In this document: one piece after another, positions 1 through 64,000 of the stretch
Position numbering within the stretch: position 1 is the stretch's first letter
How the letters are laid out: every line of letters begins with the position of its first letter
NCBI GenBank assembly: GCA_964558415.1
Contig: CAZLDI010000007.1
Span: 75,898-139,897, forward strand
Direction of reading: 5' to 3'
DNA length: 64,000 nucleotides
Source: an uncultured Dehalococcoidia bacterium
Lineage (GTDB): Bacteria; Chloroflexota; Dehalococcoidia; SM23-28-2; RBG-16-64-32
Translations under genes and position numbers: made by a program
Notes under the pieces: generated by a model
The model's input: the letters and a program-made list of their open reading frames with translations, nothing else
The model's database searches: none
What the model was told of the DNA's origin: nothing

Positions 1-310
1 CAATCGGAGAGCGAACAGCACGATAGGGGTCGTGGCTACGGATGCCGTGCTCAACAAGGAGCAATGCTACCGCCTGGCGGTGATCGCGCAAACGGGTCTG
101 ACGCGCGCGGTCCGGCCCGCGCACACGCCCGTTGATGGGGACACGATCTTCGCGCTGGCGACATGCGCTAACGAGACGGAGACGGACATGCTGCAGCTAG
201 GCGCGCTGGCAGCCCGGGCTGTCGAGCGAGCGATCGTGCGAGCTGTGGAGTGCGCGGCGGGGCTGGCGGGAGTGCCGTCGGCGCAGGAATGGGCGAATCG
301 CCGCGGATGA
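1..310 (+). CDS. P1/S58 (DmpA-type) aminopeptidase family protein, C-terminal fragment; 5' end lies outside the window
   Basis: Frame open from base 1. The translated motif NKEQCYRLAVIAQTGLTRAVRPAHTPVDGDTIFALATC is typical of S58/DmpA family C-termini. Confidence 0.6.
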   Translation, partial: NRRANSTIGVVATDAVLNKEQCYRLAVIAQTGLTRAVRPAHTPVDGDTIFALATCANETETDMLQLGALAARAVERAIVRAVECAAGLAGVPSAQEWANRRG

Positions 311-337
311 ACGCAGATTAGGCGGGGATGGACGAAG

Positions 338-589
338 ATGGGCGTAATCGTATTCGCGGCCGTGGTGGTGGTAGTCGTCGGTGGGCCACTGGTGTGGTAC
401 CTGCTGCGGTCCAGGCTGAGGCCGGGGGCAAGACTGATGGCGCTTGTCGGCGCGGCCGCCGGGGAAGCTGAGGTTCGGTTGTGGGTGGAATCGCTGCGTA
501 CTGCGGGGATCGGTTGTCAAGTGCGAGACGTGGGAGACATGTACCCGGGTGGGCCAACAACACCATACTCTTACGAGGTTTGGGTGTGA
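338..589 (+). CDS. small membrane-anchored hypothetical protein (possibly DUF2007-like)
   Basis: N-terminal hydrophobic helix (VIVFAAVVVVVVGGPLVWYLL), then a stretch (EAEVRLWVESLRTAGIGCQV) that weakly resembles DUF2007. No clear RBS. Codon usage is GC3-rich. Confidence 0.25.
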   Translation: MGVIVFAAVVVVVVGGPLVWYLLRSRLRPGARLMALVGAAAGEAEVRLWVESLRTAGIGCQVRDVGDMYPGGPTTPYSYEVWV

Positions 590-845
590 GAGCGGGACGC
601 GCCACGGGCGAGGGACGTCCCGGGGCTGTGAGAAGCGCCGGCCCAGTCACTCGGTCACAGCGAGCGCGGATGGGAGCCTTTACCAAGGCTTAACTCTTTA
701 CCGAGGCTTTACTTTTGTTGTGACGGGCTTCACCGTTCCGTTCACTCGCGCGGGGGATACTGGGTTTCGTGAACGCAAGCACAAACCCCTATGAAACCGT
801 GGCCGGCCCGCTGGTCACGCCCGCAGAGAGTGGAGGTCGCAAGCC

Positions 846-2174
846 ATGGCGCTGTTAGGCACAAAAGTACTGAGCAGGGTGCCGTTCCTGACCCGCGCGA
901 AGGGTAACGCCGGACTTGAGGAGTCGCCGGTCTCACAGAATGACGAGCCTCGGCGAGCGCCGCTGGTGATGCTGGTCTCCGATGCGTCCGGGCGGGTCTC
1001 CTTCCAACAGCACACGTTCAAGGACGCACCCGCAGGCGAAGAGTTCATAGAGTACTGGTACCACGGGCGGCCGCAGTCCGGGTTGATCTCGTTCTGGGCG
1101 CTGCCTGACCAACCGCGATCAATGGGTGGCGAGGGCGCCTGCGCCGGAGAGTCCGTGGTGCTGATTAGAGATGGGGACAGGCCGGGCGTCGTCTATCCAT
1201 TCTCTTTCGTAGACATGCAGACCGCGCACGGCTTTGTGCGGCAGGAAGTCTCCAAGGGACTGGACCTGGGGCAGGTCGCGATCCACTGGGCGGCACCTGT
1301 AACGCTGGAGGCGGACCTCTCGGGCAAGGTGCGAATCAACCCCCCGACGCCGCCTGATGCCGGGGAGATGCAGGCAGGCGGGCGGGCGCCCGTCCAGACC
1401 GCAGCCATCGAAGAGACGCCGCTCAGCGGCGAAAACGTGGCCGGAATGCCCGGCTTCTTCTCGCCGTCCAGCCAGGACGCCATGCCGACGGCCGCGGAGA
1501 GGCGCGCCTCCTCGGACTTCTGGGCGGATGATGAGGTGGTGCGGAAGAACGAAGTCGATAAGCGGTTCGCGCAGGTGGAGGCCGCGAGCCCGGTGCGCCG
1601 GCCACGGGTAGAAACCTTGAACACAGAAGGATTCGACACGCGAGTAGAGCCTGCGGCGAAGCTGGAAGACGAGGTCCCGCCGGGAACGACAGAGAGCATC
1701 GCCGTGGAGGCGCCGACGGTAGAGGCGGACGTCGAGCGGGACGCCATAGCACTCGACGTTGTCAGCGAATCCACTCCAGAGGCCGTTGTCCTGGAGGTCG
1801 AAGCCGTCCTCGAACCGGCCGTCACATTTGACGTCCCGGTCGGTGAGGTAGGAGCGTCCGAGGAGGAGGAGGAAGTTGAGAGTGGTCCGCACGTGGAGGA
1901 GCCGATAGTCGAGGCGGTTGAAGCAGAGGAGCTGTTCGCGGAAGATCCGGAGCCGCTGGTGAACGTCGAGCGGCTGATGCTGGAGGTGGAAGAGGCGGCG
2001 CTCGGAGCGGAGTGGCCGTCGGCGCGTTTTGATACCGTAGACGAAGCGGCCGGCGGATTCGGCGATGAGTCTGGCGAGGTCGAGGACGAAGTCTCGAAAG
2101 TCCTCCACACGCGGCGATGGGAATCGCAGGACGGGCCGTTTCGGGGGTTCGGTTCACCGCCTGGCAAGTTCTAG
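846..2174 (+). CDS. hypothetical protein with a ~190-aa N-terminal domain and a long acidic (E/D/V-rich) low-complexity C-terminal tail
   Basis: 442-aa ORF with GC3-rich codon usage. The C-terminal half is E/D/V/A-rich and looks disordered. No recognisable family. Confidence 0.55.
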   Translation: MALLGTKVLSRVPFLTRAKGNAGLEESPVSQNDEPRRAPLVMLVSDASGRVSFQQHTFKDAPAGEEFIEYWYHGRPQSGLISFWALPDQPRSMGGEGACAGESVVLIRDGDRPGVVYPFSFVDMQTAHGFVRQEVSKGLDLGQVAIHWAAPVTLEADLSGKVRINPPTPPDAGEMQAGGRAPVQTAAIEETPLSGENVAGMPGFFSPSSQDAMPTAAERRASSDFWADDEVVRKNEVDKRFAQVEAASPVRRPRVETLNTEGFDTRVEPAAKLEDEVPPGTTESIAVEAPTVEADVERDAIALDVVSESTPEAVVLEVEAVLEPAVTFDVPVGEVGASEEEEEVESGPHVEEPIVEAVEAEELFAEDPEPLVNVERLMLEVEEAALGAEWPSARFDTVDEAAGGFGDESGEVEDEVSKVLHTRRWESQDGPFRGFGSPPGKF

Positions 2175-2201
2175 GTCGGGATCACAGACCATCGCGGTCA
2201 G

Positions 2202-2230
2202 GAACGGCGTGTGGGTTCCACACGCCGTTC
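2202..2230. terminator. perfect 13-bp stem hairpin between convergent genes; putative bidirectional terminator
   Basis: GAACGGCGTGTGG-gtt-CCACACGCCGTTC lies between the stop of the 846..2174 gene and the fpg stop. Confidence 0.45.
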
Positions 2231-2244
2231 ATAGCGTCCGCCGC

Positions 2245-3063
2245 CTAGCGCTGGCAGCGCGGGCAGTAGTGGGTGCTGCGACCGGCGACCTTGGTGCGCC
2301 GGATCGCCGTCCCGCAGACGTAGCACGGCTCGCCGGTGCGGCGGAAGACGCGCACCTTCAGGTGATGACCACCCTCCCGACCGCTGGCGTCAAGGTAGTC
2401 GCGGAAGCTGGAGCCGCGGTCGCCCAGGGCTTCTTCGAGCGTTTGCCGGATGGCTGCGTGAAGGCGAGTGGAACCGGGGCGTGAGATCGAGTCCGCGGCG
2501 CGTGCGGGCCTGATACCGGCGAGGAAGAGGGCTTCGTCGGCGTAGATGTTGCCGATGCCCGCTATCGCCGCCTGGTCCAGCAGGACAGCTTTCACCGGAG
2601 CGGAGCGCCGCTTGAGGGTCGCGAGAAGGACGGTGGGGGTGAAAGCGTCTTCGAGCGGCTCCGGGCCGAGCGATCCGACGATGTGGGAGTCGTCGTCAAC
2701 CAGCCACATCGTGCCGAACTTGCGCAGGTCTATGAAGCAGAGCGACGCGCCGTCGTCCATCTGGAATCGCGCCCTCAAGTACGGACTTTCGTCACAACCG
2801 TGAGGGGAGTGGAGGAGGCGGCCGGTCATGCGCAGGTGGACGCCCCAGGTGAGGCCGCCCTGCAGTCGCAGAAGGAGATACTTGCCGCGGCGGTCGATGG
2901 CAGTGACGCGGTGGCCCGGGAGCAGCCGGCAGAAGTCGGCGGTTGGGAGGAGCTGGACGAGGCGCGGGGCGTTCGGTGAGACCCACGCCTGCGTGATTGT
3001 GCGGCCGGTGATGAGGGGGAGAAGGTCGCGGCGGATGGTTTCGACTTCGGGGAGCTCGGGCAT
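2245..3063 (-). CDS. mutM: formamidopyrimidine-DNA glycosylase (Fpg/MutM)
   Basis: Canonical N-terminus MPELPEVETIRR with catalytic Pro2/Glu3, an H2TH region, and a C-terminal zinc finger CYVCGTAIRRTKVAGRSTHYCPRCQ. The ORF caller's upstream extension (to 3162) runs into a tandem repeat; the true start is the ATG at 3063. Confidence 0.9.
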   Translation of the reverse strand: MPELPEVETIRRDLLPLITGRTITQAWVSPNAPRLVQLLPTADFCRLLPGHRVTAIDRRGKYLLLRLQGGLTWGVHLRMTGRLLHSPHGCDESPYLRARFQMDDGASLCFIDLRKFGTMWLVDDDSHIVGSLGPEPLEDAFTPTVLLATLKRRSAPVKAVLLDQAAIAGIGNIYADEALFLAGIRPARAADSISRPGSTRLHAAIRQTLEEALGDRGSSFRDYLDASGREGGHHLKVRVFRRTGEPCYVCGTAIRRTKVAGRSTHYCPRCQR

Positions 3064-3080
3064 GGGGACAGGATGGTGGG

Positions 3081-3206
3081 AGGGGGTCATAGGGGCAAGG
3101 GGGCATAGGGGCAAGGGGGCATGGGGGCATGGGGGCAAGGGGTCATAGGGGCAAGGGGTCATAGGGGCAAGGGGTCATAGGGGCAAGGGGGCAAGGGGTC
3201 ATAGGG
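3081..3206. repeat. G-rich 16-bp tandem repeat (minisatellite), unit AGGGGCAAGGGG(G/T)CAT, about 7.5 copies
   Basis: Read directly: the unit recurs at 3091, 3107, 3131, 3147, 3163, 3179 with G/T variants and partial units. It lies immediately upstream of the fpg start codon. Confidence 0.85.
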
Positions 3207-3227
3207 CGTTGTGCGGGATGGTGCGCT

Positions 3228-3292
3228 GTGAGATTCGTTCGCCCTCCGCACCGCCTTCCTTCCGCCCCCCTCGGCTCGGAATGACAGAGGGG
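3228..3292 (+). repeat. REP-like dispersed intergenic repeat copy (GAGATTCGTTCGCC...GCTCGGAATGACAGAGG)
   Basis: Shares its 5' (AGATTC-TTCGC) and 3' (GCTCrGAATGACA) ends with at least 8 other copies. It abuts the stop codon of the TPR lipoprotein gene. Confidence 0.7.
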
Positions 3293-3733
3293 TTAGCGGG
3301 CGCGGATTTCGTCGAGGAGCTTCTGGGCGGGGATGGACGTGTCCGGGTCTGAAGTGAGTTGCATCGCGTAGGCGAGGTCGGTGAGGGCCTTCTCGAAGTC
3401 AGCGAGCTGGTAGTAGGCGAGGCCGCGCTCGTAGTAGGTGTTGCCTCGATCGGGATCCAACTGGAGCGCCTTGTTGAAGTCGGTGATGGCGGCGCCGTAG
3501 TTGGCGGAGAGGAGGTAGGCGACGCCGCGGGAGTGGTAGATGAGCGGCTCTTCCGGGGCGAGGGCGACGGCGGCATCATACTCAGCGATCGCTTCTGCGT
3601 ACTTCGTTTCCTGGGCGAGGGCGACGCCGGTGTTGTGGCGCTGGAGGGCCTGCGTGCGCGCGCTGAGATCGTCGCTGCAGGTGGCGGCGACGAGGAGGGA
3701 GGCGAGTGGGAGGAACAGGAGTAGTCGCGTCAT
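3293..3733 (-). CDS. TPR-repeat lipoprotein
   Basis: Signal peptide with lipobox (LLVAATC), followed by 3 TPR-like repeats. Confidence 0.8.
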   Translation of the reverse strand: MTRLLLFLPLASLLVAATCSDDLSARTQALQRHNTGVALAQETKYAEAIAEYDAAVALAPEEPLIYHSRGVAYLLSANYGAAITDFNKALQLDPDRGNTYYERGLAYYQLADFEKALTDLAYAMQLTSDPDTSIPAQKLLDEIRAR

Positions 3734-3842
3734 GGTGTTCAGGGATTAAGACGGCGCTGGTGGCGCTCGCGTTGCGGCTCACGCGCGCCAACGATGCGAC
3801 CGAGTGGGTCTGCGGATCGCGCGGGGATTAGTGTCCGTCCCC

Positions 3843-4151
3843 TTAGGGGACGGTGATGGTGATGCCTTCGGTCTGCTGGAGTTGCTCCCAGGTGATGGTG
3901 CGCTCGGCGAGCACGGTCTGGTCGCAGACCTCGCCGTCGCAGAGGAAGCGGATCTCGTAGGTGAGGCTGCCGCGGAACTGGAGGGTCTCGAAATCACGGG
4001 AGGCGCCGGCGGAGATGAGCTCCGTCGGGACGCCGTCCTCGTAGACGACGATCGTCTGGTCGGTCTTGTTTTCGACGCGGATGGTCTGGCCGTCGTCGCA
4101 GGCGGCGACGGCGGTGGTGAGGAGGAGGACGAGTAGCAGTAACGGCGCCAC
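3843..4151 (-). CDS. small secreted lipoprotein, start uncertain
   Basis: h-region LVAPLLLLVLLLTTAVAAC with lipobox VAAC. The only in-frame start after the n-region is the GTG at 4151. The positively charged n-region (LARLANRSRG) is encoded inside a REP copy, and the only upstream ATG is at 4361. The stop codon sits in the loop of a hairpin (CCGTCCCC-tta-GGGGACGG, ~3838-3860). Confidence 0.4.
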   Translation of the reverse strand: MAPLLLLVLLLTTAVAACDDGQTIRVENKTDQTIVVYEDGVPTELISAGASRDFETLQFRGSLTYEIRFLCDGEVCDQTVLAERTITWEQLQQTEGITITVP

Positions 4152-4204
4152 GAGGAAGGCGCCCCGACTCCGGTTGGCGAGACGCGCGAGATCCTGTCCA
4201 AGAT

Positions 4205-4272
4205 GGCAAACTGTGAGATTCGTTCGCCCTCCGCCCTGCCTTCCTTCCGCCCCGCTCGGCTCAGAATGACAG
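4205..4272 (+). repeat. REP-like dispersed repeat copy
   Basis: GAGATTCGTTCGCCCTCCGCCCTGCCTTCCTTCCGCCCCGCTCGGCTCAGAATGACAGAGG, nearly identical to the copy at 3228-3292. Confidence 0.7.
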
Positions 4273-4282
4273 AGGCGGGCGT

Positions 4283-4345
4283 TGCGCAGGATGGTGGATC
4301 CCGGGATGCGTTCGCCCCCCCCACCCGCCCGACTCGGAACGGCAG
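4283..4345 (+). repeat. degenerate REP-like copy abutting the polA stop codon
   Basis: GATGCGTTCGCCCCCCCACCCGCCCGACTCGGAACGGCAGAGGGG. Its 3' end (GGCAGAGGGGTCAGG) parallels GAATGACAGAGGGGTTAGC at the TPR gene tail. Confidence 0.5.
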
Positions 4346-4350
4346 AGGGG

Positions 4351-7206
4351 TCAGGACGCAAACTCGCCGACCTCCACGGGTTCGCCGTATCGCATCTCGC
4401 CCCAGTTGCGGCCTGTTTTCGTGTCCACCTTAAGGGGAACGCACATTTCCAGGGATTTGGGCATTATGTCGATGCAGAGGGAGCGGACACCCTCCAGCTC
4501 ATCGCGGGGGCACTCGAAAATCAGCTCGTCGTGGATCTGGAGGGTCATGAGGCTGCGTAGTTTGCGGCGCTCCATCTCAGCGTCGAGGCGGTTCATCGCG
4601 ATCTTGATGATGTCGGCGGCGGTGCCCTGGACGGGCATGTTGATGGCGGCTCGCTCAGCGGCGTTGCGGACGTTGAAGTTGGTGGAGTTTATCTCCGGGA
4701 TGTAGCGCCGGCGGCCGAAGAGCGTCTCCGCGTAGCCGAGGCTGCGCACGGTGGAGGTCGTCTCGGAGACGTAGCGCTGGATGCCGGGGTACTTCTCGAA
4801 GTAGGTGCGGATGAACGTCGCGGCCTCTTCGCGGGAGATCTTTTCGCGGACTGAGAGGCCGAACTCGCTGAGTCCGTACAACACGCCGAAGTTAAAGACT
4901 TTGGCGCGCCGGCGCATTGCGGTCGTCACCTGATCAAGGGGAACGGCGAAGACCTGCGAGGCGGTGGCGGCGTGGATGTCGTCGTCGCGCAGGAAGGCTT
5001 CGACAAGGTTGGGGTCCCGGGTGATGTGGGCGATGATGCGCAGCTCGATCTGGGAATAGTCGGCCGCCAGGAGCATCGGATCCGGCCCAACGTCGCGAGC
5101 GATGAAGGCGCGTCGGATCTGCTCGCCGAGCTGTGTGCGGACAGGGATGTTCATAAGGTTGGGATTGCTGGAGGCGAGGCGTCCGGTGGCGGCGCCGGTC
5201 TGGTTGAACTCCGTGTGGATGCGGTTGGTACGCGGGTTGACGATGAACGGCAGCGTGTCGAGGTAAGTAGACTTCAGCTTGGTGAGCTCGCGGTGCTCGA
5301 AGATGAAGTCGATGACCGGATGCATGCCACGCAGGTTCTCCAGAGACTGGGCATCGGTGCTGTAGGCGCCGGTCTTGAGGCGGCGGGTCTTCGGCAGGTG
5401 CTGCTCCTCGAAGAGCACGTGCGAGAGCTGCTGAGGGGAGCCGATGTTGAACTCGTGGCCGGCGGCGGCGTAGATCTCCTCCTCGAGCCGGCGAATTTCC
5501 ATCGTGAGTGACTCCGACATCTCGCGCAGCGAGCCAGTCTCGATGGCGACGCCGTTCAGCTCCATGCGCGCCAGGACTGACACGAGCGGCATCTCGATCT
5601 CGTCGAAGAGGCTGCGCATGCCCTTCTCCTCCAGCTCCGGTTCGAGGAGATCACGCAGGCGCGCGGCGGCATCCACGGAGGCGCAGGCGTAGGCCGCCGC
5701 AGCCTCCACATCGAGCTCAGCCATTGTGAGCTGGGCGGCCTTGCGGCCAGACGGCCGCCCGTCCGGGCGAGCGCCGGCGCCGAGAAGCTGGGAGCGGTCC
5801 GGCAGCCCGATGCCCAGACGGCGTGAGGCGAGCCAGCTCAGGGCGAGCGCGCCTTCCTCCGGGCGTCCCGCGCCGCCGCCCTCGCCCAGGAGGTGGGCGG
5901 CGATCATGGTGTCGAAGTCGACGCCGCGCGCCCAGACGCCGTGGCGGGCGAGGGTGACGAGGTCCGGCTTGAGATAGTGGCCGCTGATGCGGACGTCCGG
6001 CGACTCGATGAGGGGCCCGAGGCGGGCGAGAACGGCGTCGAGCGGCAGCTGGGGGTCCTCGCCGAGGCGGACGGCGTGGCCAACGGGGATATAGTGCGCC
6101 TCGCCGCCTCCGAGACCGACCGTCAGGCCAACGATATCGGCGCGCATCGGCTCGCTGGACGTGGTCTGGGCGTCGAGCAGGAAGCGCTTCTGGTCCGCGA
6201 TGCGATCGACGACGGCCGCCAGTTGGTCTTCCGTGCGGACGGTGGTGAAGCGCTGCTCGACAGGCGATGCCGCGAGCGGCAATTGCTGCGCCTCCGGAGC
6301 GCGGTCAATGCCGTGTGGGAGGCGCGAGACGAGCGTCCGGAACTCGAGCTCCCGGAAGAGCTCGGTGACGCGCAAGGGATCGTAGTGGGCGTAGAAGTCC
6401 GCGGCGGCGAGGTCAAGCTGGACGGGCGCCTTGGTGTCGATTGTCGCGAGGTGCTTGCTCTGGCGGAGCTGGTCCGCGTTCTCGCGGAAGACGGGCTGGA
6501 AACGGGCGGGCTGGATCTCGTCGATGCGGTCGAGGAGCGCCTCGACGGATCCAAACTCGTCGACGAGCTTGACGGCGGTCTTGTCGCCGACACCCGGGAC
6601 GCCGGCGATGTTGTCGGAGGTGTCGCCCTTGAGCGCTTTGAGATCGGGCATCTGGTGGGGCAGGACACCGTAGCGGTCCTTGACGTCGGCGGCGGTCTTG
6701 TAGAGGACGGAGTCTCGCTGGTAGGGGCGGTACATCCAGAGGTGGACGCCGGGCTGGACAAGCTGGGCGATATCGCTATCCATGCTCACGAGATACGTCT
6801 CGACGCCCTGCCCAGCGGCCTGAACGGAGAGCGCGCCCATGAGGTCGTCGGCCTCGAAGCCGGGGAGCTCGCTGACGGGAATGCCGAAGACGGCGATGAC
6901 CTGGCGGCAGCGGTCGATCTGGGCGCGCAGTTCATCGGGCATAGCGACGCGCGTGGCCTTGTAGGTGTCGGTGATCTCATGACGGAAGGTCGGCCCGGGC
7001 GAGTCGAGGGTGATGATCACGTGAGTGGGCTTGAGCTCACCGAACATGGCGAGGAAGGTGTTGGTGAAGCCGAAGACGGCGCCGACAAGCTCGCCGGTGG
7101 CGCGGACCTTGAGGGGCTCCTTCATGCCGGCGAGGGCGTGGAAGGAGCGGTGGATGATGGAGTGGCCGTCGATGAGGACGAGGCGGGGGGGAGGGGTATC
7201 GCTCAC
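4351..7206 (-). CDS. polA: DNA polymerase I
   Basis: 951 aa with 5'-3' exonuclease, 3'-5' exonuclease and polymerase domains. Motifs include LIDGHSIIHR, DYSQIELRI and QVHDELIFE. Confidence 0.97.
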   Translation of the reverse strand: MSDTPPPRLVLIDGHSIIHRSFHALAGMKEPLKVRATGELVGAVFGFTNTFLAMFGELKPTHVIITLDSPGPTFRHEITDTYKATRVAMPDELRAQIDRCRQVIAVFGIPVSELPGFEADDLMGALSVQAAGQGVETYLVSMDSDIAQLVQPGVHLWMYRPYQRDSVLYKTAADVKDRYGVLPHQMPDLKALKGDTSDNIAGVPGVGDKTAVKLVDEFGSVEALLDRIDEIQPARFQPVFRENADQLRQSKHLATIDTKAPVQLDLAAADFYAHYDPLRVTELFRELEFRTLVSRLPHGIDRAPEAQQLPLAASPVEQRFTTVRTEDQLAAVVDRIADQKRFLLDAQTTSSEPMRADIVGLTVGLGGGEAHYIPVGHAVRLGEDPQLPLDAVLARLGPLIESPDVRISGHYLKPDLVTLARHGVWARGVDFDTMIAAHLLGEGGGAGRPEEGALALSWLASRRLGIGLPDRSQLLGAGARPDGRPSGRKAAQLTMAELDVEAAAAYACASVDAAARLRDLLEPELEEKGMRSLFDEIEMPLVSVLARMELNGVAIETGSLREMSESLTMEIRRLEEEIYAAAGHEFNIGSPQQLSHVLFEEQHLPKTRRLKTGAYSTDAQSLENLRGMHPVIDFIFEHRELTKLKSTYLDTLPFIVNPRTNRIHTEFNQTGAATGRLASSNPNLMNIPVRTQLGEQIRRAFIARDVGPDPMLLAADYSQIELRIIAHITRDPNLVEAFLRDDDIHAATASQVFAVPLDQVTTAMRRRAKVFNFGVLYGLSEFGLSVREKISREEAATFIRTYFEKYPGIQRYVSETTSTVRSLGYAETLFGRRRYIPEINSTNFNVRNAAERAAINMPVQGTAADIIKIAMNRLDAEMERRKLRSLMTLQIHDELIFECPRDELEGVRSLCIDIMPKSLEMCVPLKVDTKTGRNWGEMRYGEPVEVGEFAS

Positions 7207-7228
7207 GGGGGGATTATAGCAAGCGGCA

Positions 7229-7304
7229 ATGGGTCAGCGGGGGCAGGGGGTCAAATGGGGCAAAGGGTCGACAGGGGCAAGGATCAACGGCGCAGGAGGG
7301 GTCA
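7229..7304. repeat. G-rich motif cluster (GGGTCA / GGGGCAAGG) related to the fpg-upstream minisatellite, in the polA/MaoC divergent intergenic region
   Basis: ATGGGTCAGCGGGGGCAGGGGGTCAAATGGGGCAAAGGGTCGACAGGGGCAAGGATCAACGG shares GGGGCAAGG and GGGTCA cores with 3081-3206. Confidence 0.4.
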
Positions 7305-7323
7305 CGAACGCGGGCTGGCTGAA

Positions 7324-8247
7324 ATGACAGTGAGAGAACCTGCTGCTATCATTCGGCCTACTATGGCTGACCTTTCGTACGATGGGATTGAGGTGGGGAA
7401 GGAGTACGGGCCGTACTATTACCCGCTGAAGGAGCGGATTGGGCGGCACCTGGAGGCGGTGGAGAACGCGCATCCGTGGCACAACGGGCGGTCGCCGTGG
7501 GGGCCGCCGGTGGCGCCGCCGACCATCCTGGGGAACGCGGCGATGCGGTTTCTGGACGACTTCGGGCCGGTGCCGCCGGGGACGCTGCACGCCAAGCAGG
7601 AGATCGAGACGGCGGCGGCGCTGCGGTTGGACCGCAGGCCGATCGGGTACGGTAAGTTCGCCGACAAATACGAGAAGCGGGGCCGGCGGTGGTTTGTGTT
7701 CGAGACGCGCTGGCGGGATGAGACTGGGCTGATCATCGGGAAGAGCCGGATCACGATGGTGTTTCCGAAGGAAGAAGGAAGAAGGAAGGAGGAAGGAGGA
7801 GGGGAGCCGAGAACCGAGAAGCGAGAAGCGGAGCCGGCCCGGAAGAGCGAGTTAGCTGCGATTACGCGCGTTCTGACGCAGGAGAAGATGACGGCGTATA
7901 GCGAGGACTCTGCGAACGCGCTGCGGGGGTCGTCGATTCATGTGCAGCCGGAGGCGGCGAAGGCGGCGGGGTTCGAGCGGACGGTGGCGCAGGGGCTGAT
8001 GGCGGCGGACTATATCGGCGAGCTGATGGAAGAGGCGCTGGGCAGAGAGTGGTACGAGTACGCGGGGCTCTCGGTGACGTTCCTGAAGCCGATCCTCTGC
8101 GGGGACAGGCTGACGGCGAACGGGCGGTTGAAAGAGGAGGCGGAGGAGGGGGCGGTGGTGCGCCGGGTGTATGAGCTGTGGTGCGAGAACCAGCAGGGGG
8201 ACGTGGTGGCGGCGGGGACGGGGAGTTCGCTGGTGATGCCGGGGTAA
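7324..8247 (+). CDS. MaoC-like (R)-specific enoyl-CoA hydratase / hotdog-fold dehydratase with an internal low-complexity linker
   Basis: C-terminal hotdog domain. A K/E/R-rich linker (PKEEGRRKEEGGGEPRTEKREAEPARKSE) is encoded by purine-rich tandem repeats at ~7760-7840. A longer upstream ORF (5893..) is antisense to polA and was rejected. Confidence 0.75.
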   Translation: MTVREPAAIIRPTMADLSYDGIEVGKEYGPYYYPLKERIGRHLEAVENAHPWHNGRSPWGPPVAPPTILGNAAMRFLDDFGPVPPGTLHAKQEIETAAALRLDRRPIGYGKFADKYEKRGRRWFVFETRWRDETGLIIGKSRITMVFPKEEGRRKEEGGGEPRTEKREAEPARKSELAAITRVLTQEKMTAYSEDSANALRGSSIHVQPEAAKAAGFERTVAQGLMAADYIGELMEEALGREWYEYAGLSVTFLKPILCGDRLTANGRLKEEAEEGAVVRRVYELWCENQQGDVVAAGTGSSLVMPG

Positions 8248-8338
8248 GAGAGCGGGCGGCAACTTGACGGCAATAGCGGCGCGCGTATACTAGGTTGCGC
8301 TTCAAGTAACGCCCTGATTCAACCTCAAGGAGACTGTC

Positions 8339-9184
8339 ATGGCTGAATACGCACGGCCGGACTCGCTGGTGTCCACGCAATGGGCGGCGGACAATCTGAA
8401 CAACCCGAAGGTGCGGCTGATCGAGGTGGACGTCGATTCCGCGGCGTACGACACGGGGCACGCGCCGGGGGCCGTGGGCTGGAACTGGAAGTCCGACCTG
8501 GAGACGCAGTTGCAGCGGAACATCGCGGACAAGGAAGGGATGGAGAAGCTGCTTTCCGACGCCGGTGTGGACGGCGACACGACTGTGGTGCTGTACGGCG
8601 ACAACAACAACTGGTTCGCGGCGTACGCGCTGTGGGTGATGGAGTACTACGGGCTGGAGAACGTGAAGCTGATGAACGGGGGACGCAAGAAGTGGGTGGA
8701 AGAGGGGCGGCCGATGTCGACCGAGGCTGCGAAGCACGCGAAGGGCGGCATCAAGCTGGGCAGCCCGAACGCGAAGATCAGGGCGATGCGTGACGAGGTG
8801 CTGAGCCACGTCGGAAAGGCCGGCGGCGCTATGGTGGACGTACGCTCGCCGAAGGAGTACTCGGGAGAGATGCTGGCGCCGGAGAACCTGCCGCAAGAGG
8901 GCTCCCAGCGGGGCGGCCACATCCCGGGGGCGAAGAGCATCCCGTGGGGGCTGGCCTGCAACGAAGACGGGACGTTCAAGAGCGCGGACGAGCTGGTGGA
9001 GCTGTACGGCGGGCAGGGCGTCACGAAGGACAAGGACGTGATCGCCTACTGCCGCATCGGCGAGCGGTCTGCGCACACGTGGTTCGTGCTGACGCACCTG
9101 CTGGGTTATCCGAACGTGCGCAATTACGACGGCTCGTGGACAGAGTGGGGGTCGCTGGTGGGGGCGCCGATCGAGAAGCAGTGA
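8339..9184 (+). CDS. thiosulfate/3-mercaptopyruvate sulfurtransferase (two-domain rhodanese)
   Basis: Tandem rhodanese domains with the active-site Cys in CRIGERSAHTWF. RBS AAGGAGA upstream. Confidence 0.85.
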   Translation: MAEYARPDSLVSTQWAADNLNNPKVRLIEVDVDSAAYDTGHAPGAVGWNWKSDLETQLQRNIADKEGMEKLLSDAGVDGDTTVVLYGDNNNWFAAYALWVMEYYGLENVKLMNGGRKKWVEEGRPMSTEAAKHAKGGIKLGSPNAKIRAMRDEVLSHVGKAGGAMVDVRSPKEYSGEMLAPENLPQEGSQRGGHIPGAKSIPWGLACNEDGTFKSADELVELYGGQGVTKDKDVIAYCRIGERSAHTWFVLTHLLGYPNVRNYDGSWTEWGSLVGAPIEKQ

Positions 9185-9220
9185 TCCGGCGGGTACTGCG
9201 AGCCAACCGATAGATCGGCG

Positions 9221-9253
9221 CTCGCTCATGGTACGAGGGCCACCATGAGCGGG
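9221..9253. terminator. hairpin downstream of the rhodanese gene
   Basis: GCTCATGGT-acgagggcc-ACCATGAGC. Confidence 0.4.
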
Positions 9254-9330
9254 ACGAGGGATCGCCGTTGCCGCAGCGCCGTTAGCCTTCGACAGGCAAC
9301 GGATGGGCGCGTTATTATGCCGTTCAAGGC

Positions 9331-10224
9331 ATGGAGACACCGGGGTATCGGCTCGAACACCACACGCTGAAGATCGGCGGGCGGGAGGCGTTCTACCGCG
9401 AGGCGACGCCGGAGGGGGAGTCGCAGGGGTCGCTGGTGTTGCTGCACGGGTGGATCGGGACGTCTTCGTGGATGTTCCGGCACGTGCTGCCGGAGTTGGG
9501 GCGGCGCTGGCATACGATCGCCCCGGACCTGCCGGGATTCGGTCGGTCGCAGGCGCTGGAGGAAGCGCCTTCCATCGCGGGGTATCAGGAGTTCGTTCGT
9601 ACGCTCGTCGATGATCTGCATATCGACCGCTTTCGCCTGGTAGGCGTGTCGGTCGGCGGGACGGTGGCGCTGAGCTTCGCGCACCGTTATCCGGAGCGTG
9701 TCCAGAGGCTGGCGGTGCAGGGGCCGGTCTACCGTTGGAGCGACCTGCCGAAGCGATTCCGCGTCCTGTACGACCTGGTAGGCCGCGCGGGCCTGCTGAC
9801 GGACCTGATCCCGAAGTCGCCGATCAAGTGGTGGTTCTTCGTGCGGCGGCTGGAGATGGGGCGCGACACGCGGCGCCTGTCCGAGAAGGACCGCAAGCAG
9901 CTGGGCCGGGACATTCTGCGCGTGCCGAACGAGACGCTGGTGGACGTGGGACGAGAGCTATTGGCGATCGACTTGAGCGATGTGGCGCGGCGCATCTGCG
10001 TGCCGACGCTGGTGCTGGACGGGGAGGAAGCGCGGATGATCCCGGCAGCGGCCTCGCGCCATCTGAGCAGGCTGATCCCGGGCGCGCAGTTCCGGATCAT
10101 TCCGGACGCGGGACACAACGTCGCGATCGAGCGGCCGCACGAGTTCCTGGACGCCCTGCTGCCGTTTCTGGAGGAGCCACTCCCCACCACTCCACGCCGG
10201 AGGAAGACAACGAAGAAGCAGTAG
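9331..10224 (+). CDS. alpha/beta hydrolase fold protein
   Basis: Nucleophile elbow (VGVSVGG) and an HGW oxyanion region, with catalytic His near the C-terminus. Confidence 0.8.
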   Translation: METPGYRLEHHTLKIGGREAFYREATPEGESQGSLVLLHGWIGTSSWMFRHVLPELGRRWHTIAPDLPGFGRSQALEEAPSIAGYQEFVRTLVDDLHIDRFRLVGVSVGGTVALSFAHRYPERVQRLAVQGPVYRWSDLPKRFRVLYDLVGRAGLLTDLIPKSPIKWWFFVRRLEMGRDTRRLSEKDRKQLGRDILRVPNETLVDVGRELLAIDLSDVARRICVPTLVLDGEEARMIPAAASRHLSRLIPGAQFRIIPDAGHNVAIERPHEFLDALLPFLEEPLPTTPRRRKTTKKQ

Positions 10225-10242
10225 TGACCGGGCCGGAGCCGT

Positions 10243-10644
10243 CTATGAGAGCTGCGCGGTGCAGAAGGCGCAGCGCTTCGCTTCGATAGCGATCTCGCTG
10301 ACGCACTCCGGGCAGCGCTTGGTCGTGGGATCCGCGGGTGGCTCCTTCTTCATCCTCGCCAGGAGGAGGTTCATTGGCTGGACGACGACGAAGAAGATGA
10401 CGGCCGCGATGGTGACGAAGGTGATGATCTTGTTGATGAAGTCGCCGTAGCGGAAGGTGCTGTCGTTGATCGTGAAGTCGAGGGCGGAGAAGTCCGGCTG
10501 TCCGCCAATGGCAGCGATTAGCGGGGTCACCAGGTCCTCGACGAACGCGGTCACGACGGCACCGAACGCCGCGCCGATGACGACGGCGACGGCGAGGTCC
10601 ACGACGTTGCCGCGGAGCAGGAACTGTTTGAAGTCGTTAAGCAT
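10243..10644 (-). CDS. mscL: large-conductance mechanosensitive channel MscL with a C-terminal CxxC...CxxC zinc-ribbon-like tail
   Basis: MLNDFKQFLLRGNVVDLAVAVVIGAAFGAVV is the canonical MscL TM1. The C-terminal 25 aa read KRCPECVSEIAIEAKRCAFCTAQLS. Confidence 0.9.
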   Translation of the reverse strand: MLNDFKQFLLRGNVVDLAVAVVIGAAFGAVVTAFVEDLVTPLIAAIGGQPDFSALDFTINDSTFRYGDFINKIITFVTIAAVIFFVVVQPMNLLLARMKKEPPADPTTKRCPECVSEIAIEAKRCAFCTAQLS

Positions 10645-10775
10645 GCCAACCTCCCAATGGTTCCTATAAGAATCGTTGATTGATGAATATAGGCGACGAC
10701 GCTGAGCCGGTCAAGAGGTTTCAGCAGGCCAACACTCGGGTAGGCACCCAGTTTACGAATCATGACGATGCGCCA

Positions 10776-10803
10776 TTGTCTTGAGCGCGGCCATCGCTAT
10801 AAT
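10776..10803 (+). promoter_or_regulatory. sigma-70-like promoter (TTGTCT-16-TATAAT) giving a leaderless transcript for the CoA-transferase gene
   Basis: A perfect -10 TATAAT ends 8 nt before the ATG at 10812, and no SD is present. Confidence 0.45.
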
Positions 10804-10811
10804 TGGGTGCC

Positions 10812-12059
10812 ATGACAGCGGCGGCTCTGGACGATGTCCGCGTGGTGGACCTGACCACGGAGATGGGCCAGTACTGCACGAAGCTTCTGGCCGACCTGGG
10901 CGCGGACGTCATCAAAATCGAGCCGCCGGGCGGCGATCCGGTGCGGGGGCTGCCGCCGTTCTTCCACGACGAAGAGGGCCCCGCCAGTAGCCTCTACTGG
11001 CTGAACCTGAACACGAACAAGCGCAGCATGACGCTGGATATCGAGACGGAGGACGGGCGGGCCACTCTCGCGAGATTGGTGCGGACCGCAGACGTGGTTG
11101 TCGAGAGCTTCCAGCCGGGTTACCTCGACGGACTGGGCCTGGGGTACGAAGGGCTTTCCCGCATCAAGCCGGACATCATCGTGACATCGATCACGGGGTT
11201 CGGACAGACCGGGCCCCACGCGCAATACAAAGCGCCAGACATCGTGGGCGTGGCGATGGCCGGCATCATGTGGCTGGCGGGCGACCCGCAGGACCCGCCG
11301 AACGTGCCGCCGTGGCGCCAGGGGTACATCTCGGCGTGCATACACGCTGCCGGAGGCACCCTGACGGCGCTCTACCACCGCGATGTGACGGGCGAGGGCC
11401 AGCACGTTGATGTGTCGATGCAAGAGTCGCTTTCGATCGCGCAGGAGACGGCGATGCAGACGTGGGACATGAACGAGGCGCTGCGGGCGCGGAATGCCCA
11501 CCGCGGGGTTATTCCGGTCGACGTCCCGGGCACCGGTCCGTATGAGTGCCGTGACGGCGGCTGGGTGTTCGGTTACGTGGGGACCCCGGGCGGTGCCCAA
11601 TGGCCGGACCTGCTGGCGTGGATGGCGGAGGAAGGGATGGCCGAGGACCTGCCGGAAGAGCCAACCAAGGAGTTTGTCGACAACCTGAACCTGCGATTTC
11701 TGACCTCGATACTGGCCGATCCGGCGACTGTGGGTCAGAAGTTCGCCACGATGGGGAAGATCCAGCAGGTGCTGGTGCGGTTCATCAAGACGAAGACGAA
11801 GTGGGAGATGTACGAGCAGGCGCAGAGGCGGCGCCTGCTGTTCGGCATTGTGTCTACGCCGGAGGACATCGCGAAGAACCCGCAGCTCCAGTACCGGCAG
11901 TGGTTGACGGCCGTCGAGCATCCGGAGCTGGGCGCGACGCTGGAGTACCCGGGGCCGCCGTACCGGCTTTCGGAGACACCGTGGGCGATTCGTCGGAGGC
12001 CGCCGGCTGTGGGCGAGCACAACGATGAGGTGCTGAGGGAAGTAGCAAGTGGAAGGTAA
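10812..12059 (+). CDS. family III CoA-transferase (CaiB/BaiF/Frc family)
   Basis: VRVVDLTTEMGQYCTKLLADLGADVIKIE near the N-terminus, ~415 aa. The ORF caller's TTG at 10803 is an alternative start. Confidence 0.85.
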   Translation: MTAAALDDVRVVDLTTEMGQYCTKLLADLGADVIKIEPPGGDPVRGLPPFFHDEEGPASSLYWLNLNTNKRSMTLDIETEDGRATLARLVRTADVVVESFQPGYLDGLGLGYEGLSRIKPDIIVTSITGFGQTGPHAQYKAPDIVGVAMAGIMWLAGDPQDPPNVPPWRQGYISACIHAAGGTLTALYHRDVTGEGQHVDVSMQESLSIAQETAMQTWDMNEALRARNAHRGVIPVDVPGTGPYECRDGGWVFGYVGTPGGAQWPDLLAWMAEEGMAEDLPEEPTKEFVDNLNLRFLTSILADPATVGQKFATMGKIQQVLVRFIKTKTKWEMYEQAQRRRLLFGIVSTPEDIAKNPQLQYRQWLTAVEHPELGATLEYPGPPYRLSETPWAIRRRPPAVGEHNDEVLREVASGR

Positions 12060-12068
12060 GAGGCAAGT

Positions 12069-13316
12069 GTGAGCCAGAGACTGCCCCTGGAAGGCGTCAA
12101 GGTAGCGGACTTCTCCTGGTTCGGCGCGGGGCCGATCTGCGGGCGGCTGCTCGCTGACTACGGGGCCACGGTGGTGCGGATCGAGTCGGAGACGCACCTG
12201 GACTCGCTGCGGATCGTGGCGCCGTTCGCGAAGGGGAAGACGGGGTACAACGTCAGCGGGTACTTCAACAACTACAACGCTGGGAAGCTGGGCATCCTGC
12301 TCAACCTGAACACGGATGAGGGGATACACATCGCGCACAAGTTGATTGAATGGGCGGACGTATTCCTGACCAACATCACACCGCGCACGATTGAGCGCTG
12401 GGGGTTTACGTACGACAAGCTGATAGAGCTCAACCGAGAGATCATCGGCGTTTACGTGCCGATGCAGGGCTTCGATGGCCCACACAGGGACTTCCTGGGG
12501 TTTGGCGCGGTGCTGACGCCGATAACGGGGTATAACCATCTGTCGGGGTTCGCGAACCGTCCGCCGTTCGGACTGGGGACGAACTATCCGGACTACGTGA
12601 TCAACCCGGGGCACACGTTCGTCGCCATCATGGCCGCGCTGCGCTACAGACGGCGGACGGGGAAGGGGCAACGGATCGAGGTGGCGCAGATCGAGTCTTC
12701 GGTGGCACCCCTGGGGCCGGCGGTCTTCGACTACACGGCGAACGGGCGGGTGCAGACGCGCAGCGGGAACGGAATAGCGAACGCCGCGCCGCACAACGCG
12801 TTCAAGTGCAGGCCGCTGACGGACGGCGGCAGGCCGATGGATGAGCGCTGGATCGTCATCGCCTGCTTCAGCGACGACGAATGGAGCGCGTTCGTGCAAG
12901 CCATGGGGAGCCCGGAATGGGCGCGCGACACGAAATTCTCGACCCTTGCCGCAAGGAAGTCGAACGAGGCGGAGATGGACGCGCATATCAACGCCTGGAC
13001 GGCGGACAAGGACGCGTACAAACTGATGGCTGAGCTGCAGGGCCGTGGCGTGCCGGCCGGGGTGGTGCAGAGCGCGCGCGAGATCCTGGACGTGGATGAG
13101 CACATGAAGGCGCGGGGGTATTACGTGTACCTGAAGCATCCGGAGGCGGGCCGTCACGCGCACGACGGGCCGCCGTTTGTGCTCTCGAAGACGCCAGGGC
13201 GGCTGCGGTCGCCGGCACCGTGCCTGGGGGAGCATACGGAGTACGTGTGCAAGGAGATCCTGGGGTTGGACGACGAGGGGATCGCGGAGCTGATGGTGGC
13301 GGGGGCGCTGGCGTAG
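12069..13316 (+). CDS. family III CoA-transferase (second, tandem paralog)
   Basis: VKVADFSWFGAGPICGRLLADYGATVVRIE. GTG start 9 bp after the upstream gene. Confidence 0.85.
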   Translation: MSQRLPLEGVKVADFSWFGAGPICGRLLADYGATVVRIESETHLDSLRIVAPFAKGKTGYNVSGYFNNYNAGKLGILLNLNTDEGIHIAHKLIEWADVFLTNITPRTIERWGFTYDKLIELNREIIGVYVPMQGFDGPHRDFLGFGAVLTPITGYNHLSGFANRPPFGLGTNYPDYVINPGHTFVAIMAALRYRRRTGKGQRIEVAQIESSVAPLGPAVFDYTANGRVQTRSGNGIANAAPHNAFKCRPLTDGGRPMDERWIVIACFSDDEWSAFVQAMGSPEWARDTKFSTLAARKSNEAEMDAHINAWTADKDAYKLMAELQGRGVPAGVVQSAREILDVDEHMKARGYYVYLKHPEAGRHAHDGPPFVLSKTPGRLRSPAPCLGEHTEYVCKEILGLDDEGIAELMVAGALA

Positions 13317-13330
13317 GGGAGATTTCTGCG

Positions 13331-13422
13331 CACGGATAATGTTCACACCCCTCTCCCCCGCCGGATTCCTTCGCGAAGGGACATGAGCCCACGTTCGAGC
13401 CAGGTGGCCGCTCAGAATGACA
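13331..13422 (+). repeat. REP-like dispersed repeat copy
   Basis: GTTCACACCCCTCTCCCCCGCCGGATTCCTTCGCGAAG...GCTCAGAATGACA. Confidence 0.75.
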
Positions 13423-13430
13423 CGATCGGG

Positions 13431-13480
13431 ACGATGAGGGGATCGCGGAGCTGATGGTGGCGGGGGCGCTGGCGTAGGGG
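13431..13480 (+). repeat. direct repeat of the CoA-transferase 3' tail (copy 2 of 3)
   Basis: GACGATGAGGGGATCGCGGAGCTGATGGTGGCGGGGGCGCTGGCGTAGGGG matches 13272-13319 (the native tail, DDEGIAELMVAGALA*) with 1 mismatch. Confidence 0.85.
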
Positions 13481-13515
13481 CACGTGGATGCGGGGGATGC
13501 TGCCAGCGAACGCCG

Positions 13516-13595
13516 TTCACACCCCACACGCCGCCAGATTCCTTCGCGAAGAAGCACCGTGCCACGCCCCGAATGTGGCAGTCGCTCAGAATGAC
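13516..13595 (+). repeat. REP-like dispersed repeat copy
   Basis: TTCACACCCCACACGCCGCCAGATTCCTTCGCGAAG...GTCGCTCAGAATGAC. Confidence 0.75.
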
Positions 13596-13597
13596 TT

Positions 13598-13640
13598 GGG
13601 GATCGCGGAAGTGACGGCGGTGGCGGCGCTGGCGTAGGGA
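13598..13640 (+). repeat. diverged third copy of the CoA-transferase 3' tail
   Basis: GGGATCGCGGAAGTGACGGCGGTGGCGGCGCTGGCGTAGGGA encodes GIAEVTAVAALA*, against GIAELMVAGALA* in the native tail. Confidence 0.6.
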
Positions 13641-13735
13641 AGAGGGAGAGCGACTTGCTGCCCCCGACGGTGCGGGACTAGAATCCCTAGCGGGAACGGG
13701 CCGCGGGGTGCAGACCGGAGAGCGAGGGCAAGAAT

Positions 13736-15175
13736 ATGAGTCCGAAGCGATTGATCTTGCTGGCGGGTGCGGGCGTTTCAGCGATCCTGATGGGCGCTAT
13801 CCTGGCGATAATCCTCACCAGCGGTGGCACGAGCGAATCTGAGAAGCGCTATGAAGACGGCGTCGCCGCGCTGCAAGCCGGGCGGTACGATGACGCGATC
13901 GATTTATTCGGCGAAGCGATTGACCTCGACACAGAGTTCGCACCGGCGTATGTGGCCCGTGCTCAGGCCTACTGGGGCACGGGCAAGTTCGAAGACGGGT
14001 TGGATGACGCAAACGAGGCCATCGACCTGGACCCGGAGGACGTGAACGTTCTGGCCGACGCCTACGTGACGCGTGCTCAACTACAGTTGCCGCTTGAACG
14101 GACGGACGAGGCGATCGAGGATGCCGACGAGGCGATCGAGCTGAACCCGCCCGACTTGAACATTCTGGCACGCGCGCATGCCTGGCGCTCGTTCGGCCTG
14201 TTAGATCAGGAGGAGCTGGAGGATGCGCTGGACGCGGCGAATGAGGCGATTGATCTGGAAGCGAGCGATGCCAACGTTCAAGCTATCGCATACATAGCCC
14301 GAGCAACGGTGTACGTAGCACAGGAAGAATCCGAAAAGGCTCTCGACGATGCCGACGCAGCTATCTCGCTGGAGCCACAGGACGTAAATATACGAGCCGT
14401 CGCTCATATCGCGAAATCGTTTGCGCTAGGGGATCGACACGAGGAGGCGCTGGTGGAGGACGAGGCGGCGATTCAGCTCGACCCTCGGAACCCAAGGGTC
14501 CTTCGCAGCGCATACGGGGCGAAGGCTTTAGACCTTGAAGGTCTGGGGCGACTTGAGGAGGCGAAAGCGGCGGCTGACAAGGCCTGTGAGCTGGGTCTGG
14601 AAGAGGCGTGCGGGTTCACGACGGCTCCTACACGCGAGGAAGCGCTCGATCTGCTCCCCCTGATGGTATTGCAGCTGGAAGACCTGCCATCTGGATTCAA
14701 GGTTTACGACTCGCGGTTTGACACGCTTGAGGACGAGGCGGGTGTCTCCGATGACTCAGAGGCATTCCGGCGGCGCCTCGAGTCCTGGGGATTCATCCTC
14801 GGACACGACAGGTGGTACGCGGCCGATACGCCTTCAGAGTTTCCGGAAATATACGTGGAGATATGGCTACTGGCAGACGTCTCGGAGGCAGAAGAAGCAT
14901 TCGTCGACGGCGGTCTCTACTTAGAGGCGCCCGGCGTCACACCAGCGGAGGATTTTCCCGTCTTTGGCGACGAGTCCGAGGCGTATCGGCTCGCAGGTCC
15001 ATACCCTACCCTGAGTGGCGAGGTGATTCAAGTGGAGGGCCACATGGTAATCATTCGCAGTGGGCCGTTTCTAGCGGTGCTTCAGACGGCTTTCCCGCCG
15101 GGGCAAACTACCGACGACGCGGCGATTGACCTGGCAGCCAAACTCGAAACCCGCATGGCCGAGGGTGTGCGATGA
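13736..15175 (+). CDS. membrane-anchored TPR-repeat protein
   Basis: N-terminal TM helix, then at least 8 TPR-like repeats (AYVARAQAY-type), then a C-terminal ~180-aa non-TPR domain. Confidence 0.8.
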   Translation: MSPKRLILLAGAGVSAILMGAILAIILTSGGTSESEKRYEDGVAALQAGRYDDAIDLFGEAIDLDTEFAPAYVARAQAYWGTGKFEDGLDDANEAIDLDPEDVNVLADAYVTRAQLQLPLERTDEAIEDADEAIELNPPDLNILARAHAWRSFGLLDQEELEDALDAANEAIDLEASDANVQAIAYIARATVYVAQEESEKALDDADAAISLEPQDVNIRAVAHIAKSFALGDRHEEALVEDEAAIQLDPRNPRVLRSAYGAKALDLEGLGRLEEAKAAADKACELGLEEACGFTTAPTREEALDLLPLMVLQLEDLPSGFKVYDSRFDTLEDEAGVSDDSEAFRRRLESWGFILGHDRWYAADTPSEFPEIYVEIWLLADVSEAEEAFVDGGLYLEAPGVTPAEDFPVFGDESEAYRLAGPYPTLSGEVIQVEGHMVIIRSGPFLAVLQTAFPPGQTTDDAAIDLAAKLETRMAEGVR

Positions 15176-15603
15176 GCGTGCTCGTAGCTCGCACCGTTCA
15201 CATCAACGCCACGCCCGAGCAGGTGTGGGGCGTGATGATCAACGTCGAGAAGTGGCCCGAGTGGACGGCTTCGATGAAGTCCGTCGAGAGGTTGGAGGAG
15301 GGGCCGTTAGGGCTGGAGAGCAGGGCGCGTCTGCGGATCCGGCGCGCGCCGAGGCCCGGCATCTGGAAGGTAACCGAGTTCACAGAAGGGCGGTCGTTCA
15401 CGTGGGAGAACGACTCCGGCGGCGTGCACGGGGTGGCGACGCATCTTATCGAACCGGAGAACGGCGGGTGCAACGTGACACTGACAGTGACGTTGTCGGG
15501 GTTGGTCGCGATGCTGTTCGGGTGGGTGATGGCCGGGGCATCGCGCGAGAACGTGCGGATGGAGGCGGAGGGGCTGAAGGCGCGGAGTGAGGAACGCGAG
15601 TAG
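15172..15603 (+). CDS. SRPBCC (polyketide cyclase/START-like) family protein
   Basis: ATGA overlap with the upstream gene. Motif ...INATPEQVWGVMINVEKWPEW. Confidence 0.7.
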   Translation: MSVLVARTVHINATPEQVWGVMINVEKWPEWTASMKSVERLEEGPLGLESRARLRIRRAPRPGIWKVTEFTEGRSFTWENDSGGVHGVATHLIEPENGGCNVTLTVTLSGLVAMLFGWVMAGASRENVRMEAEGLKARSEERE

Positions 15604-15818
15604 TCGGGGCTGCGCTCCGCTCGTCCGTTCAGCTGCGCCCAGGGGCAGTCCTACTCTACACCGCGCCGAAGTGCGCGACGAGCGCTGCGGGGGTGCGGAG
15701 CGGGTGGTGGGAGATGTGCTGGTTGTGGAGGCGGAGGTGGGGATGTTGGGGATGTCATGGGGTCAGTTTAGCGGTGCGCGGATCAATCTCAGTCTCCACG
15801 CTATTGGCGCAGGCCGCG

Positions 15819-16229
15819 TCAAGGCTCCATTCGTTTGACGTTCGTGATGCGATCGAAGTCCGCATCGTAGCTGAAGAGCTCCGTCAGGCCCAGCCGCTCC
15901 ATATGCGCGACGGTCAGGGCATCTTCGAAATCGATCCTCGGATGCGAGGCCCAGATGTCCAGCGCCCGCACGCAGGCTCCTTTATGGGCGAGCTTGAGGC
16001 CGCGGAGCGTCAGTAGCGGGCGCAACCGCGCGCCTATGTCCACCGGTGTCAGGCCGTAATGGGCACGGGAACGGAGCACGTAACAGACCTCGGCGATGAT
16101 CACCTCCGACGTCGTCACAACCTCGTGCCCCGCCTTCACTCGCTGAAATAGAGCGAAGCAGGCCTCCGCCTTCCTCTCATCGCCCGCAACCAGATAGCGG
16201 AGGAAGACGTTCGCGTCCAGGAACCTCAC
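15819..16229 (-). CDS. vapC: PIN-domain ribonuclease toxin VapC
   Basis: MRFLDANVFLRYL..., with acidic PIN residues (D5, E, D). Confidence 0.8.
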   Translation of the reverse strand: MRFLDANVFLRYLVAGDERKAEACFALFQRVKAGHEVVTTSEVIIAEVCYVLRSRAHYGLTPVDIGARLRPLLTLRGLKLAHKGACVRALDIWASHPRIDFEDALTVAHMERLGLTELFSYDADFDRITNVKRMEP

Positions 16230-16486
16230 GTCCCGTCGCCGGCCTCCGCTGTCGCTTTCTCATCGCGAGCGGCGCGGCTGACGGACCTGAAGTCCCTGGT
16301 GCGCGTTGCCGGCTTGACCGAGGCAAACGCGGACTCCAGGGTGAATCTGGCGGGAAGCAGCTGGACCTTGTCGTCTTCGATCGAGAATGCGACCTTGTCT
16401 CTTGGCTTAAGGCCGAGAAGGCGCCGCACCTCCGACGGGACGGTCACCTGGCCACGTTGCGTCATTGTCGTAACTATCTCCTTCAT
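16226..16486 (-). CDS. vapB: AbrB/MazE-type antitoxin VapB
   Basis: SpoVT/AbrB swapped-hairpin N-terminus (TQRGQVTVPSEVRRLLGLKPRDKVAF). 4-bp overlap with vapC. Confidence 0.8.
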   Translation of the reverse strand: MKEIVTTMTQRGQVTVPSEVRRLLGLKPRDKVAFSIEDDKVQLLPARFTLESAFASVKPATRTRDFRSVSRAARDEKATAEAGDGT

Positions 16487-16512
16487 TTACTCCACTCCAT
16501 ATCATTGCCTTT

Positions 16513-16535
16513 GTTATAACTCAATGAGATATAAC
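16513..16535. promoter_or_regulatory. inverted repeat GTTATA-N11-TATAAC in an AT-rich island upstream of vapB; candidate autoregulatory operator or promoter
   Basis: The only AT-rich stretch nearby, 27-49 bp upstream of the vapB start. Confidence 0.3.
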
Positions 16536-16694
16536 ATGACCATTACCGAATGTCAATAGCAAGCCTTTGCCCACCCAGGTCAGACGCGCCCTCGATGAGG
16601 GGACCCCGTTGACGGACGATTTGCTGATTTCATACCCATCGCCTAGTATTGGCGATGCGTTTCTGCGAAACAAACTCCCGGAAGGAGAGACCCG

Positions 16695-18338
16695 ATGGCG
16701 ATGATAGACGGCGGCGACCTAGTGGTGCGCGCGATCAAGCAGGAGGGCGTGGATACGATATTCACGCTGTGCGGCGGGCACGTGCAGGCGATCTACGACG
16801 CGTGCCTGGACGAGAACGTGCGGGTGATCGACACGCGGCACGAGCAGGTGGCGGGGCACGCGGCGGAGGGGTGGAGCCGGGCGACGCGGCGCTGCGGGGT
16901 GGGGGTGGTGACGGCGGGGCCGGGGGTGACGGACTGCACGACGGCGATCGCGAACGCCTGGCACAACAAGAGCCCGATGCTGATCATCGGCGGCCGCAGC
17001 CCGCTGTCTCGCTTCGAGATGGGGTCGCTGCAGGATATGGACCACACGGAGATGCTGAAGCCGATCACGAAGTGGGCGAAGTGCGTACACGAGACGAAGC
17101 GCATCCCGGAGTACATCTCGATGGGGTTCCGGGCGGCGCTGACGGGGCGGATGGGGCCGTCGTTCCTGGAGATCCCGACGGACGTGCTGTTCATGAAGGT
17201 GGAGGAGAACGAGGTGTTCTTCCCGCAGAGCTATCGTCCGGAGGGTCGCGTCTATCCTGACCCGAAGAGCGTGCGCAAGGCGGCGGAGGCGCTGCGGAGC
17301 GCCGAGCGGCCGGTGATCATGGCGGGCTCGGCGATCTACTGGAGCGAGGCGCACGAGGAGCTGCGGGAGCTGGCGGAGCTGATGCAGGCGCCGGTGTACC
17401 TGAACGCGATGGGACGGGGCTCGCTGAACCAGGAGCACGCGCTGTTCTACAGCCGCAGCCGGCGGACGGCGCTGACGAAGGCGGACTGCATCCTGGTGAT
17501 CGGGACGCCGATGGACTTCCGGCTGTCGTACGGGAAGCGATTCAACCCCGAAGCGAAGACGATCCAGGTGGACACCGATCCCGCGGAGCTGGGCCGCAAC
17601 CGCGACATCGACATCCAGCTCGAGGCCGACGCCCGGGCGAGCCTGGAGTCGCTGACGGCGGAGCTTTCCGGGTTCAAGGACGATCACAAGGCGTGGTTGG
17701 GGGAGCTGCGGGAGCAGGAGGACAAGACGCGCGCGCAGATGGAGGAGTGGATGGCGAGCGACCGCGAGCCGATCCACCCGCTGCGGTTGTGCGCGGAGAT
17801 GGCGAACTTCGTGGACGAGAACACGATCGTCGTGGGCGACGGCGGGGACATCGTCAGCCACGCCTCGAAGATACTGCCGGTGAACCAGCCCGGGCAGTGG
17901 TATGACCCGGGCCCGTTCGGGACGCTGGGCGTGGGGACGGGTTTCTGCATGGCGATCAACAGCGTGTACCCGAACAAGCGCATCCTGATGGTCAACGGCG
18001 ACGGGGCTTTCGGGCTGAACGGCTTCGACTTCGACACGTTCGTGCGCTTCAACATCCCGGTGGTGTCCGTGGTGGGGAACGACCGGCAATGGGGACAGAT
18101 CACGGTGGGACAGCGCGCGATGTACGGGAAGGACCGGGTGGTGGCGAGCATGCTGGGGGACGAGTGCCGGTACGACAAGATCGTCGAAGGGATGGGCGGC
18201 CACGGGGAGTACGTCACGAAGCCGGACGAGATCCGGCCGGCGATCGAGCGGGCGTTCGCATCCGGGAAGCCGGCGTGCGTGAACGTAATTATGGACCAGG
18301 AGCCGCCTGGGATCATGGGCGGGTACGAGTTTATGTAG
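16695..18338 (+). CDS. thiamine-pyrophosphate-dependent enzyme (acetolactate synthase / oxalyl-CoA decarboxylase family)
   Basis: 547 aa with PYR, central and PP domains. ThDP motif GDGAFGLNGFDFDTFVRFNIPVVSVVGND. RBS GGAAGGAG upstream. Confidence 0.85.
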   Translation: MAMIDGGDLVVRAIKQEGVDTIFTLCGGHVQAIYDACLDENVRVIDTRHEQVAGHAAEGWSRATRRCGVGVVTAGPGVTDCTTAIANAWHNKSPMLIIGGRSPLSRFEMGSLQDMDHTEMLKPITKWAKCVHETKRIPEYISMGFRAALTGRMGPSFLEIPTDVLFMKVEENEVFFPQSYRPEGRVYPDPKSVRKAAEALRSAERPVIMAGSAIYWSEAHEELRELAELMQAPVYLNAMGRGSLNQEHALFYSRSRRTALTKADCILVIGTPMDFRLSYGKRFNPEAKTIQVDTDPAELGRNRDIDIQLEADARASLESLTAELSGFKDDHKAWLGELREQEDKTRAQMEEWMASDREPIHPLRLCAEMANFVDENTIVVGDGGDIVSHASKILPVNQPGQWYDPGPFGTLGVGTGFCMAINSVYPNKRILMVNGDGAFGLNGFDFDTFVRFNIPVVSVVGNDRQWGQITVGQRAMYGKDRVVASMLGDECRYDKIVEGMGGHGEYVTKPDEIRPAIERAFASGKPACVNVIMDQEPPGIMGGYEFM

Positions 18339-18461
18339 GGAGCAGCGATGCGCGCTATCAGCTGATGAGCTCACACTCCGCCGCCCGGGATGATCCACGG
18401 AATTGGCACAGATGTACACGGAGAATGAGCCGCTCGGCTACCCGCAGATGAGAGTAGATGG

Positions 18462-19367
18462 ATGCCACGCATAGACTACGGCGGCGGGCTGACTATCGAC
18501 GCGCCGGAGGGGATGACCGTCCTTGAGACGTCGATCCAGCATGGGCTGGAGCACAGGGCCGCCTGCGGCGGACAGGAGCGCTGCACCACCTGTCGAATCG
18601 AAATACTTGACGGTACTGAGAACTGCCCGCCGAGCACGGCCGGCGAGCGCGAGGTCCTGGAGCTCGGAGGCTTTGGGGAAGACATCCGGCTCGGCTGCTC
18701 TCTCAGGCCATCGGGCGATATCAAGATCCGGCTTCTCGTCCGCGAGAGGATCGGTAAAGAAGACCTGCGACCGGAGGGGATGGCGCGAGAACGGGAGGTG
18801 GCCGTTTTGTTCGCGGATATCCGCAACTTCACCGCCTTCTCAGAGAATCACCTCGCTTTCGACGTCCTGCATCTTCTCAACCGCTACTTCGACCGTATGG
18901 GCACTATCATCGACTTCAATCGCGGCGAAGTGATTGCCTTCCTGGGAGACGGAATCGTCGCCTTCTTCGAGGGCGGCGACCCGACGCGAGCGGCAGTCGC
19001 CGCCACGCGGTGCGCCACCCAGATGCTCAAGGGCGCGCAGGCATTCTCGCGCTACTCAACTGAGCACTTCGGTTTCGATGTGCGGACCGGCATTGGCATC
19101 GCCTTCGGCCCGGCGGTGATCGGCGAGGTCGGGTACTACCGCAACACCCGTCCGAACTGTATCGGCGACGTGGTGAACACCGCGTCGCGCGTACAGGACG
19201 CAACGAAGGAACACGGCGCGTCTCTCCTGGTGACGGACGCCATCCGCAAGCTAGCCGAAGGCAAGTTCGAGTTCGGGCGCGAGTTTACCTGCGAGCTGCG
19301 CGGCAAGGAGGGAGAGCATCAGTTGTACGAAGTGCTGCGGGAGAAGCGAAGTCGCGCTCGTGCTTGA
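18462..19367 (+). CDS. 2Fe-2S ferredoxin domain fused to a class III adenylate/guanylate cyclase catalytic domain
   Basis: N-terminal ~95 aa carry Cys C-x5-C-x2-C...C (ACGGQERCTTC...LGCS). The C-terminal cyclase homology domain has metal-binding Asp residues (VLFADIRNFT, LGDGIVAFF) and transition-state residues (NTASRV). Confidence 0.85.
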   Translation: MPRIDYGGGLTIDAPEGMTVLETSIQHGLEHRAACGGQERCTTCRIEILDGTENCPPSTAGEREVLELGGFGEDIRLGCSLRPSGDIKIRLLVRERIGKEDLRPEGMAREREVAVLFADIRNFTAFSENHLAFDVLHLLNRYFDRMGTIIDFNRGEVIAFLGDGIVAFFEGGDPTRAAVAATRCATQMLKGAQAFSRYSTEHFGFDVRTGIGIAFGPAVIGEVGYYRNTRPNCIGDVVNTASRVQDATKEHGASLLVTDAIRKLAEGKFEFGREFTCELRGKEGEHQLYEVLREKRSRARA

Positions 19368-19490
19368 CGCTGCGTTGTGACACGGGTCACAGGCAAAAGG
19401 CGGGAGGAGGTCTATCATGCGAGCGGGCCGCGCGGTGGCAAGGAGAACTTCGCCGCTCCCGACGCAGGGAGGGAAGGGCCAGGTGACAAG

Positions 19491-21230
19491 ATGAGACTCA
19501 TGGAAGCTGAACGGAAGGCAAGCGTCGACGTCTGCCCCCTCGAAGAGCTTCAGCGCGAGCGCGTGAAGGTCGTCTCGGCGGAGGGGCGCGTAATCGCGGT
19601 GTTCTACGAGGAAGGGAAGCTCTACGCGCTGGACAACCGCTGCCCGCACATGGGCTTCCCGTTGAATCGCGGGACTGTGAAGGACGGCATCCTGACCTGC
19701 CACTGGCACCACGCGAAGTTCGATCTCGCCGGGGGCTGCACGTTCGACCCTTTCGCGGACGACGTGACGCGCTTCCATGTGGAGGAGCGCGAGCGCACGG
19801 TCTGGCTCGATCCGAGGCCGATCGAGGAGGACCGGCGCGTACACTGGCTGGGCAAACTCGACGAGGGGCTGGAACAGAACCTGCGATTAGTGCTGGCGAA
19901 GAGCGTGATCGGCCTCGAGGGGCTCGACGCGACGCGAGATATTCTGACCAAGGCGGCGCTCTTCGGGATACGCAACCGGGTGTCGGGCTGGAGCAGCGGC
20001 CTCTCGATTATGACGGGGATGGCAAACGTGCTGCCGTCGCTCGACGAAGCCGACCGGCCTCTGGCGCTGTACCAGGGACTCGTGCACGTCGCCCGGACGA
20101 CCGAGGGGCAGCCTCCGAGCTTCGATCTCGAAGCACTTAACACAGATGAGAAGCGGCCGGCGCGCTATCTCGACTGGTTCCGGCGCTTCATCGAGGTGCG
20201 GGCGGAGGACGCGGCGGAGCGGACGCTGCGCACGGCGATCCGCATCGGGCTGCCAGAGCGGGCGGTGGCAGACATGGTTTTCGCTGCCTGTACCGACCAC
20301 CTCTTCCTGAACGAGGGGCACTCACTGGACTTCGCGAACAAGGCGTTCGAGCTGCTGGACCACATCGGCTGGGAGCACGCAGAGGAGGTGCTGGTCTCGC
20401 TCATCCCCGACTTCATCCAGGCGACGCGAATGGAAGAGACGTCGCCCTGGCGGCACCCAGTCAACTTACCGGAGCTACTGGGCGAGGTCTACCAGCAGCT
20501 CGATGCGGCGATCGATGAGGGCGGCGGGAAGCTGAACGGATGGGCTGAACACCAAGCGCTGGCGGAGCAGATACTGGACGGCGAGCCGAAGGAGACGCTC
20601 GCTGCGATGCTAGACGCTGTGCGGCAGGGTGCGCCGCTGACGGAGCTTTCGGCGACAGTGGCGTACGCGGCGGTGCGGCGACCGGTGCACTTCCGCGTGA
20701 CGAACGAGTTCGCCGACTGGGACACGATCCACCACACGTTCACGTACGCCAACGGCGTCGACCAGGCGGTGCGGCGGGCGCCGTCAAAGCTGCTGGCGCG
20801 CGGCATCTTCGACGGGGCAATGTCGGTTTACCTGGAGCGATTCCTCAACGTCCCCAAGCAGCCTATACCGACGCCCTCGGGTGGCACGGCCAGTCGTGGG
20901 GAAATATTGGCCTCATTCGACGAGCAAGGGAAGGTGGATGAGGCGGCGCAGCAGGTGGCGGACGCGATCGCCGCGGGGAATCAGAGCGAAATAATTGGGA
21001 CACTGGGCCACGCGTTGCTGCGGGAGGACGCGCACTTCCACCAGTTCCAGATCTACGAAGCGGGACTCCGCCAGTACGGCAACTTCGGTAATACACCGCT
21101 GGGTGACCACGTTCTCATCGGGACGACGCGCTTTCTGGCGGCGCGCTCACCGACGGTGCGGGCGACACCGCAGACGTACGACATCGCGGCGCGGCTGCAT
21201 CGGGGAGAGTCCCTGCACGGGGAGGATTAA
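19491..21230 (+). CDS. Rieske [2Fe-2S] domain protein with a large uncharacterised C-terminal helical domain
   Basis: Rieske boxes CPHMG...CHWHH near the N-terminus. RBS AGGGAGGGAAGG upstream of the ATG at 19491. The ~440-aa C-terminal region has no recognised motifs. Confidence 0.75.
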   Translation: MRLMEAERKASVDVCPLEELQRERVKVVSAEGRVIAVFYEEGKLYALDNRCPHMGFPLNRGTVKDGILTCHWHHAKFDLAGGCTFDPFADDVTRFHVEERERTVWLDPRPIEEDRRVHWLGKLDEGLEQNLRLVLAKSVIGLEGLDATRDILTKAALFGIRNRVSGWSSGLSIMTGMANVLPSLDEADRPLALYQGLVHVARTTEGQPPSFDLEALNTDEKRPARYLDWFRRFIEVRAEDAAERTLRTAIRIGLPERAVADMVFAACTDHLFLNEGHSLDFANKAFELLDHIGWEHAEEVLVSLIPDFIQATRMEETSPWRHPVNLPELLGEVYQQLDAAIDEGGGKLNGWAEHQALAEQILDGEPKETLAAMLDAVRQGAPLTELSATVAYAAVRRPVHFRVTNEFADWDTIHHTFTYANGVDQAVRRAPSKLLARGIFDGAMSVYLERFLNVPKQPIPTPSGGTASRGEILASFDEQGKVDEAAQQVADAIAAGNQSEIIGTLGHALLREDAHFHQFQIYEAGLRQYGNFGNTPLGDHVLIGTTRFLAARSPTVRATPQTYDIAARLHRGESLHGED

Positions 21231-21277
21231 GGAGGCTAGTTGGTCCAAGAACTGCTTCGGGTTCACGCGCCCGCGGA

Positions 21278-21371
21278 CGGGCGTTCGCGTCAAGGAAGCC
21301 TCCGTTCGTGAACGTGATTATGGACCAGGAGCCGCCTGGGATCATGGGCGAGTACGAGTTTATGTAGGGAG
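21278..21371 (+). repeat. diverged direct repeat of the 3' tail of the TPP-enzyme gene (copy 2), 2.95 kb downstream of the native tail
   Basis: The core GTGAACGTGATTATGGACCAGGAGCCGCCTGGGATCATGGGCGAGTACGAGTTTATGTAGGGAG (21308-21371) matches 18279-18342 with 2 mismatches, and weaker similarity extends ~30 bp further upstream. In frame it encodes ...RAFASRKPPFVNVIMDQEPPGIMGEYEFM*, against ...RAFASGKPACVNVIMDQEPPGIMGGYEFM* in the native gene. Confidence 0.85.
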
Positions 21372-21401
21372 AGGCGGTGCCCCGCGGCGGAGAGTAGTCT
21401 C

Positions 21402-21434
21402 CCGCTCATCCTACGAGTGCCTCAGGATGAGCGG
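21402..21434. terminator. hairpin following the displaced TPP tail copy (probable original terminator of the TPP gene)
   Basis: CCGCTCATCCT-acgagtgcctc-AGGATGAGCGG. Confidence 0.4.
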
Positions 21435-21546
21435 TGGTAGCCTCTCTGACCGCCGCCTGAGGTGACGCCTTTCGCTTGCGCGCCTCAGGACCCACCTGTA
21501 ATCTTCTCAACATCGGTTCGACGAGCTATCCATCTGGAGGTACGCT

Positions 21547-21887
21547 ATGGGAAAGCTGAATTGCATCGTCATCGACTGCGCGGACCCCGACAAGGCCTCG
21601 CAATTCTGGGCGCAGGCGCTCGAAGGGTACGAGATCGACAAACAGCCGTGGGGCATCTCGATGAGTCCGACTCTGATCCGCTGATCTACTTCGAGGTCGT
21701 GCCGGAGGGTAAGGCCGTGAAGAACCGCCTGCACATCAACATCCGTTCCGCGGACCGAGGGGTGGAGGTGAAGCGGCTCGTCTCGCTCGGCGCGACGGAG
21801 ATCGAGGAGATGAGCCCGGGCGGCGGCTACGTCTGGACGAACATGAAGGACGTCGAGGGGAACGAGTTCTGCGTGTCGCAGGCTTAG
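21547..21887 (+). pseudogene. VOC/glyoxalase-family gene with an apparent +1/-1 frameshift (or a sequencing error)
   Basis: The N-terminal part MGKLNCIVIDCADPDKASQFWAQALEGYEI... reads in one frame and stops near 21681. The C-terminal part DPLIYFEVVPEGKAVKNRLHINIRSADRGVEVKRLVSLGATEI... continues in another frame to 21887. Confidence 0.5.
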
Positions 21888-21891
21888 CCGC

Positions 21892-22464
21892 ATGACAGCG
21901 GCCGACGTTCAGCGGCTCGCTGAGGCCGCGATGACCGGCGACGCAAACACCGTCCGACTTATTCTCGCGGAGGAGCCCGGATCGGCGGGCGAGTACACGG
22001 ACGAGGGCTGGACGGCGCTGCACCTCGCGGCGACGCCGGAGGTCGCAGGACTCCTGCTGGACGCGGGCGCGGACATCCGAGCGCAGAACCGGCACAGGTT
22101 CGCGGGGCCGGGGAACAGCCCGCTGCACGGCGCGACGTACTTAAACCGGGTGGAGGTCGTGCGCTTCCTGCTGGCGCGCGGGGCGGATGCCAACGCCCGC
22201 GACAACGCGGGGCTGACGGCGCTGCACCTGGCCGCCGGTAACGGCTGGTTGGAGTGCGCGCGCGTGTTGCTTGGTGGCGGCGCGGACGCTATGGTCCGCA
22301 CGAACCGCGAGGGCGTGCCGAAGGCGTGGCGCGAGGTAACACCGCTGGACGTGCTGTCGTCTACCGGACGGAAGCGGGATGATGGGTCGGAGGTGCCGAC
22401 GGACGTGAACGTGGCTATAGGGGAGCTGCTGGCAGCGTACGGAGCGCAGGAGCAAGTGACATGA
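21892..22464 (+). CDS. ankyrin-repeat protein
   Basis: At least 4 ANK repeats (GWTALHLAA, SPLHGATY, GLTALHLAAGNG). Confidence 0.8.
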   Translation: MTAADVQRLAEAAMTGDANTVRLILAEEPGSAGEYTDEGWTALHLAATPEVAGLLLDAGADIRAQNRHRFAGPGNSPLHGATYLNRVEVVRFLLARGADANARDNAGLTALHLAAGNGWLECARVLLGGGADAMVRTNREGVPKAWREVTPLDVLSSTGRKRDDGSEVPTDVNVAIGELLAAYGAQEQVT

Positions 22465-22682
22465 AACGAGCGAACTGGGGTGATCCGAAGTTGAGATACG
22501 CCACTATGGGCGGCTGTATCGGGCTGGCGATCAGCCTCTCCCGCGGGATCGCTGATGGGCAGGACATTGGGCTGCTGACCATCGTAACGCTCGTCTCGGG
22601 GACGGTGGGCGTGGGGATCGGTTGGGTGGCGGGGTGGGTGGTGTCACTGCTGCGGCCGGGTGGCGGAGGGCGGAGGGAGTGA
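22461..22682 (+). CDS. small membrane protein (2 TM helices), translationally coupled to the ankyrin gene
   Basis: ATGA overlap with the ankyrin gene. Gly-rich hydrophobic segments. Confidence 0.45.
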   Translation: MKRANWGDPKLRYATMGGCIGLAISLSRGIADGQDIGLLTIVTLVSGTVGVGIGWVAGWVVSLLRPGGGGRRE

Positions 22683-22707
22683 GGAGATGGAGGCCCGTGG
22701 CGCGCCG

Positions 22708-23121
22708 TCAGGCAGCCGGCTCCACGCGGGTGATGCCTGGCAGGCGGTCGAAGTCCGTGTCCCAGGTGTAGATTTCCGAGAGGCGCTGGGAACGCATGAA
22801 GGCGGCGTTGTACGCGTCCGCAAACGACAGACGGGTTGTCGCGTAGACATCCAGCGCTTCGTAGTAAGTTTGCTTATCGGCGATTCGGACGTTCGGTAGC
22901 GCAAGGACGTACTGCAGGTCGTCCCGGATCTTTGCTCTGGGGACCACGTAGCTCTTCTCGAGGATGAAGACTGTCTCAAAGATGACCATCGGTGAGACGG
23001 TCACCTGTTCTTCCCCAGCTTCCACGCGCAGAAGCAGCGCCACCACCCGCGACGCCTTCTCTTCATCGTCACGGGTGAGAAGGCGGACGAGGATGTTGGT
23101 ATCAAGGAAGCGGTGCGCCAT
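22708..23121 (-). CDS. vapC: PIN-domain toxin VapC (second pair)
   Basis: MAHRFLDTNILVRLL... The start ATG at 23121 was chosen over the longer ORF-caller extension. Confidence 0.8.
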   Translation of the reverse strand: MAHRFLDTNILVRLLTRDDEEKASRVVALLLRVEAGEEQVTVSPMVIFETVFILEKSYVVPRAKIRDDLQYVLALPNVRIADKQTYYEALDVYATTRLSFADAYNAAFMRSQRLSEIYTWDTDFDRLPGITRVEPAA

Positions 23122-23125
23122 GATC

Positions 23126-23383
23126 CTACCGCTCAGTCTCGGACAGTACTTCCTCGGCCACTCCCCGTTCGAACTCTTCGCGCAATTGTCGGAAGTCTTC
23201 GGGCCTGCTGCGCGGTGAGACTGAGCCGTACATCGCAAGAATCCCCGACGCCTTCCTCAGCCTCGCGGTCTCCCCGTCGATCTCGAAGGCGATCTTATCT
23301 CGCGGCTTGAGGCCCAGCCGCAAGCGGATCTCCTTGGGTATAGTCACTTGGCCTTTCACTGTTAATGTCGTTTGTTTCAGCAT
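23126..23383 (-). CDS. vapB: AbrB/SpoVT-type antitoxin VapB (second pair; paralog of 16226-16486)
   Basis: MLKQTTLTVKGQVTIPKEIRLRLGLKPRDKIAF. 4 bp upstream of vapC. Confidence 0.75.
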   Translation of the reverse strand: MLKQTTLTVKGQVTIPKEIRLRLGLKPRDKIAFEIDGETARLRKASGILAMYGSVSPRSRPEDFRQLREEFERGVAEEVLSETER

Positions 23384-23500
23384 ACGCTCCATACCCTCTA
23401 TCCGTAGCAATACCGTCTTCTATCAGTAATACTATCACATGCCGGGTCGACGCAGTTGAGATGTGGGCGGGCATGCCTGAACGCCCGGGGCGCGGCCTGA

Positions 23501-23579
23501 TCCACCACGCCGCCAACCCCAGATTCCTTCGCGGCGAGAGTAATCGCAGGTTGCGAGCGTTGGGGCGCTCAGAATGACA
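23501..23579 (+). repeat. REP-like dispersed repeat copy
   Basis: CCACCACGCCGCCAACCCCAGATTCCTTCGCGGCGAG...GGCGCTCAGAATGACA. Confidence 0.75.
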
Positions 23580-23605
23580 GAGGGAGCCGGGCTCCGCGGG
23601 AAAGC

Positions 23606-23639
23606 GGAGCGCCCCCCGGCGTCCGGAGCGGGGGGCGCT
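23606..23639. terminator. GC-rich hairpin downstream of the ferritin-like gene
   Basis: GAGCGCCCCCCG-gcgtccgga-GCGGGGGGCGCT. Confidence 0.4.
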
Positions 23640-23678
23640 TTGGGGTTATCCGCCTCGCGCTGAGGGGGGCGGGAGGCG

Positions 23679-24758
23679 CTAGTTGTCGAGGAACTGCTTG
23701 AGCATCGGGCTCATGCGCTCGCGGCGGTCGCCGAGGCCGGAGACCTTTAGGCGATGCATGTACTCGTTGACGCGCTTGCGCTGGACCTGCATGGACAGTT
23801 GGACGCCCTTGTCGATGTTCTTGATGCCGCCGCCCATAAGGATGGCGAGGGCCTCGAAAAGAGCGAAGCTGCGGTCGTCGGCGGTCGGGTCCGGCGTGAG
23901 GGTTGCCTCAACCTTGTCCAGGTAGTGGTGGATCTCCTCGCGCCGCCAGGGCTCGGTGTCCAGAACGTACTTCAGGTGCATGACGCCGAAGCCGAGGTGT
24001 CGCGACTCATCCTGGCCGCACATGCGGAAGATGCGCTTCTCGGCGTCGTTCTGGCCGATGTACTCGCCCATGCGGAACATGGACTGGACGAAACCTTCAG
24101 CGGCGACGTGCATGATGGCGGACATCTCGGTGAAGTCCTGGGCGTCGATGATGACGCGGAGGCCCTGCTGGGGGAGGGAGGAGAGGAGACCACCGCCGTT
24201 GGCGAGGGCGCGCTTGCGGAAGACGTCCAGGTGGCGGGCTTCGTCCATGATCTGGGAGATGAGGAAGAGCTTAACCTCGTGGTGCTCGCTGTTGATCTTG
24301 GGAAGCCACTGGCCGGGGGTGTCGCCGGCGATGAACTCGACCTCGGTAAGCATCGTGCAGAGCTGGCACATCGCGCGCTCCATGTCGTCCGGGAGCGGCT
24401 GGATCTCGTCCCAGGGGATGTCCGTGGCGGATGACCACTGGCGCTGAACCGCCTCTTCGTAGAGGAGGCGCGCGTTCTCGGAGTAGACGTCCGCGGCGTG
24501 AGAGTAGGTGCCCGGGACGCGTGGCGCATCAGGGCGGGCTTTGGAGCCGCGGGCGCGGATAGAACGGTTGTCGCTGTCGGCGGGGACCTCACCAGCGGGC
24601 CCGATCTCGATCTCGTCCAGAGTGAGGCCGCGCTTGCCGGGCTTCGCGCGCATGCCCCAGGGGTGGCCGTTTTCGTCAAGGTTGAGCCAGCTGAGATCCA
24701 GGGGCTGTACTTCGGCGGGCTCGCGGAGCTTCTCGAGGATGTTGACATCGATAGCCAT
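23679..24758 (-). CDS. ferritin-like diiron-carboxylate protein (putative oxygenase/oxidase)
   Basis: Two E...E-x2-H motifs (LTEVE...DEARH and AAEG...QDESRH). 359 aa. Confidence 0.65.
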   Translation of the reverse strand: MAIDVNILEKLREPAEVQPLDLSWLNLDENGHPWGMRAKPGKRGLTLDEIEIGPAGEVPADSDNRSIRARGSKARPDAPRVPGTYSHAADVYSENARLLYEEAVQRQWSSATDIPWDEIQPLPDDMERAMCQLCTMLTEVEFIAGDTPGQWLPKINSEHHEVKLFLISQIMDEARHLDVFRKRALANGGGLLSSLPQQGLRVIIDAQDFTEMSAIMHVAAEGFVQSMFRMGEYIGQNDAEKRIFRMCGQDESRHLGFGVMHLKYVLDTEPWRREEIHHYLDKVEATLTPDPTADDRSFALFEALAILMGGGIKNIDKGVQLSMQVQRKRVNEYMHRLKVSGLGDRRERMSPMLKQFLDN

Positions 24759-24919
24759 GCTGAGGTCCTTCCTCCCCGCCGGGGCGGGTGCTTAGCGGAT
24801 ACTAAGTTACGAGTTTTTTCTATCATACAAGACGGTCGCTGTCAACGGAAAATTACAGGGTCTAGAGGGAGATTTCAACATTAGAGGTGTCCAGAACAGG
24901 CAGTTATACTGAAGGTGTG

Positions 24920-25225
24920 ATGCTGGAGCGAGAGCGCGGTCTGGGCGGCGATATCCGTGGGGCGGAACACGGCGACTACACGGACTGGGATAACCCCGAG
25001 GATATCGAAGACGCCCCCGAGGGGTACTACGATGAGGACGACGAGGATGATGGCTCGTACGTACCGGAGCCGGGCGACGCCGACTACGACCTTTCAGAAG
25101 CGGCCGGCTATGCGGACTGGGAGGCGCCGGAGCGGGAGACGCCGTTCCCTCAATGGCTGATAGTTGCGATCTCGATCGCTCTGGTACTCGCTATCCTGGT
25201 CCCTGTGCTGTTACAAGCGAGGTGA
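24920..25225 (+). CDS. hypothetical acidic protein with a C-terminal transmembrane anchor
   Basis: D/E/Y-rich N-terminal region, then the helix LIVAISIALVLAILVPVLL. The start could be the GTG at 24887. Confidence 0.4.
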   Translation: MLERERGLGGDIRGAEHGDYTDWDNPEDIEDAPEGYYDEDDEDDGSYVPEPGDADYDLSEAAGYADWEAPERETPFPQWLIVAISIALVLAILVPVLLQAR

Positions 25226-25244
25226 GCGGCCCGACGCAGAGTGT

Positions 25245-25478
25245 TCAGGGGGTGGGGGCGGGCTCTACCGGTGAGCCGGCCGGGGCTTCTATTTCAACTT
25301 CCACATAGGGGTTACCGTAGCGGTCACGCTTCATCTCGGCAGCGCGCACCCGACCACGGAAGAGGCGGTTGCCCTCCCAGTAGGACATCTCCTGACCGAC
25401 GAGCGTCGGCACGAAGGCTTTGATGCCTTTTTCGTCGAAGGCGAAGCGCAGATCGAGGGTCGACATTCTGTAGAACAT
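25245..25478 (-). CDS. hypothetical small protein
   Basis: ORF with GC3 bias and no recognised family. The start (MFYRM or MSTLD) is uncertain. Confidence 0.3.
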   Translation of the reverse strand: MFYRMSTLDLRFAFDEKGIKAFVPTLVGQEMSYWEGNRLFRGRVRAAEMKRDRYGNPYVEVEIEAPAGSPVEPAPTP

Positions 25479-25713
25479 GATAGGACGATTGGAGGTTACA
25501 GGCCAGAATACCGGGCAAGGGCACACACTCTCAGGTCCGGCCGGTGTGGCGTGGTTCACGGCGTGACGTATAATGGCGCCTGGTAGTTAGCAGAGGCGAC
25601 GTCTCGGGCTGCCCGGGCAGCCACACGAGTTATCGGCCACCCCACCAAGGCGGCGGCCGCGAAGAACCCAAGGAACCTAAATCGAATAGAGCAACGACTG
25701 TAGGGAGGTCGCT

Positions 25714-26817
25714 ATGAAGATTCTACAGATCGCCCCGCTGTGGGAGTCGGTGCCACCCGTCCGCTACGGAGGGACGGAAGCCGTGGTACACCTGCTGGTT
25801 GAGGAGCTGGTGAAGCTGGGACATGAGGTAACATTATGGGCGTCCGGGGACTCCCGGACGTCGGCGACGCTTCGCTCGTGTTACCCGGTGAGCCTGCGGA
25901 CCGCGCAAGGGATCGAAAATAAGGCTCCATACGCGTGGCAACATGCGTCGCTAGCGCTTTCGGAGGCGGGGGAATACGACATCGTTCACAACCACGCGGG
26001 TGAGGAGGTAATGGCCCTCTCGCACTTGATACCGGACATTGCGATGCTAACGACGATGCACTGCCTCATCACTACGGACACGAAGTTTGTCTGGGACCGG
26101 TACCGGGGGTGCTACAACAACATCAGCTGGTCGCAGCGCCGCCTGATGCCCAAGGTGTCTGGAGGCCGGTGCGTCGGCGTGGTCTATAACGGGATAGACG
26201 TGGGAAGCTTCCCGTTCCAGGCGAAGAAGGAGGATTTCCTACTGTTTCTGGGGCGCATCTCTGCGGAGAAGGGCCCGCATTTGGCGGTAGAGGTGGCTCG
26301 CCGCGCCGGGAAGCGGCTGGTCATCGCCGGGAAAGTGGACCCAGCGGACCGCGAATTCCATAGGACAGTGGTGGAGCCACTTATTGACGGGGACAGAGTG
26401 GTGTTCATGGGAGAGGCCGACGGGAAGCTCAAGCGCGAGCTCTACCGCAGGGCATCCTGCCTGCTGATGCCAATTATGTGGGACGAGCCGTTCGGCCTCG
26501 TAATGGCCGAGGCGATGGCTTGCGGCACACCAGTTGTGGTAGCGAACAGAGGAGCAGCGGCCGAGATTGTATGCGACGGGAAGACGGGATTCGTGGTCGG
26601 CACAATCGACGCGATGGTGGCCGCCCTGAAGAATATTTCCGAGATAGATCCGGTGCAATGCCGGGCGCACGTGAGCGCGACATTCGACGGGCCGGCGATG
26701 GCGAGCGCTTATGTGAGGGTGTACGAGGCGATCCTGAAAGGGCGACGCATGGCGAGCGGCCAGGTGGGGCCGAAGCGGAACGGGAACGAAGCGGCACCGG
26801 CGATTCGGGTAGCGTGA
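25714..26817 (+). CDS. GT4-family glycosyltransferase
   Basis: MKILQIAPLWESVPPVRYGGTEAVVHLLVEEL, with a C-terminal EPFGLV motif. RBS GGGAGG upstream. Confidence 0.85.
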   Translation: MKILQIAPLWESVPPVRYGGTEAVVHLLVEELVKLGHEVTLWASGDSRTSATLRSCYPVSLRTAQGIENKAPYAWQHASLALSEAGEYDIVHNHAGEEVMALSHLIPDIAMLTTMHCLITTDTKFVWDRYRGCYNNISWSQRRLMPKVSGGRCVGVVYNGIDVGSFPFQAKKEDFLLFLGRISAEKGPHLAVEVARRAGKRLVIAGKVDPADREFHRTVVEPLIDGDRVVFMGEADGKLKRELYRRASCLLMPIMWDEPFGLVMAEAMACGTPVVVANRGAAAEIVCDGKTGFVVGTIDAMVAALKNISEIDPVQCRAHVSATFDGPAMASAYVRVYEAILKGRRMASGQVGPKRNGNEAAPAIRVA

Positions 26818-26869
26818 GATGATCTCCGGCAGCCGCACGATGTTTTCGACACTGGCAAACGCTGAATAG

Positions 26870-29119
26870 ATGGCCAAGCCCGCGGGTATGGAGCGACCAG
26901 TCATTCCCGCAGAATCTCAGCCTCAGACGACGCTGTTGCCCGAGGCTGAGCCGATGGCCGTCCAGGACATCCGCGATGCGCTGGTTATCCGAGAACGAGA
27001 CCTGTTTCTGCTGACGGACACCGCAGGGCAAGTGCCCCTGGGAAACAGCGACGGGTACGGGCTGTACTACGCGGATACCCGCTATCTGTCCGCGTATGAG
27101 TTTTCATTTGCCGGCACAACGCCGCTGGTGCTGCTTTCGACAGCTGAGCTGGGGTACAGCTCAGAGCAGGTGCTGACGAACCCGTCGATGGTGGATACCG
27201 AGGGCCAATCTGTGCCGAGGGGGACGATAGAAGTGCGCCGGGTGAGGGTACTCGAGGACGTCATGGAAGAGACGGTGCGCACTACGAACTACAATGCCTA
27301 TCCTGTGGAGCTGGACCTGACGCTGCGGATCGCGGCGGATTTTGCCGATATTTTCGAGGTGCGTGGGTACCAGCGCGAGCTCCGAGGTGCCTTCTATCAA
27401 CCGGTATGGCGGCAGTCGGAGTTGGCCCTGGCCTACAAGGGGCGCGACGGGCGCAAGAGAGAGACGCTGCTCTCGTTCGAGCCGGGGCCCCGATCAGTGC
27501 AGAGACACTTCGAGATGTCAGTGGTGAACTTCCGGGTGTCGCTTGGGCCGCGAACGAGCGAGACGATCCGGGTGCTGGTGAGCATGGACGGCCGGCTCGA
27601 AATCGCCCGTGAAGCTGAGCGATTCTCGGTGGTTAAGAGGGAGTACGAGGCGTGGTTCCTGGATGCGACCCGCATTGAGACAGATAACGCGTTCTTCAAC
27701 GCAGTTTTGGAGCGCTCTCTGACCGACCTGCGAATGCTGTGGAACCACGGCAGCGCGGGGACGGGCTATCCCGCAGCCGGCACGCCGTGGTTCGACACGT
27801 TGTTCGGTCGAGACTCTGCCGTAGTGGGGCTTCAGACGCTGGCGCTAAAGCCAGCGATCGCCCGCGACTGTCTCGTTTCGCTGGCTCGCTGGCAGGGCAA
27901 GAAGTTCGACTCATGGCGGGACGAAGAGCCCGGTAAGATACTCCACGAGCTTCGGCAGGGTGAACTGACGAGTACCGGCGAGTTGCCATTTTCGCCGTAC
28001 TTCGGGAGCGTGGATTCGACACCGCTGTTCCTGTGGCTGGCGGGCGAGTATTTCGCGTGGACCGGGGACACGGGCCTGCTCTCGCAGCTGGAGACGAATC
28101 TGCGCGCTGCCGTGCATTGGCTAACGCAGTATGGGGACAGTAATGGGGACGGATATCTCGATTACGAGAAGCGTTCCAGCCGGGGGCTGGTGAACCAGGG
28201 CTGGAAGGACTCCGGAGACTCTATCTGTCACGCGGACGGAAGCCCGGTAGAGCCACCGGTGACCCTCGTGGAGGTACAAGGTTACGTATACGCCGCGCTG
28301 GGTCGCCTAGCACAGCTCTTCCTGGCGCTGGGGGACGGGGTTTTCGCGCAAGAGCTTGCCCAGCGCGCGAAGGCGATGGAGCGGCGGTTCAATCAGGAGT
28401 TCTGGCTCGACGAAGGGTGCTTCGCCCTGGCACTGGACGGGACGGGACGGCAAGCGGCCTCGATTACGTCGAACGCGGGGCACGCGCTGTGGAGCGCGAT
28501 CGCGCGTCGCCCCCGCGGCAAGCAGGTGGTGGAACGGCTCATGGCAGGCGATATGTTCTCAGGATGGGGCGTTCGAACGTTGAGCGCCGAATCGCCGAGA
28601 TTCAATCCGCTTGGATATCACCTGGGAACGGTGTGGCCACACGACAACTCGATAATTGCGATGGGGTTCAAACGTTACGGCTTCGAGGACGAGCTCAACG
28701 AACTCGCGACCGCTCTATTCGACGCCGCACGCGCGTTTCCGTACTACCGGCTACCCGAGTTGTTCGCGGGCACTGAGCGTTCAGCGCACCAGGCCCCCGT
28801 TCCATACCCGGTTGCCTGTCGGCCGCAGGCCTGGGCGGCGGGCGCGTTTCCGCTCATCATACAGGCGATCCTGGGCCTCTGTCCCGACGCACCGAACGGC
28901 CGGCTACTGGTCGTACAGCCGAAGCTACCGGCGTGGCTGAAGCAGGTGCGTGTGGAGGGGATGCGGATTGGAAGCGGGGAAGTGGACCTGACCTATGAGC
29001 TGCATGGAAAGCGAACCCGGGTGGAGGTGACGAGAAAGTCGCGCGGCATCTCCGTTGAGCAAAGACGGACATGGCCGCGGATGAGTGCCATCGCGCGCGA
29101 ATATACTGGCAGCTCTTGA
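26870..29119 (+). CDS. amylo-alpha-1,6-glucosidase / glycogen-debranching-enzyme-like glycoside hydrolase
   Basis: GDE N-terminal and C-terminal (alpha/alpha)6 barrel signatures (WFDTLFGRDS..., GWKDSGDS). 749 aa. Confidence 0.75.
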   Translation: MAKPAGMERPVIPAESQPQTTLLPEAEPMAVQDIRDALVIRERDLFLLTDTAGQVPLGNSDGYGLYYADTRYLSAYEFSFAGTTPLVLLSTAELGYSSEQVLTNPSMVDTEGQSVPRGTIEVRRVRVLEDVMEETVRTTNYNAYPVELDLTLRIAADFADIFEVRGYQRELRGAFYQPVWRQSELALAYKGRDGRKRETLLSFEPGPRSVQRHFEMSVVNFRVSLGPRTSETIRVLVSMDGRLEIAREAERFSVVKREYEAWFLDATRIETDNAFFNAVLERSLTDLRMLWNHGSAGTGYPAAGTPWFDTLFGRDSAVVGLQTLALKPAIARDCLVSLARWQGKKFDSWRDEEPGKILHELRQGELTSTGELPFSPYFGSVDSTPLFLWLAGEYFAWTGDTGLLSQLETNLRAAVHWLTQYGDSNGDGYLDYEKRSSRGLVNQGWKDSGDSICHADGSPVEPPVTLVEVQGYVYAALGRLAQLFLALGDGVFAQELAQRAKAMERRFNQEFWLDEGCFALALDGTGRQAASITSNAGHALWSAIARRPRGKQVVERLMAGDMFSGWGVRTLSAESPRFNPLGYHLGTVWPHDNSIIAMGFKRYGFEDELNELATALFDAARAFPYYRLPELFAGTERSAHQAPVPYPVACRPQAWAAGAFPLIIQAILGLCPDAPNGRLLVVQPKLPAWLKQVRVEGMRIGSGEVDLTYELHGKRTRVEVTRKSRGISVEQRRTWPRMSAIAREYTGSS

Positions 29120-29154
29120 CGCGAGCCGAGGCACACATCCATAGTGTGGGCTTG

Positions 29155-29964
29155 ATGTCTGAGAAACCCTTACTGGACCAGATCGCCGTGGTTACGGGCG
29201 CGAGCAGGGGGATCGGGCGGCAGATCGCGATCGATTTCGCGAAGGCAGGGGCGGACGTGGTGGTGACGGCGCGTACGAGCGAAAGTGCGCCCGCGAAGTT
29301 GCCCGGGACGATCGAGCAGACGGCGCGAGAGGTGGAGGCGGAAGGCAGGCGGGCGCTGGCGTTGCAGGTGGACGTATCGAGCCAGGAGCAGATCGAGGAG
29401 ATGGCACGGCGGACGCTGGCGACGTTCGGCCGGTGCGACATCCTGGTGAACAATGCCGGAATCAGCGCGCCTGCACCGTTTCACGAGACGCCGCTGAAGC
29501 GCTGGGACCTGGTGTTTAACGTGAACCTGCGCGGGCCGGTGATCTGCATGCAGGCGTTCGTTCCGGGGATGCTCGAGCGCAAGAGCGGGCGGATCATCAA
29601 TATCTCCTCGATGCTGGCGGCGGCGCGGCTGCCGGGTATGGTCTCGTACTCGGCGTCAAAGGTGGCGCTAGAGACGCTTACGCAGTATTCGGGAGAGGAG
29701 CTTCAGCCGCACGGAATCGCCGTGAACGCGCTGCGGATCGAGTTGATGATCGCGACGGAGGGCTGGACGTTCCGCAATCCGGGGATGGACTTCTCGGACT
29801 GGGACAAGCCGGAGGCGGCGTCCGAGGCGGCGCTATGGATCGCGACTCAGCCGGCGTCGTACACGGGTCAAGTCGTCACGATAGGACAGGCACAGGCGGC
29901 GATGGGGAAGGCGAACCCGGTGGTGTCACGCGTAGGAGACTTCGAGAAGTACAGACCGCGGTAG
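29155..29964 (+). CDS. SDR-family oxidoreductase
   Basis: TGASRGIGRQIA cofactor motif and YSASK catalytic motif. Confidence 0.85.
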   Translation: MSEKPLLDQIAVVTGASRGIGRQIAIDFAKAGADVVVTARTSESAPAKLPGTIEQTAREVEAEGRRALALQVDVSSQEQIEEMARRTLATFGRCDILVNNAGISAPAPFHETPLKRWDLVFNVNLRGPVICMQAFVPGMLERKSGRIINISSMLAAARLPGMVSYSASKVALETLTQYSGEELQPHGIAVNALRIELMIATEGWTFRNPGMDFSDWDKPEAASEAALWIATQPASYTGQVVTIGQAQAAMGKANPVVSRVGDFEKYRPR

Positions 29965-30065
29965 TTGATTAGCCGATAGAGACGCCCGACTAGTCGGGAT
30001 CACCGCCCGTCACCGAGGCTGGCGTCAGGCGCAGCAGCAGCAACAGGGTGGCGGTGGCCCCGACC

Positions 30066-31013
30066 TTACGGTGCCCAGATGTCGCGGAAGACGTACCATT
30101 GCTCCGGGTAGCGGCGGACGTAGGACTCAAAGGCCGCAGCCAGGCGGCGCGTGAGCCGGGCGATGTCCTCTTCGGCGCTCAACTCTTTATTCGAGACCAG
30201 CGGGGGCTCGATGTGAGCAATGAAGCGACCACCCGGACGACGCGCGGCCACGGCGAATATAAGCGGGGCGCCGCTGAGACGGGCAAGGCGGGCGGGGCCT
30301 GCGGGGAAGACGGTGGGCTTGCCGAAGAAGCTGATCGGCACGCCATCGGAACGATCCAGGGCGATGTCGAGGACGAAGGCGACCATCTCGCGGCGGCGCA
30401 GGCTGCGCAGCAAGCGGATGCCCGCGCCATGGGCGGGCACTAGCGTCACGCCCATGCGGGCGCGGCAGGCCTGGGCCCAGTCCATGATCGCGGGCGGGCC
30501 AAAGCGTTCGGTGACGGCGGTGATCTTGTAGCCACGCATGATGGCGATGGCGGCGGCGACCTCCGCGCTGCCCATGTGGGCGCTGGCGAAGATGATCCCC
30601 TTACCATGCGACTCGGCGTCGTCGAAGTGCTCCTCGCCCCTGACTTCCAGGCGGTCGAGCACGGTATTGTTGTCCCAGCCCTGGACGTGAATGATCTCGG
30701 CGATGTACCGAGCGAAGTGACGGAAGCAACGACGGGCGGCCCGCTCGACGGCGGGATTGGTTATGTCGAGACCCAGGATGCGCGCGTAGTTGCGGAGCGC
30801 CTTCTGTCGCTTGCTGTGCCAGACGGCGTAGGCGAAGTCGCCCCAAGGGATGGCGAAGCGGCGCGCAAGTTCGAACGGGATGAGCGGGATGCCGCTGCGG
30901 TTGAGGACGTACAGGGGGGGACCGCCAAGCAGGCGCGTATGCAAAGGCTGGGTAGCTGGGGCCGAGCGCGCGGGGGTTTGGTCGCCCCGCTCATGGTTCG
31001 ACGGGCTCACCAT
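30066..31013 (-). CDS. lysophospholipid / lipid A (HtrB/PIM-type) acyltransferase, LPLAT family
   Basis: Lauroyl/myristoyl acyltransferase-like protein with an HxxxxD-type region (ASAHMGSAE). Confidence 0.7.
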   Translation of the reverse strand: MVSPSNHERGDQTPARSAPATQPLHTRLLGGPPLYVLNRSGIPLIPFELARRFAIPWGDFAYAVWHSKRQKALRNYARILGLDITNPAVERAARRCFRHFARYIAEIIHVQGWDNNTVLDRLEVRGEEHFDDAESHGKGIIFASAHMGSAEVAAAIAIMRGYKITAVTERFGPPAIMDWAQACRARMGVTLVPAHGAGIRLLRSLRRREMVAFVLDIALDRSDGVPISFFGKPTVFPAGPARLARLSGAPLIFAVAARRPGGRFIAHIEPPLVSNKELSAEEDIARLTRRLAAAFESYVRRYPEQWYVFRDIWAP

Positions 31014-31100
31014 GAGGGGGAGAGAGCGGAATGCGGGGGTGGGGCGATGGCGGGTGGCCACGGGGACAAGCGACGAACGGGCGACCACGCCGGGCCGCCC

Positions 31101-31568
31101 CTACGCAGTGGCGCCACCGCGGTAGGAGATTTCGAGCTCGTGGACGCGGTGGTTGGGGACGCGGAGAAAGAGGGCGGTTGCCTCTGCCAGAATCTCGCCT
31201 GAGAGAGTGAGGATTTTGGCCTCGGCTTCAAGGCGGCGCCCGCGGTCTCTAACCACCTGAGCCGTGACGGCTAGCTCCTGGCCGAGGGGGAGCGGTCTGC
31301 GATATTTGACCTCCATGCGGGCGGTCATGGCCCAGGCTCCGGCAGCATACATGGCCCAGCCCATCGCTTCGTCCATCGCGGCGGCGGCGATTCCTCCGTG
31401 GGCGAGGCCGGGGAAACCCTGATGGGTAGCCCGCGCGAAGAAGCGGCCGCTCACGACGAGGCCAGCGACTTCGAACTCGATATGGAGCCCTTCGGGGTTG
31501 CGGTCTCCACAGCCGTAGCACATGTGGCGAGGGCTGCCATCCAGTTCGTCCCCGAGACCTTGCGTCAT
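31101..31568 (-). CDS. PaaI/hotdog-fold thioesterase family protein
   Basis: Hotdog-fold pattern (HGGIAAAAMDEAMG). Confidence 0.7.
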   Translation of the reverse strand: MTQGLGDELDGSPRHMCYGCGDRNPEGLHIEFEVAGLVVSGRFFARATHQGFPGLAHGGIAAAAMDEAMGWAMYAAGAWAMTARMEVKYRRPLPLGQELAVTAQVVRDRGRRLEAEAKILTLSGEILAEATALFLRVPNHRVHELEISYRGGATA

Positions 31569-31595
31569 TGGGGATAGCCTGCGACCGGAACCGCT

Positions 31596-31677
31596 TGACC
31601 CACCGCGCCTCCGCCACCCGGATTCCTTCGCGGCAAGCGGGGTCGGCGCGTTCCACTGGATGGGCGCTCAGAATGAC
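31596..31677 (+). repeat. REP-like dispersed repeat copy
   Basis: ACCCACCGCGCCTCCGCCACCCGGATTCCTTCGCGGCAAG...GGGCGCTCAGAATGAC. Confidence 0.75.
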
Positions 31678-31683
31678 GTGGGT

Positions 31684-32925
31684 TCATGCAGGCGCGAACT
31701 CCTTGAAGGCGATGACGCCGTTCTGGCCGCCGAAGCCGAAGCCGTTGGCGATGGCGACACGCACGGGCCTGCGGGCGGCGGTCAGCGGCGTGTAGTCCAG
31801 GTCGCAGTCGGTGTCGGGCGTCTCGAGGTTGATCGTGGGCGGAACGACGCCTTCGCAGATCGCCTTGATCGCGGTCAGGGCAGAGATGGCACCGGCTGCG
31901 CCGAGCTGATGGCCTACCATGGATTTGGGCCCGGTGACCGCCACGCTGTAGGCGTGATCGCCGAGAGCGCGCTTGATGGCGGTGGTCTCGGCGGCATCGT
32001 TAAGGGGGGTGCCAGTACCGTGGGCCACGACGCAGTCCACGTCCTGCGGCCGGAGGTCAGACTTCTTGAGCGCGCGCGTAATCGCCGTTGCCGCGGCGTC
32101 GCCGGTCGGGTCTGGCGCGGTGATGTGGTAGGCATCTGAAGTGATCGCGCCCCCAGCAAGCTCGGCATAGATGCGGGCGCCTCGTCGCCGCGCGTGTTCG
32201 AGCGTCTCGATGATCATTGCGGCGGAACCTTCGCCGTAGACGAAGCCGTCACGGTCGCGGTCGAACGGGCGGCAGGCGCGTTCGGGTTCGTCGTTTCGGG
32301 TCGAGAGGGCGCGCAGGTTGGCCATGGCGGCGATAGAGATCGGGATGATGTTGGCCTCCGCGCCGCCCGCGATCACGACTTCCGTCTCCTCGAGGTCCAA
32401 CAGTCGCTTGGCGTCGACAAAGGCGAAGATACCGGCTGCACAAGCCGCCACGGAGGTAATGGTTGGGCCGCGGACGCCAAGGTTGATCGCCACCTGGCAC
32501 GACGCCATGTTGGGGGCCATCGCTGGCACGGTGAGCGGCCCAACGCGGGCGGCGCCCTTTTCGAGGTACGTCTTTTCGCCGTCCGCAATGACGTCGACGC
32601 CGCCACCGCCGGTGTTCATCACGATGGCGATGTCATCTCGGTTCCGGTGGTTGATTGTGAGGCACGAGTCTTCTACGGCCTGACGGGCGGCGGCAACGGC
32701 GAACTGGGAGAAGCGCGCGGCGCGTTTTGCGGCCTTCGAGTCCATGTAGCGGGCCGGGTCCCAGTCTTTGACCTCGGCGGCGATCCGACAGTCCTGATCG
32801 CTGGCGTCGAACAGGGAGATATGCTTGACTCCGGAGACGCCGGAGGTCAGGTTGTGCCAGAACTCACTGACCGTGTGTCCGATTGGGGTTATGCAGCCAA
32901 GCCCCGTGACGACGGCGCGGACCAT
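31684..32925 (-). CDS. fabF: 3-oxoacyl-ACP synthase II
   Basis: MVRAVVTGLGCITPIG, the active-site Cys region, and the HGTGT / GH catalytic triad motifs. Confidence 0.92.
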   Translation of the reverse strand: MVRAVVTGLGCITPIGHTVSEFWHNLTSGVSGVKHISLFDASDQDCRIAAEVKDWDPARYMDSKAAKRAARFSQFAVAAARQAVEDSCLTINHRNRDDIAIVMNTGGGGVDVIADGEKTYLEKGAARVGPLTVPAMAPNMASCQVAINLGVRGPTITSVAACAAGIFAFVDAKRLLDLEETEVVIAGGAEANIIPISIAAMANLRALSTRNDEPERACRPFDRDRDGFVYGEGSAAMIIETLEHARRRGARIYAELAGGAITSDAYHITAPDPTGDAAATAITRALKKSDLRPQDVDCVVAHGTGTPLNDAAETTAIKRALGDHAYSVAVTGPKSMVGHQLGAAGAISALTAIKAICEGVVPPTINLETPDTDCDLDYTPLTAARRPVRVAIANGFGFGGQNGVIAFKEFAPA

Positions 32926-33347
32926 TAGCCGCGGCACTCCTCGAGGCCGGGAACGAACACGAGGCGCCAAGTTGTGACGACGCCTTCAGATTTGGAGACG
33001 AAAACCCACTCGGTTTCACGCTCCTGGCCGTCGACCAGCTGTACCACGATGGTGCGAGCTTCGTCGCCGACGAAATCAACGGACTTGACGCGTTGGAAGC
33101 CGTCCGGGACGTACTCTTGTGCAAGGGCAGTCACGAGATCAGCTGATATGCATCGCTGGGTGATCTCCGGTGCGAGGTAGTCGTAAAGACCCTCGGGGCC
33201 GTCGGCGGCGTAGGCGTTCGTCGCGAGTTCGGCGACGCCGGCGATCTGGCGAACACGTTCGTCATCAGGTAGATCGCCGCCACCGCCGCTGCAGGCGAGA
33301 GTGATGGCGAGAGGGGCTAGAGCTGCAGTCAAGAGGCCGACCTTCAC
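32925..33347 (-). CDS. hypothetical lipoprotein embedded in the FAS-II-like operon
   Basis: Signal peptide plus lipobox LACS. No known family. Confidence 0.5.
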   Translation of the reverse strand: MKVGLLTAALAPLAITLACSGGGGDLPDDERVRQIAGVAELATNAYAADGPEGLYDYLAPEITQRCISADLVTALAQEYVPDGFQRVKSVDFVGDEARTIVVQLVDGQERETEWVFVSKSEGVVTTWRLVFVPGLEECRG

Positions 33348-33748
33348 ACGGTTACCGATGCTTCGCCGGAGATGAGCAACTCACCCGCCGGATTACGACA
33401 TTCGACCTCGCAGACGGTCAAGGGGCCGTCCACGCGGATTACGCGGCCGGACGCTGTGACTGAATCACCGGGGCGACCGGGCGCGCGCAGGCGGACTTTG
33501 AGGTGTCCGGAGGCAGGCCAAGCCTTTCCGAAAGCGGCTGTGAGCATCTCCGAGATATAAGCGAGGACGAGCATGCCGTGGGCGATCGTGCCACCGAACT
33601 GAGTGCCGGCGGCGAACGTGGGGTCCGTGTGGAGCGGGTTGTGATCGCCGCTCGCGGCGGCATAGTCGTTGATCCTATCCTGCGTGATGATGCGCGTGAC
33701 GCCAGGCAGCTCATCGCCGATCTGAAACGAGCGAACGCCCGCCTGCAT
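33344..33748 (-). CDS. MaoC-like (3R)-hydroxyacyl-ACP dehydratase, HadB-like catalytic subunit
   Basis: Hydratase-2 motif DHNPLHTDPTFA. 134 aa. Confidence 0.75.
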   Translation of the reverse strand: MQAGVRSFQIGDELPGVTRIITQDRINDYAAASGDHNPLHTDPTFAAGTQFGGTIAHGMLVLAYISEMLTAAFGKAWPASGHLKVRLRAPGRPGDSVTASGRVIRVDGPLTVCEVECRNPAGELLISGEASVTV

Positions 33749-34149
33749 CAGGACGCCTCGGTCGGGAAACTGAGCATGGCGCGGCCGGTCATGACGAGGC
33801 CGCCGGATTCGTCGGTAACGGCGACGCTGATGCCCATCAGGACCCAGCCCTGGCGCTCCCCCCGGCTAGTGATGTCCAGGCGCGTAAGCAGACGCTCGCC
33901 CACGCGAACGCTGCGGTGGAACGACAACTCCTGGCCTACGTGTAAAGCGCCAGGAGGGAGGACTGTGCGGTCTAGCAGGGCGCTCACAGACAGCGCGGCC
34001 ACTTCCAGCGGCGGAACGATATCGCCCAGCCGGTCAATTGCACCGTCTTCGACGGCTGAGACGTAGGCGGACACGGCCTGCGGTGATAGGTGATAGGTGG
34101 TGTCCGGGAAACGGTAGCCCCTGCGCGCAGTCTCCAGAAGGGAGGGCAT
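33748..34149 (-). CDS. HadA/UPF0336-like hotdog protein (non-catalytic partner of HadB)
   Basis: 133-aa hotdog-like protein lacking the hydratase motif. It lies immediately upstream of the HadB-like gene, as hadA does in mycobacteria. Confidence 0.55.
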   Translation of the reverse strand: MPSLLETARRGYRFPDTTYHLSPQAVSAYVSAVEDGAIDRLGDIVPPLEVAALSVSALLDRTVLPPGALHVGQELSFHRSVRVGERLLTRLDITSRGERQGWVLMGISVAVTDESGGLVMTGRAMLSFPTEAS

Positions 34150-34156
34150 GGAGGGT

Positions 34157-34528
34157 TCAGCTTCGCCCGGCGAACCGTGACATGTCTATAACGCGGCGCT
34201 CGTGCAGGCCTTCGCCGATCTTCGCGCCGGTCTCGTTATAGGCTTCGACCTCGAAGACTACTTTGCGGCCGTCCTGCTCTTTGACGCGCCCTTTTATGGT
34301 GACCTTCATGCCGATGGGCGTGGCGGCCATGTGCTTCAGATCGACGCGGTAACCGACGGAGCTTTCGCCGGAATCCTGGAAGGGGATCAGCATCTTGAGG
34401 CAGAGTCCCTCGATGTGAGCGACCATCGTCGGTGTGGAGTACATGGGGACAGGGAGGTGCTTAACGCCCATGTCCGGGGTAGTGTCGATGACCATCTCGT
34501 CGCTGGTGCCCTGCGGGATGTCTTTCAT
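34157..34528 (-). CDS. hotdog-fold thioesterase-like protein
   Basis: 123 aa with a thioesterase-superfamily pattern. Confidence 0.55.
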   Translation of the reverse strand: MKDIPQGTSDEMVIDTTPDMGVKHLPVPMYSTPTMVAHIEGLCLKMLIPFQDSGESSVGYRVDLKHMAATPIGMKVTIKGRVKEQDGRKVVFEVEAYNETGAKIGEGLHERRVIDMSRFAGRS

Positions 34529-34647
34529 GCTGCCTCCACCTTGTTCTCAACCGGACTCAGTATAAGGGAGGCACGAAGCGTCAAAGCAACACGCCGGTAG
34601 GCGCATGCCAGCGAACGCTGGCCTGACGGATGCTAGAATCGCACGTG

Positions 34648-34968
34648 ATGGCGAAGGTAACTATCTTGCCCCTGGAAGAGACGGTGGAGGCAGCGCTGGG
34701 GCAGACGATCATGGAGGCGGCCTGGGCGCACGGGCTGTACTGGCCGACGACGTGCGGGGGGCAGGGGATCTGCACGACGTGCGCTTGCACCGTGAACCAA
34801 GGTGCGGAAAACCTGGATGAGATGGGCCGCGCCGAGCGCAAGACTTTGGCAGAGGAGCTTGGAGAAGGCGCCATTCGGGTACGCTCCCTGCGGTTGGCCT
34901 GTCAGGCGCGCGTAAGGGGGGATGTGACGGTCACGAAGCGGGGCGTGCGGCCGGAGGAGCCTGTCTGA
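34648..34968 (+). CDS. 2Fe-2S ferredoxin
   Basis: CGGQGICTTCAC...C motif. Confidence 0.8.
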   Translation: MAKVTILPLEETVEAALGQTIMEAAWAHGLYWPTTCGGQGICTTCACTVNQGAENLDEMGRAERKTLAEELGEGAIRVRSLRLACQARVRGDVTVTKRGVRPEEPV

Positions 34969-35019
34969 GATTGTCGTGGTTGTCGATGAGGGGTAAAATC
35001 GTAACGATCAGGGCGTAAT

Positions 35020-35301
35020 ATGACATACGTCATCACGGAACCATGCATCGGGACAAAGGATGCATCCTGCGTGGATGTCTGTCCCGTGGATTGCATCTAC
35101 ACGAGTGAGGATGATCCACAGTACTACATCGACCCTGACACCTGCATCGACTGCGCGGCGTGCGAGCCTGTCTGTCCCGTGACTGCGATTTTCTTTGAGG
35201 ACGACGTGCCGGAACAGTGGAAGAACTACACCGAGATCAACGCCGAGTGGTTCAAGAACAAAGATACAGGCGGGTTCCGGGCGCGCACTGAGCGCCACTA
35301 A
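35020..35301 (+). CDS. fdxA: 7Fe ferredoxin ([3Fe-4S][4Fe-4S])
   Basis: MTYVITEPCIGTKDASCVDVCPVDCI...CIDCAACEPVCPV. Confidence 0.9.
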   Translation: MTYVITEPCIGTKDASCVDVCPVDCIYTSEDDPQYYIDPDTCIDCAACEPVCPVTAIFFEDDVPEQWKNYTEINAEWFKNKDTGGFRARTERH

Positions 35302-35419
35302 GCCATCGCCAGCGTTAACAACGCTGTAACGTCTGCTTCTTGACGAATCGCCAAATCGCCTCTATTCTCTACTATGCCAGCTATAAACGCCCTTAATAGC
35401 TAGCAGGAGGTTCCGCCCC

Positions 35420-36322
35420 GTGGATTTCGGTCAGGTCGAAGCGTTCGTGCAGGTTGCGGCGCACAAGTCGTTCAGCCGTGCGGCGGAGGTGCTTCAACTA
35501 ACACAGCCATCGATTACCGCGCGTATCCAGACCCTCGAACGAGATCTCGGCGAGGAGTTGTTCGAGCGAGGCGGCCGCGGCGTGCGGCTGACGGACGCCG
35601 GGCTGGCGTTCCTGCCGTTCAGCGACCGGCTGCTCCAGACGCTGCAGGAAGGGCGCGACGCCGTCGACGAGGTGCGGAACGTACAGGCGGGGTCCTTGCG
35701 GCTGGGATCGGCTCCTACGATCTCGACGTACGTGCTGCCGAGCATCCTGCATCGCTTCCGCCAGAGTTACCAGGGCGTTGATGTGGTGATCCGCACCGGG
35801 CGGTCCGAGCAGGTGCTTGCCATGCTACTGGCGGACGAAGTACAGGTCGGGCTTGTACGCTCGCTGACGCACCCCGATGTAGAGAACATCCATCTGTACG
35901 ACGATGAGATCGTGCTCGTGGCCTATCCAAAGCACCGGTTCGCCGAAGACGCTCGAACGACGATCGGGGAGGCGGCGACAGAGCCTATCGTCCTCTTCGA
36001 TCGAGGGTCCTCATACTACGGCCTCATCAACAACTTCTTCCGCCAGGCAGAGGTGATACCAAACGTCGCGATGGAGTTGGATTCGCTCGAGGCGACGAAG
36101 CGTATGGTGGAGGAGGGGCTGGGGATCGCGCTGGTGCCGCTGGTGACGATCGAACGCGAGCTGGATGCCGGCACGCTGGTGCGCATCGACCTGGTGGACG
36201 CGGAACCGATCCAGCGGCCGATCTCGCTAATCCACCGCAGGCACAGGAAGCGGCCACGGACTGTGGAGGCGTACATCGATGCGGTGGTTGAGATGTACAA
36301 CGTGAGTGTGGCCGCAAAGTAG
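35420..36322 (+). CDS. LysR-family transcriptional regulator
   Basis: HTH near the N-terminus (FSRAAEVLQLTQPSITARIQTLE), followed by a substrate-binding domain. Confidence 0.9.
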   Translation: MDFGQVEAFVQVAAHKSFSRAAEVLQLTQPSITARIQTLERDLGEELFERGGRGVRLTDAGLAFLPFSDRLLQTLQEGRDAVDEVRNVQAGSLRLGSAPTISTYVLPSILHRFRQSYQGVDVVIRTGRSEQVLAMLLADEVQVGLVRSLTHPDVENIHLYDDEIVLVAYPKHRFAEDARTTIGEAATEPIVLFDRGSSYYGLINNFFRQAEVIPNVAMELDSLEATKRMVEEGLGIALVPLVTIERELDAGTLVRIDLVDAEPIQRPISLIHRRHRKRPRTVEAYIDAVVEMYNVSVAAK

Positions 36323-36427
36323 CGCCAACGCCAGGGCGATTTTACAGCCACGATGGATGCTGAATTTTATCTAAAGCGGGGGTGAAGCACCTGTAGTCAG
36401 GCGAAGGAGTTCCTTTCGCTATATGGC

Positions 36428-36703
36428 GTGATGGTGCGGGAGCGGGACTTCTTCCAAGAGCCACTGAACGAGGCGGAGCTGCGCGAGCTGCTGGGCGCGA
36501 CGCCGCCGGCGGAAGCCTTCGCGTGGCGGAGCCCGCGGGCGAAGGAGATGGGGCTGGATCCAGCCAATCCCCCGGCGGACGGGGAGCTGGTGCGGATGAT
36601 GCTGGAGGTGCCGTATCTGTTGCGGCGTCCGGTGATTCGGATCGAGAGAGAGACGGTGTTCGGGTTCGACCGAGAGCGACTGGAGGGGCTGCTGCGGCGT
36701 TAG
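36428..36703 (+). pseudogene. ArsC/Spx/YffB-family protein lacking the N-terminal catalytic-Cys region (truncated gene or remnant)
   Basis: The 91-aa ORF aligns only to the C-terminal ~80 aa of ArsC-family proteins. There is no CxxS/C N-terminal segment. It is preceded by an unusual AT-rich stretch (AATTTTATCTAAAGC). Confidence 0.45.
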
Positions 36704-36739
36704 GGGGCTTCGCCGGCGGTCCTAGACTCGGCTGCGACC

Positions 36740-37591
36740 CTACGAAGCGACCTCGCTCCGAATCTCCTTGAGGATTTGGACGTTGGCAGCATCCGGCCCT
36801 TCGTTGTCGAAGCCGGGGACTTCGAGTAGGAAAGGGACCTCGGCGAATGCGGGGTGGGAGAGGAGGTTCGCGAAGCCGTCGCGACCGATGTGGCCGTCGC
36901 CGATGTTCTCGTGGCGGTCGATGCCGCCAGCGAGCGGACACTTCGAGTCGTTGGCGTGGACGGCGACGAGGCGCTCGAGGCCGATCTCGCGGTCGAACTC
37001 GTCCATCGCGGAGTCGAGGCCCGGACGGGTCTTCACGTCATAACCAGCGGCGAACGAGTGCTGCGTATCCAGGCAGACTTTGACGCGAGGCGAGCCAGCC
37101 TCGCGAGCGATCTTGCCGAGCTCGGAGAACCGGGAGCCGATCGCGCCGCCCATGCCGGCGCTGTTCTCAAGGATGAGCCAGGTGTCTTCCGGCGTTGCGT
37201 CGATCACGCGCCGGACGTAGCCGGTGACCTGGGCGACCCGAGCGTCGTAACCGGCGCCCTTGTGCGAGCCGAGGTGGAAGATGACGCCCTTCGCGCCGAG
37301 CAGAGAGGCGGCCTTCATCTCCGCGACGAGCGCGTCGTACGACTTCGCGAGCAAGTCGGGCTTATCGGAGGCTAAGTTCACCAAGTAGAGGCCGTGGATG
37401 AAGGCGGGCTCGATGGCGGTCTCGGCGACCTTAGCCCGATAGGCGGTGAGTTCGTCATTGCCGAAGGTCTTCCGGCGCCAGGCCTGGGGGGCGCCGCAGA
37501 AGATCTGGACGGCTTCAGCGCCCATCTCGGCCGCGCGCTCGATGCCCTTGTCGACGCCGCCGGAGGTCTTGACGTGCGCACCAATTTTCAT
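36740..37591 (-). CDS. nfo: endonuclease IV (AP endonuclease family 2)
   Basis: MKIGAHV...HAPYLVNL-type motifs, with metal-binding His/Asp/Glu residues throughout. Confidence 0.92.
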   Translation of the reverse strand: MKIGAHVKTSGGVDKGIERAAEMGAEAVQIFCGAPQAWRRKTFGNDELTAYRAKVAETAIEPAFIHGLYLVNLASDKPDLLAKSYDALVAEMKAASLLGAKGVIFHLGSHKGAGYDARVAQVTGYVRRVIDATPEDTWLILENSAGMGGAIGSRFSELGKIAREAGSPRVKVCLDTQHSFAAGYDVKTRPGLDSAMDEFDREIGLERLVAVHANDSKCPLAGGIDRHENIGDGHIGRDGFANLLSHPAFAEVPFLLEVPGFDNEGPDAANVQILKEIRSEVAS

Positions 37592-37694
37592 GGGGGGAGT
37601 ATATCAGTGAGGCAGATTTCAGCGCCCCGCTCGTCCTTCGAGAGCCTCCCTCCTGAGGCAGGCAGGCAGGATGGGCGCCTGTACGGTCATCGGC

Positions 37695-39158
37695 CTATAG
37701 ACGCTCCGCCGCCGCCCGTAGGTCCGAGCGAAAGTCGGGATGGGCGATTGCGATCAGCTCCGCGGCACGCTGGCGGTGATTCTTCCCCCAGAGGCGGGCG
37801 ATGCCGTATTCCGTGACGATGGTGTCTGCAAAGAAGCGAGGGACCGTGATGATGGAACCGGCATCATGATGGGCAACTATGCGAGAGACCGCGCCAGCAA
37901 GGGCCGTAGAAGGCAGAAGGGTAATGGCGCGACCGCCCTTGGACATCGCAGCACCGATCTGGAACTCCGGCTGCCCACCCGACCCGTTGATCATGCGAGG
38001 CCCGAATACGCTCTCAGAGTTGATCTGGCCGATGAGATCGATCGAGAGAGAGTTGTTCATCGCGTAGAAGTTTTCGTTTTGAGAGATTGTGCGAAGGTCC
38101 AAGACGTAGTCGGTGTCACGGACCTCAAATTTCGGGTTGTTGGTGACTATTTTGAGGTCTTCGCTGTCAGAGCCGGACCACGCCGCGGCGATCGCCTTAC
38201 CGGGATGAAGGGTCTTTCTCAGGCCATTGATGACGCCGGCTTCGACAAGCCTGGGAATGCCGGGGGCGACCATCTCCGAGTGCAAGCCAAGGTCTTGCTT
38301 GTTGTCGAAGGCACCGGTACGGGCGAGGTACATGCTGGGCTCCCCCGCGCCAATCTGGATCGTCGCGCCGTCCGGCACCAGACCCCCAACGTAACCGCAG
38401 ATCGTCTTCGCGACATCGGGCGGCTCCGCGAGGCCCAGCAGGCGGCGCACCTGTTCCGGGGGCAGGCGGGTCATGATGGGCCCAACGACGATCAGGCGGT
38501 CCATGTCTTCACCAAGCTCATCGATGATGCCGAGGTATGCGGCGCGCGCATCTTCATCCTCGACGCGGCGCAGCCAGGCCTCGACGAGGCCGCGCGTGAT
38601 CTGCACGGGCGGAACCTCTACGAAGGCGGTGACCTCGGAAACGTGGACGCGGTTGTCGCCGCAGACGGGCCGCAGGCCGGCGTCTACCTCAGCGATGACT
38701 GTGCGCGAGCGGCGGGTATAGGAGCGCTTGTTCCAGTTGTGCGCTCCGAACGCCACGTATCCGCCGTCGTCAGGCGGCGTGACGGAGACCAGGAAAACGT
38801 CGACCGCGCGCCGTTCCGTTCTCTCTTCCTCAGTCTCTTTGCCGGCGAGAGAGAAGAGGTTCGGGAGGTAGGTGGCGCGACCTTCGTCGACGGCGTGGCG
38901 GGCGAAGTCGCCGATGAAAAGCTCGAATTCTACGCGAAAGGTCTGCTCGTGGCCGGGCTGGAACCAGCCGGGATCAGCCAGCGGTGTGGTTACGCGGAGG
39001 TCGATCGAGACGCCGTTTCCGGTGCAGTGGCGGAAGAGCGCGCCGGGCAGAACGCGCGGCCCGGCGAGGGGGATCACCACCAGATCGCCCGCTTTCACGA
39101 GCTTCATGGCGTCCTCAGCCGGGGCGAGGCGCCTGTTGTATTCTTCGCGCCAGTCCAT
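37695..39158 (-). CDS. acetyl-CoA hydrolase/transferase family protein (4-hydroxybutyrate/succinyl-CoA:acetate CoA-transferase-like)
   Basis: 487 aa with AcetylCoA_hydro N- and C-terminal domains. Confidence 0.8.
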   Translation of the reverse strand: MDWREEYNRRLAPAEDAMKLVKAGDLVVIPLAGPRVLPGALFRHCTGNGVSIDLRVTTPLADPGWFQPGHEQTFRVEFELFIGDFARHAVDEGRATYLPNLFSLAGKETEEERTERRAVDVFLVSVTPPDDGGYVAFGAHNWNKRSYTRRSRTVIAEVDAGLRPVCGDNRVHVSEVTAFVEVPPVQITRGLVEAWLRRVEDEDARAAYLGIIDELGEDMDRLIVVGPIMTRLPPEQVRRLLGLAEPPDVAKTICGYVGGLVPDGATIQIGAGEPSMYLARTGAFDNKQDLGLHSEMVAPGIPRLVEAGVINGLRKTLHPGKAIAAAWSGSDSEDLKIVTNNPKFEVRDTDYVLDLRTISQNENFYAMNNSLSIDLIGQINSESVFGPRMINGSGGQPEFQIGAAMSKGGRAITLLPSTALAGAVSRIVAHHDAGSIITVPRFFADTIVTEYGIARLWGKNHRQRAAELIAIAHPDFRSDLRAAAERL

Positions 39159-39311
39159 GGGGGGCTTCTCCTTCCGGATTGCGTCCCATTATCGCGAGGG
39201 ATGCCACGTGTGCCAAGACGCATGAAGAAGCGCCAGCCCGAGGACCTCCAGGGTCTTGGGGGACGCAGAGCCGCGCAACAGCGTGGACTCGTATACGTCT
39301 ACAGAGATAAA

Positions 39312-39755
39312 ATGACACACGCAGCGACCGAACCAGGAGCCCTAGTGCCAGATAAACTCCACCAGGAGATCGACGAGCTTCTTGCGAGCCTCGACACGTT
39401 CCCGAAGAAGAAGGCGGCCTGGCGTCGGGCGGTGTCCGCGACCGGTGCCTTCTTCCTCGACGTGGGCGATATGGTCAGTTCTATCCCATTGCCCCGGCTC
39501 TCGGCCGGGCACATCTTGCTCATCGCGATTCTGGTCATCGTCCTGTTCTACCTGGCCGGGCCGGACGGTGGTATTACGCGCTGGGTGATCGCGGGAGCGA
39601 TTCTGGTGTTCATAGCCGCGTTCGCGTGGTCGCTGCGGAGGAACTCGCCGGGCGGACGGTCGCAGCGGAAGTACTGGCGCGACAAGCCGATTGACCTGCG
39701 TCCCGGGCAAGACGGCGGGCTGCGATCGTGGTGGAACCGCCGGGGCCGGCGCTAA
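39312..39755 (+). CDS. small membrane protein (DUF3040-like)
   Basis: N-terminal helix-rich region, then 2 TM helices and an R/W-rich tail. Confidence 0.45.
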   Translation: MTHAATEPGALVPDKLHQEIDELLASLDTFPKKKAAWRRAVSATGAFFLDVGDMVSSIPLPRLSAGHILLIAILVIVLFYLAGPDGGITRWVIAGAILVFIAAFAWSLRRNSPGGRSQRKYWRDKPIDLRPGQDGGLRSWWNRRGRR

Positions 39756-39759
39756 TCGT

Positions 39760-41088
39760 TTGACAAACCGTCGCAGGCAGATCCTAGCCGGCGTGGCAGG
39801 TTTTGCGCTACTGATACCGCTTGGGTCCTGCGGTGATGCTGGCCATGAGCCACAGGCGACGGAGTCTCCCTCCCAAAGTCCCTCATCGTCTGCAAGCGAT
39901 GCCCCGAAGCCAACGCCCGGCCTGGGCGCGCCAGAGTTCGACGCCGCGGCCGCGGTTGAACATGCGCGGATGCTTTCGGTGGAGATCGGCGTGCGCGCGG
40001 CTGGCAGTGAGGGCGAGCGGCAGGGTGCGGAGTACATCCGGGACGAGCTGGCGAGCTACGGCTACGTGACAGCTATGCAGCCGTTCCCGTTCGATACTTT
40101 CGTGGACCACAGCACGTTGGATATGGTGTCGCCACAGGTGCAGACGCTCGCCGTCGCCGCGATGTCAAGCAGCATCGAAGGGGCTGTAGAGGCGGACGTG
40201 GCGTACGCGGGGCTGGGAGCGGAGAGCGATTACCCGGCCCGCATCGACGGCAAGATCGCGCTGGTGAAGCGAGGGGTGCTGTTCTTCAGCCAGAAGGTGG
40301 CGAACGCGTTCAACGCAGGCGCCGTGGCGGTGGTGGTGTACAACAACGAGCCGGGCATCTTCGGCGGACAATTGAGCGAGCAGAGCGCCATCCCGACGGC
40401 AAGCATCTCCAGGGAGGATGGAGAGATGCTCCGCGACCTTATCGAAAACGCCGCCAACCCGCAACCGGTAAGGCTGCGCCTGAACCTGGACCAGGAGACG
40501 GTGAAGTCGCAATCGCAGAACGTCACGGCCTATCCCCCGGATCACACGTGCCGGATCGTGGTCGGGGCGCATTATGACTCGGTGTCAGCCGGGCCGGGGG
40601 CGAACGACAACGCCTCGGGCACCAGCGTGGCGATTGAGATCGCGCGGGCGCTGGCGGCGGACGGCGGCTTTGACGACGTGTGCTTCGCGCTTTTCGGGGC
40701 CGAGGAGGCGGGCCTGCTGGGCAGCCGCTGGTACGTGGAGCAGTTGACGGAGCCGGAGAAGTTGATCATCGAGGCGATGCTGAACTTCGACATGCTGGCC
40801 GTGGGCGATGAATGGCCGCTGGTGGGCTCTGACGCGATCAAGGACATCGCAATGGAAGCGGCGGAGAAGCTGGGGTTAGACTACAGCCTGATGAGCGCGC
40901 TGCCTGATGGTGCGGGGAGCGATCACGCGCCGTTCATCCAGGCGGGTATCCCGGCGATCCTGTTCAACTGCTTCTGCGACGAGCACTACCACACGAAGGA
41001 CGACAGCTTCGAGTTCCTTAAGGAGGAGCGTCTGCGCGAGGCCGGCGCGCTGGGGATGCAGGTCATAGGCCGTATCCTCGCCGGATAG
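39760..41088 (+). CDS. M28-family aminopeptidase with a PA domain; lipoprotein with an RRR-containing (Tat-like) signal
   Basis: TTG start proposed. Signal TNRRRQILAGVAGFALLIPLGSC. M28 motifs HYDSV, NDNASG, EEAGLLGS. Confidence 0.75.
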   Translation: MTNRRRQILAGVAGFALLIPLGSCGDAGHEPQATESPSQSPSSSASDAPKPTPGLGAPEFDAAAAVEHARMLSVEIGVRAAGSEGERQGAEYIRDELASYGYVTAMQPFPFDTFVDHSTLDMVSPQVQTLAVAAMSSSIEGAVEADVAYAGLGAESDYPARIDGKIALVKRGVLFFSQKVANAFNAGAVAVVVYNNEPGIFGGQLSEQSAIPTASISREDGEMLRDLIENAANPQPVRLRLNLDQETVKSQSQNVTAYPPDHTCRIVVGAHYDSVSAGPGANDNASGTSVAIEIARALAADGGFDDVCFALFGAEEAGLLGSRWYVEQLTEPEKLIIEAMLNFDMLAVGDEWPLVGSDAIKDIAMEAAEKLGLDYSLMSALPDGAGSDHAPFIQAGIPAILFNCFCDEHYHTKDDSFEFLKEERLREAGALGMQVIGRILAG

Positions 41089-41133
41089 TTGCCCACGGCT
41101 CCGGCATACGTTAGTATGCCCGCGAAGGAGACG

Positions 41134-41550
41134 ATGACGCCCCCCAAGATTCTGACTCCGTTGCTCCTGGCACTCGTCGCGCTGCCTGGCCTTGTGGCGG
41201 CGTGCGGCGGTGGTGAAGACGACTCCAGTTTCCGCCCCGGCGCGCTCACGGACCCCGGCGACGTGCCAACCGCGACGCCGTGGGAGGAGGCTCCTGAGAT
41301 CATCATCATCGATCCTAACGCCATCATCCCCGTCGGGCCGGAGGCGACGCCGGTGCCGACGACACCCGGCGGCGAGCCGGGCGAATGCGGCCCGAAGTAC
41401 ACAGTCGCGTCCGGCGACAACTTCTCGTCGATCGCGGAGAAGTGCGGCGTCACCACGCAAGGCATCGTGGACGCGAACCCGGGTGTGGACCCGCGTACGC
41501 TGCACATCGGGGACGTGATCAATATTCCCCAGAGCATGACCAGCCAGTAG
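41134..41550 (+). CDS. LysM-domain lipoprotein
   Basis: Lipobox LVAAC. C-terminal LysM (YTVASGDNFSSIAEKCGVTTQGIVDANPGV). Confidence 0.75.
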   Translation: MTPPKILTPLLLALVALPGLVAACGGGEDDSSFRPGALTDPGDVPTATPWEEAPEIIIIDPNAIIPVGPEATPVPTTPGGEPGECGPKYTVASGDNFSSIAEKCGVTTQGIVDANPGVDPRTLHIGDVINIPQSMTSQ

Positions 41551-41579
41551 GCGACCCACGACCAGTAGGCGACCCACGA
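41544..41579 (+). repeat. 18-bp tandem duplication spanning the LysM gene stop codon (CCAGTAGGCGACCCACGA x2)
   Basis: Read directly from the sequence. Confidence 0.8.
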
Positions 41580-41662
41580 CCGCGGTTGCCCGCGATTCGT
41601 GCGCTATGCTAACATCGGCGCGCGGCGGCTCCGGCAATCGAAGTCGCCTATAGCTCAGACGT

Positions 41663-43228
41663 ATGGCTATCGAAGACAAGAAGGCTACCGACCGTTTGGC
41701 GGAGCTTGCTCGCGTCAAGGAGCAAGGTCGCCTAGGCGGCGGCGCGGAGCGCATCGAGGCGCAGCACGGGCGCGGCAAGCTGACGGCGCGTGAGCGGCTG
41801 AACATCCTGCTGGACGAGGGGAGCTTCGACGAGTTCGACGCCCTGGCAACCCACCGATCGACCGAGTTCGGGCTGGATAAGCAGAAGGTTCACGGGGACG
41901 CAGTGGTGACGGGCTACGGCAAGATCGAAGGGCGGCCGGTGTACGTCTATTCGCAGGACTTTACGGTGCTCGGGGGGTCACTTTCGGAGGTGGCGGGGGA
42001 GAAGGTCTGCAAGGTGATGGACCTAGCGCTGCGCAATGGCGCGCCGGTGATAGGGGTGAACGACGGCGGTGGGGCCCGCATCCAGGAGGGCGTGGTCTCG
42101 CTGAAGGGATACGGGGAGATCTTCACGCGGAACGTGATCGCCTCGGGAGTCGTACCGCAGATATCGGTGATCATGGGCCCGTCGGCGGGCGGGGCGGTGT
42201 ATTCGCCGGCGATAACGGACTTCATCTTCATGAAGCAGGGCAGCGGCCAGATGTACATCACCGGTCCGGACGTAGTGCGCGCGGTGACTCAAGAAGACGT
42301 GACGCATGAGGAGCTGGGTGGAGCGCAGGTGCACAGCAGCCGCACGGGTGTCGCGCATTTCAGCGTGGAAGGCGAAGAAGAGTGCCTGCAGGAAGTGCGG
42401 CGCCTGATATCGTTCCTGCCGCTGAACAACATGGAGGACCCGCCGTACCAGGAGCCCGCGGACCTGCCCGACCGCCTTTGTAACGAGATGGCGAAGCTGG
42501 TACCGGAGGACTCGAGTAAGCCGTACGACGTCCACACGGTGATCGAGGCGATCCTGGACGACGGCGACTTCATGGAGGTGCACGCGGCATGGGCGCGCAG
42601 TATCACCGTCGGTCTCGGTCGGATGAACGGGCGAGTAGTGGGGATAGTGGCAAACAACCCGATGAGCATGGCGGGCGTGCTGGACGTGGACTCGTCGCGC
42701 AAGGGGGCGCGCTTCGTGCGCTTCTGTGATGCGTTCAACATCCCTATCGTGACGCTGGTGGACGTGCCCGGCTATTTGCCCGGGACGGCCCAGGAGTACG
42801 GCGGCATTATCGTGCACGGGGCGAAGCTGCTGTACGCGTACGCGGAGGCGACGGTGCCCAAGGTGACGGTGATCCTGCGCAAGGACTACGGCGGGGCGTA
42901 CCTGGTGATGGGATCGAAGCACCTGCGCGCGGACGTCAATTACGCCTGGCCCGGCGCGGAGATCGCGGTGACGGGGCCGGACGCGGCGGCGAACATCATC
43001 TTTCGGCGCGAGATTGAGGCGGCGCAGGACCCGGACGCGCGCCGGAAGGAGCTGATCGAGGACTACCGGCGGAACTTCGCGAACCCGTACATCGCGGCAT
43101 CGCGGGGGTTCATCGATGACGTGATAGACCCAAAGGAGACGCGGATCAAGGTGATCCGGGCGCTGGAGATGCTGCAGAACAAGACGGACAGCAACCCGCC
43201 GAAGAAGCACGGGAACATCCCGTTGTAG
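41663..43228 (+). CDS. acyl-CoA carboxylase carboxyltransferase (12S/beta) subunit
   Basis: PccB/AccD5-like, 521 aa. Confidence 0.9.
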
Positions 43229-43246
43229 GCCTAGATTCCGAGGCAT

Positions 43247-43723
43247 ATGTTGGGTGGCCGAATCGAAGTAGAGGCGGTCATTGCCGCCCCTTTAAGGGAA
43301 GTCTGGGCGACGTGGACAAACCTTGAGAGCCTTCCGGAGTGGATGCCCGCAGTGGTGTCTGTGCGTCGCGTGGGCGAACAGACAGAAGGAGTTGGTGCGG
43401 AGATTGAGTTCACGGCGCGGAACGCGTGGCGCACGGTAACGTACCGGATGCGCATCACGCACTGGGATGAGGCAAAGCTGGTGCGACAGGAGATAGTGCC
43501 CGGTTCCGGCAAAGGCCTCTGGGCCGGACTTCTGGACCAACAGTCAACCGAATGGACATTCGCCCCTGAGAACGGCAACACGAGGATAGCCGCGACGCAG
43601 AATATGAAGCTGAAGGGGCTGGCCGACATCCTGAGCCAACCATGGCTTTTGATATTTGACCGGCAGCTGTACCGGCGGGCGTTTCGCAGGCTGGCGGAAC
43701 TCGTCGCGGGCGAAGCCCCGTAG
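43247..43723 (+). CDS. SRPBCC-family protein
   Basis: Polyketide_cyc2-like; WTNLESLPEWMP. Confidence 0.65.
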   Translation: MLGGRIEVEAVIAAPLREVWATWTNLESLPEWMPAVVSVRRVGEQTEGVGAEIEFTARNAWRTVTYRMRITHWDEAKLVRQEIVPGSGKGLWAGLLDQQSTEWTFAPENGNTRIAATQNMKLKGLADILSQPWLLIFDRQLYRRAFRRLAELVAGEAP

Positions 43724-43736
43724 TGAAGGATCACCA

Positions 43737-45215
43737 ATGGGCTTAAAGATCACCGACACCACTATGCGCGACGGGCATCAGTCGCTGCTGGCCACGCGCA
43801 TGCGGACGGAGGACATGCTGCCGATCGCGGCGGAGATGGACGAGGCGGGGTTCCACAGTGTGGAGATCTGGGGAGGCGCGACGTTCGATACGGCGCTGCG
43901 CTTCCTGCGCGAGGACCCGTGGGACCGCCTGCGGGAGCTAAAGAAGCGGTTCAGGAAGACGCCGACGCAGATGCTGCTACGCGGACAGAACGTCCTCGGA
44001 TACCGTCATTACGCGGACGACGTCGTCGAGAAGTTCTGCCAGCTCGCGGTCAAGAACGGGATGGACATCTTCCGCATCTTCGACGCTCTAAACGACCTGC
44101 GGAACCTGGAGACGGCGATCAAGGCGGTGAAGAAGGCGGGCGGGCACGTGCAGGGGACGATCTGCTACACGATCAGCCCGGTGCACACGCCAGAGATGTT
44201 CGCCAAGCAGGCGAAGGAGCTTGAGGAGATGGGGAGCGACTCCATCTGCATCAAGGACATGGCCGGGCTGCTGCATCCGTACGACGCGTTCCAGATCGTG
44301 AGCAGCATCAAGAAGATCGTGAAGGTCCCGATCCAGATGCACTGTCACTGCACGAGCGGCATGGCGGAGATGACGTACGTGAAGGCCGTCGAGGCCGGCC
44401 TGGACGTCATCGACTGCGCGCTCTCGACGCTCTCGCAAGGTACGTCGCAGCCGCCGGCGGAGTCGCTGGTCGCGACATTCGAGGGGACGAAGGATGACAC
44501 GAAGATGGACCTGGAGCAGCTAACGCACCTGGCGGACTACTTCGGGGAGGTGCGAAAGAAGTACGCGGCGTTCGAGGGGAACGTCAAGGTGGACGCCGGA
44601 GTGCTGCTGCACCAGGTGCCGGGAGGGATGATCTCGAACCTGGTCTCGCAGCTACGAGAGCAGGGGGCGCTGGACAAGCTGAAGGACGTGCTGGAGGAGA
44701 TACCGCGGGTGCGGGCGGACATGGGCTACCCGCCACTGGTTACGCCGACGAGCCAGATCGTGGGCACGCAGGCGGTGCTCAACGCGATCTACGGGCAGCG
44801 GTACAAGCAGGTGAGCAAAGAGACGAAGGCAGTCGTCCTCGGTCAGTACGGCGAGACACCCGCGCCGATCGGCGCAGACATCCTGAGGACGGTGGGAGGT
44901 GGCGAAAAGCCGATCAAGGGCCGGCCGGCAGACGTATTGGCGCCAGAGTTAGCGAAGGCAGCGAAGGAAGTGGGGAGTTTGGCGCATTCAGACGAGGACG
45001 TGATGTCCTATGTCCTTTTCCCGCAGGTGGCGCGCGAGTTCCTGGAGTGGCGCGAGCAGGGAGCGGGGCTGGAGCCGGACCTGGTGGCGGCGATCGCGGC
45101 GGCGCTGGCGAGCGACCACCAGCAGACGGCCGCGACGGCGCCCAGCGTGGCCGCTTCTCATGACCACAACGCGTGGAAGATGGCGGGTCGCAGCCGGCTG
45201 ATGCGAGGACGGTGA
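43737..45215 (+). CDS. carboxyltransferase 5S subunit (pyruvate carboxylase subunit B / oxaloacetate decarboxylase alpha-like, HMGL-like TIM barrel), without a fused biotinyl domain
   Basis: MGLKITDTTMRDGHQS, followed by a PYC_OADA-like domain. Confidence 0.85.
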   Translation: MGLKITDTTMRDGHQSLLATRMRTEDMLPIAAEMDEAGFHSVEIWGGATFDTALRFLREDPWDRLRELKKRFRKTPTQMLLRGQNVLGYRHYADDVVEKFCQLAVKNGMDIFRIFDALNDLRNLETAIKAVKKAGGHVQGTICYTISPVHTPEMFAKQAKELEEMGSDSICIKDMAGLLHPYDAFQIVSSIKKIVKVPIQMHCHCTSGMAEMTYVKAVEAGLDVIDCALSTLSQGTSQPPAESLVATFEGTKDDTKMDLEQLTHLADYFGEVRKKYAAFEGNVKVDAGVLLHQVPGGMISNLVSQLREQGALDKLKDVLEEIPRVRADMGYPPLVTPTSQIVGTQAVLNAIYGQRYKQVSKETKAVVLGQYGETPAPIGADILRTVGGGEKPIKGRPADVLAPELAKAAKEVGSLAHSDEDVMSYVLFPQVAREFLEWREQGAGLEPDLVAAIAAALASDHQQTAATAPSVAASHDHNAWKMAGRSRLMRGR

Positions 45216-45281
45216 TGGCAATCGGCAATGGGAAGGCGGCGATCGGGTCCTGCGGGCGCTCGGCGGTGAGAGTTTAGACGA

Positions 45282-45794
45282 ATGAGGCTGGTCATCCAGG
45301 GACAAGAGTTCGAAGTCCAGCCATCTCAGGATAGCGTGAGCGTCGGCGACGTGGCCTATGCGGTGCGCATTGTGCGCAGCGGGAACATCGCTACGGTCTA
45401 CGTCAACGAGAAGCCGTTCGCGGTGCAGCTGCCCGCCTCCAGCGCAGGCGGCCCGGACGAGGGGACGGTGAGGCTGCTCGTCGACGCGAAGGAGTACGAG
45501 ATTGAGGTGCAAGGCCGCGCGGCAGCCGTGCGTCCGCGACCGAAGGCGGCGAAGAAGCCGGCAGCCGCGGCCGGAGCGGTGACGGCGCAGATGACGGGCC
45601 GGGTGATCCGGGTGGACGTGAAGCCGGGCGACCAGGTGGCGGAAGGTCTGGTGCTGCTGATCGTTGAGGCGATGAAGATGGAGAACGAGATCACTGCGCC
45701 GATGGCGGGGACGGTGAAGGAGGTGGCGGTGAACGCGGGGGCGCGGGTGTCCGAGGGGGATCTGTTGGTGCGGATTGAGGCAGCAGGGGAGTAG
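45282..45794 (+). CDS. biotin carboxyl carrier protein (1.3S-type biotinyl subunit)
   Basis: EAMKMENEI biotinylation motif. A/P/K-rich linker. Confidence 0.85.
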   Translation: MRLVIQGQEFEVQPSQDSVSVGDVAYAVRIVRSGNIATVYVNEKPFAVQLPASSAGGPDEGTVRLLVDAKEYEIEVQGRAAAVRPRPKAAKKPAAAAGAVTAQMTGRVIRVDVKPGDQVAEGLVLLIVEAMKMENEITAPMAGTVKEVAVNAGARVSEGDLLVRIEAAGE

Positions 45795-45827
45795 AGGCCG
45801 CAACGTCGACTCCCGCGATCGGGTAGT

Positions 45828-45910
45828 CTGACCCACGACCCCACGCCGCCCAGATTATTCGCGAAGATACGGCTCGCCGCGATCGGGGCGTGTCGCCGCT
45901 CAGAATGACA
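45828..45910 (+). repeat. REP-like dispersed repeat copy
   Basis: GACCCACGACCCCACGCCGCCCAGATTATTCGCGAAG...CGCCGCTCAGAATGACA. Confidence 0.7.
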
Positions 45911-45944
45911 TCGAGGCGACCGTTCAGTCGCCCGGAGGTGGCGC

Positions 45945-46181
45945 CTACTCCCCGAGGGTGACCAGGCTGGTCGTGCTCTGGACGCCGTCGATGGTGCGGA
46001 TGCGCTCGCCGAGGATGGGGGGGATGTCCTGGAGGGTGTCGACCTCCAGTTCGATGACGAAGTCGTAGGGACCCATCACCTCGTGCATCTCGACGATCTG
46101 GGGGATTTTCACGATCTCTTCGTGAACGTGTTTGGTCTTGCCGGGGTCGGAAACTACGAGCACGTATGCCTTGATCGCCAT
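45945..46181 (-). CDS. Lrp/AsnC ligand-binding (RAM) domain protein, stand-alone
   Basis: 78 aa; MAIKAYVLVV...HEVMGPYDFVIEL. Confidence 0.7.
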   Translation of the reverse strand: MAIKAYVLVVSDPGKTKHVHEEIVKIPQIVEMHEVMGPYDFVIELEVDTLQDIPPILGERIRTIDGVQSTTSLVTLGE

Positions 46182-46300
46182 CGAGTGTCGCTCCTCCTGG
46201 TATGCGGGATGCGCCGGACCGCAGCTCCGGGGCGGAAGATGGCGTAAGTATACAGTGGATGATGGGTGGTTGTCAGTGGTCAGCCAGTAGTGGATAGTGG

Positions 46301-49081
<2,781 letters not shown>

Positions 49082-49111
49082 GGATCCCTTCGCGTCGCTT
49101 ATGAACAACCC

Positions 49112-49636
49112 ATGCGACTTGATTTCTCCGGCGCACCAGCGAAGGCATTCAAGCAGGTCTGGATAATCCATGGGCTGATGGCCGGCGGCGTGCTAGTTTG
49201 CGCGGTCGCGGGGGAAACTGTGATAAGGGTGGACCCAGAGTTTGAGCGTCGAGGGGGATACACCGCGTTCGGTGATGTAGCCTGGGCGGTTCGCGCTGCT
49301 GCATTGCTCTTTCTGGTGCAGATGGCTCTTCTACTACTACTAACGCCGGAGCGGTGGGTGCTCCGCAAGGTGATGGAACTCCGTCCACAGAACATCGACC
49401 TGGCCGTGACCCGCACTCTCACAAGCGTTCAAGTTGTGAGAAGCGCTCAGGGTCCCGTGGTTGCGACCTTTGGTGTCCTCCTGTTCTTCGGGAGTGCCGA
49501 TAGATCCGACATATACGTCAGCGCCGTTTTCGCGCTGAACCTGCTATTCTTTTGGCGCCCCACACGCAGCCAATGGGAGAGTTTCTTCCACCGGGCGGCA
49601 ACTCAATATGAGGGAGTCTCGGCTCGGCCCTGGTAA
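49112..49636 (+). CDS. hypothetical membrane protein (4 TM helices)
   Basis: Hydrophobic helices. No family recognised. Confidence 0.45.
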   Translation: MRLDFSGAPAKAFKQVWIIHGLMAGGVLVCAVAGETVIRVDPEFERRGGYTAFGDVAWAVRAAALLFLVQMALLLLLTPERWVLRKVMELRPQNIDLAVTRTLTSVQVVRSAQGPVVATFGVLLFFGSADRSDIYVSAVFALNLLFFWRPTRSQWESFFHRAATQYEGVSARPW

Positions 49637-49746
49637 GGTGCGGTGATCCAAGTGCATGCCCAATGCCCGCCCACCGCGTGAAATTCGCCGTCACCTATGC
49701 GTCGCTGCTAGAATACAGCCGTCGTGCCTTCCGGAGCAGGTGGAAC

Positions 49747-50961
49747 ATGGGATCTAATCAGGCCATAGAGCGCGCGAAGGAGCACTTCGCGCATGTAGTC
49801 GCCGGACAGCTGGCGCGGGTGGAGCGGATGAAGGCGGCGGAGGACTGGACGGACTACGGGTCGCTGAAGCCGATCATTCTCGGCGTCTGCGGGGGCGACG
49901 GGATCGGGCCGTACATCACCGCGGAGGCGCGGCGGGTGCTGGCGTTCCTGCTGGCGCCGGAGGTGGAGAGCGGGAAGGTGGTCTTCCGCACGATCGAGGG
50001 GCTGACGATCGAGAACCGCGCGCAGCAAAACACGGCGATACCGGACGACGTGCTGGCCGAGCTGAAGAAGTGCCATGTCATCCTGAAGGGCCCGACGACG
50101 ACGCCGCGCGCGGGGGACCAGTGGGCGAACATCGAGAGCGCGAACGTGGCGATGCGGCGGGAGCTGGACTTGTTCGCGAACGTGCGGCCGGTGCGTGTGC
50201 CTGAGCAGGGGATCGACTGGATCTTCTTCCGCGAGAATACGGAAGGGGCGTACATCCTGGGCAGCCACGGGGTGAATGTGACGGAGGACCTGGCGATCGA
50301 CTTCACGGCCGTGACGACGCAGGGGAGCGAGCGGATCATCAAGCTGGCGTTCGATCACGCGAGCCGCAACGGGATCAACAAGGTGACGGTGGTGACGAAG
50401 GCGAACGTGGTGAAGACGACGGACGGGAAGTTTCTGGACACGGCGCGGAGGATCTCGAAGGATTACCCGGAGGTGGTCTGGGACGACTGGTACATCGACA
50501 TCATGACGGCGAAGCTGGTGGACCCGAAGCGGCGGACGGAGTTCAAGGTCGTCGTGCTGCCCAACCTTTACGGCGACATCCTGACGGACGAAGCGGCGGA
50601 GTTCCAGGGGGGCGTGGGGACCGCGGGCAGCGCGAACATCGGCAAGCGGTATGCGATGTTCGAGGCGATCCACGGCAGCGCGCCGCGCATGGTGGACGAG
50701 GGACGCGCGGACTACGCCGACCCGAGCAGCATGATCCGGGCGGCGGCGATGCTGCTGAACCACACCGGTTTTGCGGACCGGGGCAAGCGGCTGGAGATGG
50801 CGCTGGACGTGTGCGGGAACCTGGAGAAGCGGCTGGTCGTGACCGGACGGCCGACGGGGGCGAAGGGGTCGGAGTTTGCCGATTACATCATGGAGACGCT
50901 GCAGGACTCGGGGCTGGAGGAGAAGTGGCGGGGGTACCAGGATGGAGGAAGTAGGAAGTAG
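49747..50961 (+). CDS. icd: isocitrate dehydrogenase (isocitrate/isopropylmalate dehydrogenase family)
   Basis: NLYGDILTD motif and the SANVAMRRELDLFANVRPV region. Genomic context with acnA and mdh. Confidence 0.75.
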   Translation: MGSNQAIERAKEHFAHVVAGQLARVERMKAAEDWTDYGSLKPIILGVCGGDGIGPYITAEARRVLAFLLAPEVESGKVVFRTIEGLTIENRAQQNTAIPDDVLAELKKCHVILKGPTTTPRAGDQWANIESANVAMRRELDLFANVRPVRVPEQGIDWIFFRENTEGAYILGSHGVNVTEDLAIDFTAVTTQGSERIIKLAFDHASRNGINKVTVVTKANVVKTTDGKFLDTARRISKDYPEVVWDDWYIDIMTAKLVDPKRRTEFKVVVLPNLYGDILTDEAAEFQGGVGTAGSANIGKRYAMFEAIHGSAPRMVDEGRADYADPSSMIRAAAMLLNHTGFADRGKRLEMALDVCGNLEKRLVVTGRPTGAKGSEFADYIMETLQDSGLEEKWRGYQDGGSRK

Positions 50962-51080
50962 GAAGAAGGAAGGTGGAGGTAGGAAGCCCGTGGGGCATAT
51001 CACCCTGGAGCGGGACGAGGGTCGCGGCTAACGGGGACGCTTCGACGTGTCCCGCCGGTTGTTGGAGACCGTGAGCTAAC

Positions 51081-51114
51081 CCGGACGGATTCTTCGCTGC
51101 GCTCAAGAATGACA
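51081..51114 (+). repeat. short REP-like copy immediately 5' of the mdh RBS
   Basis: CCGGACGGATTCTTCGCTGCGCTCAAGAATGACA. Confidence 0.5.
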
Positions 51115-51133
51115 GCAGAATGAGGAGGAATGA

Positions 51134-52066
51134 TTGCGAGCTAAAGTAACGGTAGTGGGCGCCGGGATGACCGGCGGGACGATGGCACAGAGGCTGGCGG
51201 AGACGGGGCATGTGGACGTGGTGCTGCAGGACATCATCGAGGGGTTGCCGCAGGGTAAGGCGCTTGACCTCGCCGAGGAGGCGGCGCACGCCGGGTTTAC
51301 GGCGAAGGTCACCGGCTCGAACGATTGGGCGGACACCAGAGGGTCGGACGTGGTAGTGATCACTTCGGGTGTGCCGCGCAAGCCGGGGATGACGCGGGAG
51401 GAGCTGCTGAACATCAACGCCGGGATCGTCGGCGGTGTCGCGAGGAGCGCGGCGAAGGCCTCGCCGAAGGCAGTGTTCATCATCTTCGCGAACCCTATGG
51501 ACGTGATGTGCCACGTCGCACTGGAAGCGAGCGGCTTTCCGGCAAACCGTGTGATCGGGCAGGGGGGGATGCTGGACAGCGCACGCTACCGGACGTTTAT
51601 CGCCTGGGCGGCGAAGGCGTCGGTGCAGGACGTGCACGCGCAGGTGCTGGGCGGACACACGGAAGCGACGATGGTGCCGATCGTGAGCACGGCGCACGTG
51701 GGCGGCGTGCCGCTGACGAAGCTGCTTTCGAAGAAGAAGATCGAGGGGGTGGTGCAGCGAGCGAAGAACGGCGGGGCGGAGATCGTCTCGTTGCTGAAGA
51801 CCGGGTCGGCGTTCTACGCGCCGGCGGCGGCGACGGTGGAGATGGTGGAGGCGGTGCTGCTGGACAAGAAGCGCATCCTCCCTTGCGCCACGCTGGCGGA
51901 CGGGCAGTACGGGATCCAGGGCGCGTATGTGGGGCTGCCGGTGAAGGTGGGGGCGAAGGGGATAGAAGCGGTGTACGAGCCGCCGCTGTGGGACAGCGAG
52001 ATCGCGGGGATCCGCGGGGCGGCGGAGTCGACGCGGGAGCTGGTGGGGCTGATCGAGAAGAAGTAG
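51134..52066 (+). CDS. mdh: malate dehydrogenase (LDH-like MDH)
   Basis: TTG start 6 nt after GAGGAGG. GVPRKPGMTREEL with Arg at the specificity position. Catalytic His in GGHTE. Confidence 0.9.
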   Translation: MRAKVTVVGAGMTGGTMAQRLAETGHVDVVLQDIIEGLPQGKALDLAEEAAHAGFTAKVTGSNDWADTRGSDVVVITSGVPRKPGMTREELLNINAGIVGGVARSAAKASPKAVFIIFANPMDVMCHVALEASGFPANRVIGQGGMLDSARYRTFIAWAAKASVQDVHAQVLGGHTEATMVPIVSTAHVGGVPLTKLLSKKKIEGVVQRAKNGGAEIVSLLKTGSAFYAPAAATVEMVEAVLLDKKRILPCATLADGQYGIQGAYVGLPVKVGAKGIEAVYEPPLWDSEIAGIRGAAESTRELVGLIEKK

Positions 52067-52092
52067 GCTCCACGAGAGGCAGGAGGTCACTG

Positions 52093-52875
52093 ATGCCTGA
52101 ATACGTGTTCGACAACGCCAGCGAACAGACTCCGACCCGGTTCTCCGCGCTCGAAGGGCTATTCGACGCCGGGACGTTCCGCCACATCGACTCGCTAGGG
52201 ATCGCGCCGGGATCGCGCTGCCTTGAGGTGGGAGGCGGCTCGGGGTCCGTGGCCAGGGGGCTGAGCGCGCGCGTCGGGGACCGCGGCCAGGTGGTGGTTA
52301 CCGACATCGACACCAGACACCTCACGGGAATGGATGAGCCAAACATCGAGGTCCGGCAACACGACATCGTTGCTGACGACCTGGAAGAGGACCACTATGA
52401 CGCGGCACACACGAGGCTGGTGTTGCTGCACATTCCAGAACGCGAGAGGGCCATCGAGCGGATCGTGAGGTCCCTGCGGCCGGGTGGATGGCTGCTTTTC
52501 GAAGAGTTCGACTCGCTGTCGATGCCGCCCGATCCAGAACTGAATCCCTCGGAGCACTTTCTGAAGACTCTAGGCGCTCTCTGGAAAGTGATGGCATCCG
52601 AGGGTGTGAACCTGCGCTTCGGCAGGCTCTTGCCAGGAATCCTGGAGAAGATGGGGTTGCGAGACGTCGGCGCCGAGGCGACGGCGTTCTTGTTCAAGGG
52701 AGCCTCGACCGGCGCTGCGGTGCTGCGCGCAAACTTCTTGCAGATGCGCGACAAGTTGATAGCCTCCGGATACATCACCGAAGGCGAATTCGAGGCCGAC
52801 CTTGCAAGGCTGGATGACCCCGGCGTGGAGTGGCCGTCCTGGGTGTTGTGGTCGGTCTGGGGCCGACGGTCATAG
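52093..52875 (+). CDS. class I SAM-dependent methyltransferase
   Basis: Motif I LEVGGGSG. RBS AGGAGG. Its stop codon is followed in frame by an mdh-tail copy. Confidence 0.8.
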   Translation: MPEYVFDNASEQTPTRFSALEGLFDAGTFRHIDSLGIAPGSRCLEVGGGSGSVARGLSARVGDRGQVVVTDIDTRHLTGMDEPNIEVRQHDIVADDLEEDHYDAAHTRLVLLHIPERERAIERIVRSLRPGGWLLFEEFDSLSMPPDPELNPSEHFLKTLGALWKVMASEGVNLRFGRLLPGILEKMGLRDVGAEATAFLFKGASTGAAVLRANFLQMRDKLIASGYITEGEFEADLARLDDPGVEWPSWVLWSVWGRRS

Positions 52876-52923
52876 GCGGCGGCGTCCACGCGGGAGCTGG
52901 TGGGGCTGATCGAGAAGAAGTAG
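52876..52923 (+). repeat. direct repeat of the mdh 3' tail (copy 2 of 3)
   Basis: GGCGGCGGCGTCCACGCGGGAGCTGGTGGGGCTGATCGAGAAGAAGTAG matches 52019-52066 with 2 mismatches. The last 39 nt are identical. Confidence 0.9.
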
Positions 52924-53050
52924 CGCTGGGGAGGCAGGCCGGGCGGGCGGCGCAGCGTGCTGCGCCCTCATTCTCACTACCCACCCATCCTTCGATACCC
53001 CGCCACAGAGGGGTGCAGGCTCTCAGCGTGAGCACAACGCGACCTCGCAC

Positions 53051-53067
53051 TGTAGAATAGCCGCATC
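53051..53067 (+). promoter_or_regulatory. extended -10 (TGTAGAAT) promoter giving a leaderless mRNA for the hydrolase-cyclase gene
   Basis: TGTAGAATAGCCGCATC-ATG. A 45-bp block spanning the promoter and the first 8 codons is near-identical at 54518-54560. Confidence 0.45.
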
Positions 53068-54393
53068 ATGGAACCTCAGGTCCGGTACGTCACAAGCTCA
53101 GACGGCACGAGGATCGCCACGTGGAGGCTCGGTAAGGGCACGCCGCTCATACTGGTACGTCCGATCTGGTCGCTCCCGACTGCGCTGCACTGGCTGAGTC
53201 CATCAGACCGAGGCCATCTGGAGCGGCTTGCGGGCAAGCGGACTGTCATCATGTACGACAACCGCGGACAGGGCCTCTCCGACCGCGAGGCGGGTGATCT
53301 CTCGCTTGAGGCGAGGACGGCCGATCTCGCTGCTGTGGTACAAAGCCTGGGAGTTCGTCCCTTCGATCTCATGGCAATGGCCAACTCAGCGCCGGTCGCG
53401 ATAGCGTACGCGGCCGACAATCCCGACAGGGTCCGCTGCCTCGTACTCAGCAGCGCCGCTGCGCGCGGCCGGGACATCAGGCTGTCACCACAGCGGCACG
53501 CTATTGCCCGGTTAGCGGAGGTTGACTGGGCGCTTTTCAACCGTGTTGGGGCGCTCATCTCATACGGCTTCACAGAGTTCGCTGAGTTGGTGGCGGAAAC
53601 GGGCGCAGCCAGCATCACGCCCGAAACATTCCTCCGGGCCACAAAAGCCGCCTGGCAGTTCGATGCAACCGGCGGTGTCTCTAAGGTGGCCTGTCCAACG
53701 CTGGTCCTCCATCAAGAGCGAGGCGAGGTCCCAATTGAAGTGTCGAGGCAGCTCGCCGCTTCGCTCCCGGACGGACGTCTGGTCGTCTATGATCAGCCAT
53801 TCTCATCCACGCTCGGGACGACTGAGACAGTCGACAACATCGAGGCGTTCCTGGACGAGGGCGACCCCGGCGCGGCGGCTCCCGCCGAAGCTCTCCCCTC
53901 GGGCACCGCCATCATCCTGTTCACGGACATCGCAGACTCCACGGCGCTAACGGAGAAGATGGGTGACGCGGCGTTCCGCGAGACGGCACACGACCTCGAC
54001 GAACGCATGCGGTCAGCCATCCGCGAGGCGGGCGGCAAGCCCGTCGAGGGCAAGGTGCTCGGCGACGGGGTCATGGCGCTGTTCACGTCGGCAGCGCAGG
54101 CGATAGAGGCGGCGGTTCGCTGCCGAGACGCTGGTAGTCACAGCGAGATGCCGATACACGTCGGGGTACACGCTGGCGATGTGATCAGGGATGGGAACAC
54201 AGTTTACGGGGGCGCCGTCAACGTGGCGTCTCGCGTGTGCGGTCTCTCAGCCACAGGCGAAGTGCTGGTCTCCGAGACTGTGCGTTCGCTGGCGCGCACC
54301 TCCGCTGGCGTGCGGTTCGAGGACCGCGGTGAGCACGAGCTGAAGGGGGTGGGGGAGGCGGTACGGGTGTGGGCGGTGGTGCAGAACCAGTGA
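53068..54393 (+). CDS. alpha/beta-hydrolase domain fused to a class III adenylate/guanylate cyclase (LipJ/Rv1900c-like)
   Basis: N-terminal alpha/beta-hydrolase fold, ~270 aa. C-terminal cyclase homology domain with metal-binding Asp residues (ILFTDIADST, LGDGVMALF) and NVASRV. Confidence 0.85.
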   Translation: MEPQVRYVTSSDGTRIATWRLGKGTPLILVRPIWSLPTALHWLSPSDRGHLERLAGKRTVIMYDNRGQGLSDREAGDLSLEARTADLAAVVQSLGVRPFDLMAMANSAPVAIAYAADNPDRVRCLVLSSAAARGRDIRLSPQRHAIARLAEVDWALFNRVGALISYGFTEFAELVAETGAASITPETFLRATKAAWQFDATGGVSKVACPTLVLHQERGEVPIEVSRQLAASLPDGRLVVYDQPFSSTLGTTETVDNIEAFLDEGDPGAAAPAEALPSGTAIILFTDIADSTALTEKMGDAAFRETAHDLDERMRSAIREAGGKPVEGKVLGDGVMALFTSAAQAIEAAVRCRDAGSHSEMPIHVGVHAGDVIRDGNTVYGGAVNVASRVCGLSATGEVLVSETVRSLARTSAGVRFEDRGEHELKGVGEAVRVWAVVQNQ

Positions 54394-54462
54394 TAGACCC
54401 ACAGATTAGGTACGATCGGAGCGCCGATGGGGATGAGGTCGCGGAAATCTTGAAGGCGAATC

Positions 54463-54499
54463 CACGCGGGAGCTGGTGGGGCTGATCGAGAAGAAGTAG
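54463..54499 (+). repeat. direct repeat of the mdh 3' tail (copy 3 of 3)
   Basis: TCCACGCGGGAGCTGGTGGGGCTGATCGAGAAGAAGTAG is identical to the last 39 nt of mdh. Confidence 0.9.
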
Positions 54500-54517
54500 G
54501 CGGTCGCGCTGCCACGC

Positions 54518-54534
54518 TGTAGAATAGCCGCAAC
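54518..54534 (+). promoter_or_regulatory. extended -10 (TGTAGAAT) leaderless promoter, paralogous copy
   Basis: Identical to 53051-53067. Confidence 0.45.
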
Positions 54535-55869
54535 ATGGAACCTCAGGTCCGGTACGTCACCAGTGCCGACGGGACGAAGATTGCCACGTGGCGGATCGGT
54601 AAGGGCACGCCCCTCATTCTCATCGGTTCCATTTGGGCAACGCCGGCTGAGCTTCAGTGGATGGTCGCACGGGACCGGACCCATCTTGAGCGGCTCGCGA
54701 ATAACCGCATGGTCGTCCTGTACGACCAGCGCGGACAGGGCCTATCCGACCGCGATGTGGACGACTTTTCTCTCGCCGCCAGGGTGAGCGATCTGGCGGC
54801 CGTCTTACAAAGTCTGCAGGCACCATCGGTCGATGTCGTGGCGGCGACCAATTCCGCCCCGGTAGCCATCACCTACGCCGCTGACCACCCGGAACGAGTC
54901 CGTCGACTCATCCTCACCAGCGCTGCCGCCCGCAATCGCGACATCCGACTCACACCCCAGCGTCACGCCATCGCGAGACTGGCTGAGGTCGACTGGTTGT
55001 TGTTCAACCAGGTCCACGCGTTGATTACTCACGGGTTCACAGAGTTCTCCGGACTGATCGCCGAGACTTCGGCGGCGAGCATCACCCCGGAGAAATTCGC
55101 AGCCGCGATGAGCGCTGCCTGGCAGTTCGACGCGACCGATAATCTCTCCCGGGTGACGTGTCCAACACTGGTGCTGCACCTGTGGAGTGAAGCTCCGATC
55201 GAGCTCTCGAAGCAGCTTGCAGCCACTATCCCGGACGCCCAACTGGTGGTCTTCCAGCAGCCGTACGGCACAACCCTTGGCCTACTGGAGACGATCGAAA
55301 ACATAGAGGCGTTCCTGGACGAGGATGATGTCCCGGCAACGCAGAGCGTCGAGACCACCCTCCCCTCCGGCATGACGGCGATCCTGTTCGCCGACATCGT
55401 CGACTCCACGGCGCTCACCGAACGCCTCGGTGATGCCGCCTTCCGCGAGAAGGCGCGTGAGCTCGGGGCCTCGTTGCGGGGGCTGATCCGTGAGTGCGCA
55501 GGAATACCGGTCGAGGGGCCGACGCTAGGGGACGGCGTGCTGGCGGCCTTCACGTCGGCGCGAGAGGCAATCGAGGCGGCGCAGCGCTGCGGCAAGGCGG
55601 GCGGTAACGCCGGTTTGCCCCTGCACCTCGGCATCCACGCCGGCGATGTGACGCGTGAGAAGGATCCGGACGGGCGCGACAACGTCTACGGGGGCGCCGT
55701 CAACATCGCCTCGCGGATCAGCGCGCTGTCGGCGGCGGGGGAGGTGCTGGTGTCGGATGTCGTCCGAACGTTGGCGCGCACATCGGCGGGGGTGCGGTTC
55801 GAGGACCGCGGCGAGCAGACGCTTAAGGGCGTGGGGGAGGCGGTGCGGGTGTGGGCGGTAAGTGACTGA
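54535..55869 (+). CDS. alpha/beta-hydrolase domain fused to a class III adenylate/guanylate cyclase (second LipJ-like paralog)
   Basis: By eye ~65% identical to 53068-54393. The first 8 codons and the last 13 residues are identical. Confidence 0.85.
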   Translation: MEPQVRYVTSADGTKIATWRIGKGTPLILIGSIWATPAELQWMVARDRTHLERLANNRMVVLYDQRGQGLSDRDVDDFSLAARVSDLAAVLQSLQAPSVDVVAATNSAPVAITYAADHPERVRRLILTSAAARNRDIRLTPQRHAIARLAEVDWLLFNQVHALITHGFTEFSGLIAETSAASITPEKFAAAMSAAWQFDATDNLSRVTCPTLVLHLWSEAPIELSKQLAATIPDAQLVVFQQPYGTTLGLLETIENIEAFLDEDDVPATQSVETTLPSGMTAILFADIVDSTALTERLGDAAFREKARELGASLRGLIRECAGIPVEGPTLGDGVLAAFTSAREAIEAAQRCGKAGGNAGLPLHLGIHAGDVTREKDPDGRDNVYGGAVNIASRISALSAAGEVLVSDVVRTLARTSAGVRFEDRGEQTLKGVGEAVRVWAVSD

Positions 55870-55875
55870 GGTGAC

Positions 55876-56844
55876 GTGAGCAAGCACCGGCACAAGGTGT
55901 TCGCAGCGATGCGGGTGGCGGCACCCCATTTGGAGGCGCTTTCAGTGACGTGCGACGTCACGTGCTTCGAAGGTGCGGGGAGAATGACGGCGGCAGAGCT
56001 CGTTTCCTCCGCGGCGGGCGTCGATGGTTTGCTGTCACCTGCGAACCAGCCGATCCCGACCGAGCTGCTGCGAACGGCGGCGCGGCTGCGGGTGATCAGC
56101 AACTTCGGCGTGGGGTACGACAACGTGGACCTAGCGGTTGCTGCCGAGTGCGGCATCCTGGTGACGAACACGCCGGGGGTGCTGAGCGCCGCCGTCGCTG
56201 AGCTGACGCTGGGGCTCATGATCTCGCTCGCGCGGGGACTGCGCCAGGCTGAGCAGGTTGTGCGGGAGGGGCGCTGGGGAGCGCCCGGCGCGCTGCCGCT
56301 GGGCACAGACTTGAGGGGCAAGGCCCTCGGCATCGCCGGCTACGGGCGGATCGGGCGGGAGGTTGCCGGCCGGGCGGGCGCGTTCGGGATGCACGTGATC
56401 TTCTTCGATGCGCGGCCGGGGACCAGTGCCGCCGCTGGCCACCGGAGTGTCGACTCGCTGGCACAGTTGCTCGCGGAGGCGGATTTCGTGACGCTGCACA
56501 CGGACCTGAATGCGGGGTCGCGGCACCTGATCGGCGCGGACGAGTTAGGCTTGATGAAGCACACGGCTTATCTGATCAACACCTCTCGTGGAGCGATCGT
56601 TGACCAGGGGGCGCTCTACGAGGCGCTGAAGGGCGGCCGGATCGCGGGTGCGGCGCTCGACGTGCTGGAGCGCGAGCCGCCTGATCCGGCTGATCCGCTA
56701 CTTCAGCTCCCGAACGTGGTGGTGTTGCCGCATATCGGCTCGGCTACCGTCGAGACGAGGCGGGCGATGATGGAGCTGGCGATCGAGAACCTGCTGGCCT
56801 GCCTGGAGGGAAGGCCGTGCGAGAATATCGTCGCCGGAGGTTAG
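55876..56844 (+). CDS. D-isomer-specific 2-hydroxyacid dehydrogenase (glyoxylate/hydroxypyruvate reductase-like)
   Basis: GIAGYGRIGREVA NAD motif. Catalytic R...E...H. Confidence 0.85.
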   Translation: MSKHRHKVFAAMRVAAPHLEALSVTCDVTCFEGAGRMTAAELVSSAAGVDGLLSPANQPIPTELLRTAARLRVISNFGVGYDNVDLAVAAECGILVTNTPGVLSAAVAELTLGLMISLARGLRQAEQVVREGRWGAPGALPLGTDLRGKALGIAGYGRIGREVAGRAGAFGMHVIFFDARPGTSAAAGHRSVDSLAQLLAEADFVTLHTDLNAGSRHLIGADELGLMKHTAYLINTSRGAIVDQGALYEALKGGRIAGAALDVLEREPPDPADPLLQLPNVVVLPHIGSATVETRRAMMELAIENLLACLEGRPCENIVAGG

Positions 56845-56963
56845 CGCGAGTTAGAATGCCGGGGCAGGCGCGCGGGGGAAGTAGTCCTCGGGGTCCCGCC
56901 GTCGACCAGCCAGAGCCCGTGTAGGCACTGCAGCGAGCGCGGGAGTGAGAGCGAGGCCACGCG

Positions 56964-57428
56964 ATGTCCGAGTCACAGCAGGAAACGCAAGGGGGAGGTG
57001 GTCTCCACGGATTCCTGGAGGCGATCTACGGCCGCGTCTTCCGAGTGATCGCGACGCTTGGGCTGCCGCCGACGTTCGTCATTGTGCTTGAAACGCGAGG
57101 GCGCCGGTCTGGATTGACTCGCAGCACTGTGCTGATTACCGGGAGCCACCTGAGCGAGCGGTATCTTGTGTCGCTGCTGGGTGATGGCGCGGAGTGGCTG
57201 CGAAACGTCCGCGCGGCTGGCGGCGAAGCCGTGATCAGGCACGGGAGAAGGCAGGCGGTGAGTCTGGAAGAGGTGCCTGTAGAAGGACGGGCGGCGATCC
57301 TCAAGGCCTACTTGAAGTGGTCGCTGGGTGCGCGCGCGATTATCGAGGTGAGCCACAAGGCGCCGGTGGAAGAGTTCGAGCGAGTCGCTGCGGAGTATCC
57401 GGTGCTTCGTATAGCCAGTCGGTCCTAG
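56964..57428 (+). CDS. nitroreductase-family deazaflavin(F420)-dependent oxidoreductase (DDN/DUF385-like)
   Basis: ~150 aa; ...VLETRGRRSGLTRSTVL...YLKWS. Confidence 0.65.
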   Translation: MSESQQETQGGGGLHGFLEAIYGRVFRVIATLGLPPTFVIVLETRGRRSGLTRSTVLITGSHLSERYLVSLLGDGAEWLRNVRAAGGEAVIRHGRRQAVSLEEVPVEGRAAILKAYLKWSLGARAIIEVSHKAPVEEFERVAAEYPVLRIASRS

Positions 57429-57458
57429 ATTGCCAGCCGGTGCTATGATTCGATCGCG

Positions 57459-58304
57459 ATGCGAGAGATTCACGTTGACGAGATCAGCGAGGCCGTGAGG
57501 CATCTCTGCACAGAAGCGGCAAGCAGGCTGCCGGAAGATGTGGTGGGGGCGCTGCGGACGGCCCGCGTTCGCGAAGATTCGGCGGCGGGCATAAGAGTGC
57601 TGGACCAGATCCTGCTCAACGCGGACCAAGCCCGGGCGGAGATGCTTCCGCTGTGTCAGGACACGGGGACAATCGTGATCTTCCTGGATGTCGGGCAAGA
57701 TGTGCACATCACAGGCGGACCGGTGATGGAGGCGCTGACGGACGGCGTGAACGCCGCTTATCGAGATGGTTTCCTGCGGGCGGCGATGGTTGACAGGCCG
57801 TTTTCGGACCGCGTGAACACGAGGGACGGCACGCCGCCTGTCGTACACACGGAGATCGTTGGGGGCGATAGACTGCGCATTCACGTGATGGCAAAGGGTT
57901 GCGGCGGCGAAAACGCGAGCCGTTTCTCGATGATCCCGCCCGGCGAGGGGAAGCAGGGGATCACGAAGTTCGTCTTAAAGGCAATCGAGGAATCGGCAGG
58001 GAACCCATGCCCGCCGATCATCATCGGGCTGGGCATCGGCGGGACGGCGGAGCACGCGATGTACATGGCGACGCGCGCACTGACGCGGAAGATCGGGGAG
58101 CCGAACGGCGATCGGGAAGAAAGCGCGTTCGAGGCGGAGCTCCTGGTGGGTGTGAACACGCTGGGTATCGGCCCCCAGTCGGCGGGCGGTCGCGCCACTG
58201 CGCTGGCGGTGCACATCAAGACGTACCCGACGCACATCGCGTCGATGCCGGTGGCGGTGAACCTGCAGTGTCACTCGGCCAGGCTGAAGGAGGCGATCCT
58301 GTGA
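57459..58304 (+). CDS. class I fumarate hydratase / L(+)-tartrate dehydratase alpha subunit (Fe-S hydro-lyase)
   Basis: LCQDTGT and CGGE Fe-S ligand motifs; 281 aa. No recognisable beta subunit follows. Confidence 0.85.
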   Translation: MREIHVDEISEAVRHLCTEAASRLPEDVVGALRTARVREDSAAGIRVLDQILLNADQARAEMLPLCQDTGTIVIFLDVGQDVHITGGPVMEALTDGVNAAYRDGFLRAAMVDRPFSDRVNTRDGTPPVVHTEIVGGDRLRIHVMAKGCGGENASRFSMIPPGEGKQGITKFVLKAIEESAGNPCPPIIIGLGIGGTAEHAMYMATRALTRKIGEPNGDREESAFEAELLVGVNTLGIGPQSAGGRATALAVHIKTYPTHIASMPVAVNLQCHSARLKEAIL

Positions 58305-58621
58305 GCGCGACGTTACGACATCGCATCGTCGAGGCCAGCGAGCCCAGGGCGGACCCTTCTTGCCGGCTTACGCGAGAAGAAGGGCAGCGCAGGAAGTCGG
58401 ACAACGATGGCCTGTTCGCCCAACTTGCGCGGCAACGGCAGATCGGAGCGGCGAACGAATTCGTTTTCCGCGGCGACCCTGACAGATTGTGGAACCAGAT
58501 AAGTTTGTTCGTGGATGAAGAGTCGCGGTGTTGTCCGTTCTTCACGTTCGAGCAGGTCGAAGAGCGAGCCGGCGTGCTGTTGCGGGTAGTCGCGCCACGG
58601 GCAGGTACGGAAGACGCATGA
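58301..58621 (+). CDS. hypothetical protein, translationally coupled between the fumarase alpha subunit and the cupin
   Basis: GTGA overlap with the upstream stop and ATGA overlap with the downstream start. No family recognised, and it is not similar to fumarase beta. Confidence 0.3.
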   Translation: MSATLRHRIVEASEPRADPSCRLTREEGQRRKSDNDGLFAQLARQRQIGAANEFVFRGDPDRLWNQISLFVDEESRCCPFFTFEQVEERAGVLLRVVAPRAGTEDA

Positions 58622-59010
58622 ACTCGCTCCGCGTCATCCGAGCTGACGAACTGTCGCCGCAAACGTCGCAGACGCCCGGCATGCACAGGATGACGGCGAT
58701 CGACGCGGCGAACGCGGGAGCGAAGGGGTTGTGGGTCGGGCGGGTCACGCTCGAAGCGGGCGCACGATCCGGGGCTCACCACCACGGCGACTGCGAAAGC
58801 GTGATCTGTGTGACAGCAGGGAGGATACGCTTCCGCTACGGCGACAGGCTGGAGAACCGCGCCGAGGCAGGGCCGGGCGACTTCATCTACGTGCCGCCAA
58901 GAGTGGTGCACCAGGAGATCAACCTGAGCGAATCCGAGCCGATCGATTCCATCGTTATACGGGACTCGCAGGAGAACGTCGTCGTAAACGTGGATATCGA
59001 GTCCGGCTAG
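58618..59010 (+). CDS. cupin-domain protein
   Basis: GAHHHGDCESVICVTAGRIR...DFIYVPPRVVHQE. Confidence 0.7.
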   Translation: MNSLRVIRADELSPQTSQTPGMHRMTAIDAANAGAKGLWVGRVTLEAGARSGAHHHGDCESVICVTAGRIRFRYGDRLENRAEAGPGDFIYVPPRVVHQEINLSESEPIDSIVIRDSQENVVVNVDIESG

Positions 59011-60041
59011 CCGCCGGAGGTGCGCACCCGCACGTACTGCTCGAGCGCCGGTAATAGAGCATCCGGAATCGCGGCTGCGGCATCGTCCTTCGCGCCGACG
59101 GCCACCGGGCCAGCGCTGCGCATTGCATCGAGCAAGGCCCAGGCCCGGACGGCGTGCAGCACCTGCCAGTAACGTAGCCTGACCGGATCGACCGCGAGGC
59201 TCGCGCTATAGTGGCGCACATACGAGCGAATTAAGTATCCCCGTAGCACCCGAAGGAGTACGCGCTCGGTCAGTCCGCCGGCAAGCGGGGGCGCCAGCCA
59301 GAAGAGCGCCGTTGTACGGGCGACGTCCGAGTGCCTGTCGCCGACGGCGGCGTCGGACCAATCGATCACCACTGCTCGGCCCGAATCATCCACCAGCAGG
59401 TTCAGCGGGTGGTAGTCGTTGTGGCAGAGGACGACGTCCTCCTGCGGCTCAGCGGGACGGTTGCGATCAAGCCATTCGAGCGCTTCGCCCTGGCCAGTCA
59501 GACCGACGCGCCGGGTCGTCTCCCTCAATTCGTCCAGAAGGCGGTCGGCGAGCGGGCACGTGCCGTCGAGCGGGCAACCATCCAGGGGCACTCGATGCAG
59601 GCGCACCTGCGTGTCTGCCAGCAGGCGAAGCATCCGATCGATGGCGAGTGGATTCTTGAAGCGATCAAGCATAGTGGAGCCGGGCGCCCGCTCCATGATC
59701 ATGAACGGGAGGCCAAGGGGTGTGTCCCTGATCACGACGAGAAGGGGGAGCGGGGCCGGGAATCCCGCTGCATGGACGAAGCGTTGCACGGCCTCTTCGC
59801 GTTTGGCCTTATCTTGCTGGTCGGGTGAAGGGTAGACGCGCAGGACGAGCGGCCGCAGCCAGTGCGGGTCCAGGGACCCGCTGAGGCGGAAGGCGTAGGT
59901 ATAGGTATCGAGGCCGCCACCGATGCGCGTAGGGCCGTCAGCCAACTCCAGCGCTCCGAGCGCAGGCGAAAGGGCCTGCACCAGCCCAGCGCGGACTCGC
60001 GGGAGGTCTCCCGGGTCGAAGGGTAAGCTCTCCGCGGTCAT
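59007..60041 (-). CDS. phosphotransferase (APH/choline-kinase-like) family protein
   Basis: HNDYHPLNLLVD catalytic loop and IDWSDAAVGD motif. The start ATG at 60041 was chosen over the longer ORF extension. Confidence 0.75.
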   Translation of the reverse strand: MTAESLPFDPGDLPRVRAGLVQALSPALGALELADGPTRIGGGLDTYTYAFRLSGSLDPHWLRPLVLRVYPSPDQQDKAKREEAVQRFVHAAGFPAPLPLLVVIRDTPLGLPFMIMERAPGSTMLDRFKNPLAIDRMLRLLADTQVRLHRVPLDGCPLDGTCPLADRLLDELRETTRRVGLTGQGEALEWLDRNRPAEPQEDVVLCHNDYHPLNLLVDDSGRAVVIDWSDAAVGDRHSDVARTTALFWLAPPLAGGLTERVLLRVLRGYLIRSYVRHYSASLAVDPVRLRYWQVLHAVRAWALLDAMRSAGPVAVGAKDDAAAAIPDALLPALEQYVRVRTSGG

Positions 60042-60084
60042 GACGGACAGTCTACCGCTACTGCGAAAACGGTGGCCAGACGAA

Positions 60085-60858
60085 TCAGGCGAGCCCGAGG
60101 TCGGCAACGCAGAGGGCCATCTCGAACGTGAAGCCGTTCGCGCCCGTGTAGGGTCCCACGTAGCAGCCGATTCCGGCGGCGGCGTAACCGGCGCCCATGA
60201 CGATCGACTGATGCGGCGGGCTGGCCAGCCAGATATCCACCACGAGACCGGCGGTCGGCGAGGCGAGCACCAGCACCTCGCCCACACCGGCGGCGTAGCC
60301 CTGCCGGAGCGCGCGATCGGCCGGTGTGCCGTCGAGGGTGTGGCTCAACGCTGCCAGAGTGGTCTGGAAGTGGAGCTCGGCGTACTGCTGGGCGGCGGAC
60401 GTGAGGGCGACATTGTTGTTGAGCAGCGACAGTCCCTGGGCGGCACGGCGGTCATTCAAGAGTGAGGCCACAGAGCGCGCCAGATCGACACCGGGGCCGC
60501 TGGCGGGGGGCCGTGGCGGGGAAGCCGTGGGAGGCGGCGGCGATGTGGGTGGGGGCGGCGTTGGGCGAGCGGTTGGAGCTGCGGTTGGGTCAGGTAACGG
60601 CGCGAGCGTTGGTCCGGGTGTCGAAGAGGGAGGCGCTGAAGGTGTGGGCCGGGCAGTCGCGTGGGCCTTCGGCCGGGCGCGATGAACGAGCGGCGACATG
60701 GAGCCGGCCGGCGGCTGCGATCCGTTCTGTACGGACGCGGCCCCGAGGCCAAGGGCAAAGACGGCAGAGACCGCGACGACGGCGGCCCAGAATCGCCTCT
60801 TTGCGGCCCCCGAAAGCAGGGAACGCCGAGCATGTCCCCTCATGAACCTCCCTATCAC
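60085..60858 (-). CDS. secreted CAP/SCP/PR-1-like domain protein with a Pro/Thr/Ala-rich linker
   Basis: Signal peptide, then a PT-rich region, then a CAP-domain-like C-terminus (HSQIVM-like HQSIVMGAGYAAAGIGC). Confidence 0.65.
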   Translation of the reverse strand: MIGRFMRGHARRSLLSGAAKRRFWAAVVAVSAVFALGLGAASVQNGSQPPAGSMSPLVHRARPKAHATARPTPSAPPSSTPGPTLAPLPDPTAAPTARPTPPPPTSPPPPTASPPRPPASGPGVDLARSVASLLNDRRAAQGLSLLNNNVALTSAAQQYAELHFQTTLAALSHTLDGTPADRALRQGYAAGVGEVLVLASPTAGLVVDIWLASPPHQSIVMGAGYAAAGIGCYVGPYTGANGFTFEMALCVADLGLA

Positions 60859-60981
60859 GAGCGGCGACCGGTTGTTTCGGCAGTCTAATCGCCCGTGATA
60901 GACGGGGCAATCACAATTGGTGGTGTGTTTATAGGAAGAGTCTAGGAACTCTGTTGGGATGAAGCTGCGCCGGCCGCCCGG

Positions 60982-61725
60982 CTACTTGCCGCGCAGCCTG
61001 CTGAAGATCCAGCGGAAGGGGTCGTAGAACTGGTCTGCGACGCGCTCCTTGAGGGGAATAATGGCGTTGTCCGTGATGTGGATGTCTTCCGGACAGACCT
61101 CCGTGCAACACTTGGTGATGTTGCACATGCCGATGCCGGCTGCCTTGCGGATCAGCGCCGTGCGGTCCTCAGTGTCCAGGGGGTGCATCTCAAGCTCCGC
61201 GAGGCGGACGAAAAAACGCGGACCATAGAATTGCTCTTTGTTCTCGGGGTGATCGCGGATGACGTGGCAGACGTTCTGACAGAGGAAGCACTCGATGCAC
61301 TTGCGGAACTCCTGGCCGCGCTCCACGTCCACCTGCTGCAGGCGGTAGCGGCCGCCAGGGTCCGGGGCGCGGGGCTTGAAGGCTGGGATCTGCTTGGCGA
61401 CTTCGTAGTTGAACGAGACGTCCGTCACGAGGTCTTTGATGATCGGGAAGGTCTTGATCGGGGCTACGGTGATCGCCTCGCCGGGGGCGAACAGGTTCAT
61501 GCGGGTCATGCACATCAGGCGGGGCTGCCCGTTCACCTCCGCACTGCAGGAGCCACACTTGCCGGCCTTGCAGTTCCAGCGCACTGCCAGGTCGTTAGCC
61601 TGTGTCGCCTGTATGGTATGGATGACGTCGAGAACCACCTGCCCCTCCGGCGCATCTACGGTGTAGTCGACGAAAGCGCCTCCACTGGAGTCACCGCGGA
61701 ACACCTTCACAACCACGTCAGGCAC
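60982..61725 (-). CDS. sdhB: succinate dehydrogenase/fumarate reductase iron-sulfur subunit
   Basis: Three Cys clusters (CKAGKCGSC, CIECFLCQNVC, CNITKCCTEVCP). Confidence 0.95.
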   Translation of the reverse strand: MPDVVVKVFRGDSSGGAFVDYTVDAPEGQVVLDVIHTIQATQANDLAVRWNCKAGKCGSCSAEVNGQPRLMCMTRMNLFAPGEAITVAPIKTFPIIKDLVTDVSFNYEVAKQIPAFKPRAPDPGGRYRLQQVDVERGQEFRKCIECFLCQNVCHVIRDHPENKEQFYGPRFFVRLAELEMHPLDTEDRTALIRKAAGIGMCNITKCCTEVCPEDIHITDNAIIPLKERVADQFYDPFRWIFSRLRGK

Positions 61726-63529
61726 TGACTTTCGCCTCCTCCAGCAACTCGCTGAGCTCCGCCGGCATCTGTGGCAGCGGTTCTTTGCGGATATGCGGTG
61801 CGCCGTCTACACCCAGGCGTATCGCCTGGGTGTATCTCCCCCACTCGGCGTCTGTGGCCGGGAAGTCGTCGCGGGTGTGGGCACCGCGACTCTCCCGGCG
61901 TTCGATGGCTGCCAGCGTGACTGTCTCCGCTACAGTGAGCAAGGAACGCAGGTCCATTGCGAGGTGCCAGCCCGGGTTGTACTGGCGGTTGCCTTCGACA
62001 CCCGTCTTCGAGGCGCGCTCCTTGAGCCTCTGGAGCCTCTCCAGCGCCTGCTTGAGCTCCGTCTCTGTGCGGATGATGCCGACCAGGTCCTGCATGGTGT
62101 CCTGCAGGTCTCGTTGAATGGCGTATGGGTTCTCATCGCCTCCCCGGTCGAAGTGGCCGAGCATCTCGGTGGCGGCGGCGTCAACTTCCCCGGTGTCGAT
62201 CGAGGGCGTGCTCGCGATCGCGCTTGCGTACTCCGCCGCGCCGGTGCCGGCGCGCCTGCCGAAGACAAGCAAGTCCGACAGCGAGTTACCGCCCAGGCGA
62301 TTGGCGCCGTGCATGCCGCCTGCGCATTCTCCGGCAGCGAAGAGGCCGGGGACGCCCACCGCGGCCGCGGTGTCGGCGTCGACGCGCACGCCGCCCATCA
62401 TGTAGTGGCAGGTGGGGCCGACTTCCATGGGTTCGCTGGTTATGTCAACGTCGGCGAGCTGCTTGAACTGGTGGTGCATGCTGGGCAAGCGCTTGCGGAT
62501 GTATTCGGCAGAGCGGCGAGTGGCGATGTCGAGGTAGACGCCGCCGTGGGGACTGCCACGGCCGGCCTTGATCTCTGAATTGATCGCCCGGGCGACTTCG
62601 TCTCGCGGTAGGAGGTCCGGCGTTCGGCGGTTGTTGAGCTTGTCATCGTACCAGCGATCAGCCTCTTCTTCGGTATCCGCCGTCTCCGCTTTGAAGAACT
62701 CCGGAATGTAGCGGAACATGAAGCGCTCACCCTCGGAGTTGCGGAGGGTGCCGCCGTCGCCGCGCACGCTCTCGGTGACGAGGATGCCGCGCACGCTGGG
62801 CGGCCAGATCATGCCGGTGGGGTGGAACTGGACGAACTCCATGTCGATCAGGTCGGCGCCGGCCCAGTAGGCCAGCGAATGGCCATCGGCGGTGTACTCC
62901 CAGGAGTTTGAGGTGACCTTCCAGGCCTTACCGATACCGCCGGTCGCAAGGACGACAGCTTTTGCCTTGAACAGGATGAGCTCACCGCTCTCGCGCCAGT
63001 AACCGAGGGCCCCGCAGATGCGGTCTCCGTCTTTGAAAAGGCGCGAGATCGTACACTCCATGAAGACGTCGATGCCCTGGTGCACGGCGTGCTGCTGGAG
63101 GGTGCGGATCATCTCCAGACCCGTGCGGTCGCCCACGTGCGCCAGGCGGTCGTAGCGATGCCCGCCGAAGGGGCGCTGCGAGATAAGGCCGTCCTTCGTG
63201 CGGTCGAAGAGGGCACCCCACTCTTCAAGTTCGTAGACCCGGTCGGGCGCTTCCTGGGCGTGGAGCTGGGCCATGCGCCAGTTGTTGAGCAGCTTGCCAC
63301 CACGCATCGTATCGCGGAAATGGACGCGCCAGTTATCGTCCGGGTATACGTTGCCCAGGGCCGCCGCGATACCGCCTTCTGCCATCACGGTATGCGCCTT
63401 GCCAAGCAACGACTTGCAAACAAGGGCGGTCTTCACGCCCTGCGCCGAAGCCTCGATAGCGGCGCGCAGACCAGCGCCGCCGGCGCCAACGACGATCACG
63501 TCGTATTCGTGCGTCTCGTATTCAGGCAT
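61718..63529 (-). CDS. sdhA: succinate dehydrogenase/fumarate reductase flavoprotein subunit
   Basis: DVIVVGAGGAGLRAA, the FAD-attachment His region (HTVMAEGG), and RLGGNSL. Confidence 0.97.
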   Translation of the reverse strand: MPEYETHEYDVIVVGAGGAGLRAAIEASAQGVKTALVCKSLLGKAHTVMAEGGIAAALGNVYPDDNWRVHFRDTMRGGKLLNNWRMAQLHAQEAPDRVYELEEWGALFDRTKDGLISQRPFGGHRYDRLAHVGDRTGLEMIRTLQQHAVHQGIDVFMECTISRLFKDGDRICGALGYWRESGELILFKAKAVVLATGGIGKAWKVTSNSWEYTADGHSLAYWAGADLIDMEFVQFHPTGMIWPPSVRGILVTESVRGDGGTLRNSEGERFMFRYIPEFFKAETADTEEEADRWYDDKLNNRRTPDLLPRDEVARAINSEIKAGRGSPHGGVYLDIATRRSAEYIRKRLPSMHHQFKQLADVDITSEPMEVGPTCHYMMGGVRVDADTAAAVGVPGLFAAGECAGGMHGANRLGGNSLSDLLVFGRRAGTGAAEYASAIASTPSIDTGEVDAAATEMLGHFDRGGDENPYAIQRDLQDTMQDLVGIIRTETELKQALERLQRLKERASKTGVEGNRQYNPGWHLAMDLRSLLTVAETVTLAAIERRESRGAHTRDDFPATDAEWGRYTQAIRLGVDGAPHIRKEPLPQMPAELSELLEEAKVSA

Positions 63530-63533
63530 CGCG

Positions 63534-64000
63534 CTAGAATCCCGACCACGTATTCAAGTCTGTGATATGCCCGTTCGCGACCAGGCGGATGTAGAGATCC
63601 GTGAAGACGATCCAGATGAGGCTGGACCAGGCCCACAAGCGGTGGTTGACGTTCCAGAGAGAGACGCGGTCCCAGATACGCTTGCGGGCGCGCGTCCAGG
63701 CGGAGCAGCTAAAGCAGTCCAGACCCCCGCCAACGAAATGGCGGAGTGAGTGGCAGGAGAAGGTGTACATCATCAGGAGGAAGGCGTTGACGCAGAGCAC
63801 GACCGTGCCGACTCCGATGCCGAGCCCGGTCTCGACCGCCCTGCCGTCGATGACCTCCTCGCTGTTGTAGAAGCCGTGGAGGGCGCCGATCCAGAGGAGG
63901 GGGACAAAGACGAGGGCGACGTACATGAAGAAGCGGTGCAGGTTCTGGAGGATGAGGGGAAAGCGGGACTCGCCGCTATAGCGTTTCTGGAAGTCGCCAA
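63534..64000 (-). CDS. sdhC: succinate dehydrogenase membrane anchor subunit, 3' portion; 5' end probably lies outside the window
   Basis: Hydrophobic helices lying immediately upstream of sdhA-sdhB in C-A-B order. The reading frame stays open to the window edge. Confidence 0.5.
   Translation of the reverse strand, partial: GDFQKRYSGESRFPLILQNLHRFFMYVALVFVPLLWIGALHGFYNSEEVIDGRAVETGLGIGVGTVVLCVNAFLLMMYTFSCHSLRHFVGGGLDCFSCSAWTRARKRIWDRVSLWNVNHRLWAWSSLIWIVFTDLYIRLVANGHITDLNTWSGF

Follow-up and report, generated by a model that had tools for sequence, protein, structure and literature searches.

Duplicated 3' end of a TPP-dependent enzyme gene in an uncultured Dehalococcoidia bacterium: a probable recombination scar between two versions of one gene slot

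Islands with tyrosine or serine integrases reside in the 3' ends of tRNA genes, tmRNA genes and some protein genes. In minimal mobile elements, alternative cassettes replace one another through homologous recombination in their flanks, and no mobility genes take part. In homology-facilitated illegitimate recombination (HFIR; de Vries & Wackernagel 2002; Prudhomme et al. 2002; Meier & Wackernagel 2003), homology anchors one end of the incoming DNA in a conserved gene, whereas its other end is attached through a few bases of microhomology. For Neisseria, minimal mobile elements, or recombination hot-spot slots between conserved flanking genes, are treated in, e.g., PMC3787668 and PMC3082526. Moreover, the C-terminal displacement of Rhs has been explained by a circular intermediate and a crossover, with identical core fragments within the locus, in a model which explicitly leaves open the origin of the circle (Jackson et al. 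2009, PMC2935791). The arrays of the Rhs, CDI and T6SS systems have been attributed to a single homologous crossover or to HFIR, with no dedicated recombinase (PMC2935791; Kirchberger et al. 2017, PMC5361080). Finally, the single crossover of circles carrying a shortened lacZ end left gene-end duplications of 109-950 bp in 56 out of 60 E. coli recombinants (Amarir-Bouhram et al. 2011, PMC3240628).

The locus described here lies within the window, i.e. the whole 64,000-nucleotide stretch of DNA that was analysed, where the 3' end of the gene for a TPP-dependent enzyme occurs twice. The comparison with related genomes indicates that this duplicated tail is probably the scar of a recombination that stacked two haplotypes of one slot, and not the attachment site of a self-mobile island. 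The features of the locus, with the letters used below, are the following:

16695-18338, + strand: intact TPP-dependent enzyme gene (TPP), 547 aa, acetolactate-synthase-like (Pfam TPP_enzyme_N/M/C), left conserved flank of the slot
18249-18351, + strand: tail copy 1 (T), consisting of the final 90 nt of the TPP ORF (stop included) and a further 13 nt 3' of it
18462-19367, + strand: F, 301 aa, 2Fe-2S ferredoxin domain and class III nucleotidyl cyclase domain (Pfam Fer2 + Guanylate_cyc)
19491-21230, + strand: R, 579 aa, N-terminal Rieske [2Fe-2S] domain (Pfam Rieske, residues 12-93)
21231-21280, - strand: P', decayed 3' end of a P-like gene (stop and ~16 codons), directly adjoining copy 2
21278-21380, + strand: tail copy 2 (T'), displaced and untranslated TPP pseudo-tail, 11 mismatches in 103 nt relative to copy 1
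21372-21470, no strand: imperfect palindrome of ~95 nt with core hairpin 21402-21434, without a T-run; the hairpin family also occurs in L042
21547-21887, + strand: G, Glyoxalase_6-family gene, frameshifted here, in relatives the usual immediate downstream neighbour of TPP
21892-22464, + strand: A, ankyrin-repeat protein gene (Pfam Ank), part of the displaced or second module
22708-23410, - strand: VapC (PIN) / VapB (AbrB-MazE type) toxin-antitoxin pair within the slot (Pfam PIN, MazE_antitoxin)
23679-24758, - strand: P, conserved convergent gene of 359 aa with homologues in relatives, right conserved flank of the slot

The TPP enzyme scores 586.5 bits against NCBIfam NF004516, whose cutoff is 587; its orthologues, with 82-96% amino acid identity, were found on 24 Chloroflexota/Dehalococcoidia MAG contigs, and an exact-protein look-up of the window's own enzyme found no record. 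F and R are the only genes bracketed by the tails, as the first-pass annotation had stated. Homologues of F number 176, some of them with a fused Rieske domain, and only short contigs were recovered when metagenomes were scanned with the F protein. R has more than 7800 homologues, mostly of ~579 aa, and its C-terminal region of ~470 aa has no Pfam match. P carries two ExxH motifs and has no Pfam or NCBIfam match, and at least 10 relatives have a homologue of it (82-86% amino acid identity) at a distance of 0.1-4.5 kb downstream of TPP. Homologues of A are found downstream of TPP in L001, L015, L018 and L023. A scan of 15.5-25.5 kb against Rfam gave no match.

The duplication of the tail was recovered both by a repeat search, as one two-copy family (18249-18351 and 21278-21380; 103 nt, 89% identity, 11 mismatches), and by self-BLASTN of the window, where 18249-18342 matches 21278-21371 with 91.5% identity over 94 nt (E 1.2e-30), the second strongest self-match within the 64 kb. 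The first-pass annotation had already reported it, with a correct description of the 64-nt core (18279-18342 and 21308-21371, with two mismatches) and of the weaker similarity over ~30 nt upstream; the two mismatches are at 18287 and 18322; its spacing of 2.95 kb is corrected to a gap of 2926 nt, or 3029 nt from start to start. About 13 nt 3' of the stop codon also match, after which the similarity ends: longer homology, which would make the hairpin part of the duplication, was sought 3' of the tails and none was found past ~13-16 nt after the stop (score 11; mean for shuffled sequence 9.4).

Copy 2 reads as RAFASRKPPFVNVIMDQEPPGIMGEYEFM followed by a stop, with no indel relative to copy 1. 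To this extent it is the in-frame C-terminus that had been annotated, but it lies within no ORF of at least 40 aa and, judging from the coordinates, is out of frame with the Rieske gene. Its secondary structure is not significant (z -0.36), folding no better than shuffled sequence, and it is without dyad symmetry. A gradient of mismatches, with the core most identical and the edges less so, gave a binomial P of ~0.004 when calculated post hoc by hand and ~0.12 in a permutation scan, and was dropped as evidence in itself. The repeat arrangement is present in four assemblies; JGI contig Ga0136847_10389996 (L028) has the same arrangement, 99.97% identical over 10.2 kb, and the 64-nt core is exactly where the Logan contigs L029 and L030 begin.

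The two tails have rare synonymous states in common at positions -73, -49, -31, -16 and -7: the T at -31 occurs in none of 22 relatives, the states at -49 and -16 each in one of the 22, and those at -7 and -73 each in two. Furthermore, T' is 89-91% identical to T and at most 86% identical to any relative. The shared rare states, together with the closeness of T' to T, indicate that both tails derive from the window's own lineage; the replacement 3' end, which had been ascribed to an incoming island, is thus not foreign, and a further paralogue is a very unlikely source of copy 2, which is nearest to copy 1 and not to any other sampled TPP tail. Copy 1 has a single synonymous change, and copy 2 has four unique changes at positions that are invariant in the 22 relatives (GKPAC to RKPPF, and GGY to GEY), which points to relaxed constraint on T'. 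Copy 2 is a decaying, non-functional pseudo-tail of the same lineage, in keeping with the earlier view that it was displaced.

TPP and P bound a variable slot in these soil Chloroflexota, where relatives carry small gene sets that differ. The order TPP-G(-A)...P is found in L001, L003, L008, L011, L018, L022 and L023, TPP-F-R-P in L031, and TPP-F-R in L032, L050, L053 and L054, the region downstream of R being complete, among the F-R contigs, only in L031 and L053; in L006, TPP directly adjoins P. Both arrangements of the slot are seen in relatives that are 82-89% identical at the nucleotide level. The DNA between TPP and its usual neighbour is indeed extra relative to many related genomes, as first noted. 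It was also taken for an inserted island, whereas at least five other contigs from four or five lineages (L031, L032/L051, L050, L053, L054) have F-R immediately 3' of TPP and no second TPP tail. A second tail was found in none of the 22 relatives, and none has two tails with nothing between them, an arrangement that would have meant a simple local duplication. From its position in these relatives, F-R is a resident of the site right after TPP and not a roaming island. The ankyrin gene directly precedes F in L036, and a truncated one precedes it in L042, so that an ancestral slot of the order G-A-F-R, and a route of several steps within one genome, may be envisaged. A neighbour-joining tree built from the terminal 345 nt of TPP, intended to place the window in an F-R or a G-A clade, was unresolved, the haplotypes not being monophyletic.

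The junction itself retains a trace of the second flanking gene. The segment between the Rieske stop and copy 2 (21231-21280) aligns in antisense, with 3 indels, to 23672-23730 of the window and to the P homologue of L031 at its 3' end; its local score of 25 compares with a shuffle maximum of 18 (0/2000), and its best non-self match in the whole window is the 3' end of P. The order at the junction, with the P 3' end followed by the TPP tail from -90, is b/a, i.e. the distal end of an interval joined to its proximal end, as expected for a duplication-type or Campbell-type join of the interval from TPP (-90) to P (+50). The presence of this remnant of the slot's other flanking gene at the end of the segment points to a duplication-type join of two versions of one locus. 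The microhomology between P' and T' is at most the 3-nt CGG, which is not significant in DNA of ~65% GC.

The strong hairpin that had been noted at 21402-21434 is present as the core of the palindrome 21372-21470 (RNA MFE -56 kcal/mol, z -3.75). Its interpretation as the terminator of the TPP gene does not hold, since it has no T-run, no terminator-like site was found, and it is not conserved after TPP in most relatives; the corresponding prediction that TPP would there be followed directly by the hairpin fails as well: 7 relatives have the glyoxalase-like gene within 12-35 nt after the TPP stop. The only relative of the hairpin is in L042, beside a GIY-YIG ORF, and it is absent from the other loci examined. 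It was also considered as a REP-like repeat of the genome, which was rejected: the window holds it only once, and nothing related was seen outside L042.

No integrase, resolvase or transposase was detected by Pfam in the bracketed genes, their neighbours and ~50 of 66 high-GC3 candidate ORFs across the 64 kb, and a tRNA scan found no tRNA in the window. Of the features that characterise integrase islands, direct repeats including the target 3' end are present, and neither a recombinase in the scanned ORFs nor a repeat-flanked or empty site in relatives was found. With respect to integrons, T' shows no attC-like fold, no integrase was found and the palindrome 21372-21470 is single in the window.

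The window contains a second locus of this kind at mdh, where the same architecture had been proposed: the scar is of the same kind, although the true repeats (T1, T2 and T3) lie at 52018-52066, 52875-52923 and 54422-54501. Downstream of mdh come the modules with T2 (49 nt) and T3 (~80 nt); the three copies share a core of 39-41 nt that is 100% identical, whereas the paralogues HC1 and HC2, which flank the mdh remnants, are only 70% identical. Given this difference, a one-off neutral scar is insufficient without gene conversion or repeated crossover; the identical cores could also be produced by a site-specific system. No right-hand flank remnants were found before T2 and T3. The array fits the same recombination model as that proposed for TPP. 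Among the relatives, L004 shows a gene-head duplication, and L038 has a tail repeat of 30 nt flanking a distant FdxCyc gene; repeat lengths vary (30, 49, 80 and 103 nt), and so does the position of the boundaries with respect to the stop codon. A 65-nt repeat (3226-3290 and 4211-4275), considered as the mdh case, proved to be unrelated and intergenic, after polA and a TPR gene.

In the proposed mechanism, two versions of the slot would have been joined head to tail in the window's lineage, one join being illegitimate, between ~50 nt of the P 3' end and TPP at -90, and the other homologous. The most economical path would be a circle and a single crossover: a fragment spanning the slot of a conspecific haplotype would be circularised, and a single RecA-type crossover, within the TPP tail of ~100 nt or else the P tail of ~50 nt, would then integrate it and so duplicate the homology on either side of the insert. 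An unequal illegitimate crossover, or HFIR, would give the same product, TPP-F-R-(P'/T')-hairpin-G-A-VapBC-P. The upstream copy leaves the TPP gene intact, T' and P' are untranslated and decaying, and the displaced glyoxalase gene is now a pseudogene. As the structure is symmetric, either F-R or the hairpin-glyoxalase-ankyrin-VapBC segment could be the incoming module.

A purely intragenomic origin would account for the same b/a junction and for the lineage-specific states shared by the tails. Here an ancestral slot TPP-G-A-F-R-P would have been tandemly duplicated from TPP (-90) to P (+50) by illegitimate sister-chromosome recombination, after which G-A would have been lost from the first copy and F-R lost or replaced in the second; the Ank-F adjacencies of L036 and L042 suggest that the order G-A-F-R existed in some lineages. 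At least three events are needed, however, two of them clean deletions, no Ank remnant was seen between TPP and F (the similarity between the upstream regions of the window and L031 covers only ~25 nt before the F start codon), and both simpler, putatively parental haplotypes occur in nature, which makes this course of events rather unlikely. An artefact or an unrelated paralogue, with the second tail as a chimera formed in assembly at a shared k-mer or as the terminal piece of a second, mostly deleted TPP gene, is brought to mind by the fact that short-read assemblers break here, as with L029 and L030. It is very hard to credit, since the copies differ at 11 positions and each has unique flanks, the independent contig L028 is contiguous across the arrangement, T' is closest to copy 1, with whose rare synonymous states it agrees, and it is just 103 nt long and joined to a P remnant, not to further TPP sequence.

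The tails can also be read as attachment sites, F-R being a site-specific, integron-like cassette that integrates at an att overlapping the TPP tail and supplies a new tail, its integrase acting in trans or having been lost. Direct repeats flanking compact modules at two housekeeping genes in one window suggest as much, as do the three mdh tails, with their identical core between promoter-poor single-gene modules, which resemble tandem island accretion, and the tail repeat around the FdxCyc gene of L038. Repeat identity also peaks in the core and is lower at the edges, but this clustering of mismatches is not significant (P ~0.12). Such a cassette seems unlikely given that neither the module nor the scanned ORFs yielded an integrase, a transposase or a serine/tyrosine recombinase, that no tRNA was found, that F-R follows TPP without a second tail in other contigs and that the 22 relatives lack one. 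Nor would a site-specific event predict a module ending in the remnant of the other flank. The tails also lack dyad symmetry and an attC-like fold, the repeats differ in length and in their boundaries relative to the stop, and that of L004 is a gene head. A broader version is quite improbable: a dedicated route, in this lineage of soil Chloroflexota, by which promoter-poor cassettes, often class III cyclase genes, are added right after housekeeping genes, with a recombinase in trans or a self-perpetuating RecA-dependent process, so that the last 40-100 nt of the host gene would be a reusable attachment core and integron-like arrays would form without an integron. It is kept alive by the three mdh cores, which are identical and have diverged cassettes between them, by the fact that the pattern recurs at TPP and by the head and tail duplications in L004 and L038.

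The stacking of two slot haplotypes is close to the described systems in several respects. As in the Rhs, CDI and T6SS arrays, a conserved segment is duplicated for each new module and the incumbent is shunted downstream behind a fragment, the fragments varying in length and having identical cores within a locus; serial modules are represented by one displaced module at TPP and by those with T2 and T3 at mdh. Unlike those arrays, the segment concerned is the tail of a housekeeping gene (the TPP enzyme, mdh) and not the core of a polymorphic toxin, whole unrelated genes serve as modules instead of toxin tips with immunity genes, the C-terminus of the conserved gene is unchanged, and a remnant of the second flank is kept at the junction. 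The Campbell-type integration at lacZ shares the gene-end duplication of ~100-950 bp flanking the insert, with an intact gene upstream and a truncated copy on the far side, but was obtained with an engineered plasmid by conjugation in E. coli, whereas the event here is natural and chromosomal and its donor would be a related haplotype's version of this locus. In classical HFIR, recipient DNA is usually lost; here ~100 nt of it are duplicated instead. With minimal mobile elements, the locus has in common a slot between two conserved genes with strain-specific cassettes; there the cassettes are replaced, and here the two alternatives are added together and leave junction scars. Finally, direct repeats of a gene 3' end bracket the insert in integrase islands too, where a replacement end keeps the gene intact, but at this locus no integrase was found, there is no fixed att core, the content is resident at the same locus in relatives and a remnant of the second flank is present.

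For practice, the locus teaches that recombinases and relatives should be checked before direct repeats of gene tails are called att sites. It would be a clean natural case of accessory genes being added, and not swapped, beside core genes without mobile-element machinery, and the way in which the donor fragment closed is recorded at its junction, where traces of the two flanking genes are kept. Moreover, the presence of several scars in one 64-kb window and in related MAGs suggests that the process may add appreciably to gene-content change in uncultured soil Chloroflexota.

The first-pass annotation had reported that the 3' tail of a thiamine-enzyme (TPP) gene is duplicated downstream, and the repeat search, self-BLASTN and pairwise alignment all confirm this observation. 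A single repeat family with two members came out of the repeat search, at 18249-18351 and 21278-21380 (103 nt, 89% identity, start-to-start spacing 3029), and self-BLASTN of the window aligned 94 nt of it (91.5% identity, E 1.2e-30). In the pairwise alignment, the similarity begins at 'CGGGCGTTCGC', position -90 of the TPP ORF, crosses the stop codon and dies out about 13 nt beyond. The 64-nt core holds exactly two mismatches, as originally quoted; mismatches between the copies tend towards the repeat edges, a trend which is not significant in a permutation scan test (P about 0.12). The segment bracketed by the tails had also been correctly described as carrying two genes, here called F and R.

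Features of the TPP locus
16695-18338: TPP enzyme gene, intact, 547 aa, Pfam TPP_enzyme_N/M/C; tail copy 1 is its 3' end
18462-19367: F, fusion of Fer2 and class III cyclase domains (Pfam)
19491-21230: R, 579-aa protein with an N-terminal Rieske domain (Pfam)
21231-21280, antisense: P', remnant of about 50 nt, between the Rieske stop and tail copy 2
21547-21887 (21547-21684 and 21630-21887): G, frameshift-split Glyoxalase_6-family gene, just downstream of copy 2
23679-24758, minus strand: P, 359 aa, conserved, convergent to TPP

The best NCBIfam model for the TPP enzyme is the acetolactate-synthase-like NF004516, and P has neither a Pfam nor an NCBIfam match. P contains two ExxH motifs (DEARH, DESRH), which, judged by sequence only, recall ferritin-like di-iron proteins. 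The arrangement is genuine rather than a product of assembly: both tail copies are present in an independent JGI contig (L028), 99.97% identical to the window across 10.2 kb. Two Logan contigs (L029, L030) start exactly at the 64-nt core, the point at which assemblies of short reads are interrupted by a repeat.

When genomes were scanned with the TPP protein, 24 orthologous loci were identified in soil Chloroflexota/Dehalococcoidia MAGs (82-96% amino acid identity). In at least 10 relatives P lies 0.1-4.5 kb 3' of TPP and convergent to it, directly adjoining it in L006, and the conservation of these two genes at both sides thus defines a variable slot between them. Depending on the relative, G starts 12-35 nt past the TPP stop (L001, L003, L008, L011, L018, L022, L023), often followed by an ankyrin gene (A), or the slot reads TPP-F-R-terminator-P (L031), the TPP-F-R order being also found in L032/L051, L050, L053 and L054; F-R is therefore also a resident of the TPP-P slot. 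Further pieces of the slot occur as A-F in L036 and as TPP-hairpin-GIY-YIG-truncated A-F in L042. A second TPP tail was absent from every locus examined in relatives, including those carrying F-R, among which L031 and L053 are complete downstream of R. Pairs of VapC(PIN) and VapB(AbrB-type) genes are situated immediately upstream of TPP (15819-16486) and within the slot (22708-23410), and L004 has a VapC fragment (79% identity) on the downstream side of TPP. Among the window-wide ORFs, GC3 is very high in core genes (TPP 0.94, icd 0.91, mdh and P 0.89) and lower in slot genes (F 0.78, R 0.83, G 0.69, VapC 0.75, and 0.76 and 0.79 for HC1 and HC2, the hydrolase-cyclase paralogues at mdh).

The stretch between the Rieske stop and copy 2 derives from the 3' end of a P-like gene, of which it is a decayed antisense remnant. 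Its 'GCTAGTTGGTCCAAGAACTGCT......TCGGGTTCACGCGCCCGCGG' aligns to the 3' end of the window's own P ('GCTAGTTGTCGAGGAACTGCTTGAGCATCGGGCTCATGCGCTCGCGG') and to that of L031, with a local score of 25 (the highest of 2000 shuffles being 18), and when the whole window was searched this P 3' end was also its best non-self match. As P' abuts copy 2, the junction joins the 3' end of the right flank to the left-flank tail from -90 onwards, and such a permuted b|a junction is the product of tandem duplication, of unequal illegitimate crossover or of single-crossover integration of a circularised interval. The overlap at the join, read off the sequences, is 'CGG' at most, which is not significant at this GC content.

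To trace the origin of the tails, the 90 coding positions in each copy were set against those of 22 relatives. Ten states common to both copies are in the minority or absent among these relatives, including T at -31 (0/22), T at -49 and G at -16 (1/22 each), and T at -7 and G at -73 (2/22 each). Copy 2 shares 89-91% identity with copy 1 and no more than 86% with any relative, and the last 345 nt of TPP are at most 89% identical to any relative. Both tails therefore stem from the window's lineage, and the duplication postdates its divergence from all the relatives sampled. The copies differ at eight coding positions; at four of these, where all relatives agree, copy 2 alone departs and conserved residues are altered (GKPAC to RKPPF, GGY to GEY), while one difference is a synonymous change found in copy 1 alone. 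Copy 2 lies within no ORF of at least 40 aa, shows no significant fold, and is a decaying pseudo-tail.

The stem at 21402-21434, previously taken for the original terminator of the TPP gene, proved to be the core of an imperfect palindrome of about 95 nt (21372-21470; -56 kcal/mol, z -3.75). It has no T-run, the terminator scan returned no sites, and it falls in some 180 nt, between TPP stop and G start, that relatives do not have; in the loci retrieved, a related hairpin occurs only in L042, 3' of TPP and beside a GIY-YIG ORF. The hairpin therefore cannot be regarded as a terminator conserved with the TPP gene. In L042 (120-650), TPP is followed by 'CCCGCTCATCCT...AGGATGAGCGG'-type hairpins flanking a 93-aa GIY-YIG ORF, and then by a truncated ankyrin gene and F; the window carries a solo hairpin of the same family inside its palindrome at 21372-21470. 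This may be a small mobile GIY-YIG/hairpin element. Downstream, G is split identically in L028 and intact in relatives (e.g. L001, L018, L023), which fits a displaced gene that has lost its function or expression.

Taken as a recombination scar, which is the likely nature of the duplicated tail, the locus is most simply explained by the stacking of two haplotypes of the slot, TPP-F-R-P and TPP-(hairpin)-G-A-VapBC-P, both of which would derive from one species-level population. An illegitimate join of the P 3' end to TPP(-90) would circularise a fragment spanning one slot, and this circle would integrate via a single homologous crossover in the TPP tail (about 100 nt) or the P tail (about 50 nt), although homology-facilitated illegitimate recombination (HFIR) or unequal sister-chromosome exchange could yield the same product. 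Because the stacked product is symmetric, either module could be the incoming one. A purely intragenomic path, with tandem duplication of a G-A-F-R slot and two subsequent deletions, draws on the adjacency of A and F in L036 and L042, but requires more events and is considered improbable.

The earlier reading of an island inserted into the gene tail retains its insertion and displacement, with a pseudo-tail left behind, but not a self-contained island followed by the original terminator. An integrase-mediated island is at odds with the locus: Pfam assignments in about 50 of the 66 candidate ORFs of the window comprised metabolic and housekeeping families plus two VapBC pairs, with no integrase, transposase or other recombinase found, the module occurs in relatives without repeats, and the junction retains part of the second flank. 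No tRNA gene was found in the window, nor any Rfam match within 15.5-25.5 kb. An integron is likewise disfavoured at the TPP locus, where neither an attC-like fold nor IntI was found.

The same architecture had been claimed at mdh, where it is indeed present in a more elaborate form, with three tail copies in 51134-55869.

Tail copies at mdh
52018-52066: original mdh tail, last 49 nt of mdh
52875-52923: T2, mdh tail repeat following a SAM-methyltransferase gene
54422-54501: T3, about 80 nt of mdh tail after a hydrolase-cyclase gene, just before its 70%-identical paralogue

These copies separate the SAM-methyltransferase gene and two 70%-identical paralogues combining alpha/beta-hydrolase and class III cyclase. 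The closest relative (L046) has a minimal slot, in which mdh has an F420H2-quinone-reductase-like gene and fumarase directly after it; in L045 two additional genes intervene, and in the window the two conserved genes are 4.9 kb more distant, starting at 56964. A core of 39-41 nt is 100% identical across the three tails although the cassettes have diverged, which a one-off neutral scar fails to explain unless gene conversion or repeated crossover within that core is invoked. This identity is the main reason for keeping a small probability on a dedicated system, and reusable tail-core cassettes in these Chloroflexota are regarded as very unlikely.

Other duplications were also observed. In L004 the ribosome-binding site and first 36 nt of TPP are duplicated 662 nt upstream (5323-5375 and 5985-6036, 89% identity), enclosing a 98-aa ORF as a mirror image of the tail duplication. 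In L038, of unrelated context, a 30-nt piece from the end of an HTH-type gene lying upstream recurs (100-129 and 1161-1190, 93% identity) just past a 56%-identical Fer2-cyclase gene. Within the window, a 65-nt intergenic repeat on the minus strand (3226-3290 and 4211-4275, 94% identity, 'CCTCTGTCATTCYGAGCCGAG...GAACGAATCTCACAG') follows polA and a TPR-protein gene and is unrelated to the gene-tail repeats; tandem repeats occur at 3058-3206 (short proline-rich-coding units, 'CCCTTGCCCCTATGA'-like, at the 5' end or upstream of an fpg-like ORF) and at 13268-13639 (about 160 nt, upstream of the TPR gene at 13736).

F and R are probably functionally linked, since remoter F homologues (59-61% identity) occupy other loci, one of them adjoining a Rieske gene, and Fer2, class III cyclase and Rieske domains are fused in single polypeptides (P0166, P0167, P0169, P0172, P0173, P0175, P0179, P0185). 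Furthermore, a Rieske gene lies upstream of F in L049. The pair is perhaps a redox-sensing cyclase.

Scars of this kind are already known. In E. coli, a plasmid with the lacZ end gave end duplications of 109-950 bp in 56 of 60 recombinants, circular molecules whose homology had been shortened having integrated by single crossover (PMC3240628). For the effector-immunity arrays of T6SS, HFIR is the proposed mechanism (PMC5361080). Among natural systems, the nearest parallel is C-terminal displacement at rhs loci. In that model, circles bearing a core fragment and a new tip enter through a single crossover and push the old tip downstream, core fragments varying in length and cores being identical within a locus (PMC2935791). 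Unlike in the known displacement systems, a housekeeping enzyme gene here contributes its tail as the conserved segment, the modules consist of complete, unrelated genes, and part of the second flank survives as a remnant; the TPP locus is a new and unusually informative example.

Follow-up and report, generated by a model that had tools for sequence, protein, structure and literature searches.

To our knowledge, the membrane-bound CyaC of Sinorhizobium meliloti is the only Fe-S-containing class III nucleotide cyclase that has been studied. CyaC is described as an adenylate cyclase of this class carrying two haem B groups and a [2Fe-2S] cluster, the activity of which is redox-sensitive and responds reversibly to the oxidation and reduction of quinones (as summarized in PMC10463352, citing Wissig et al. 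2019). Related 'ferredoxin-associated' class IIIb cyclases with an FrdC/SdhC-like anchor of six transmembrane segments (6TM), exemplified by R. palustris Q132R4, form cluster 1 of Beltz et al. 2016 (PMC4821796).

The window, i.e. the whole stretch of 64,000 nucleotides analysed here, encodes a protein in which a ferredoxin domain (Fer2) is fused to a class III cyclase homology domain (CHD; gene A), followed by a gene for a Rieske protein (gene B; Table 1). Residues 3-291 of A align with residues 251-543 of CyaC at 36% identity over 289 residues (BLASTP, E 3e-53), and A is shown by this alignment to be homologous to CyaC over both domains. A is a variant of the CyaC design already described, and this homology to a cyclase published as redox-sensitive and [2Fe-2S]-containing lends support to the idea, raised in a preliminary description of this DNA, that the cyclase is redox-gated. 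The same description had recognised no such architecture among characterised cyclases. The Fer2-cyclase architecture is, however, widespread and neither rare nor uncharacterised: full-length matches were counted in 181 plasmid or chromid records of rhizobia and in about 50 of the 80 retained genome loci, which span many phyla. The view of an unrecognised architecture is not supported, and is in part refuted by the characterisation of the membrane-anchored CyaC; no literature on soluble Fer2-cyclases was found among the papers searched.

Table 1. Positions of the A-B gene pair, its domains and its flanking features in the window
Feature	Positions	Strand	Basis
TPP-dependent enzyme gene (acetolactate-synthase-like), upstream conserved neighbour	16695..18338	+	Pfam, NCBIfam
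Direct repeat copy 1, TPP gene 3' tail and 13 further nt	18249..18351	+	repeat comparison
Gene A, soluble Fer2-CHD nucleotide cyclase, 301 aa	18462..19367	+	Pfam Fer2 and Guanylate_cyc; CyaC homology; AlphaFold model
Fer2 [2Fe-2S] domain of A, residues 1-92, predicted ligands C35/C41/C44/C79	18462..18737	+	invariant Cys
Short linker of A, residues 93-108	18738..18785	+	low pLDDT
Class III cyclase homology domain of A, residues 109-295	18786..19346	+	D119, D163, N239, R243, K282; purine-selecting A159/N232
A-B spacer, 123 nt	19368..19490		GGGAGGGAAGG ribosome-binding site upstream of ATG 19491
Gene B, Rieske plus uncharacterised helical domain, 579 aa	19491..21230	+	homologues, Pfam Rieske
Rieske [2Fe-2S] domain of B, residues 12-106 of the 579-aa protein	19524..19808	+	Pfam Rieske, Rieske_2, Rieske_4; predicted ligands C51, H53, C70, H73
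C-terminal all-alpha domain of B, residues 116-579	19836..21227	+	without family match; AlphaFold model
Direct repeat copy 2 (downstream of B), a non-coding TPP-tail remnant	21278..21380	+	repeat comparison

In every architecture class Fer2 lies directly N-terminal to the cyclase domain, and with the exception of one sequence 37-49 residues separate its fourth Cys from the first catalytic Asp. Recurrently, this core is combined with a second redox module, which can be of the cytochrome-b anchor, globin or haem peroxidase kind, or a Rieske domain attached to either terminus. About half of the genome loci (~24 of 48) encode 6TM with four His upstream of Fer2, and Fer2-CHD-peroxidase and globin-Fer2-CHD fusions are also present among the relatives. 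The Rieske domain is N-terminal in the P0046 group (Rieske-Fer2-CHD) and C-terminal in L019, L021, L022 and L024 (Fer2-CHD-Rieske), which have a further Rieske gene downstream; these N- and C-terminal fusions are independent events. The fused Rieske domains are only ~27% identical to that of B, the large C-terminal domain of which is missing from the fusions. No membrane anchor is present in A of the window or in its Chloroflexota clade. Furthermore, no conserved effector or partner gene was identified among the 77 ORFs flanking Fer2-CHD genes in other phyla (cNMP_binding in two, Rieske in two).

Domains and active site of the ferredoxin-cyclase

A matches the Pfam families Fer2 (PF00111; residues 7-83, E 1e-7, 32.1 bits against a cut-off of 21) and Guanylate_cyc (PF00211; residues 109-285, E 2e-20, 73.7 bits against 21.9), and B matches Rieske (PF00355; E 2e-17, 63 bits against 20.3). 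All three families score above their cut-offs, and these domains and their motifs bear out the fusion of a ferredoxin to a class III cyclase beside a Rieske protein, as originally proposed. The cysteine set of A (C35-x5-C41-x2-C44-x34-C79) satisfies the adrenodoxin/putidaredoxin spacing C-x5-C-x2-C-x(34-37)-C, and the closest sequence matches of its Fer2 domain (PDB, NCBIfam) are of the adrenodoxin homologue, ISC ferredoxin, terpredoxin and putidaredoxin types. These four cysteines are kept in 92-95 of the 98 rows of two family alignments, the other rows being fragments with gaps there. Of 48 distant genome loci, 47 keep them as well, the sole exception being truncated. The ferredoxin-type cysteine set noted earlier is accordingly complete and invariant on alignment. 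Like these cysteines, the metal-binding D119 and D163 and the transition-state residues N239 and R243 are invariant across about 150 relatives; the phosphate-binding Lys/Arg is also invariant. These comparisons show that A carries a complete set of predicted adrenodoxin-like [2Fe-2S] ligands and, behind a short linker, a cyclase domain in which every metal-binding and transition-state residue is retained. No N-terminal extension precedes Fer2, and a hexahelical anchor with four haem-ligating His is missing.

The AlphaFold monomer of A has a pLDDT of 88.3 and a pTM of 0.64, with residues 96-105 below a pLDDT of 50, and gives no confident packing of Fer2 against the cyclase domain. In Foldseek, the modelled cyclase domain matches CyaC (Spirulina), Cya2 and CyaB with TM-scores of 0.85-0.89 and an rmsd of ~1.9 Å, and its predicted fold is that of a canonical class III cyclase.

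Class III cyclases canonically select ATP by a Lys paired with Asp or Thr, and GTP by a Glu paired with Cys or Ser. In alignments to OaPAC and CyaC, the purine-selecting positions of A are A159 and N232, and the canonical pair is missing. The cyclase domain, initially described as catalytically intact, is so with regard to its metal-binding Asp, Asn and Arg residues but not its purine-selecting pair. An A/N or S/N pair is present throughout the close clade of A, compared with K/T in 29 of 48 genome loci, in CyaC and in the membrane-anchored relatives. The product of A is probably cAMP but uncertain, because the Lys/Thr pair is replaced by Ala/Asn; with the purine-binding Lys missing, doubt extends to the activity as well as the product.

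The Rieske protein and the gene neighbourhood

The mechanical ORF of B spans 19377-21230 (617 aa) from a GTG start at 19377, whereas homologues and the GGGAGGGAAGG ribosome-binding site support an ATG start at about 19491 (579 aa). The predicted cluster ligands in C51-P-H53 ... C70-H-W-H73 are invariant in the B family, the disulfide cysteines of high-potential Rieske proteins are missing from the sequence, and the best PDB matches of this domain are Rieske-type ferredoxins. For the C-terminal ~460 aa, sequence searches of Pfam, NCBIfam and PDB gave no match, nor does this domain match Pfam in any of 46 diverse family members; AlphaFold models it as all-helical, with ~25 helices (pLDDT 83.7), in agreement with the Rieske centre on an uncharacterised helical domain of the preliminary description. 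A homologue search with B gave more than 7860 matches, and its C-terminal domain is represented by 1600 clusters, nearly all with an N-terminal Rieske domain. B, an enzyme-like protein, belongs to a very large and strongly conserved family, and has several conserved His and one conserved Lys.

The alpha subunits of Rieske non-haem iron oxygenases have an SRPBCC-type C-terminal catalytic domain with a 2-His-1-carboxylate iron site. B was ruled out as a conventional member of this group, as its C-terminal domain is all-alpha and without a Ring_hydroxyl_A, VanA_C or SRPBCC match; PDB oxygenase matches are confined to its Rieske part. The sole non-Rieske fold match was 8yxs (Foldseek probability 0.99 over 431 columns), which is weak (TM 0.30/0.37, rmsd 12.6 Å, E 0.04). 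The corresponding enzymes BTG13/BruN presumably belong to the Pfam family Questin_oxidase, a member of which is encoded beside the B homologue in L129, and an hhalign comparison of this protein with B was negative (probability 0.3%). A relationship of the B C-terminal domain to BTG13/BruN or Questin_oxidase is not supported by this single weak Foldseek match, the negative hhalign result and the lack of Pfam matches in the 46 members.

Neither a terminator-like site nor a promoter-like site on the + strand was found in the A-B spacer, and the two genes are probably co-transcribed. No regulatory RNA, tRNA or terminator was found in or around the pair, and no CRP-like effector was matched within the window. 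The order TPP-A-B is kept in four lineages (the window, L094, L097 and L128), whereas L086, a 59% relative, has the reversed order and a divergent B subfamily (45% identity). Most A relatives at 50-62% identity lack a B-like neighbour (L084, L087, L089, L091, L099-L102). Most B-family genes are in turn found without a cyclase beside them (L124-L127), which argues that B is not a dedicated partner of A.

The bracketing of the pair by copies of the TPP gene tail, noted previously, is real: the two copies are 103-nt direct repeats with 89% identity. L128 has no second tail copy downstream of B, and copy 2 is closer to the TPP tail of the window (89% identity) than to that of L128 (84%), so that the tail duplication is younger than the gene order. 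GC content is even across the region. The conserved gene order, the absence of copy 2 from L128 and the uniform GC content do not support the earlier view that the pair was acquired as a unit in a tail-bracketed insertion, nor a horizontal acquisition with a target duplication at its borders. A phage or plasmid origin was likewise rejected, as phage matches correspond to the cyclase domain without Fer2, and plasmid matches to rhizobial CyaC-like genes.

Proposed redox coupling and its alternatives

We consider it somewhat probable that A is a soluble, anchor-less redox-gated cyclase of the CyaC type with input from the Rieske centre of B. The oxidation state of the Fer2 cluster would set the activity of the cyclase homodimer, the oxidised form possibly being the active one by analogy with CyaC. 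The cluster could exchange electrons with a second redox module, represented here by the Rieske centre of B as the product of a separate neighbouring gene, and the cyclic-nucleotide output might mirror the redox state of B or its turnover. Class IIA Rieske oxygenases provide for electron flow between an adrenodoxin-type cluster and a Rieske centre of this kind, and since that of B lacks the high-potential disulfide cysteines, electron flow between A and B would be thermodynamically ordinary. Such redox-coupled signalling is plausible because A is a relative of the redox-controlled CyaC and is encoded beside B, its probable redox partner. The functional tie to a Rieske centre proposed earlier is further supported by the independent N- and C-terminal Rieske fusions and the conserved A-B synteny.

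Alternatively, A might sense the integrity of its cluster, with a holo to apo switch upon loss of or damage to Fer2 through O2, NO, peroxide or iron starvation, and B unrelated to the signal and merely sharing an operon or neighbourhood. Many close A relatives stand alone without a fused or adjacent redox module (L084, L089, L099-L102), and sensing via cluster lability is the usual mode of Fe-S regulators such as FNR, IscR and NsrR. We nevertheless regard this as unlikely, as [2Fe-2S] clusters held in a Fer2 fold typically carry electrons and are stable, CyaC as the one characterised relative is described as reversibly responsive to quinone oxidation and reduction, and the recurrence of fusions with haem and Rieske modules points to electron exchange. 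The adjacency and probable co-transcription of A and B could also reflect a Fer2 domain that mainly serves as physiological electron donor for B catalysis, as in class IIA oxygenase systems, where Rieske centres receive their electrons from putidaredoxin-type ferredoxins, the cyclase being a secondary passenger that reports flux or has little regulatory role. This seems very unlikely in view of the thousands of B homologues without an adjoining Fer2-cyclase, the stand-alone ferredoxin of the same subfamily encoded in the window (34630-34968), the lack of a reductase gene beside the pair and the strict conservation of the cyclase catalytic residues. Least probable of all is that A, having lost the adenine-binding Lys and exchanged Thr for Asn, is not a purine-nucleotide cyclase in its own clade but an inactive scaffold or an enzyme of shifted substrate. 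The clade-wide A/N or S/N pair would fit such a pseudo-cyclase, but the invariant metal-binding Asp, Asn, Arg and phosphate-binding Lys/Arg and the canonical predicted fold argue against it, and Rv0386 of M. tuberculosis, with Gln/Asn in place of the canonical pair, is reportedly an active adenylate cyclase.

Returning to the redox-gated cyclase, the position of Fer2 next to the cyclase domain, together with the exchange of the second redox module between cytochrome b, globin, peroxidase and Rieske (fused at either end or neighbouring), suggests that Fer2 may be a general transducer of diverse redox inputs into a cyclic-nucleotide output. A bolder and rather unlikely extension is that A and B together form a device by which the electron flux of an enzyme is translated into a second messenger. 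In this view B, with its more than 7800 homologues, would found an undescribed class of Rieske enzymes, in which the Rieske centre feeds a catalytic domain that is all-alpha, and Fer2 of A would be in redox equilibrium with this centre, turnover being read out as a cyclic nucleotide that, given the Ala/Asn pair, is possibly not cAMP; Fer2-CHD would then be a universal 'redox transducer' cassette for haem, Rieske and quinone sensors.

Comparison with described systems

The helical domain of B was compared with the BTG13/BruN-type four-His non-haem iron dioxygenases, which have a carboxylated-Lys iron site (PDB 7Y3W, 8YXS; PMC11575538). B has the Foldseek match to this type and several conserved His and a conserved Lys of its own, but the TM-scores are low and the Questin_oxidase profile comparison was negative, as given above. 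Like class IIA Rieske oxygenase chains with a putidaredoxin-type ferredoxin, the locus encodes an adrenodoxin/putidaredoxin-like [2Fe-2S] module beside a low-potential-type Rieske centre. In contrast to these chains, the ferredoxin of A is fused to a signalling output, the non-Rieske part of B is all-alpha without a Ring_hydroxyl_A/SRPBCC match, and no reductase gene adjoins. With haem-based sensor cyclases (H-NOX soluble guanylate cyclase, globin-coupled), A shares the control of a class III cyclase dimer by a redox- or gas-reactive metal cofactor domain, as predicted here, and globin-Fer2-CHD proteins exist among its relatives; however, the cofactor next to the cyclase domain of A is predicted to be an Fe-S cluster and not haem, and no signalling helix or coiled coil lies between sensor and cyclase.

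[quoted passage not shown] Six hydrophobic segments with spaced His are encoded upstream of Fer2 in L007 and ~23 other alphaproteobacterial loci, whereas A and its Chloroflexota clade are without this membrane anchor. CyaC (SMc01818) shares with A the Fer2 domain directly N-terminal to the class III cyclase domain, the same four Cys, two metal Asp, Asn and Arg, and a short Fer2-CHD linker of similar length. It differs in the class IIIb Lys/Thr purine pair (Ala/Asn in A), in being flanked by LysR and other regulators instead of a Rieske-protein gene, and in its own 250-aa 6TM di-haem-B anchor, which is described as taking electrons from quinones. As a soluble protein of 301 aa lacking such an anchor, A would be far easier than CyaC to study by spectroscopy, redox titration and structural work.

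Domains and catalytic sites of the Fer2-cyclase

The Fer2-cyclase gene (A) and the neighboring Rieske protein gene (B) are encoded on the same strand downstream of an acetolactate-synthase-like, TPP-dependent enzyme. Pfam searches matched all domains named in the preliminary description. In A, Fer2 covers residues 7-83 (E 1e-7) and is followed by Guanylate_cyc at residues 109-285 (E 2e-20), and B contains a Rieske domain (E 2e-17). The motifs quoted in that description, C35-x5-C41-x2-C44-x34-C79 in A and C51-P-H53 ... C70-H-W-H73 in B, are correct.

Features of the locus and its surroundings in the window
Feature	Position	Strand	Remarks
VapBC-type toxin-antitoxin pair	15819-16486	-	PIN + MazE/PrlF-like antitoxin
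TPP-dependent enzyme gene	16695-18338	+	acetolactate-synthase-like
Direct repeat, copy 1	18249-18351		TPP-gene 3' tail; 103 nt, 89% identity
Gene A (Fer2-cyclase)	18462-19367	+	301 aa; Pfam Fer2 + Guanylate_cyc
Gene B (Rieske protein)	19377-21230	+	mechanical ORF from GTG 19377; probable start ATG 19491
B C-terminal all-alpha domain	19836-21227	+	family P0121-P0390
Direct repeat, copy 2	21278-21380		downstream of B
VapBC-type toxin-antitoxin pair	22708-23410	-	PIN + MazE/PrlF-like antitoxin
Putative di-metal protein	23679-24758	-	359 aa
Small ORFs	33344-34528	-	adjoin ferredoxin
Stand-alone [2Fe-2S] ferredoxin	34630-34968	+	112 aa

Based on its cysteine spacing and best sequence matches (an adrenodoxin homologue, ISC ferredoxin and terpredoxin), the Fer2 domain groups with adrenodoxin/putidaredoxin-type ferredoxins. 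In an alignment of 98 database relatives and 48 more distant genome loci, its four cysteines are invariant in all full-length sequences, as are the metal-binding residues D119 and D163 of the cyclase homology domain and its transition-state residues Asn239 and Arg243, while Lys282 is nearly invariant. The modeled cyclase domain superposes on the class III structures of Spirulina CyaC, Synechocystis Cya2 and P. aeruginosa CyaB (TM 0.85-0.89, about 1.9 A), and the linker between both domains is disordered in the monomer model and contains no coiled coil. Adenylate cyclases carry Lys and Asp/Thr at two purine-selecting positions, which correspond to Ala159 and Asn232 in A when aligned to OaPAC and Sinorhizobium meliloti CyaC. 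Members of the close clade of A encode Ser/Asn or Ala/Asn, and more distant relatives the class IIIb pair Lys/Thr. The nucleotide product of A can therefore not be read from its sequence, and the proposed catalytic integrity of the cyclase is borne out for the Asp, Asn and Arg residues but not for the noncanonical purine pair.

The window also encodes a stand-alone ferredoxin, which is 35% identical to the Fer2 domain of A, shares its CGG..C.TC and RLAC motifs and is adjoined by small ORFs on the minus strand.

The Rieske protein and the history of the locus

Translation of B most likely starts at the downstream ATG, as suggested by the length of its homologues (about 579 aa) and by a GGGAGGGAAGG ribosome-binding site located upstream of this codon. 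The Rieske domain has none of the additional disulfide cysteines seen in high-potential Rieske proteins and is followed by about 460 wholly helical residues (AlphaFold, pLDDT 83.7, pTM 0.84) with no sequence match in Pfam, NCBIfam or PDB. The B family comprises more than 7860 matches at 67-85% identity, and the C-terminal domain alone forms 1600 representative clusters at 50% identity in Chloroflexota, SAR202, Rokubacteria and others, nearly all with an N-terminal Rieske domain. B is an autonomous, strongly conserved protein that became the neighbor of a Fer2-cyclase in the A clade. Its only fold match other than Rieske proteins is BruN (8yxs), a four-His non-haem iron dioxygenase of the BTG13 type (PMC11575538), with a probability of 0.99 but a TM of 0.30/0.37 and an rmsd of 12.6 A. 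Furthermore, a 77% identical B homologue (L129, 109-2924) is followed 39 nt downstream by a PF14027 Questin_oxidase gene, although the B family and this neighbor gave a negative profile comparison (probability 0.3%). Conserved H270, H277, H414, H415, H517 and K284 would be compatible with a candidate metal site.

Four loci share the gene order TPP enzyme, A, B, namely that of the window and L094, L097 and L128 (A identities of 83%, 74% and 82%, respectively for the latter three); the L097 contig opens with the final 23 nt of the TPP gene. No terminator-like site was found between A and B. In L086, the order is reversed relative to the window: a 585-aa B-family protein of a different subfamily (45% identity) is followed 20 nt later by a 59% identical A relative. 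Against a dedicated partnership, however, B is missing from the neighborhood of most A relatives at 50-62% identity, and B-family genes normally occur without a cyclase, often adjoining an alpha/beta hydrolase.

Copies of the TPP-gene tail bracketing A and B had been read as marking an insertion acquired as a unit. The 103-nt repeat is real but does not demonstrate joint insertion of A and B. The TPP-A-B order is shared by four lineages, and L128 lacks the second copy after B. This copy is more similar to the TPP tail of the window (89%) than to that of L128 (84%), so that the duplication appears younger than the gene order. Across the A-B region, GC content is flat, and it is uniform over the 64-kb window (0.61-0.68). 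Local reshuffling of these genes is seen in related loci, which carry an Ank gene before A (L098) or a TPP tail, a GIY-YIG nuclease-domain ORF and a truncated Ank before A (L105, 273-554).

No tRNA gene or Rfam match was found in the whole 64 kb, and GC skew stays positive throughout (0.03-0.29 in 2-kb windows). Two VapBC-type pairs flank the block of TPP, A, B, glyoxalase and ankyrin genes. A further protein contains two E-x-x-H motifs (DEARH and DESRH) and weakly matches R2-like ligand-binding oxidase in NCBIfam (E 2e-5), with no match in Pfam or PDB; it probably represents a divergent di-metal protein of the ferritin-like type.

Distribution and accessory redox modules of Fer2-cyclases

The Fer2-cyclase architecture is common, and one of its members, CyaC of S. 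meliloti, has been characterized. A genome scan identified full-length genes (31-42% identity) in Leptospira, Leptonema, the cyanobacteria Tumidithrix, Tychonema and Microcoleus, many Alphaproteobacteria, Planctomycetota, Poribacteria, Marinimicrobia, Zetaproteobacteria and others. In addition, a tblastn search of plasmids and chromids yielded 181 records with at least 80% coverage, mostly from rhizobia, including the gene annotated as cyaC in S. meliloti. A aligns with CyaC residues 251-543 across Fer2, linker and cyclase domain (36% identity, E 3e-53). Two A relatives at 50-55% identity (L087 and L091, Fer2-cyclase at about 8001-8900) share a neighborhood that comprises RNase HII, several consecutive small ORFs lacking Pfam matches and, about 0.4-2.4 kb downstream, an SPP1_portal-like gene. 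This neighborhood may represent a prophage or GTA-like region.

Fer2 is located directly N-terminal to the cyclase domain in every verified architecture, with 37-49 residues between the fourth Cys and the first catalytic Asp in all but one sequence. This core is flanked by a second redox module of several kinds. About 24 of the 48 genome loci add a 6TM anchor of ~250 aa with spaced histidines (six hydrophobic segments with His33, His74, His111 and His156 in L007). Other cores are fused to an N-terminal globin (metagenomic proteins P0075, P0091 and P0094) or a C-terminal haem peroxidase (Leptospira noguchii L050, 8001-9593; Leptonema L023, 7932-9551); no descriptions of either fusion were found. 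A Rieske domain is attached C-terminally in L019, L021, L024 and L022 (Mesorhizobium calcicola), the first two with a further stand-alone Rieske gene immediately downstream, and N-terminally in P0046 and seven further members of a Chloroflexota group, so that Rieske domains joined the core at least twice independently. No conserved pattern was found among other genes flanking the Fer2-cyclase loci.

Proposed redox input and comparison with CyaC

A would most likely function as a soluble CyaC-type redox-gated cyclase, in which the redox state of the [2Fe-2S] cluster would control the catalytic homodimer via the short direct linker, and the Rieske centre of B would supply the input in the A clade. 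Electron exchange between adrenodoxin-type clusters and Rieske centres is ordinary chemistry in class IIA Rieske oxygenase systems, and would be so here since B lacks the high-potential disulfide cysteines. The domains, ligands, CyaC homology, fusion pattern and synteny are observed; we infer cluster binding by A, redox control of its activity and the polarity of this control, the nature of the product, and electron exchange between A and B. Control of A by its redox state or cluster is likely, and B as its input is a tentative assignment, somewhat less probable than not.

According to Klein et al. 2023 (PMC10463352, citing Wissig et al. 2019), S. meliloti CyaC belongs to the class III adenylate cyclases and contains a [2Fe-2S] cluster as well as a 6TM anchor that binds two haem B. 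Beltz et al. 2016 (PMC4821796) used bioinformatics to define the membrane-anchored, ferredoxin-containing cyclase class. The interpretation in the preliminary description is partly supported: the proposed redox coupling gains from a homologue of A reported to be redox-regulated, and for the same reason loses its novelty. The architecture, which that description did not recognize among characterized cyclases, is widespread across bacteria. No paper on a soluble Fer2-cyclase was found in the literature searched. Whereas the input of CyaC is a quinone-reactive di-haem anchor, the Rieske centre of B is proposed for the A clade, and A is a soluble variant of a known cyclase type, with a Rieske protein as its proposed partner and an unusual nucleotide-selectivity pair.

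Follow-up and report, generated by a model that had tools for sequence, protein, structure and literature searches.

Copies of the malate dehydrogenase gene tail separate serially arranged genes behind mdh in an uncultured Dehalococcoidia bacterium

Results

Gene Order and Tail Copies Downstream of mdh

The window, i.e., the whole stretch of 64 kb that was analyzed, stems from an uncultured bacterium of the Chloroflexota/Dehalococcoidia. It carries mdh, a conserved core gene whose product shares 55–89% amino acid identity with its counterparts in relatives and which lies in conserved acn-icd-mdh-...-fumA synteny. The following features were found at this locus:

51134-52066, + strand: mdh, LDH-like malate dehydrogenase (ORF; Pfam Ldh_1_N and Ldh_1_C)
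52019-52066, + strand: tail copy 1, the functional mdh 3' end (encoding …AAESTRELVGLIEKK and the stop), with the exact core at 52031-52066
52067-52875, + strand: insert unit 1, a 26-nt spacer with Shine-Dalgarno sequence, and MT
52093-52875, + strand: SAM methyltransferase gene MT (Pfam Methyltransf_23/11/12/25)
52876-52923, + strand: tail copy 2, an orphan directly after the MT stop codon TAG and in frame with MT
52924-54460, + strand: insert unit 2, a 126-nt non-coding stretch with promoter-like CTGTAGAATAGCCGCATC, cyc1, and a 67-nt trailer
53068-54393, + strand: cyc1, alpha/beta-hydrolase and class III cyclase (gene call, Pfam)
54461-54499, + strand: tail copy 3, an orphan identical to copy 2 (39/39), followed by native mdh-downstream sequence
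54500-55869, + strand: native neighbour, a 35-nt intergenic region with a promoter-like motif as at cyc1, and cyc2
54535-55869, + strand: cyc2, alpha/beta-hydrolase and class III cyclase (gene call, Pfam)
from 55876/55909: 2-hydroxyacid dehydrogenase gene (gene call, Pfam)

The gene calls and Pfam agreed with the identities that an earlier note on this DNA had assigned to mdh, MT, the two hydrolase-cyclases and the 2-hydroxyacid dehydrogenase. The products of cyc1 and cyc2 share 66% amino acid identity (about 69–75% at the nucleotide level), and the GC3 and GC skew of insert unit 2 were below those of the TCA-cycle genes.

The 36-nt core ACGCGGGAGCTGGTGGGGCTGATCGAGAAGAAGTAG, which is the mdh 3' tail including the stop codon, occurred in three exact copies on the + strand (52031-52066, 52888-52923 and 54464-54499), with 0 occurrences expected by chance (100 dinucleotide-preserving shuffles). 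Thus, the claim of the earlier note that the tail recurs twice downstream was confirmed. Copy 2 equaled copy 1 at 47 of 49 positions (52875-52923), while copy 3 was identical to copy 2 over 39 positions (54461-54499) and to copy 1 over 38 (54464-54501). Copy 3, which had been placed at 54463-54499, is real, that span being off by about two bases (54461/54464 by alignment). The position of copy 2 directly behind the MT stop codon and in frame, likewise claimed before, was seen in the sequence; an arm site would not fit in between. Copy 1 reads GAG TCG, as do the functional tails of the relatives L083, L084 and L088; copy 2 reads GCG TCC, and TCC is common to copies 2 and 3. No tail copy was found downstream of cyc2. 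The tail displayed no dyad symmetry, inverted repeat, hairpin or significant fold (z -0.6); it gave no Rfam hit and contained no ORF of its own. Next to the orphan copies, no conserved motif was seen on the element side. The hexamer GCGG(C/T)C was observed 3' of the stop codon in L083, in L088 and at copy 3.

Integrity of the Assembly

An independent JGI contig (L001) was 99.96% identical over 16 kb and had the same gene order. The Logan unitig L002 (SRR6155509) corresponded to 52894-54490 of the window and ended exactly inside copies 2 and 3, as is expected of a k=31 graph at a true 36–39-nt repeat. The tail array is not an obvious assembly artefact. For an artefact, strain variants with different mdh-downstream genes would have been threaded serially through the shared 36-nt k-mer. 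The DNA stems from a metagenome in which relatives co-occur, L088 being from the same sample, and short-k unitigs do break at the repeat. However, the junctions of the MT stop and of the cyc1 trailer with the start of a tail are unique and must exist in reads, the latter being contained in the independent unitig L002. Moreover, the two assemblies agree, reads are longer than the repeat (up to 49 nt) and thus span it, and an analogous array is present in L083, which is from another sample. Such threading is considered hardly credible.

The mdh-fumA Interval in Relatives

Relatives share the order acn-icd-mdh followed by a gap of variable length (30 nt to 2 kb) and fumA, the gap content differing among them. 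These genomes have a variable hot spot between mdh and fumA: fumA lies directly 3' of mdh in L004, L012, L020, L021, L023 and L031, and the genes found within the gap in this clade were MT, cyc, F420H2-reductase-like, luciferase-like and cupin genes. MT was the immediate mdh neighbour in L085, L086 and L087; on the P0029 contig it was followed by the luciferase-like gene, and in L084 the F420H2-reductase-like gene came next after mdh. The one-gene mobile cassettes proposed in the earlier note were not upheld, since MT is the ancestral mdh neighbour in L085–L087 and not a roaming cassette.

In L088, mdh is followed after 70 nt by a cyc2 orthologue that is 77% identical to cyc2 at the nucleotide level. 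The L088 mdh tail plus 4 nt aligned to 54458-54503 and its cyc region aligned from 54519 onwards, copy 3 being collinear with the mdh-cyc junction of L088. Tandem cyc genes occurred in L089 with no tail copies in between. The order in L083 was mdh-tail, cupin, a decayed tail with 4/38 mismatches, a spacer as in the window, and MT. The 10 nt after the functional stop of L083 (GCGGCCAGAA) are the start of the native mdh-downstream sequence of L088, and the L083 insert thus derives from an mdh-downstream context. Between the window and L083, tail, spacer and MT were 94% identical, as compared to 88.5% for mdh; because divergence is discontinuous, the tail-spacer-MT unit was exchanged laterally. 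In none of 40 GTDB relatives was the relative's own mdh tail present in a further copy, and a donor with mdh followed by cyc1 was not found.

Tail Duplications at Other Genes of the Window

Tails of two further genes of the window were found to be duplicated:

12069-13316: CoA-transferase gene, with its tail three times within 13268-13639, + strand
13268-13319, 13429-13480 (51/52) and 13598-13639 (36/42), + strand: CoA-transferase tail copies
13342-13422 and 13516-13597, + strand: dispersed ~85-nt element E, one in each spacer between these tails
16695-18338: TPP-dependent enzyme gene, its functional tail (18249-18342, + strand) duplicated downstream
18343-21277, + strand: insert between the TPP-gene tail copies (Pfam of its genes)
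18462-19367, + strand: Fer2 and cyclase-domain gene in this insert (Pfam)
19377-21230, + strand: Rieske-domain gene in this insert (Pfam)
21278-21371, + strand: orphan TPP-gene tail, 94 nt with 8 mismatches, including non-synonymous ones
21547-21887: glyoxalase gene, native neighbour, after the orphan TPP-gene tail

Similarity at the orphan TPP-gene tail ran on for ~17 nt beyond the stop codon. The insert was missing from L090 and L091; in both, Glyoxalase_6 comes 13 nt after the TPP gene. L091 also had an empty site at the CoA-transferase locus. The tail-insert-tail footprint was present at two unrelated genes of the window and also in the relatives L012 and L018, with duplication lengths of 42–111 nt at these other tails (TPP gene, CoA-transferase, L012, L018). 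Element E was numerous, and all its window copies were on the + strand. Its right end was constant (…CGCTCAGAATGAC plus 2–10 nt) and abutted the duplication in three independent insertions from two genomes, while the left-end filler varied; six of nine E copies had no flanking duplication. Older orphan tails decay, with non-synonymous changes.

All eight events were of the tail type, and the 5' head of the downstream gene was duplicated in none. The right edge of the duplication lay 0–31 nt past the stop codon and the left edge 38–94 nt upstream of it, i.e., 39 and 48 nt upstream at the mdh gene of the window and about 38–44 nt in L083. Five events were counted in the 64-kb window vs 2–3 in ~1.3 Mb of relatives' loci (~20-fold).

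Search for Mobile-Element Machinery

Integrase, transposase or reverse transcriptase domains were detected by Pfam in none of the ~55 window ORFs. The scanned ORFs of the 64-kb window and of all cassettes contained no recombinase domain, in line with the earlier note, and no nuclease candidate was found in the window. The gaps hold ORFs of up to 120 aa, except for a 257-aa ORF (60085-60858, overlapping the gap 60288-60981) that lies outside the Pfam scan.

Discussion

Three mdh-downstream alleles follow one another in the window, each with a tail in front of it, the last tail being that before the native cyc2. We tentatively favor, at somewhat less than an even chance, serial insertion-duplication anchored on the conserved gene tail and independent of a recombinase, with the tails as passive scars. 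DNA of a related strain, bearing the mdh end and that strain's own downstream neighbour, would enter the cell and pair via the short, highly conserved last ~40–50 nt of mdh. The incoming piece would be joined in, giving a new functional tail and its gene, and the resident tail with all sequence behind it would be displaced downstream as an orphan. Two such events would place cyc1, and then MT, ahead of cyc2. In its topology, the event may be of the Campbell type, with one crossover in the tail and a circularised fragment; alternatively, a homologous crossover may be combined with an illegitimate joint, as in homology-facilitated illegitimate recombination (HFIR) or unequal crossing-over. The molecular route would involve RecA-type pairing in the tail and a second joint of one of these kinds.

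The allele pattern, with TCG in copy 1 and TCC in copies 2 and 3, would fit an incoming functional tail and orphans that are the older resident tail, and likewise the surrogate tail that incoming DNA was earlier suggested to bring. The footprint at the unrelated TPP-gene and CoA-transferase tails and the empty sites in L090 and L091 also argue for insertion-duplication. Transformation-driven unequal crossing-over has been documented experimentally (PMC3784515). As cited in PMC2884548, HFIR was shown experimentally by de Vries & Wackernagel, Meier & Wackernagel and Prudhomme et al., and HFIR and Campbell-type insertion-duplication occur during natural transformation in Acinetobacter, Pseudomonas stutzeri and S. 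pneumoniae. In these processes, a conserved gene supplies a short homologous anchor through which neighbouring foreign DNA is taken up into the genome, no conserved motif marks the second joint, the anchor may flank the insert on both sides and no element-encoded enzyme is needed, all of which resembles the mdh array. Laboratory HFIR, however, usually deletes recipient DNA without duplicating the anchor, uses anchors of ~150 bp or more and has scattered joints, whereas the mdh anchor is ~40–50 nt with joints clustered at its left edge, and the events are numerous and exclusively tail-sided.

Several observations speak against insertion-duplication. The second joints are non-random (the probability that three random joints all lie within the final 50 nt of a gene of 930 nt is ~1e-4), a clustering not predicted by classical HFIR, and head-type events are lacking among the eight. 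The five events in 64 kb are far above expectation for rare illegitimate recombination. A divergent donor would in most cases leave differences, but the three 36-nt cores are perfectly identical; a crossover at the far left of the tail would be an exception. The mdh-cyc1 donor was not found, and the CoA-transferase and L012 inserts each consist of a discrete element of ~85 nt whose right end is defined, which resembles transposition more than the stacking of alleles.

The earlier note had proposed serial integration by a site-specific system. Its serial character, with one tail per event, was borne out by L088 and L083; the dedicated recombinase was not. For such a system, the last ~39 nt of mdh would be attB, and recombinase-less circles (MT, cyc1; cupin in L083) with an attP/tail would be integrated one by one by a tyrosine or serine recombinase whose gene lies outside the window, elsewhere on the chromosome or assembly, similar to cis-mobilisable tandem accretion. 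Classical cases of tandem accretion leave n+1 direct repeats at a gene 3' end, and they are known from ssrA islands in Dehalococcoidia (PMC3146451), the class to which the host belongs here. As in the Dehalococcoides islands and tycheposons (bioRxiv 10.1101/2020.12.28.424599), n+1 repeats of the target 3' end bound n inserts, the newest insert adjoins the gene, older ones are displaced away from it (inward in tycheposons), and some units have no integrase of their own. Perfect core identity would be expected if circles excise and re-integrate in one population, the repeats have left edges that are clustered at -39 to -48, and the GCGG(C/T)C after the stop could belong to a site. In contrast to tandem accretion, the window units comprise one gene (0.8–1.5 kb) or even ~110 nt, an integration module, recombinase or conserved element-side motif is not visible in the window, the repeats are variable (36–111 nt) and located at several unrelated protein-gene tails, and the mdh cargo is the neighbour gene of the homologous locus in relatives. 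A single att-specific enzyme cannot account for the footprint at unrelated tails. In addition, the tail has neither symmetry nor fold, the abutting MT stop leaves no element side at copy 2, MT is an ancestral neighbour, the 40 GTDB relatives carry no extra tail, and the orphans decay and are thus not maintained as sites. Site-specific integration is considered unlikely. That no described mechanism produces the pattern, as also claimed, was too strong, since both tandem accretion and Campbell-type insertion-duplication yield such a topology.

An unrecognised polar mechanism is slightly more doubtful. It would insert DNA just past stop codons and duplicate the preceding 40–110 nt, e.g., through target-primed or template-switch copying at the 3' ends of genes, or by an enzyme whose nicks are staggered by 40–110 nt, and would move the abundant element E and occasionally gene-sized DNA. 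This would account for the exclusively tail-type events and their edges, the constant right end, variable filler, abundance and single strand of E, and the ~20-fold enrichment; perfect identity of the copies would follow automatically from target duplication. However, reverse transcriptase, transposase and nuclease candidates are lacking in the window, most E copies have no flanking duplication, and the gene inserts have no terminal motif in common, either with E or among themselves. The MT and cupin inserts are homologous to relatives' mdh-downstream DNA right from the stop, which target duplication leaves unexplained, and two later mutations would be needed for the two positions at which copies 1 and 2 differ. 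In-place tandem duplication of tail and cyc with a separate MT rearrangement is very improbable. A left breakpoint inside mdh would yield tail-cyc-tail-cyc, the paralogues cyc1 and cyc2 have a promoter-like leader in common, and tandem cyc arrays exist in L089; either gene conversion templated by the functional tail or selection for a function of the tail sequence would then preserve the identity of the tails. Yet the cyc1/cyc2 divergence appears incompatible with equal age of the 39/39 tails (~1e-6, assuming neutral decay). Since cyc1 branches outside the cyc2/L088 pair, the paralogues predate that split, but L088 has neither cyc1 nor an extra tail, and the L089 genes lack an intervening tail. 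Since orphans in L083 and at the TPP locus decay, neither conversion nor selection acts generally; the tail is devoid of structure, Rfam hits and an ORF, and MT and cupin are left unexplained.

The mdh array resembles integron cassette arrays in its same-orientation single-gene units separated by a recurring short sequence beside a fixed point, but it lacks intI and attI, the recurring sequence is a coding-tail copy instead of a hairpin-forming attC, and the cyc units have promoter-like sequences of their own. A non-coding near-copy of a gene 3' end shortly downstream is reminiscent of the TR/VR of diversity-generating retroelements. Unlike there, no reverse transcriptase was found in the window, the mdh copies are identical with genes between them, and the differences of the TPP-gene pair are not adenine-specific. 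In Neisseria minimal mobile elements (MMEs), alleles are swapped via homologous flanks and no duplicated flank is left, and HGT hot spots between conserved flanking genes were reportedly described by Oliveira et al. in 2017. Like these, mdh-fumA is a fixed core-gene interval with accessory genes that differ by strain and are exchanged via homologous flanks; the mdh alleles, however, are stacked serially with a scar per joint, instead of replacing one another.

Under serial insertion-duplication, the orphan tails would be functionless and decaying, and in the meantime the 36–48-nt direct repeats could allow loss of the inserts. The source of the insertions is most likely ordinary recombination between related strains and not a dedicated mobile element.

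Tandem Copies of the mdh 3' End

The earlier note had described three copies of the mdh 3' end (the tail, i.e., the last 39–48 nt including the stop codon) around a methyltransferase and two hydrolase-cyclase genes. Copy 1 is the functional end of mdh, and copies 2 and 3 are orphans. The genes of the locus were assigned by ORF and Pfam analysis.

Genes at the mdh locus of the window
51134–52066, + strand: mdh
52093–52875: MT, SAM methyltransferase
53068–54393: cyc1, alpha/beta-hydrolase with class III cyclase
54535–55869: cyc2, alpha/beta-hydrolase with class III cyclase
last of the genes named behind mdh: 2-hydroxyacid dehydrogenase

The 36-nt string ACGCGGGAGCTGGTGGGGCTGATCGAGAAGAAGTAG occurred exactly three times in the window, always on the + strand (52031–52066, 52888–52923 and 54464–54499). 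Since none was expected in shuffled sequence, a chance repeat was rejected and the repeat is statistically secure. Copy 2 reached 49 nt with 2 mismatches to copy 1; copy 3 was identical to copy 2 at 39 of 39 positions (54461–54499) and to copy 1 at 38 of 38, including two bases past the stop codon. As noted earlier, the MT stop codon directly abuts copy 2, and the two are in frame. No tail copy was found downstream of cyc2. Thus, three direct copies of the mdh end surround two inserts (n+1 repeats for n inserts), and native DNA follows the last repeat, with cyc2 behind copy 3 as in the related locus L088. This topology bears out serial insertion at the mdh 3' end, with one more tail copy per event.

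The repeat finder, the shuffles and two other assemblies confirmed that the copies are real. A JGI contig was 99.96% identical to the window over 16 kb with identical gene order, and a Logan unitig from SRR6155509 corresponded to window 52894–54490, its ends falling within copies 2 and 3, where a genuine repeat would break it. An assembly artefact is therefore scarcely credible. GC3 and GC skew were lower in MT, cyc1 and cyc2 than in the surrounding TCA-cycle genes.

The tail alleles differed. Copy 1 carried GAG TCG, as did the functional tails of the relatives L083, L084 and L088, while TCC was common to copies 2 and 3 and GCG was also present in copy 2. In the simplest reading, which requires no mutation, the functional left copy arrived with the MT unit, and copies 2 and 3 are successive resident tails. 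The surrogate tail that the earlier note ascribed to each incoming element holds to the extent that the allele pattern fits such an arrival.

Several other origins of the junctions and inserts were rejected. The joint cannot be microhomology shared by the end of MT and the mdh sequence preceding the tail, since the MT stop codon is retained at the junction, which thus lies outside that microhomology. A read-through fusion of MT with the tail was discarded, the shared frame being a 1-in-3 coincidence and the MT genes of relatives ending at the same place. A retro-copy (mRNA) origin of the inserts was dismissed because the cyc1 unit includes a promoter-like region and 126 nt upstream.

The sequences before the start codons of cyc1 (53050–53070) and cyc2 (54517–54537) share CTGTAGAATAGCCGCA(T/A)CATG, with a −10-like TAGAAT some 9 nt upstream of each ATG. 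This motif suggests that both may have their own promoter and leaderless transcripts. The cyc gene of L088 has GTAGACTAGGGGAATCATG at the corresponding position. At the end of icd and beyond it (window 50930–50990), short reiterated GGAAGTAG / GGAGGTAG motifs were seen; they may be either simple sequence or decayed, very short reiterations of the tail.

Neighbours of mdh in Related Genomes

Searches with the mdh protein matched solely uncultured Chloroflexota/Dehalococcoidia, at up to 89% amino acid identity, and exact-protein look-ups returned the same contig only, i.e., no strain variants. The order acn-icd-mdh-...-fumA was kept across relatives, with an mdh-fumA interval between roughly 30 nt and 2 kb in length whose gene content varied by genome; a luciferase-like oxidoreductase gene on the opposite strand was commonest. 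In none of 40 GTDB relatives was the genome's own mdh tail found again elsewhere. The metagenome contig L083 held a decayed copy. A metagenome scan with a degenerate tail pattern yielded two contigs only, both informative.

L083 is 1.6 kb long, and its mdh is uniformly 88.5% identical to that of the window. Its mdh ends in TAG and is separated by 21 nt from a cupin gene; 8 nt further on come a decayed tail (CGCCGCGGGAGGTGATGGGGCTGATCGAGAAGTAGTAG, 4 mismatches), a 26-nt spacer and MT. The spacer is the same in the window. The block of tail, spacer and MT was 94% identical between window and L083, against 88.5% for mdh. This divergence break at the anchor marks a lateral origin of the insert and indicates that the block passed between lineages after the divergence of the mdh genes. 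The ten bases past the functional L083 stop codon, GCGGCCAGAA, equal the start of the native mdh-downstream region of L088, so the cupin insert likewise derives from an mdh-downstream context. The decay of the L083 orphan tail indicates that it is not under selection.

MT was located immediately 3' of mdh in L085 (MT 91% amino acid identity) and in L086 and L087 (69%), and in a strain with a 94% MT the luciferase-like gene followed next. MT is an ancestral neighbour of mdh. In L088, recovered from the sample that also gave the JGI contig, icd and mdh are followed by 70 nt and a cyc gene with 77% nucleotide identity to cyc2 and 73% to cyc1, and the mdh tail plus four bases could be aligned to copy 3. 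Thus, cyc2 is a native neighbour of mdh as well. L089 carries at least three cyc genes in tandem, which no tail separates, and in L084 mdh is followed by 30 nt, an F420H2-reductase-like gene and fumA. Empty or otherwise filled sites (L084, L088, L085) were found only in different species or strains. Collinearity with a relative's same locus from the anchor onwards was observed for MT (L083, L085–L087) and for the first 10 nt of the L083 cupin insert (against L088); no donor with cyc1 at the mdh-downstream position was found. From the neighbours of mdh in L085–L087, L088, L089 and L084, it follows that the window presents three alternative post-mdh arrangements in series, each behind an mdh tail, with the last tail leading into the native neighbour. 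No sign supports the dedicated site-specific system with roaming one-gene cassettes that had been proposed.

In the distant L044 (mdh 56% amino acid identity), a stand-alone cyclase-domain gene, 65–69% identical at the amino acid level to the C-terminal half of the cyc proteins, lies between icd and mdh, and an unrelated methyltransferase gene lies between mdh and fumA (L044 genes at 9130–9843 and 10948–11769). No tail repeats were found at either. Cyclase and methyltransferase genes are recurrent around this TCA-cycle cluster.

The Same Footprint at Other Gene Ends

In a self-comparison of the window, all direct repeats belonging neither to paralogues nor to the dispersed element E were duplicated gene tails.

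Further tail duplications and copies of E in the window
16695–21887: second tail-insert-tail locus, TPP-enzyme gene; tail 18249–18342, repeated at 21278–21371
13268–13639: third locus, CoA-transferase gene; tail three times, at 13268, 13429 (51/52) and 13598 (36/42)
13342–13422, 13516–13597, 23500–23580, 31599–31679 and 45833–45911, all + strand: dispersed E copies of about 85 nt
3222–3288, 4207–4273 and 51088–51117, + strand: shorter variants of E

A copy of the last 94 nt of the TPP gene lies 2.9 kb downstream; it has 8 mismatches, including several non-synonymous ones, and a fainter similarity extended about 17 nt beyond the stop codon. Between the copies lie a gene with Fer2 and cyclase domains and a Rieske gene. 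In the relatives L090 and L091 (TPP 92% amino acid identity), the TPP gene is followed by 13 nt and a glyoxalase gene; in the window, the glyoxalase gene stands behind the orphan tail. Compared with L091, the window glyoxalase gene (21547–21887) has a frameshift some 40 codons in, and is either a pseudogene or affected by an indel error.

At the CoA-transferase locus, the tail copies are 52, 52 and 42 nt long. Each spacer of about 110 nt contains one E copy, and divergence is much greater between the spacers than between the tails. In L091 this site is empty. E follows the pattern …CACCCC…GATTCCTTCGCG, 35–45 nt, CGCTCAGAATGAC, with a constant right end and a variable left end, and its copies mostly lie just 3' of stop codons. 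It showed no significant fold and matched no Rfam family. It was nearly absent from the relatives' loci, with one copy each in L012 and L091.

A scan for tail duplications in about 1.3 Mb of relatives' loci returned L012 and L018, the remainder being tails of tandem paralogues. In L012, a different Dehalococcoidia MAG, a 102-nt direct duplication (3159–3502, 95% identical) surrounds one E; the duplicated segment comprises the last 70 nt of a gene and 31 nt past its stop codon with a terminator-like hairpin. In L018 (5500–6371), a 42-nt tail duplication, 93% identical, surrounds an insert of about 790 nt. This insert carries an opposite-strand ORF of 176–188 aa, helix-turn-helix-like in appearance and without Pfam match, and has its own nested direct repeats of about 39 nt at both ends.

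In all eight events, the tail of the upstream gene was duplicated and never the head of the downstream gene. The right edge of the duplication fell 0–31 nt past the stop codon and the left edge 38–94 nt upstream. Five events lie in the 64 kb of the window.

The tails of the three loci had only TAGG in common, which is unremarkable as TAG is the commonest stop codon here. Among 53 window genes, TAG was used in 28, TGA in 19 and TAA in 6, and 13 of the 53 ended in TAGG; TAG as the top stop codon is unusual for a genome of 65% GC. A stop-codon-specific target TAG|G was set aside, TAG being commonest anyway and the duplications at the TPP gene and in L012 reaching 17–31 nt beyond the stop codon. 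Immediately upstream of fpg/mutM (2245–3162, minus strand), tandem repeats of about 14 nt, CCCCTTGCCCCTATGA-like, were seen (window 3083–3206).

Recombination Machinery and Known Systems

The earlier statement that the window holds no recombinase gene agrees with the Pfam scans: no integrase (Phage_integrase), resolvase, transposase or reverse transcriptase was matched in about 55 ORFs of the window. The gaps left between them contained ORFs of at most 120 aa, except a 257-aa ORF (60085–60858), outside the scan, which overlaps the gap 60288–60981. Neither a tyrosine nor a serine recombinase was found in or near the inserts within the 64-kb window. The mdh tail has neither an internal inverted repeat nor a GTTRRRY core, and its fold (−7.1 kcal/mol, z −0.6) was no better than those of shuffles; a hairpin, an attC-like site and a terminator were rejected accordingly. 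The tails matched no Rfam family, and no phage or viral attP with the tail was found in IMG/VR. Conserved element-side sequence beside the orphan copies was absent, their left flanks being unrelated (…GGTCATAG and …GAAGGCGAA in the window, …CCTGCCGC in L083). There is no single specific target site, as the footprint also occurs at unrelated tails.

Integron cassette arrays have an adjacent intI tyrosine recombinase gene with attI, and their attC sites are imperfect palindromes that fold into hairpins with RYYYAAC/GTTRRRY cores. The present array differs in both respects, without a recombinase Pfam match in the window and with a tail lacking fold, inverted repeat and GTTRRRY core. In diversity-generating retroelements, a reverse transcriptase gene lies near the template repeat (TR), and mismatches between TR and the variable repeat (VR) are adenine-specific; this candidate was rejected, since the window has no reverse transcriptase, the mdh copies are identical, and the orphan has adenine in only 3 of the 8 TPP-pair mismatches. 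Classical transposons and IS elements encode a transposase, are bounded by terminal inverted repeats and duplicate a short target whose length is fixed. The array does not fit these either, as no transposase was found in the window, the inserts lack terminal inverted repeats, and the duplications are 39–111 nt long and variable.

The earlier note knew of no described integron, REP or IS mechanism for the pattern, but a precedent exists: tandem accretion is known from Dehalococcoides ssrA islands (PMC3146451) and tycheposons. The architecture of ssrA islands, tycheposons and CIMEs, n+1 repeats with the newest unit beside the gene, is exactly that observed here; in contrast, their recombinase, conserved element-side sequence and single specific target are absent from the 64-kb window.

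Possible Mechanisms

Homology-anchored insertion-duplication is tentatively favoured. DNA from a related strain, carrying the mdh end and its own neighbour gene, would pair via the conserved last 40–50 nt or so of mdh. The incoming tail and gene would then be set in front, either by one crossover with a circularised fragment or by a crossover combined with an illegitimate joint, and the resident tail would be displaced and become an orphan. Between window and L083, the last 48 nt of mdh differ at 1 of 48 positions, against about 8 of 18 in the preceding stretch, and the mdh end is the longest near-identical block adjoining the variable region. Insertion-duplication accounts for the units being native neighbours, the discontinuity of 94% versus 88.5%, the tail allele pattern, the same scar at unrelated genes and the decay of orphans. 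The repeat would end at the stop codon because alleles with different neighbours lose homology there. Homology-facilitated illegitimate recombination (HFIR) is documented as a reaction, as cited in a passage of PMC2884548, and transformation-driven unequal crossing-over is documented as well (PMC3784515); in the literature on HFIR, nothing specific on its yielding duplications was found. Insertion-duplication does not account well for why second joints cluster at the tail's left edge, why the duplications are strictly one-sided, why events are as frequent locally as five in 64 kb or why the three cores are perfectly identical. Nor does it fit the E insertions well, since E resembles a discrete element whose right end is defined.

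Because of these weak points, two rivals are still considered. A site-specific recombinase acting in trans, whose model draws on an architecture exactly that of tandem accretion, is considered unlikely. One att-specific recombinase cannot explain the set of loci, since domain matches in the window, fold and inverted repeat are lacking, the insert-side flanks are unrelated, and the tails share only TAGG. Also unlikely is a previously undescribed polar insertion process that would be active in this Dehalococcoidia lineage just 3' of stop codons and would duplicate the preceding 40–110 nt. Its long, variable and one-sided target duplication would resemble that of target-primed or template-switch insertion, and it would mobilise both the SINE-like E and whole genes, making tail-X-tail arrays like that downstream of mdh. 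Tandem duplication in place with conversion is very unlikely, because the cyc genes are just 66% identical at the amino acid level although the mdh tail copies are identical, and the tandem cyc genes of L089 have no tails.

Accessory-gene hot spots between core genes are common in bacteria, but to our knowledge gene entry into them without mobile-element machinery is rarely visible. Several features go beyond the routine: each unit comprises one gene, or as little as about 110 nt, without any recombination module; the units correspond to alternative neighbours found at the homologous locus itself; and the scar recurs at several genes in 64 kb. Since the duplicated tail marks each joint, the sequence itself shows insertion order, relative age and source directly. 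If a previously unknown enzyme drives the process, prokaryotes would have an insertion mechanism of a new type. If it is independent of a recombinase, about 40 nt of conserved coding sequence would suffice to stack alternative alleles serially instead of swapping them. The lineage concerned is an uncultured Chloroflexota one of soil or groundwater, in which the direct repeats around stacked inserts could make gene gain and loss reversible.
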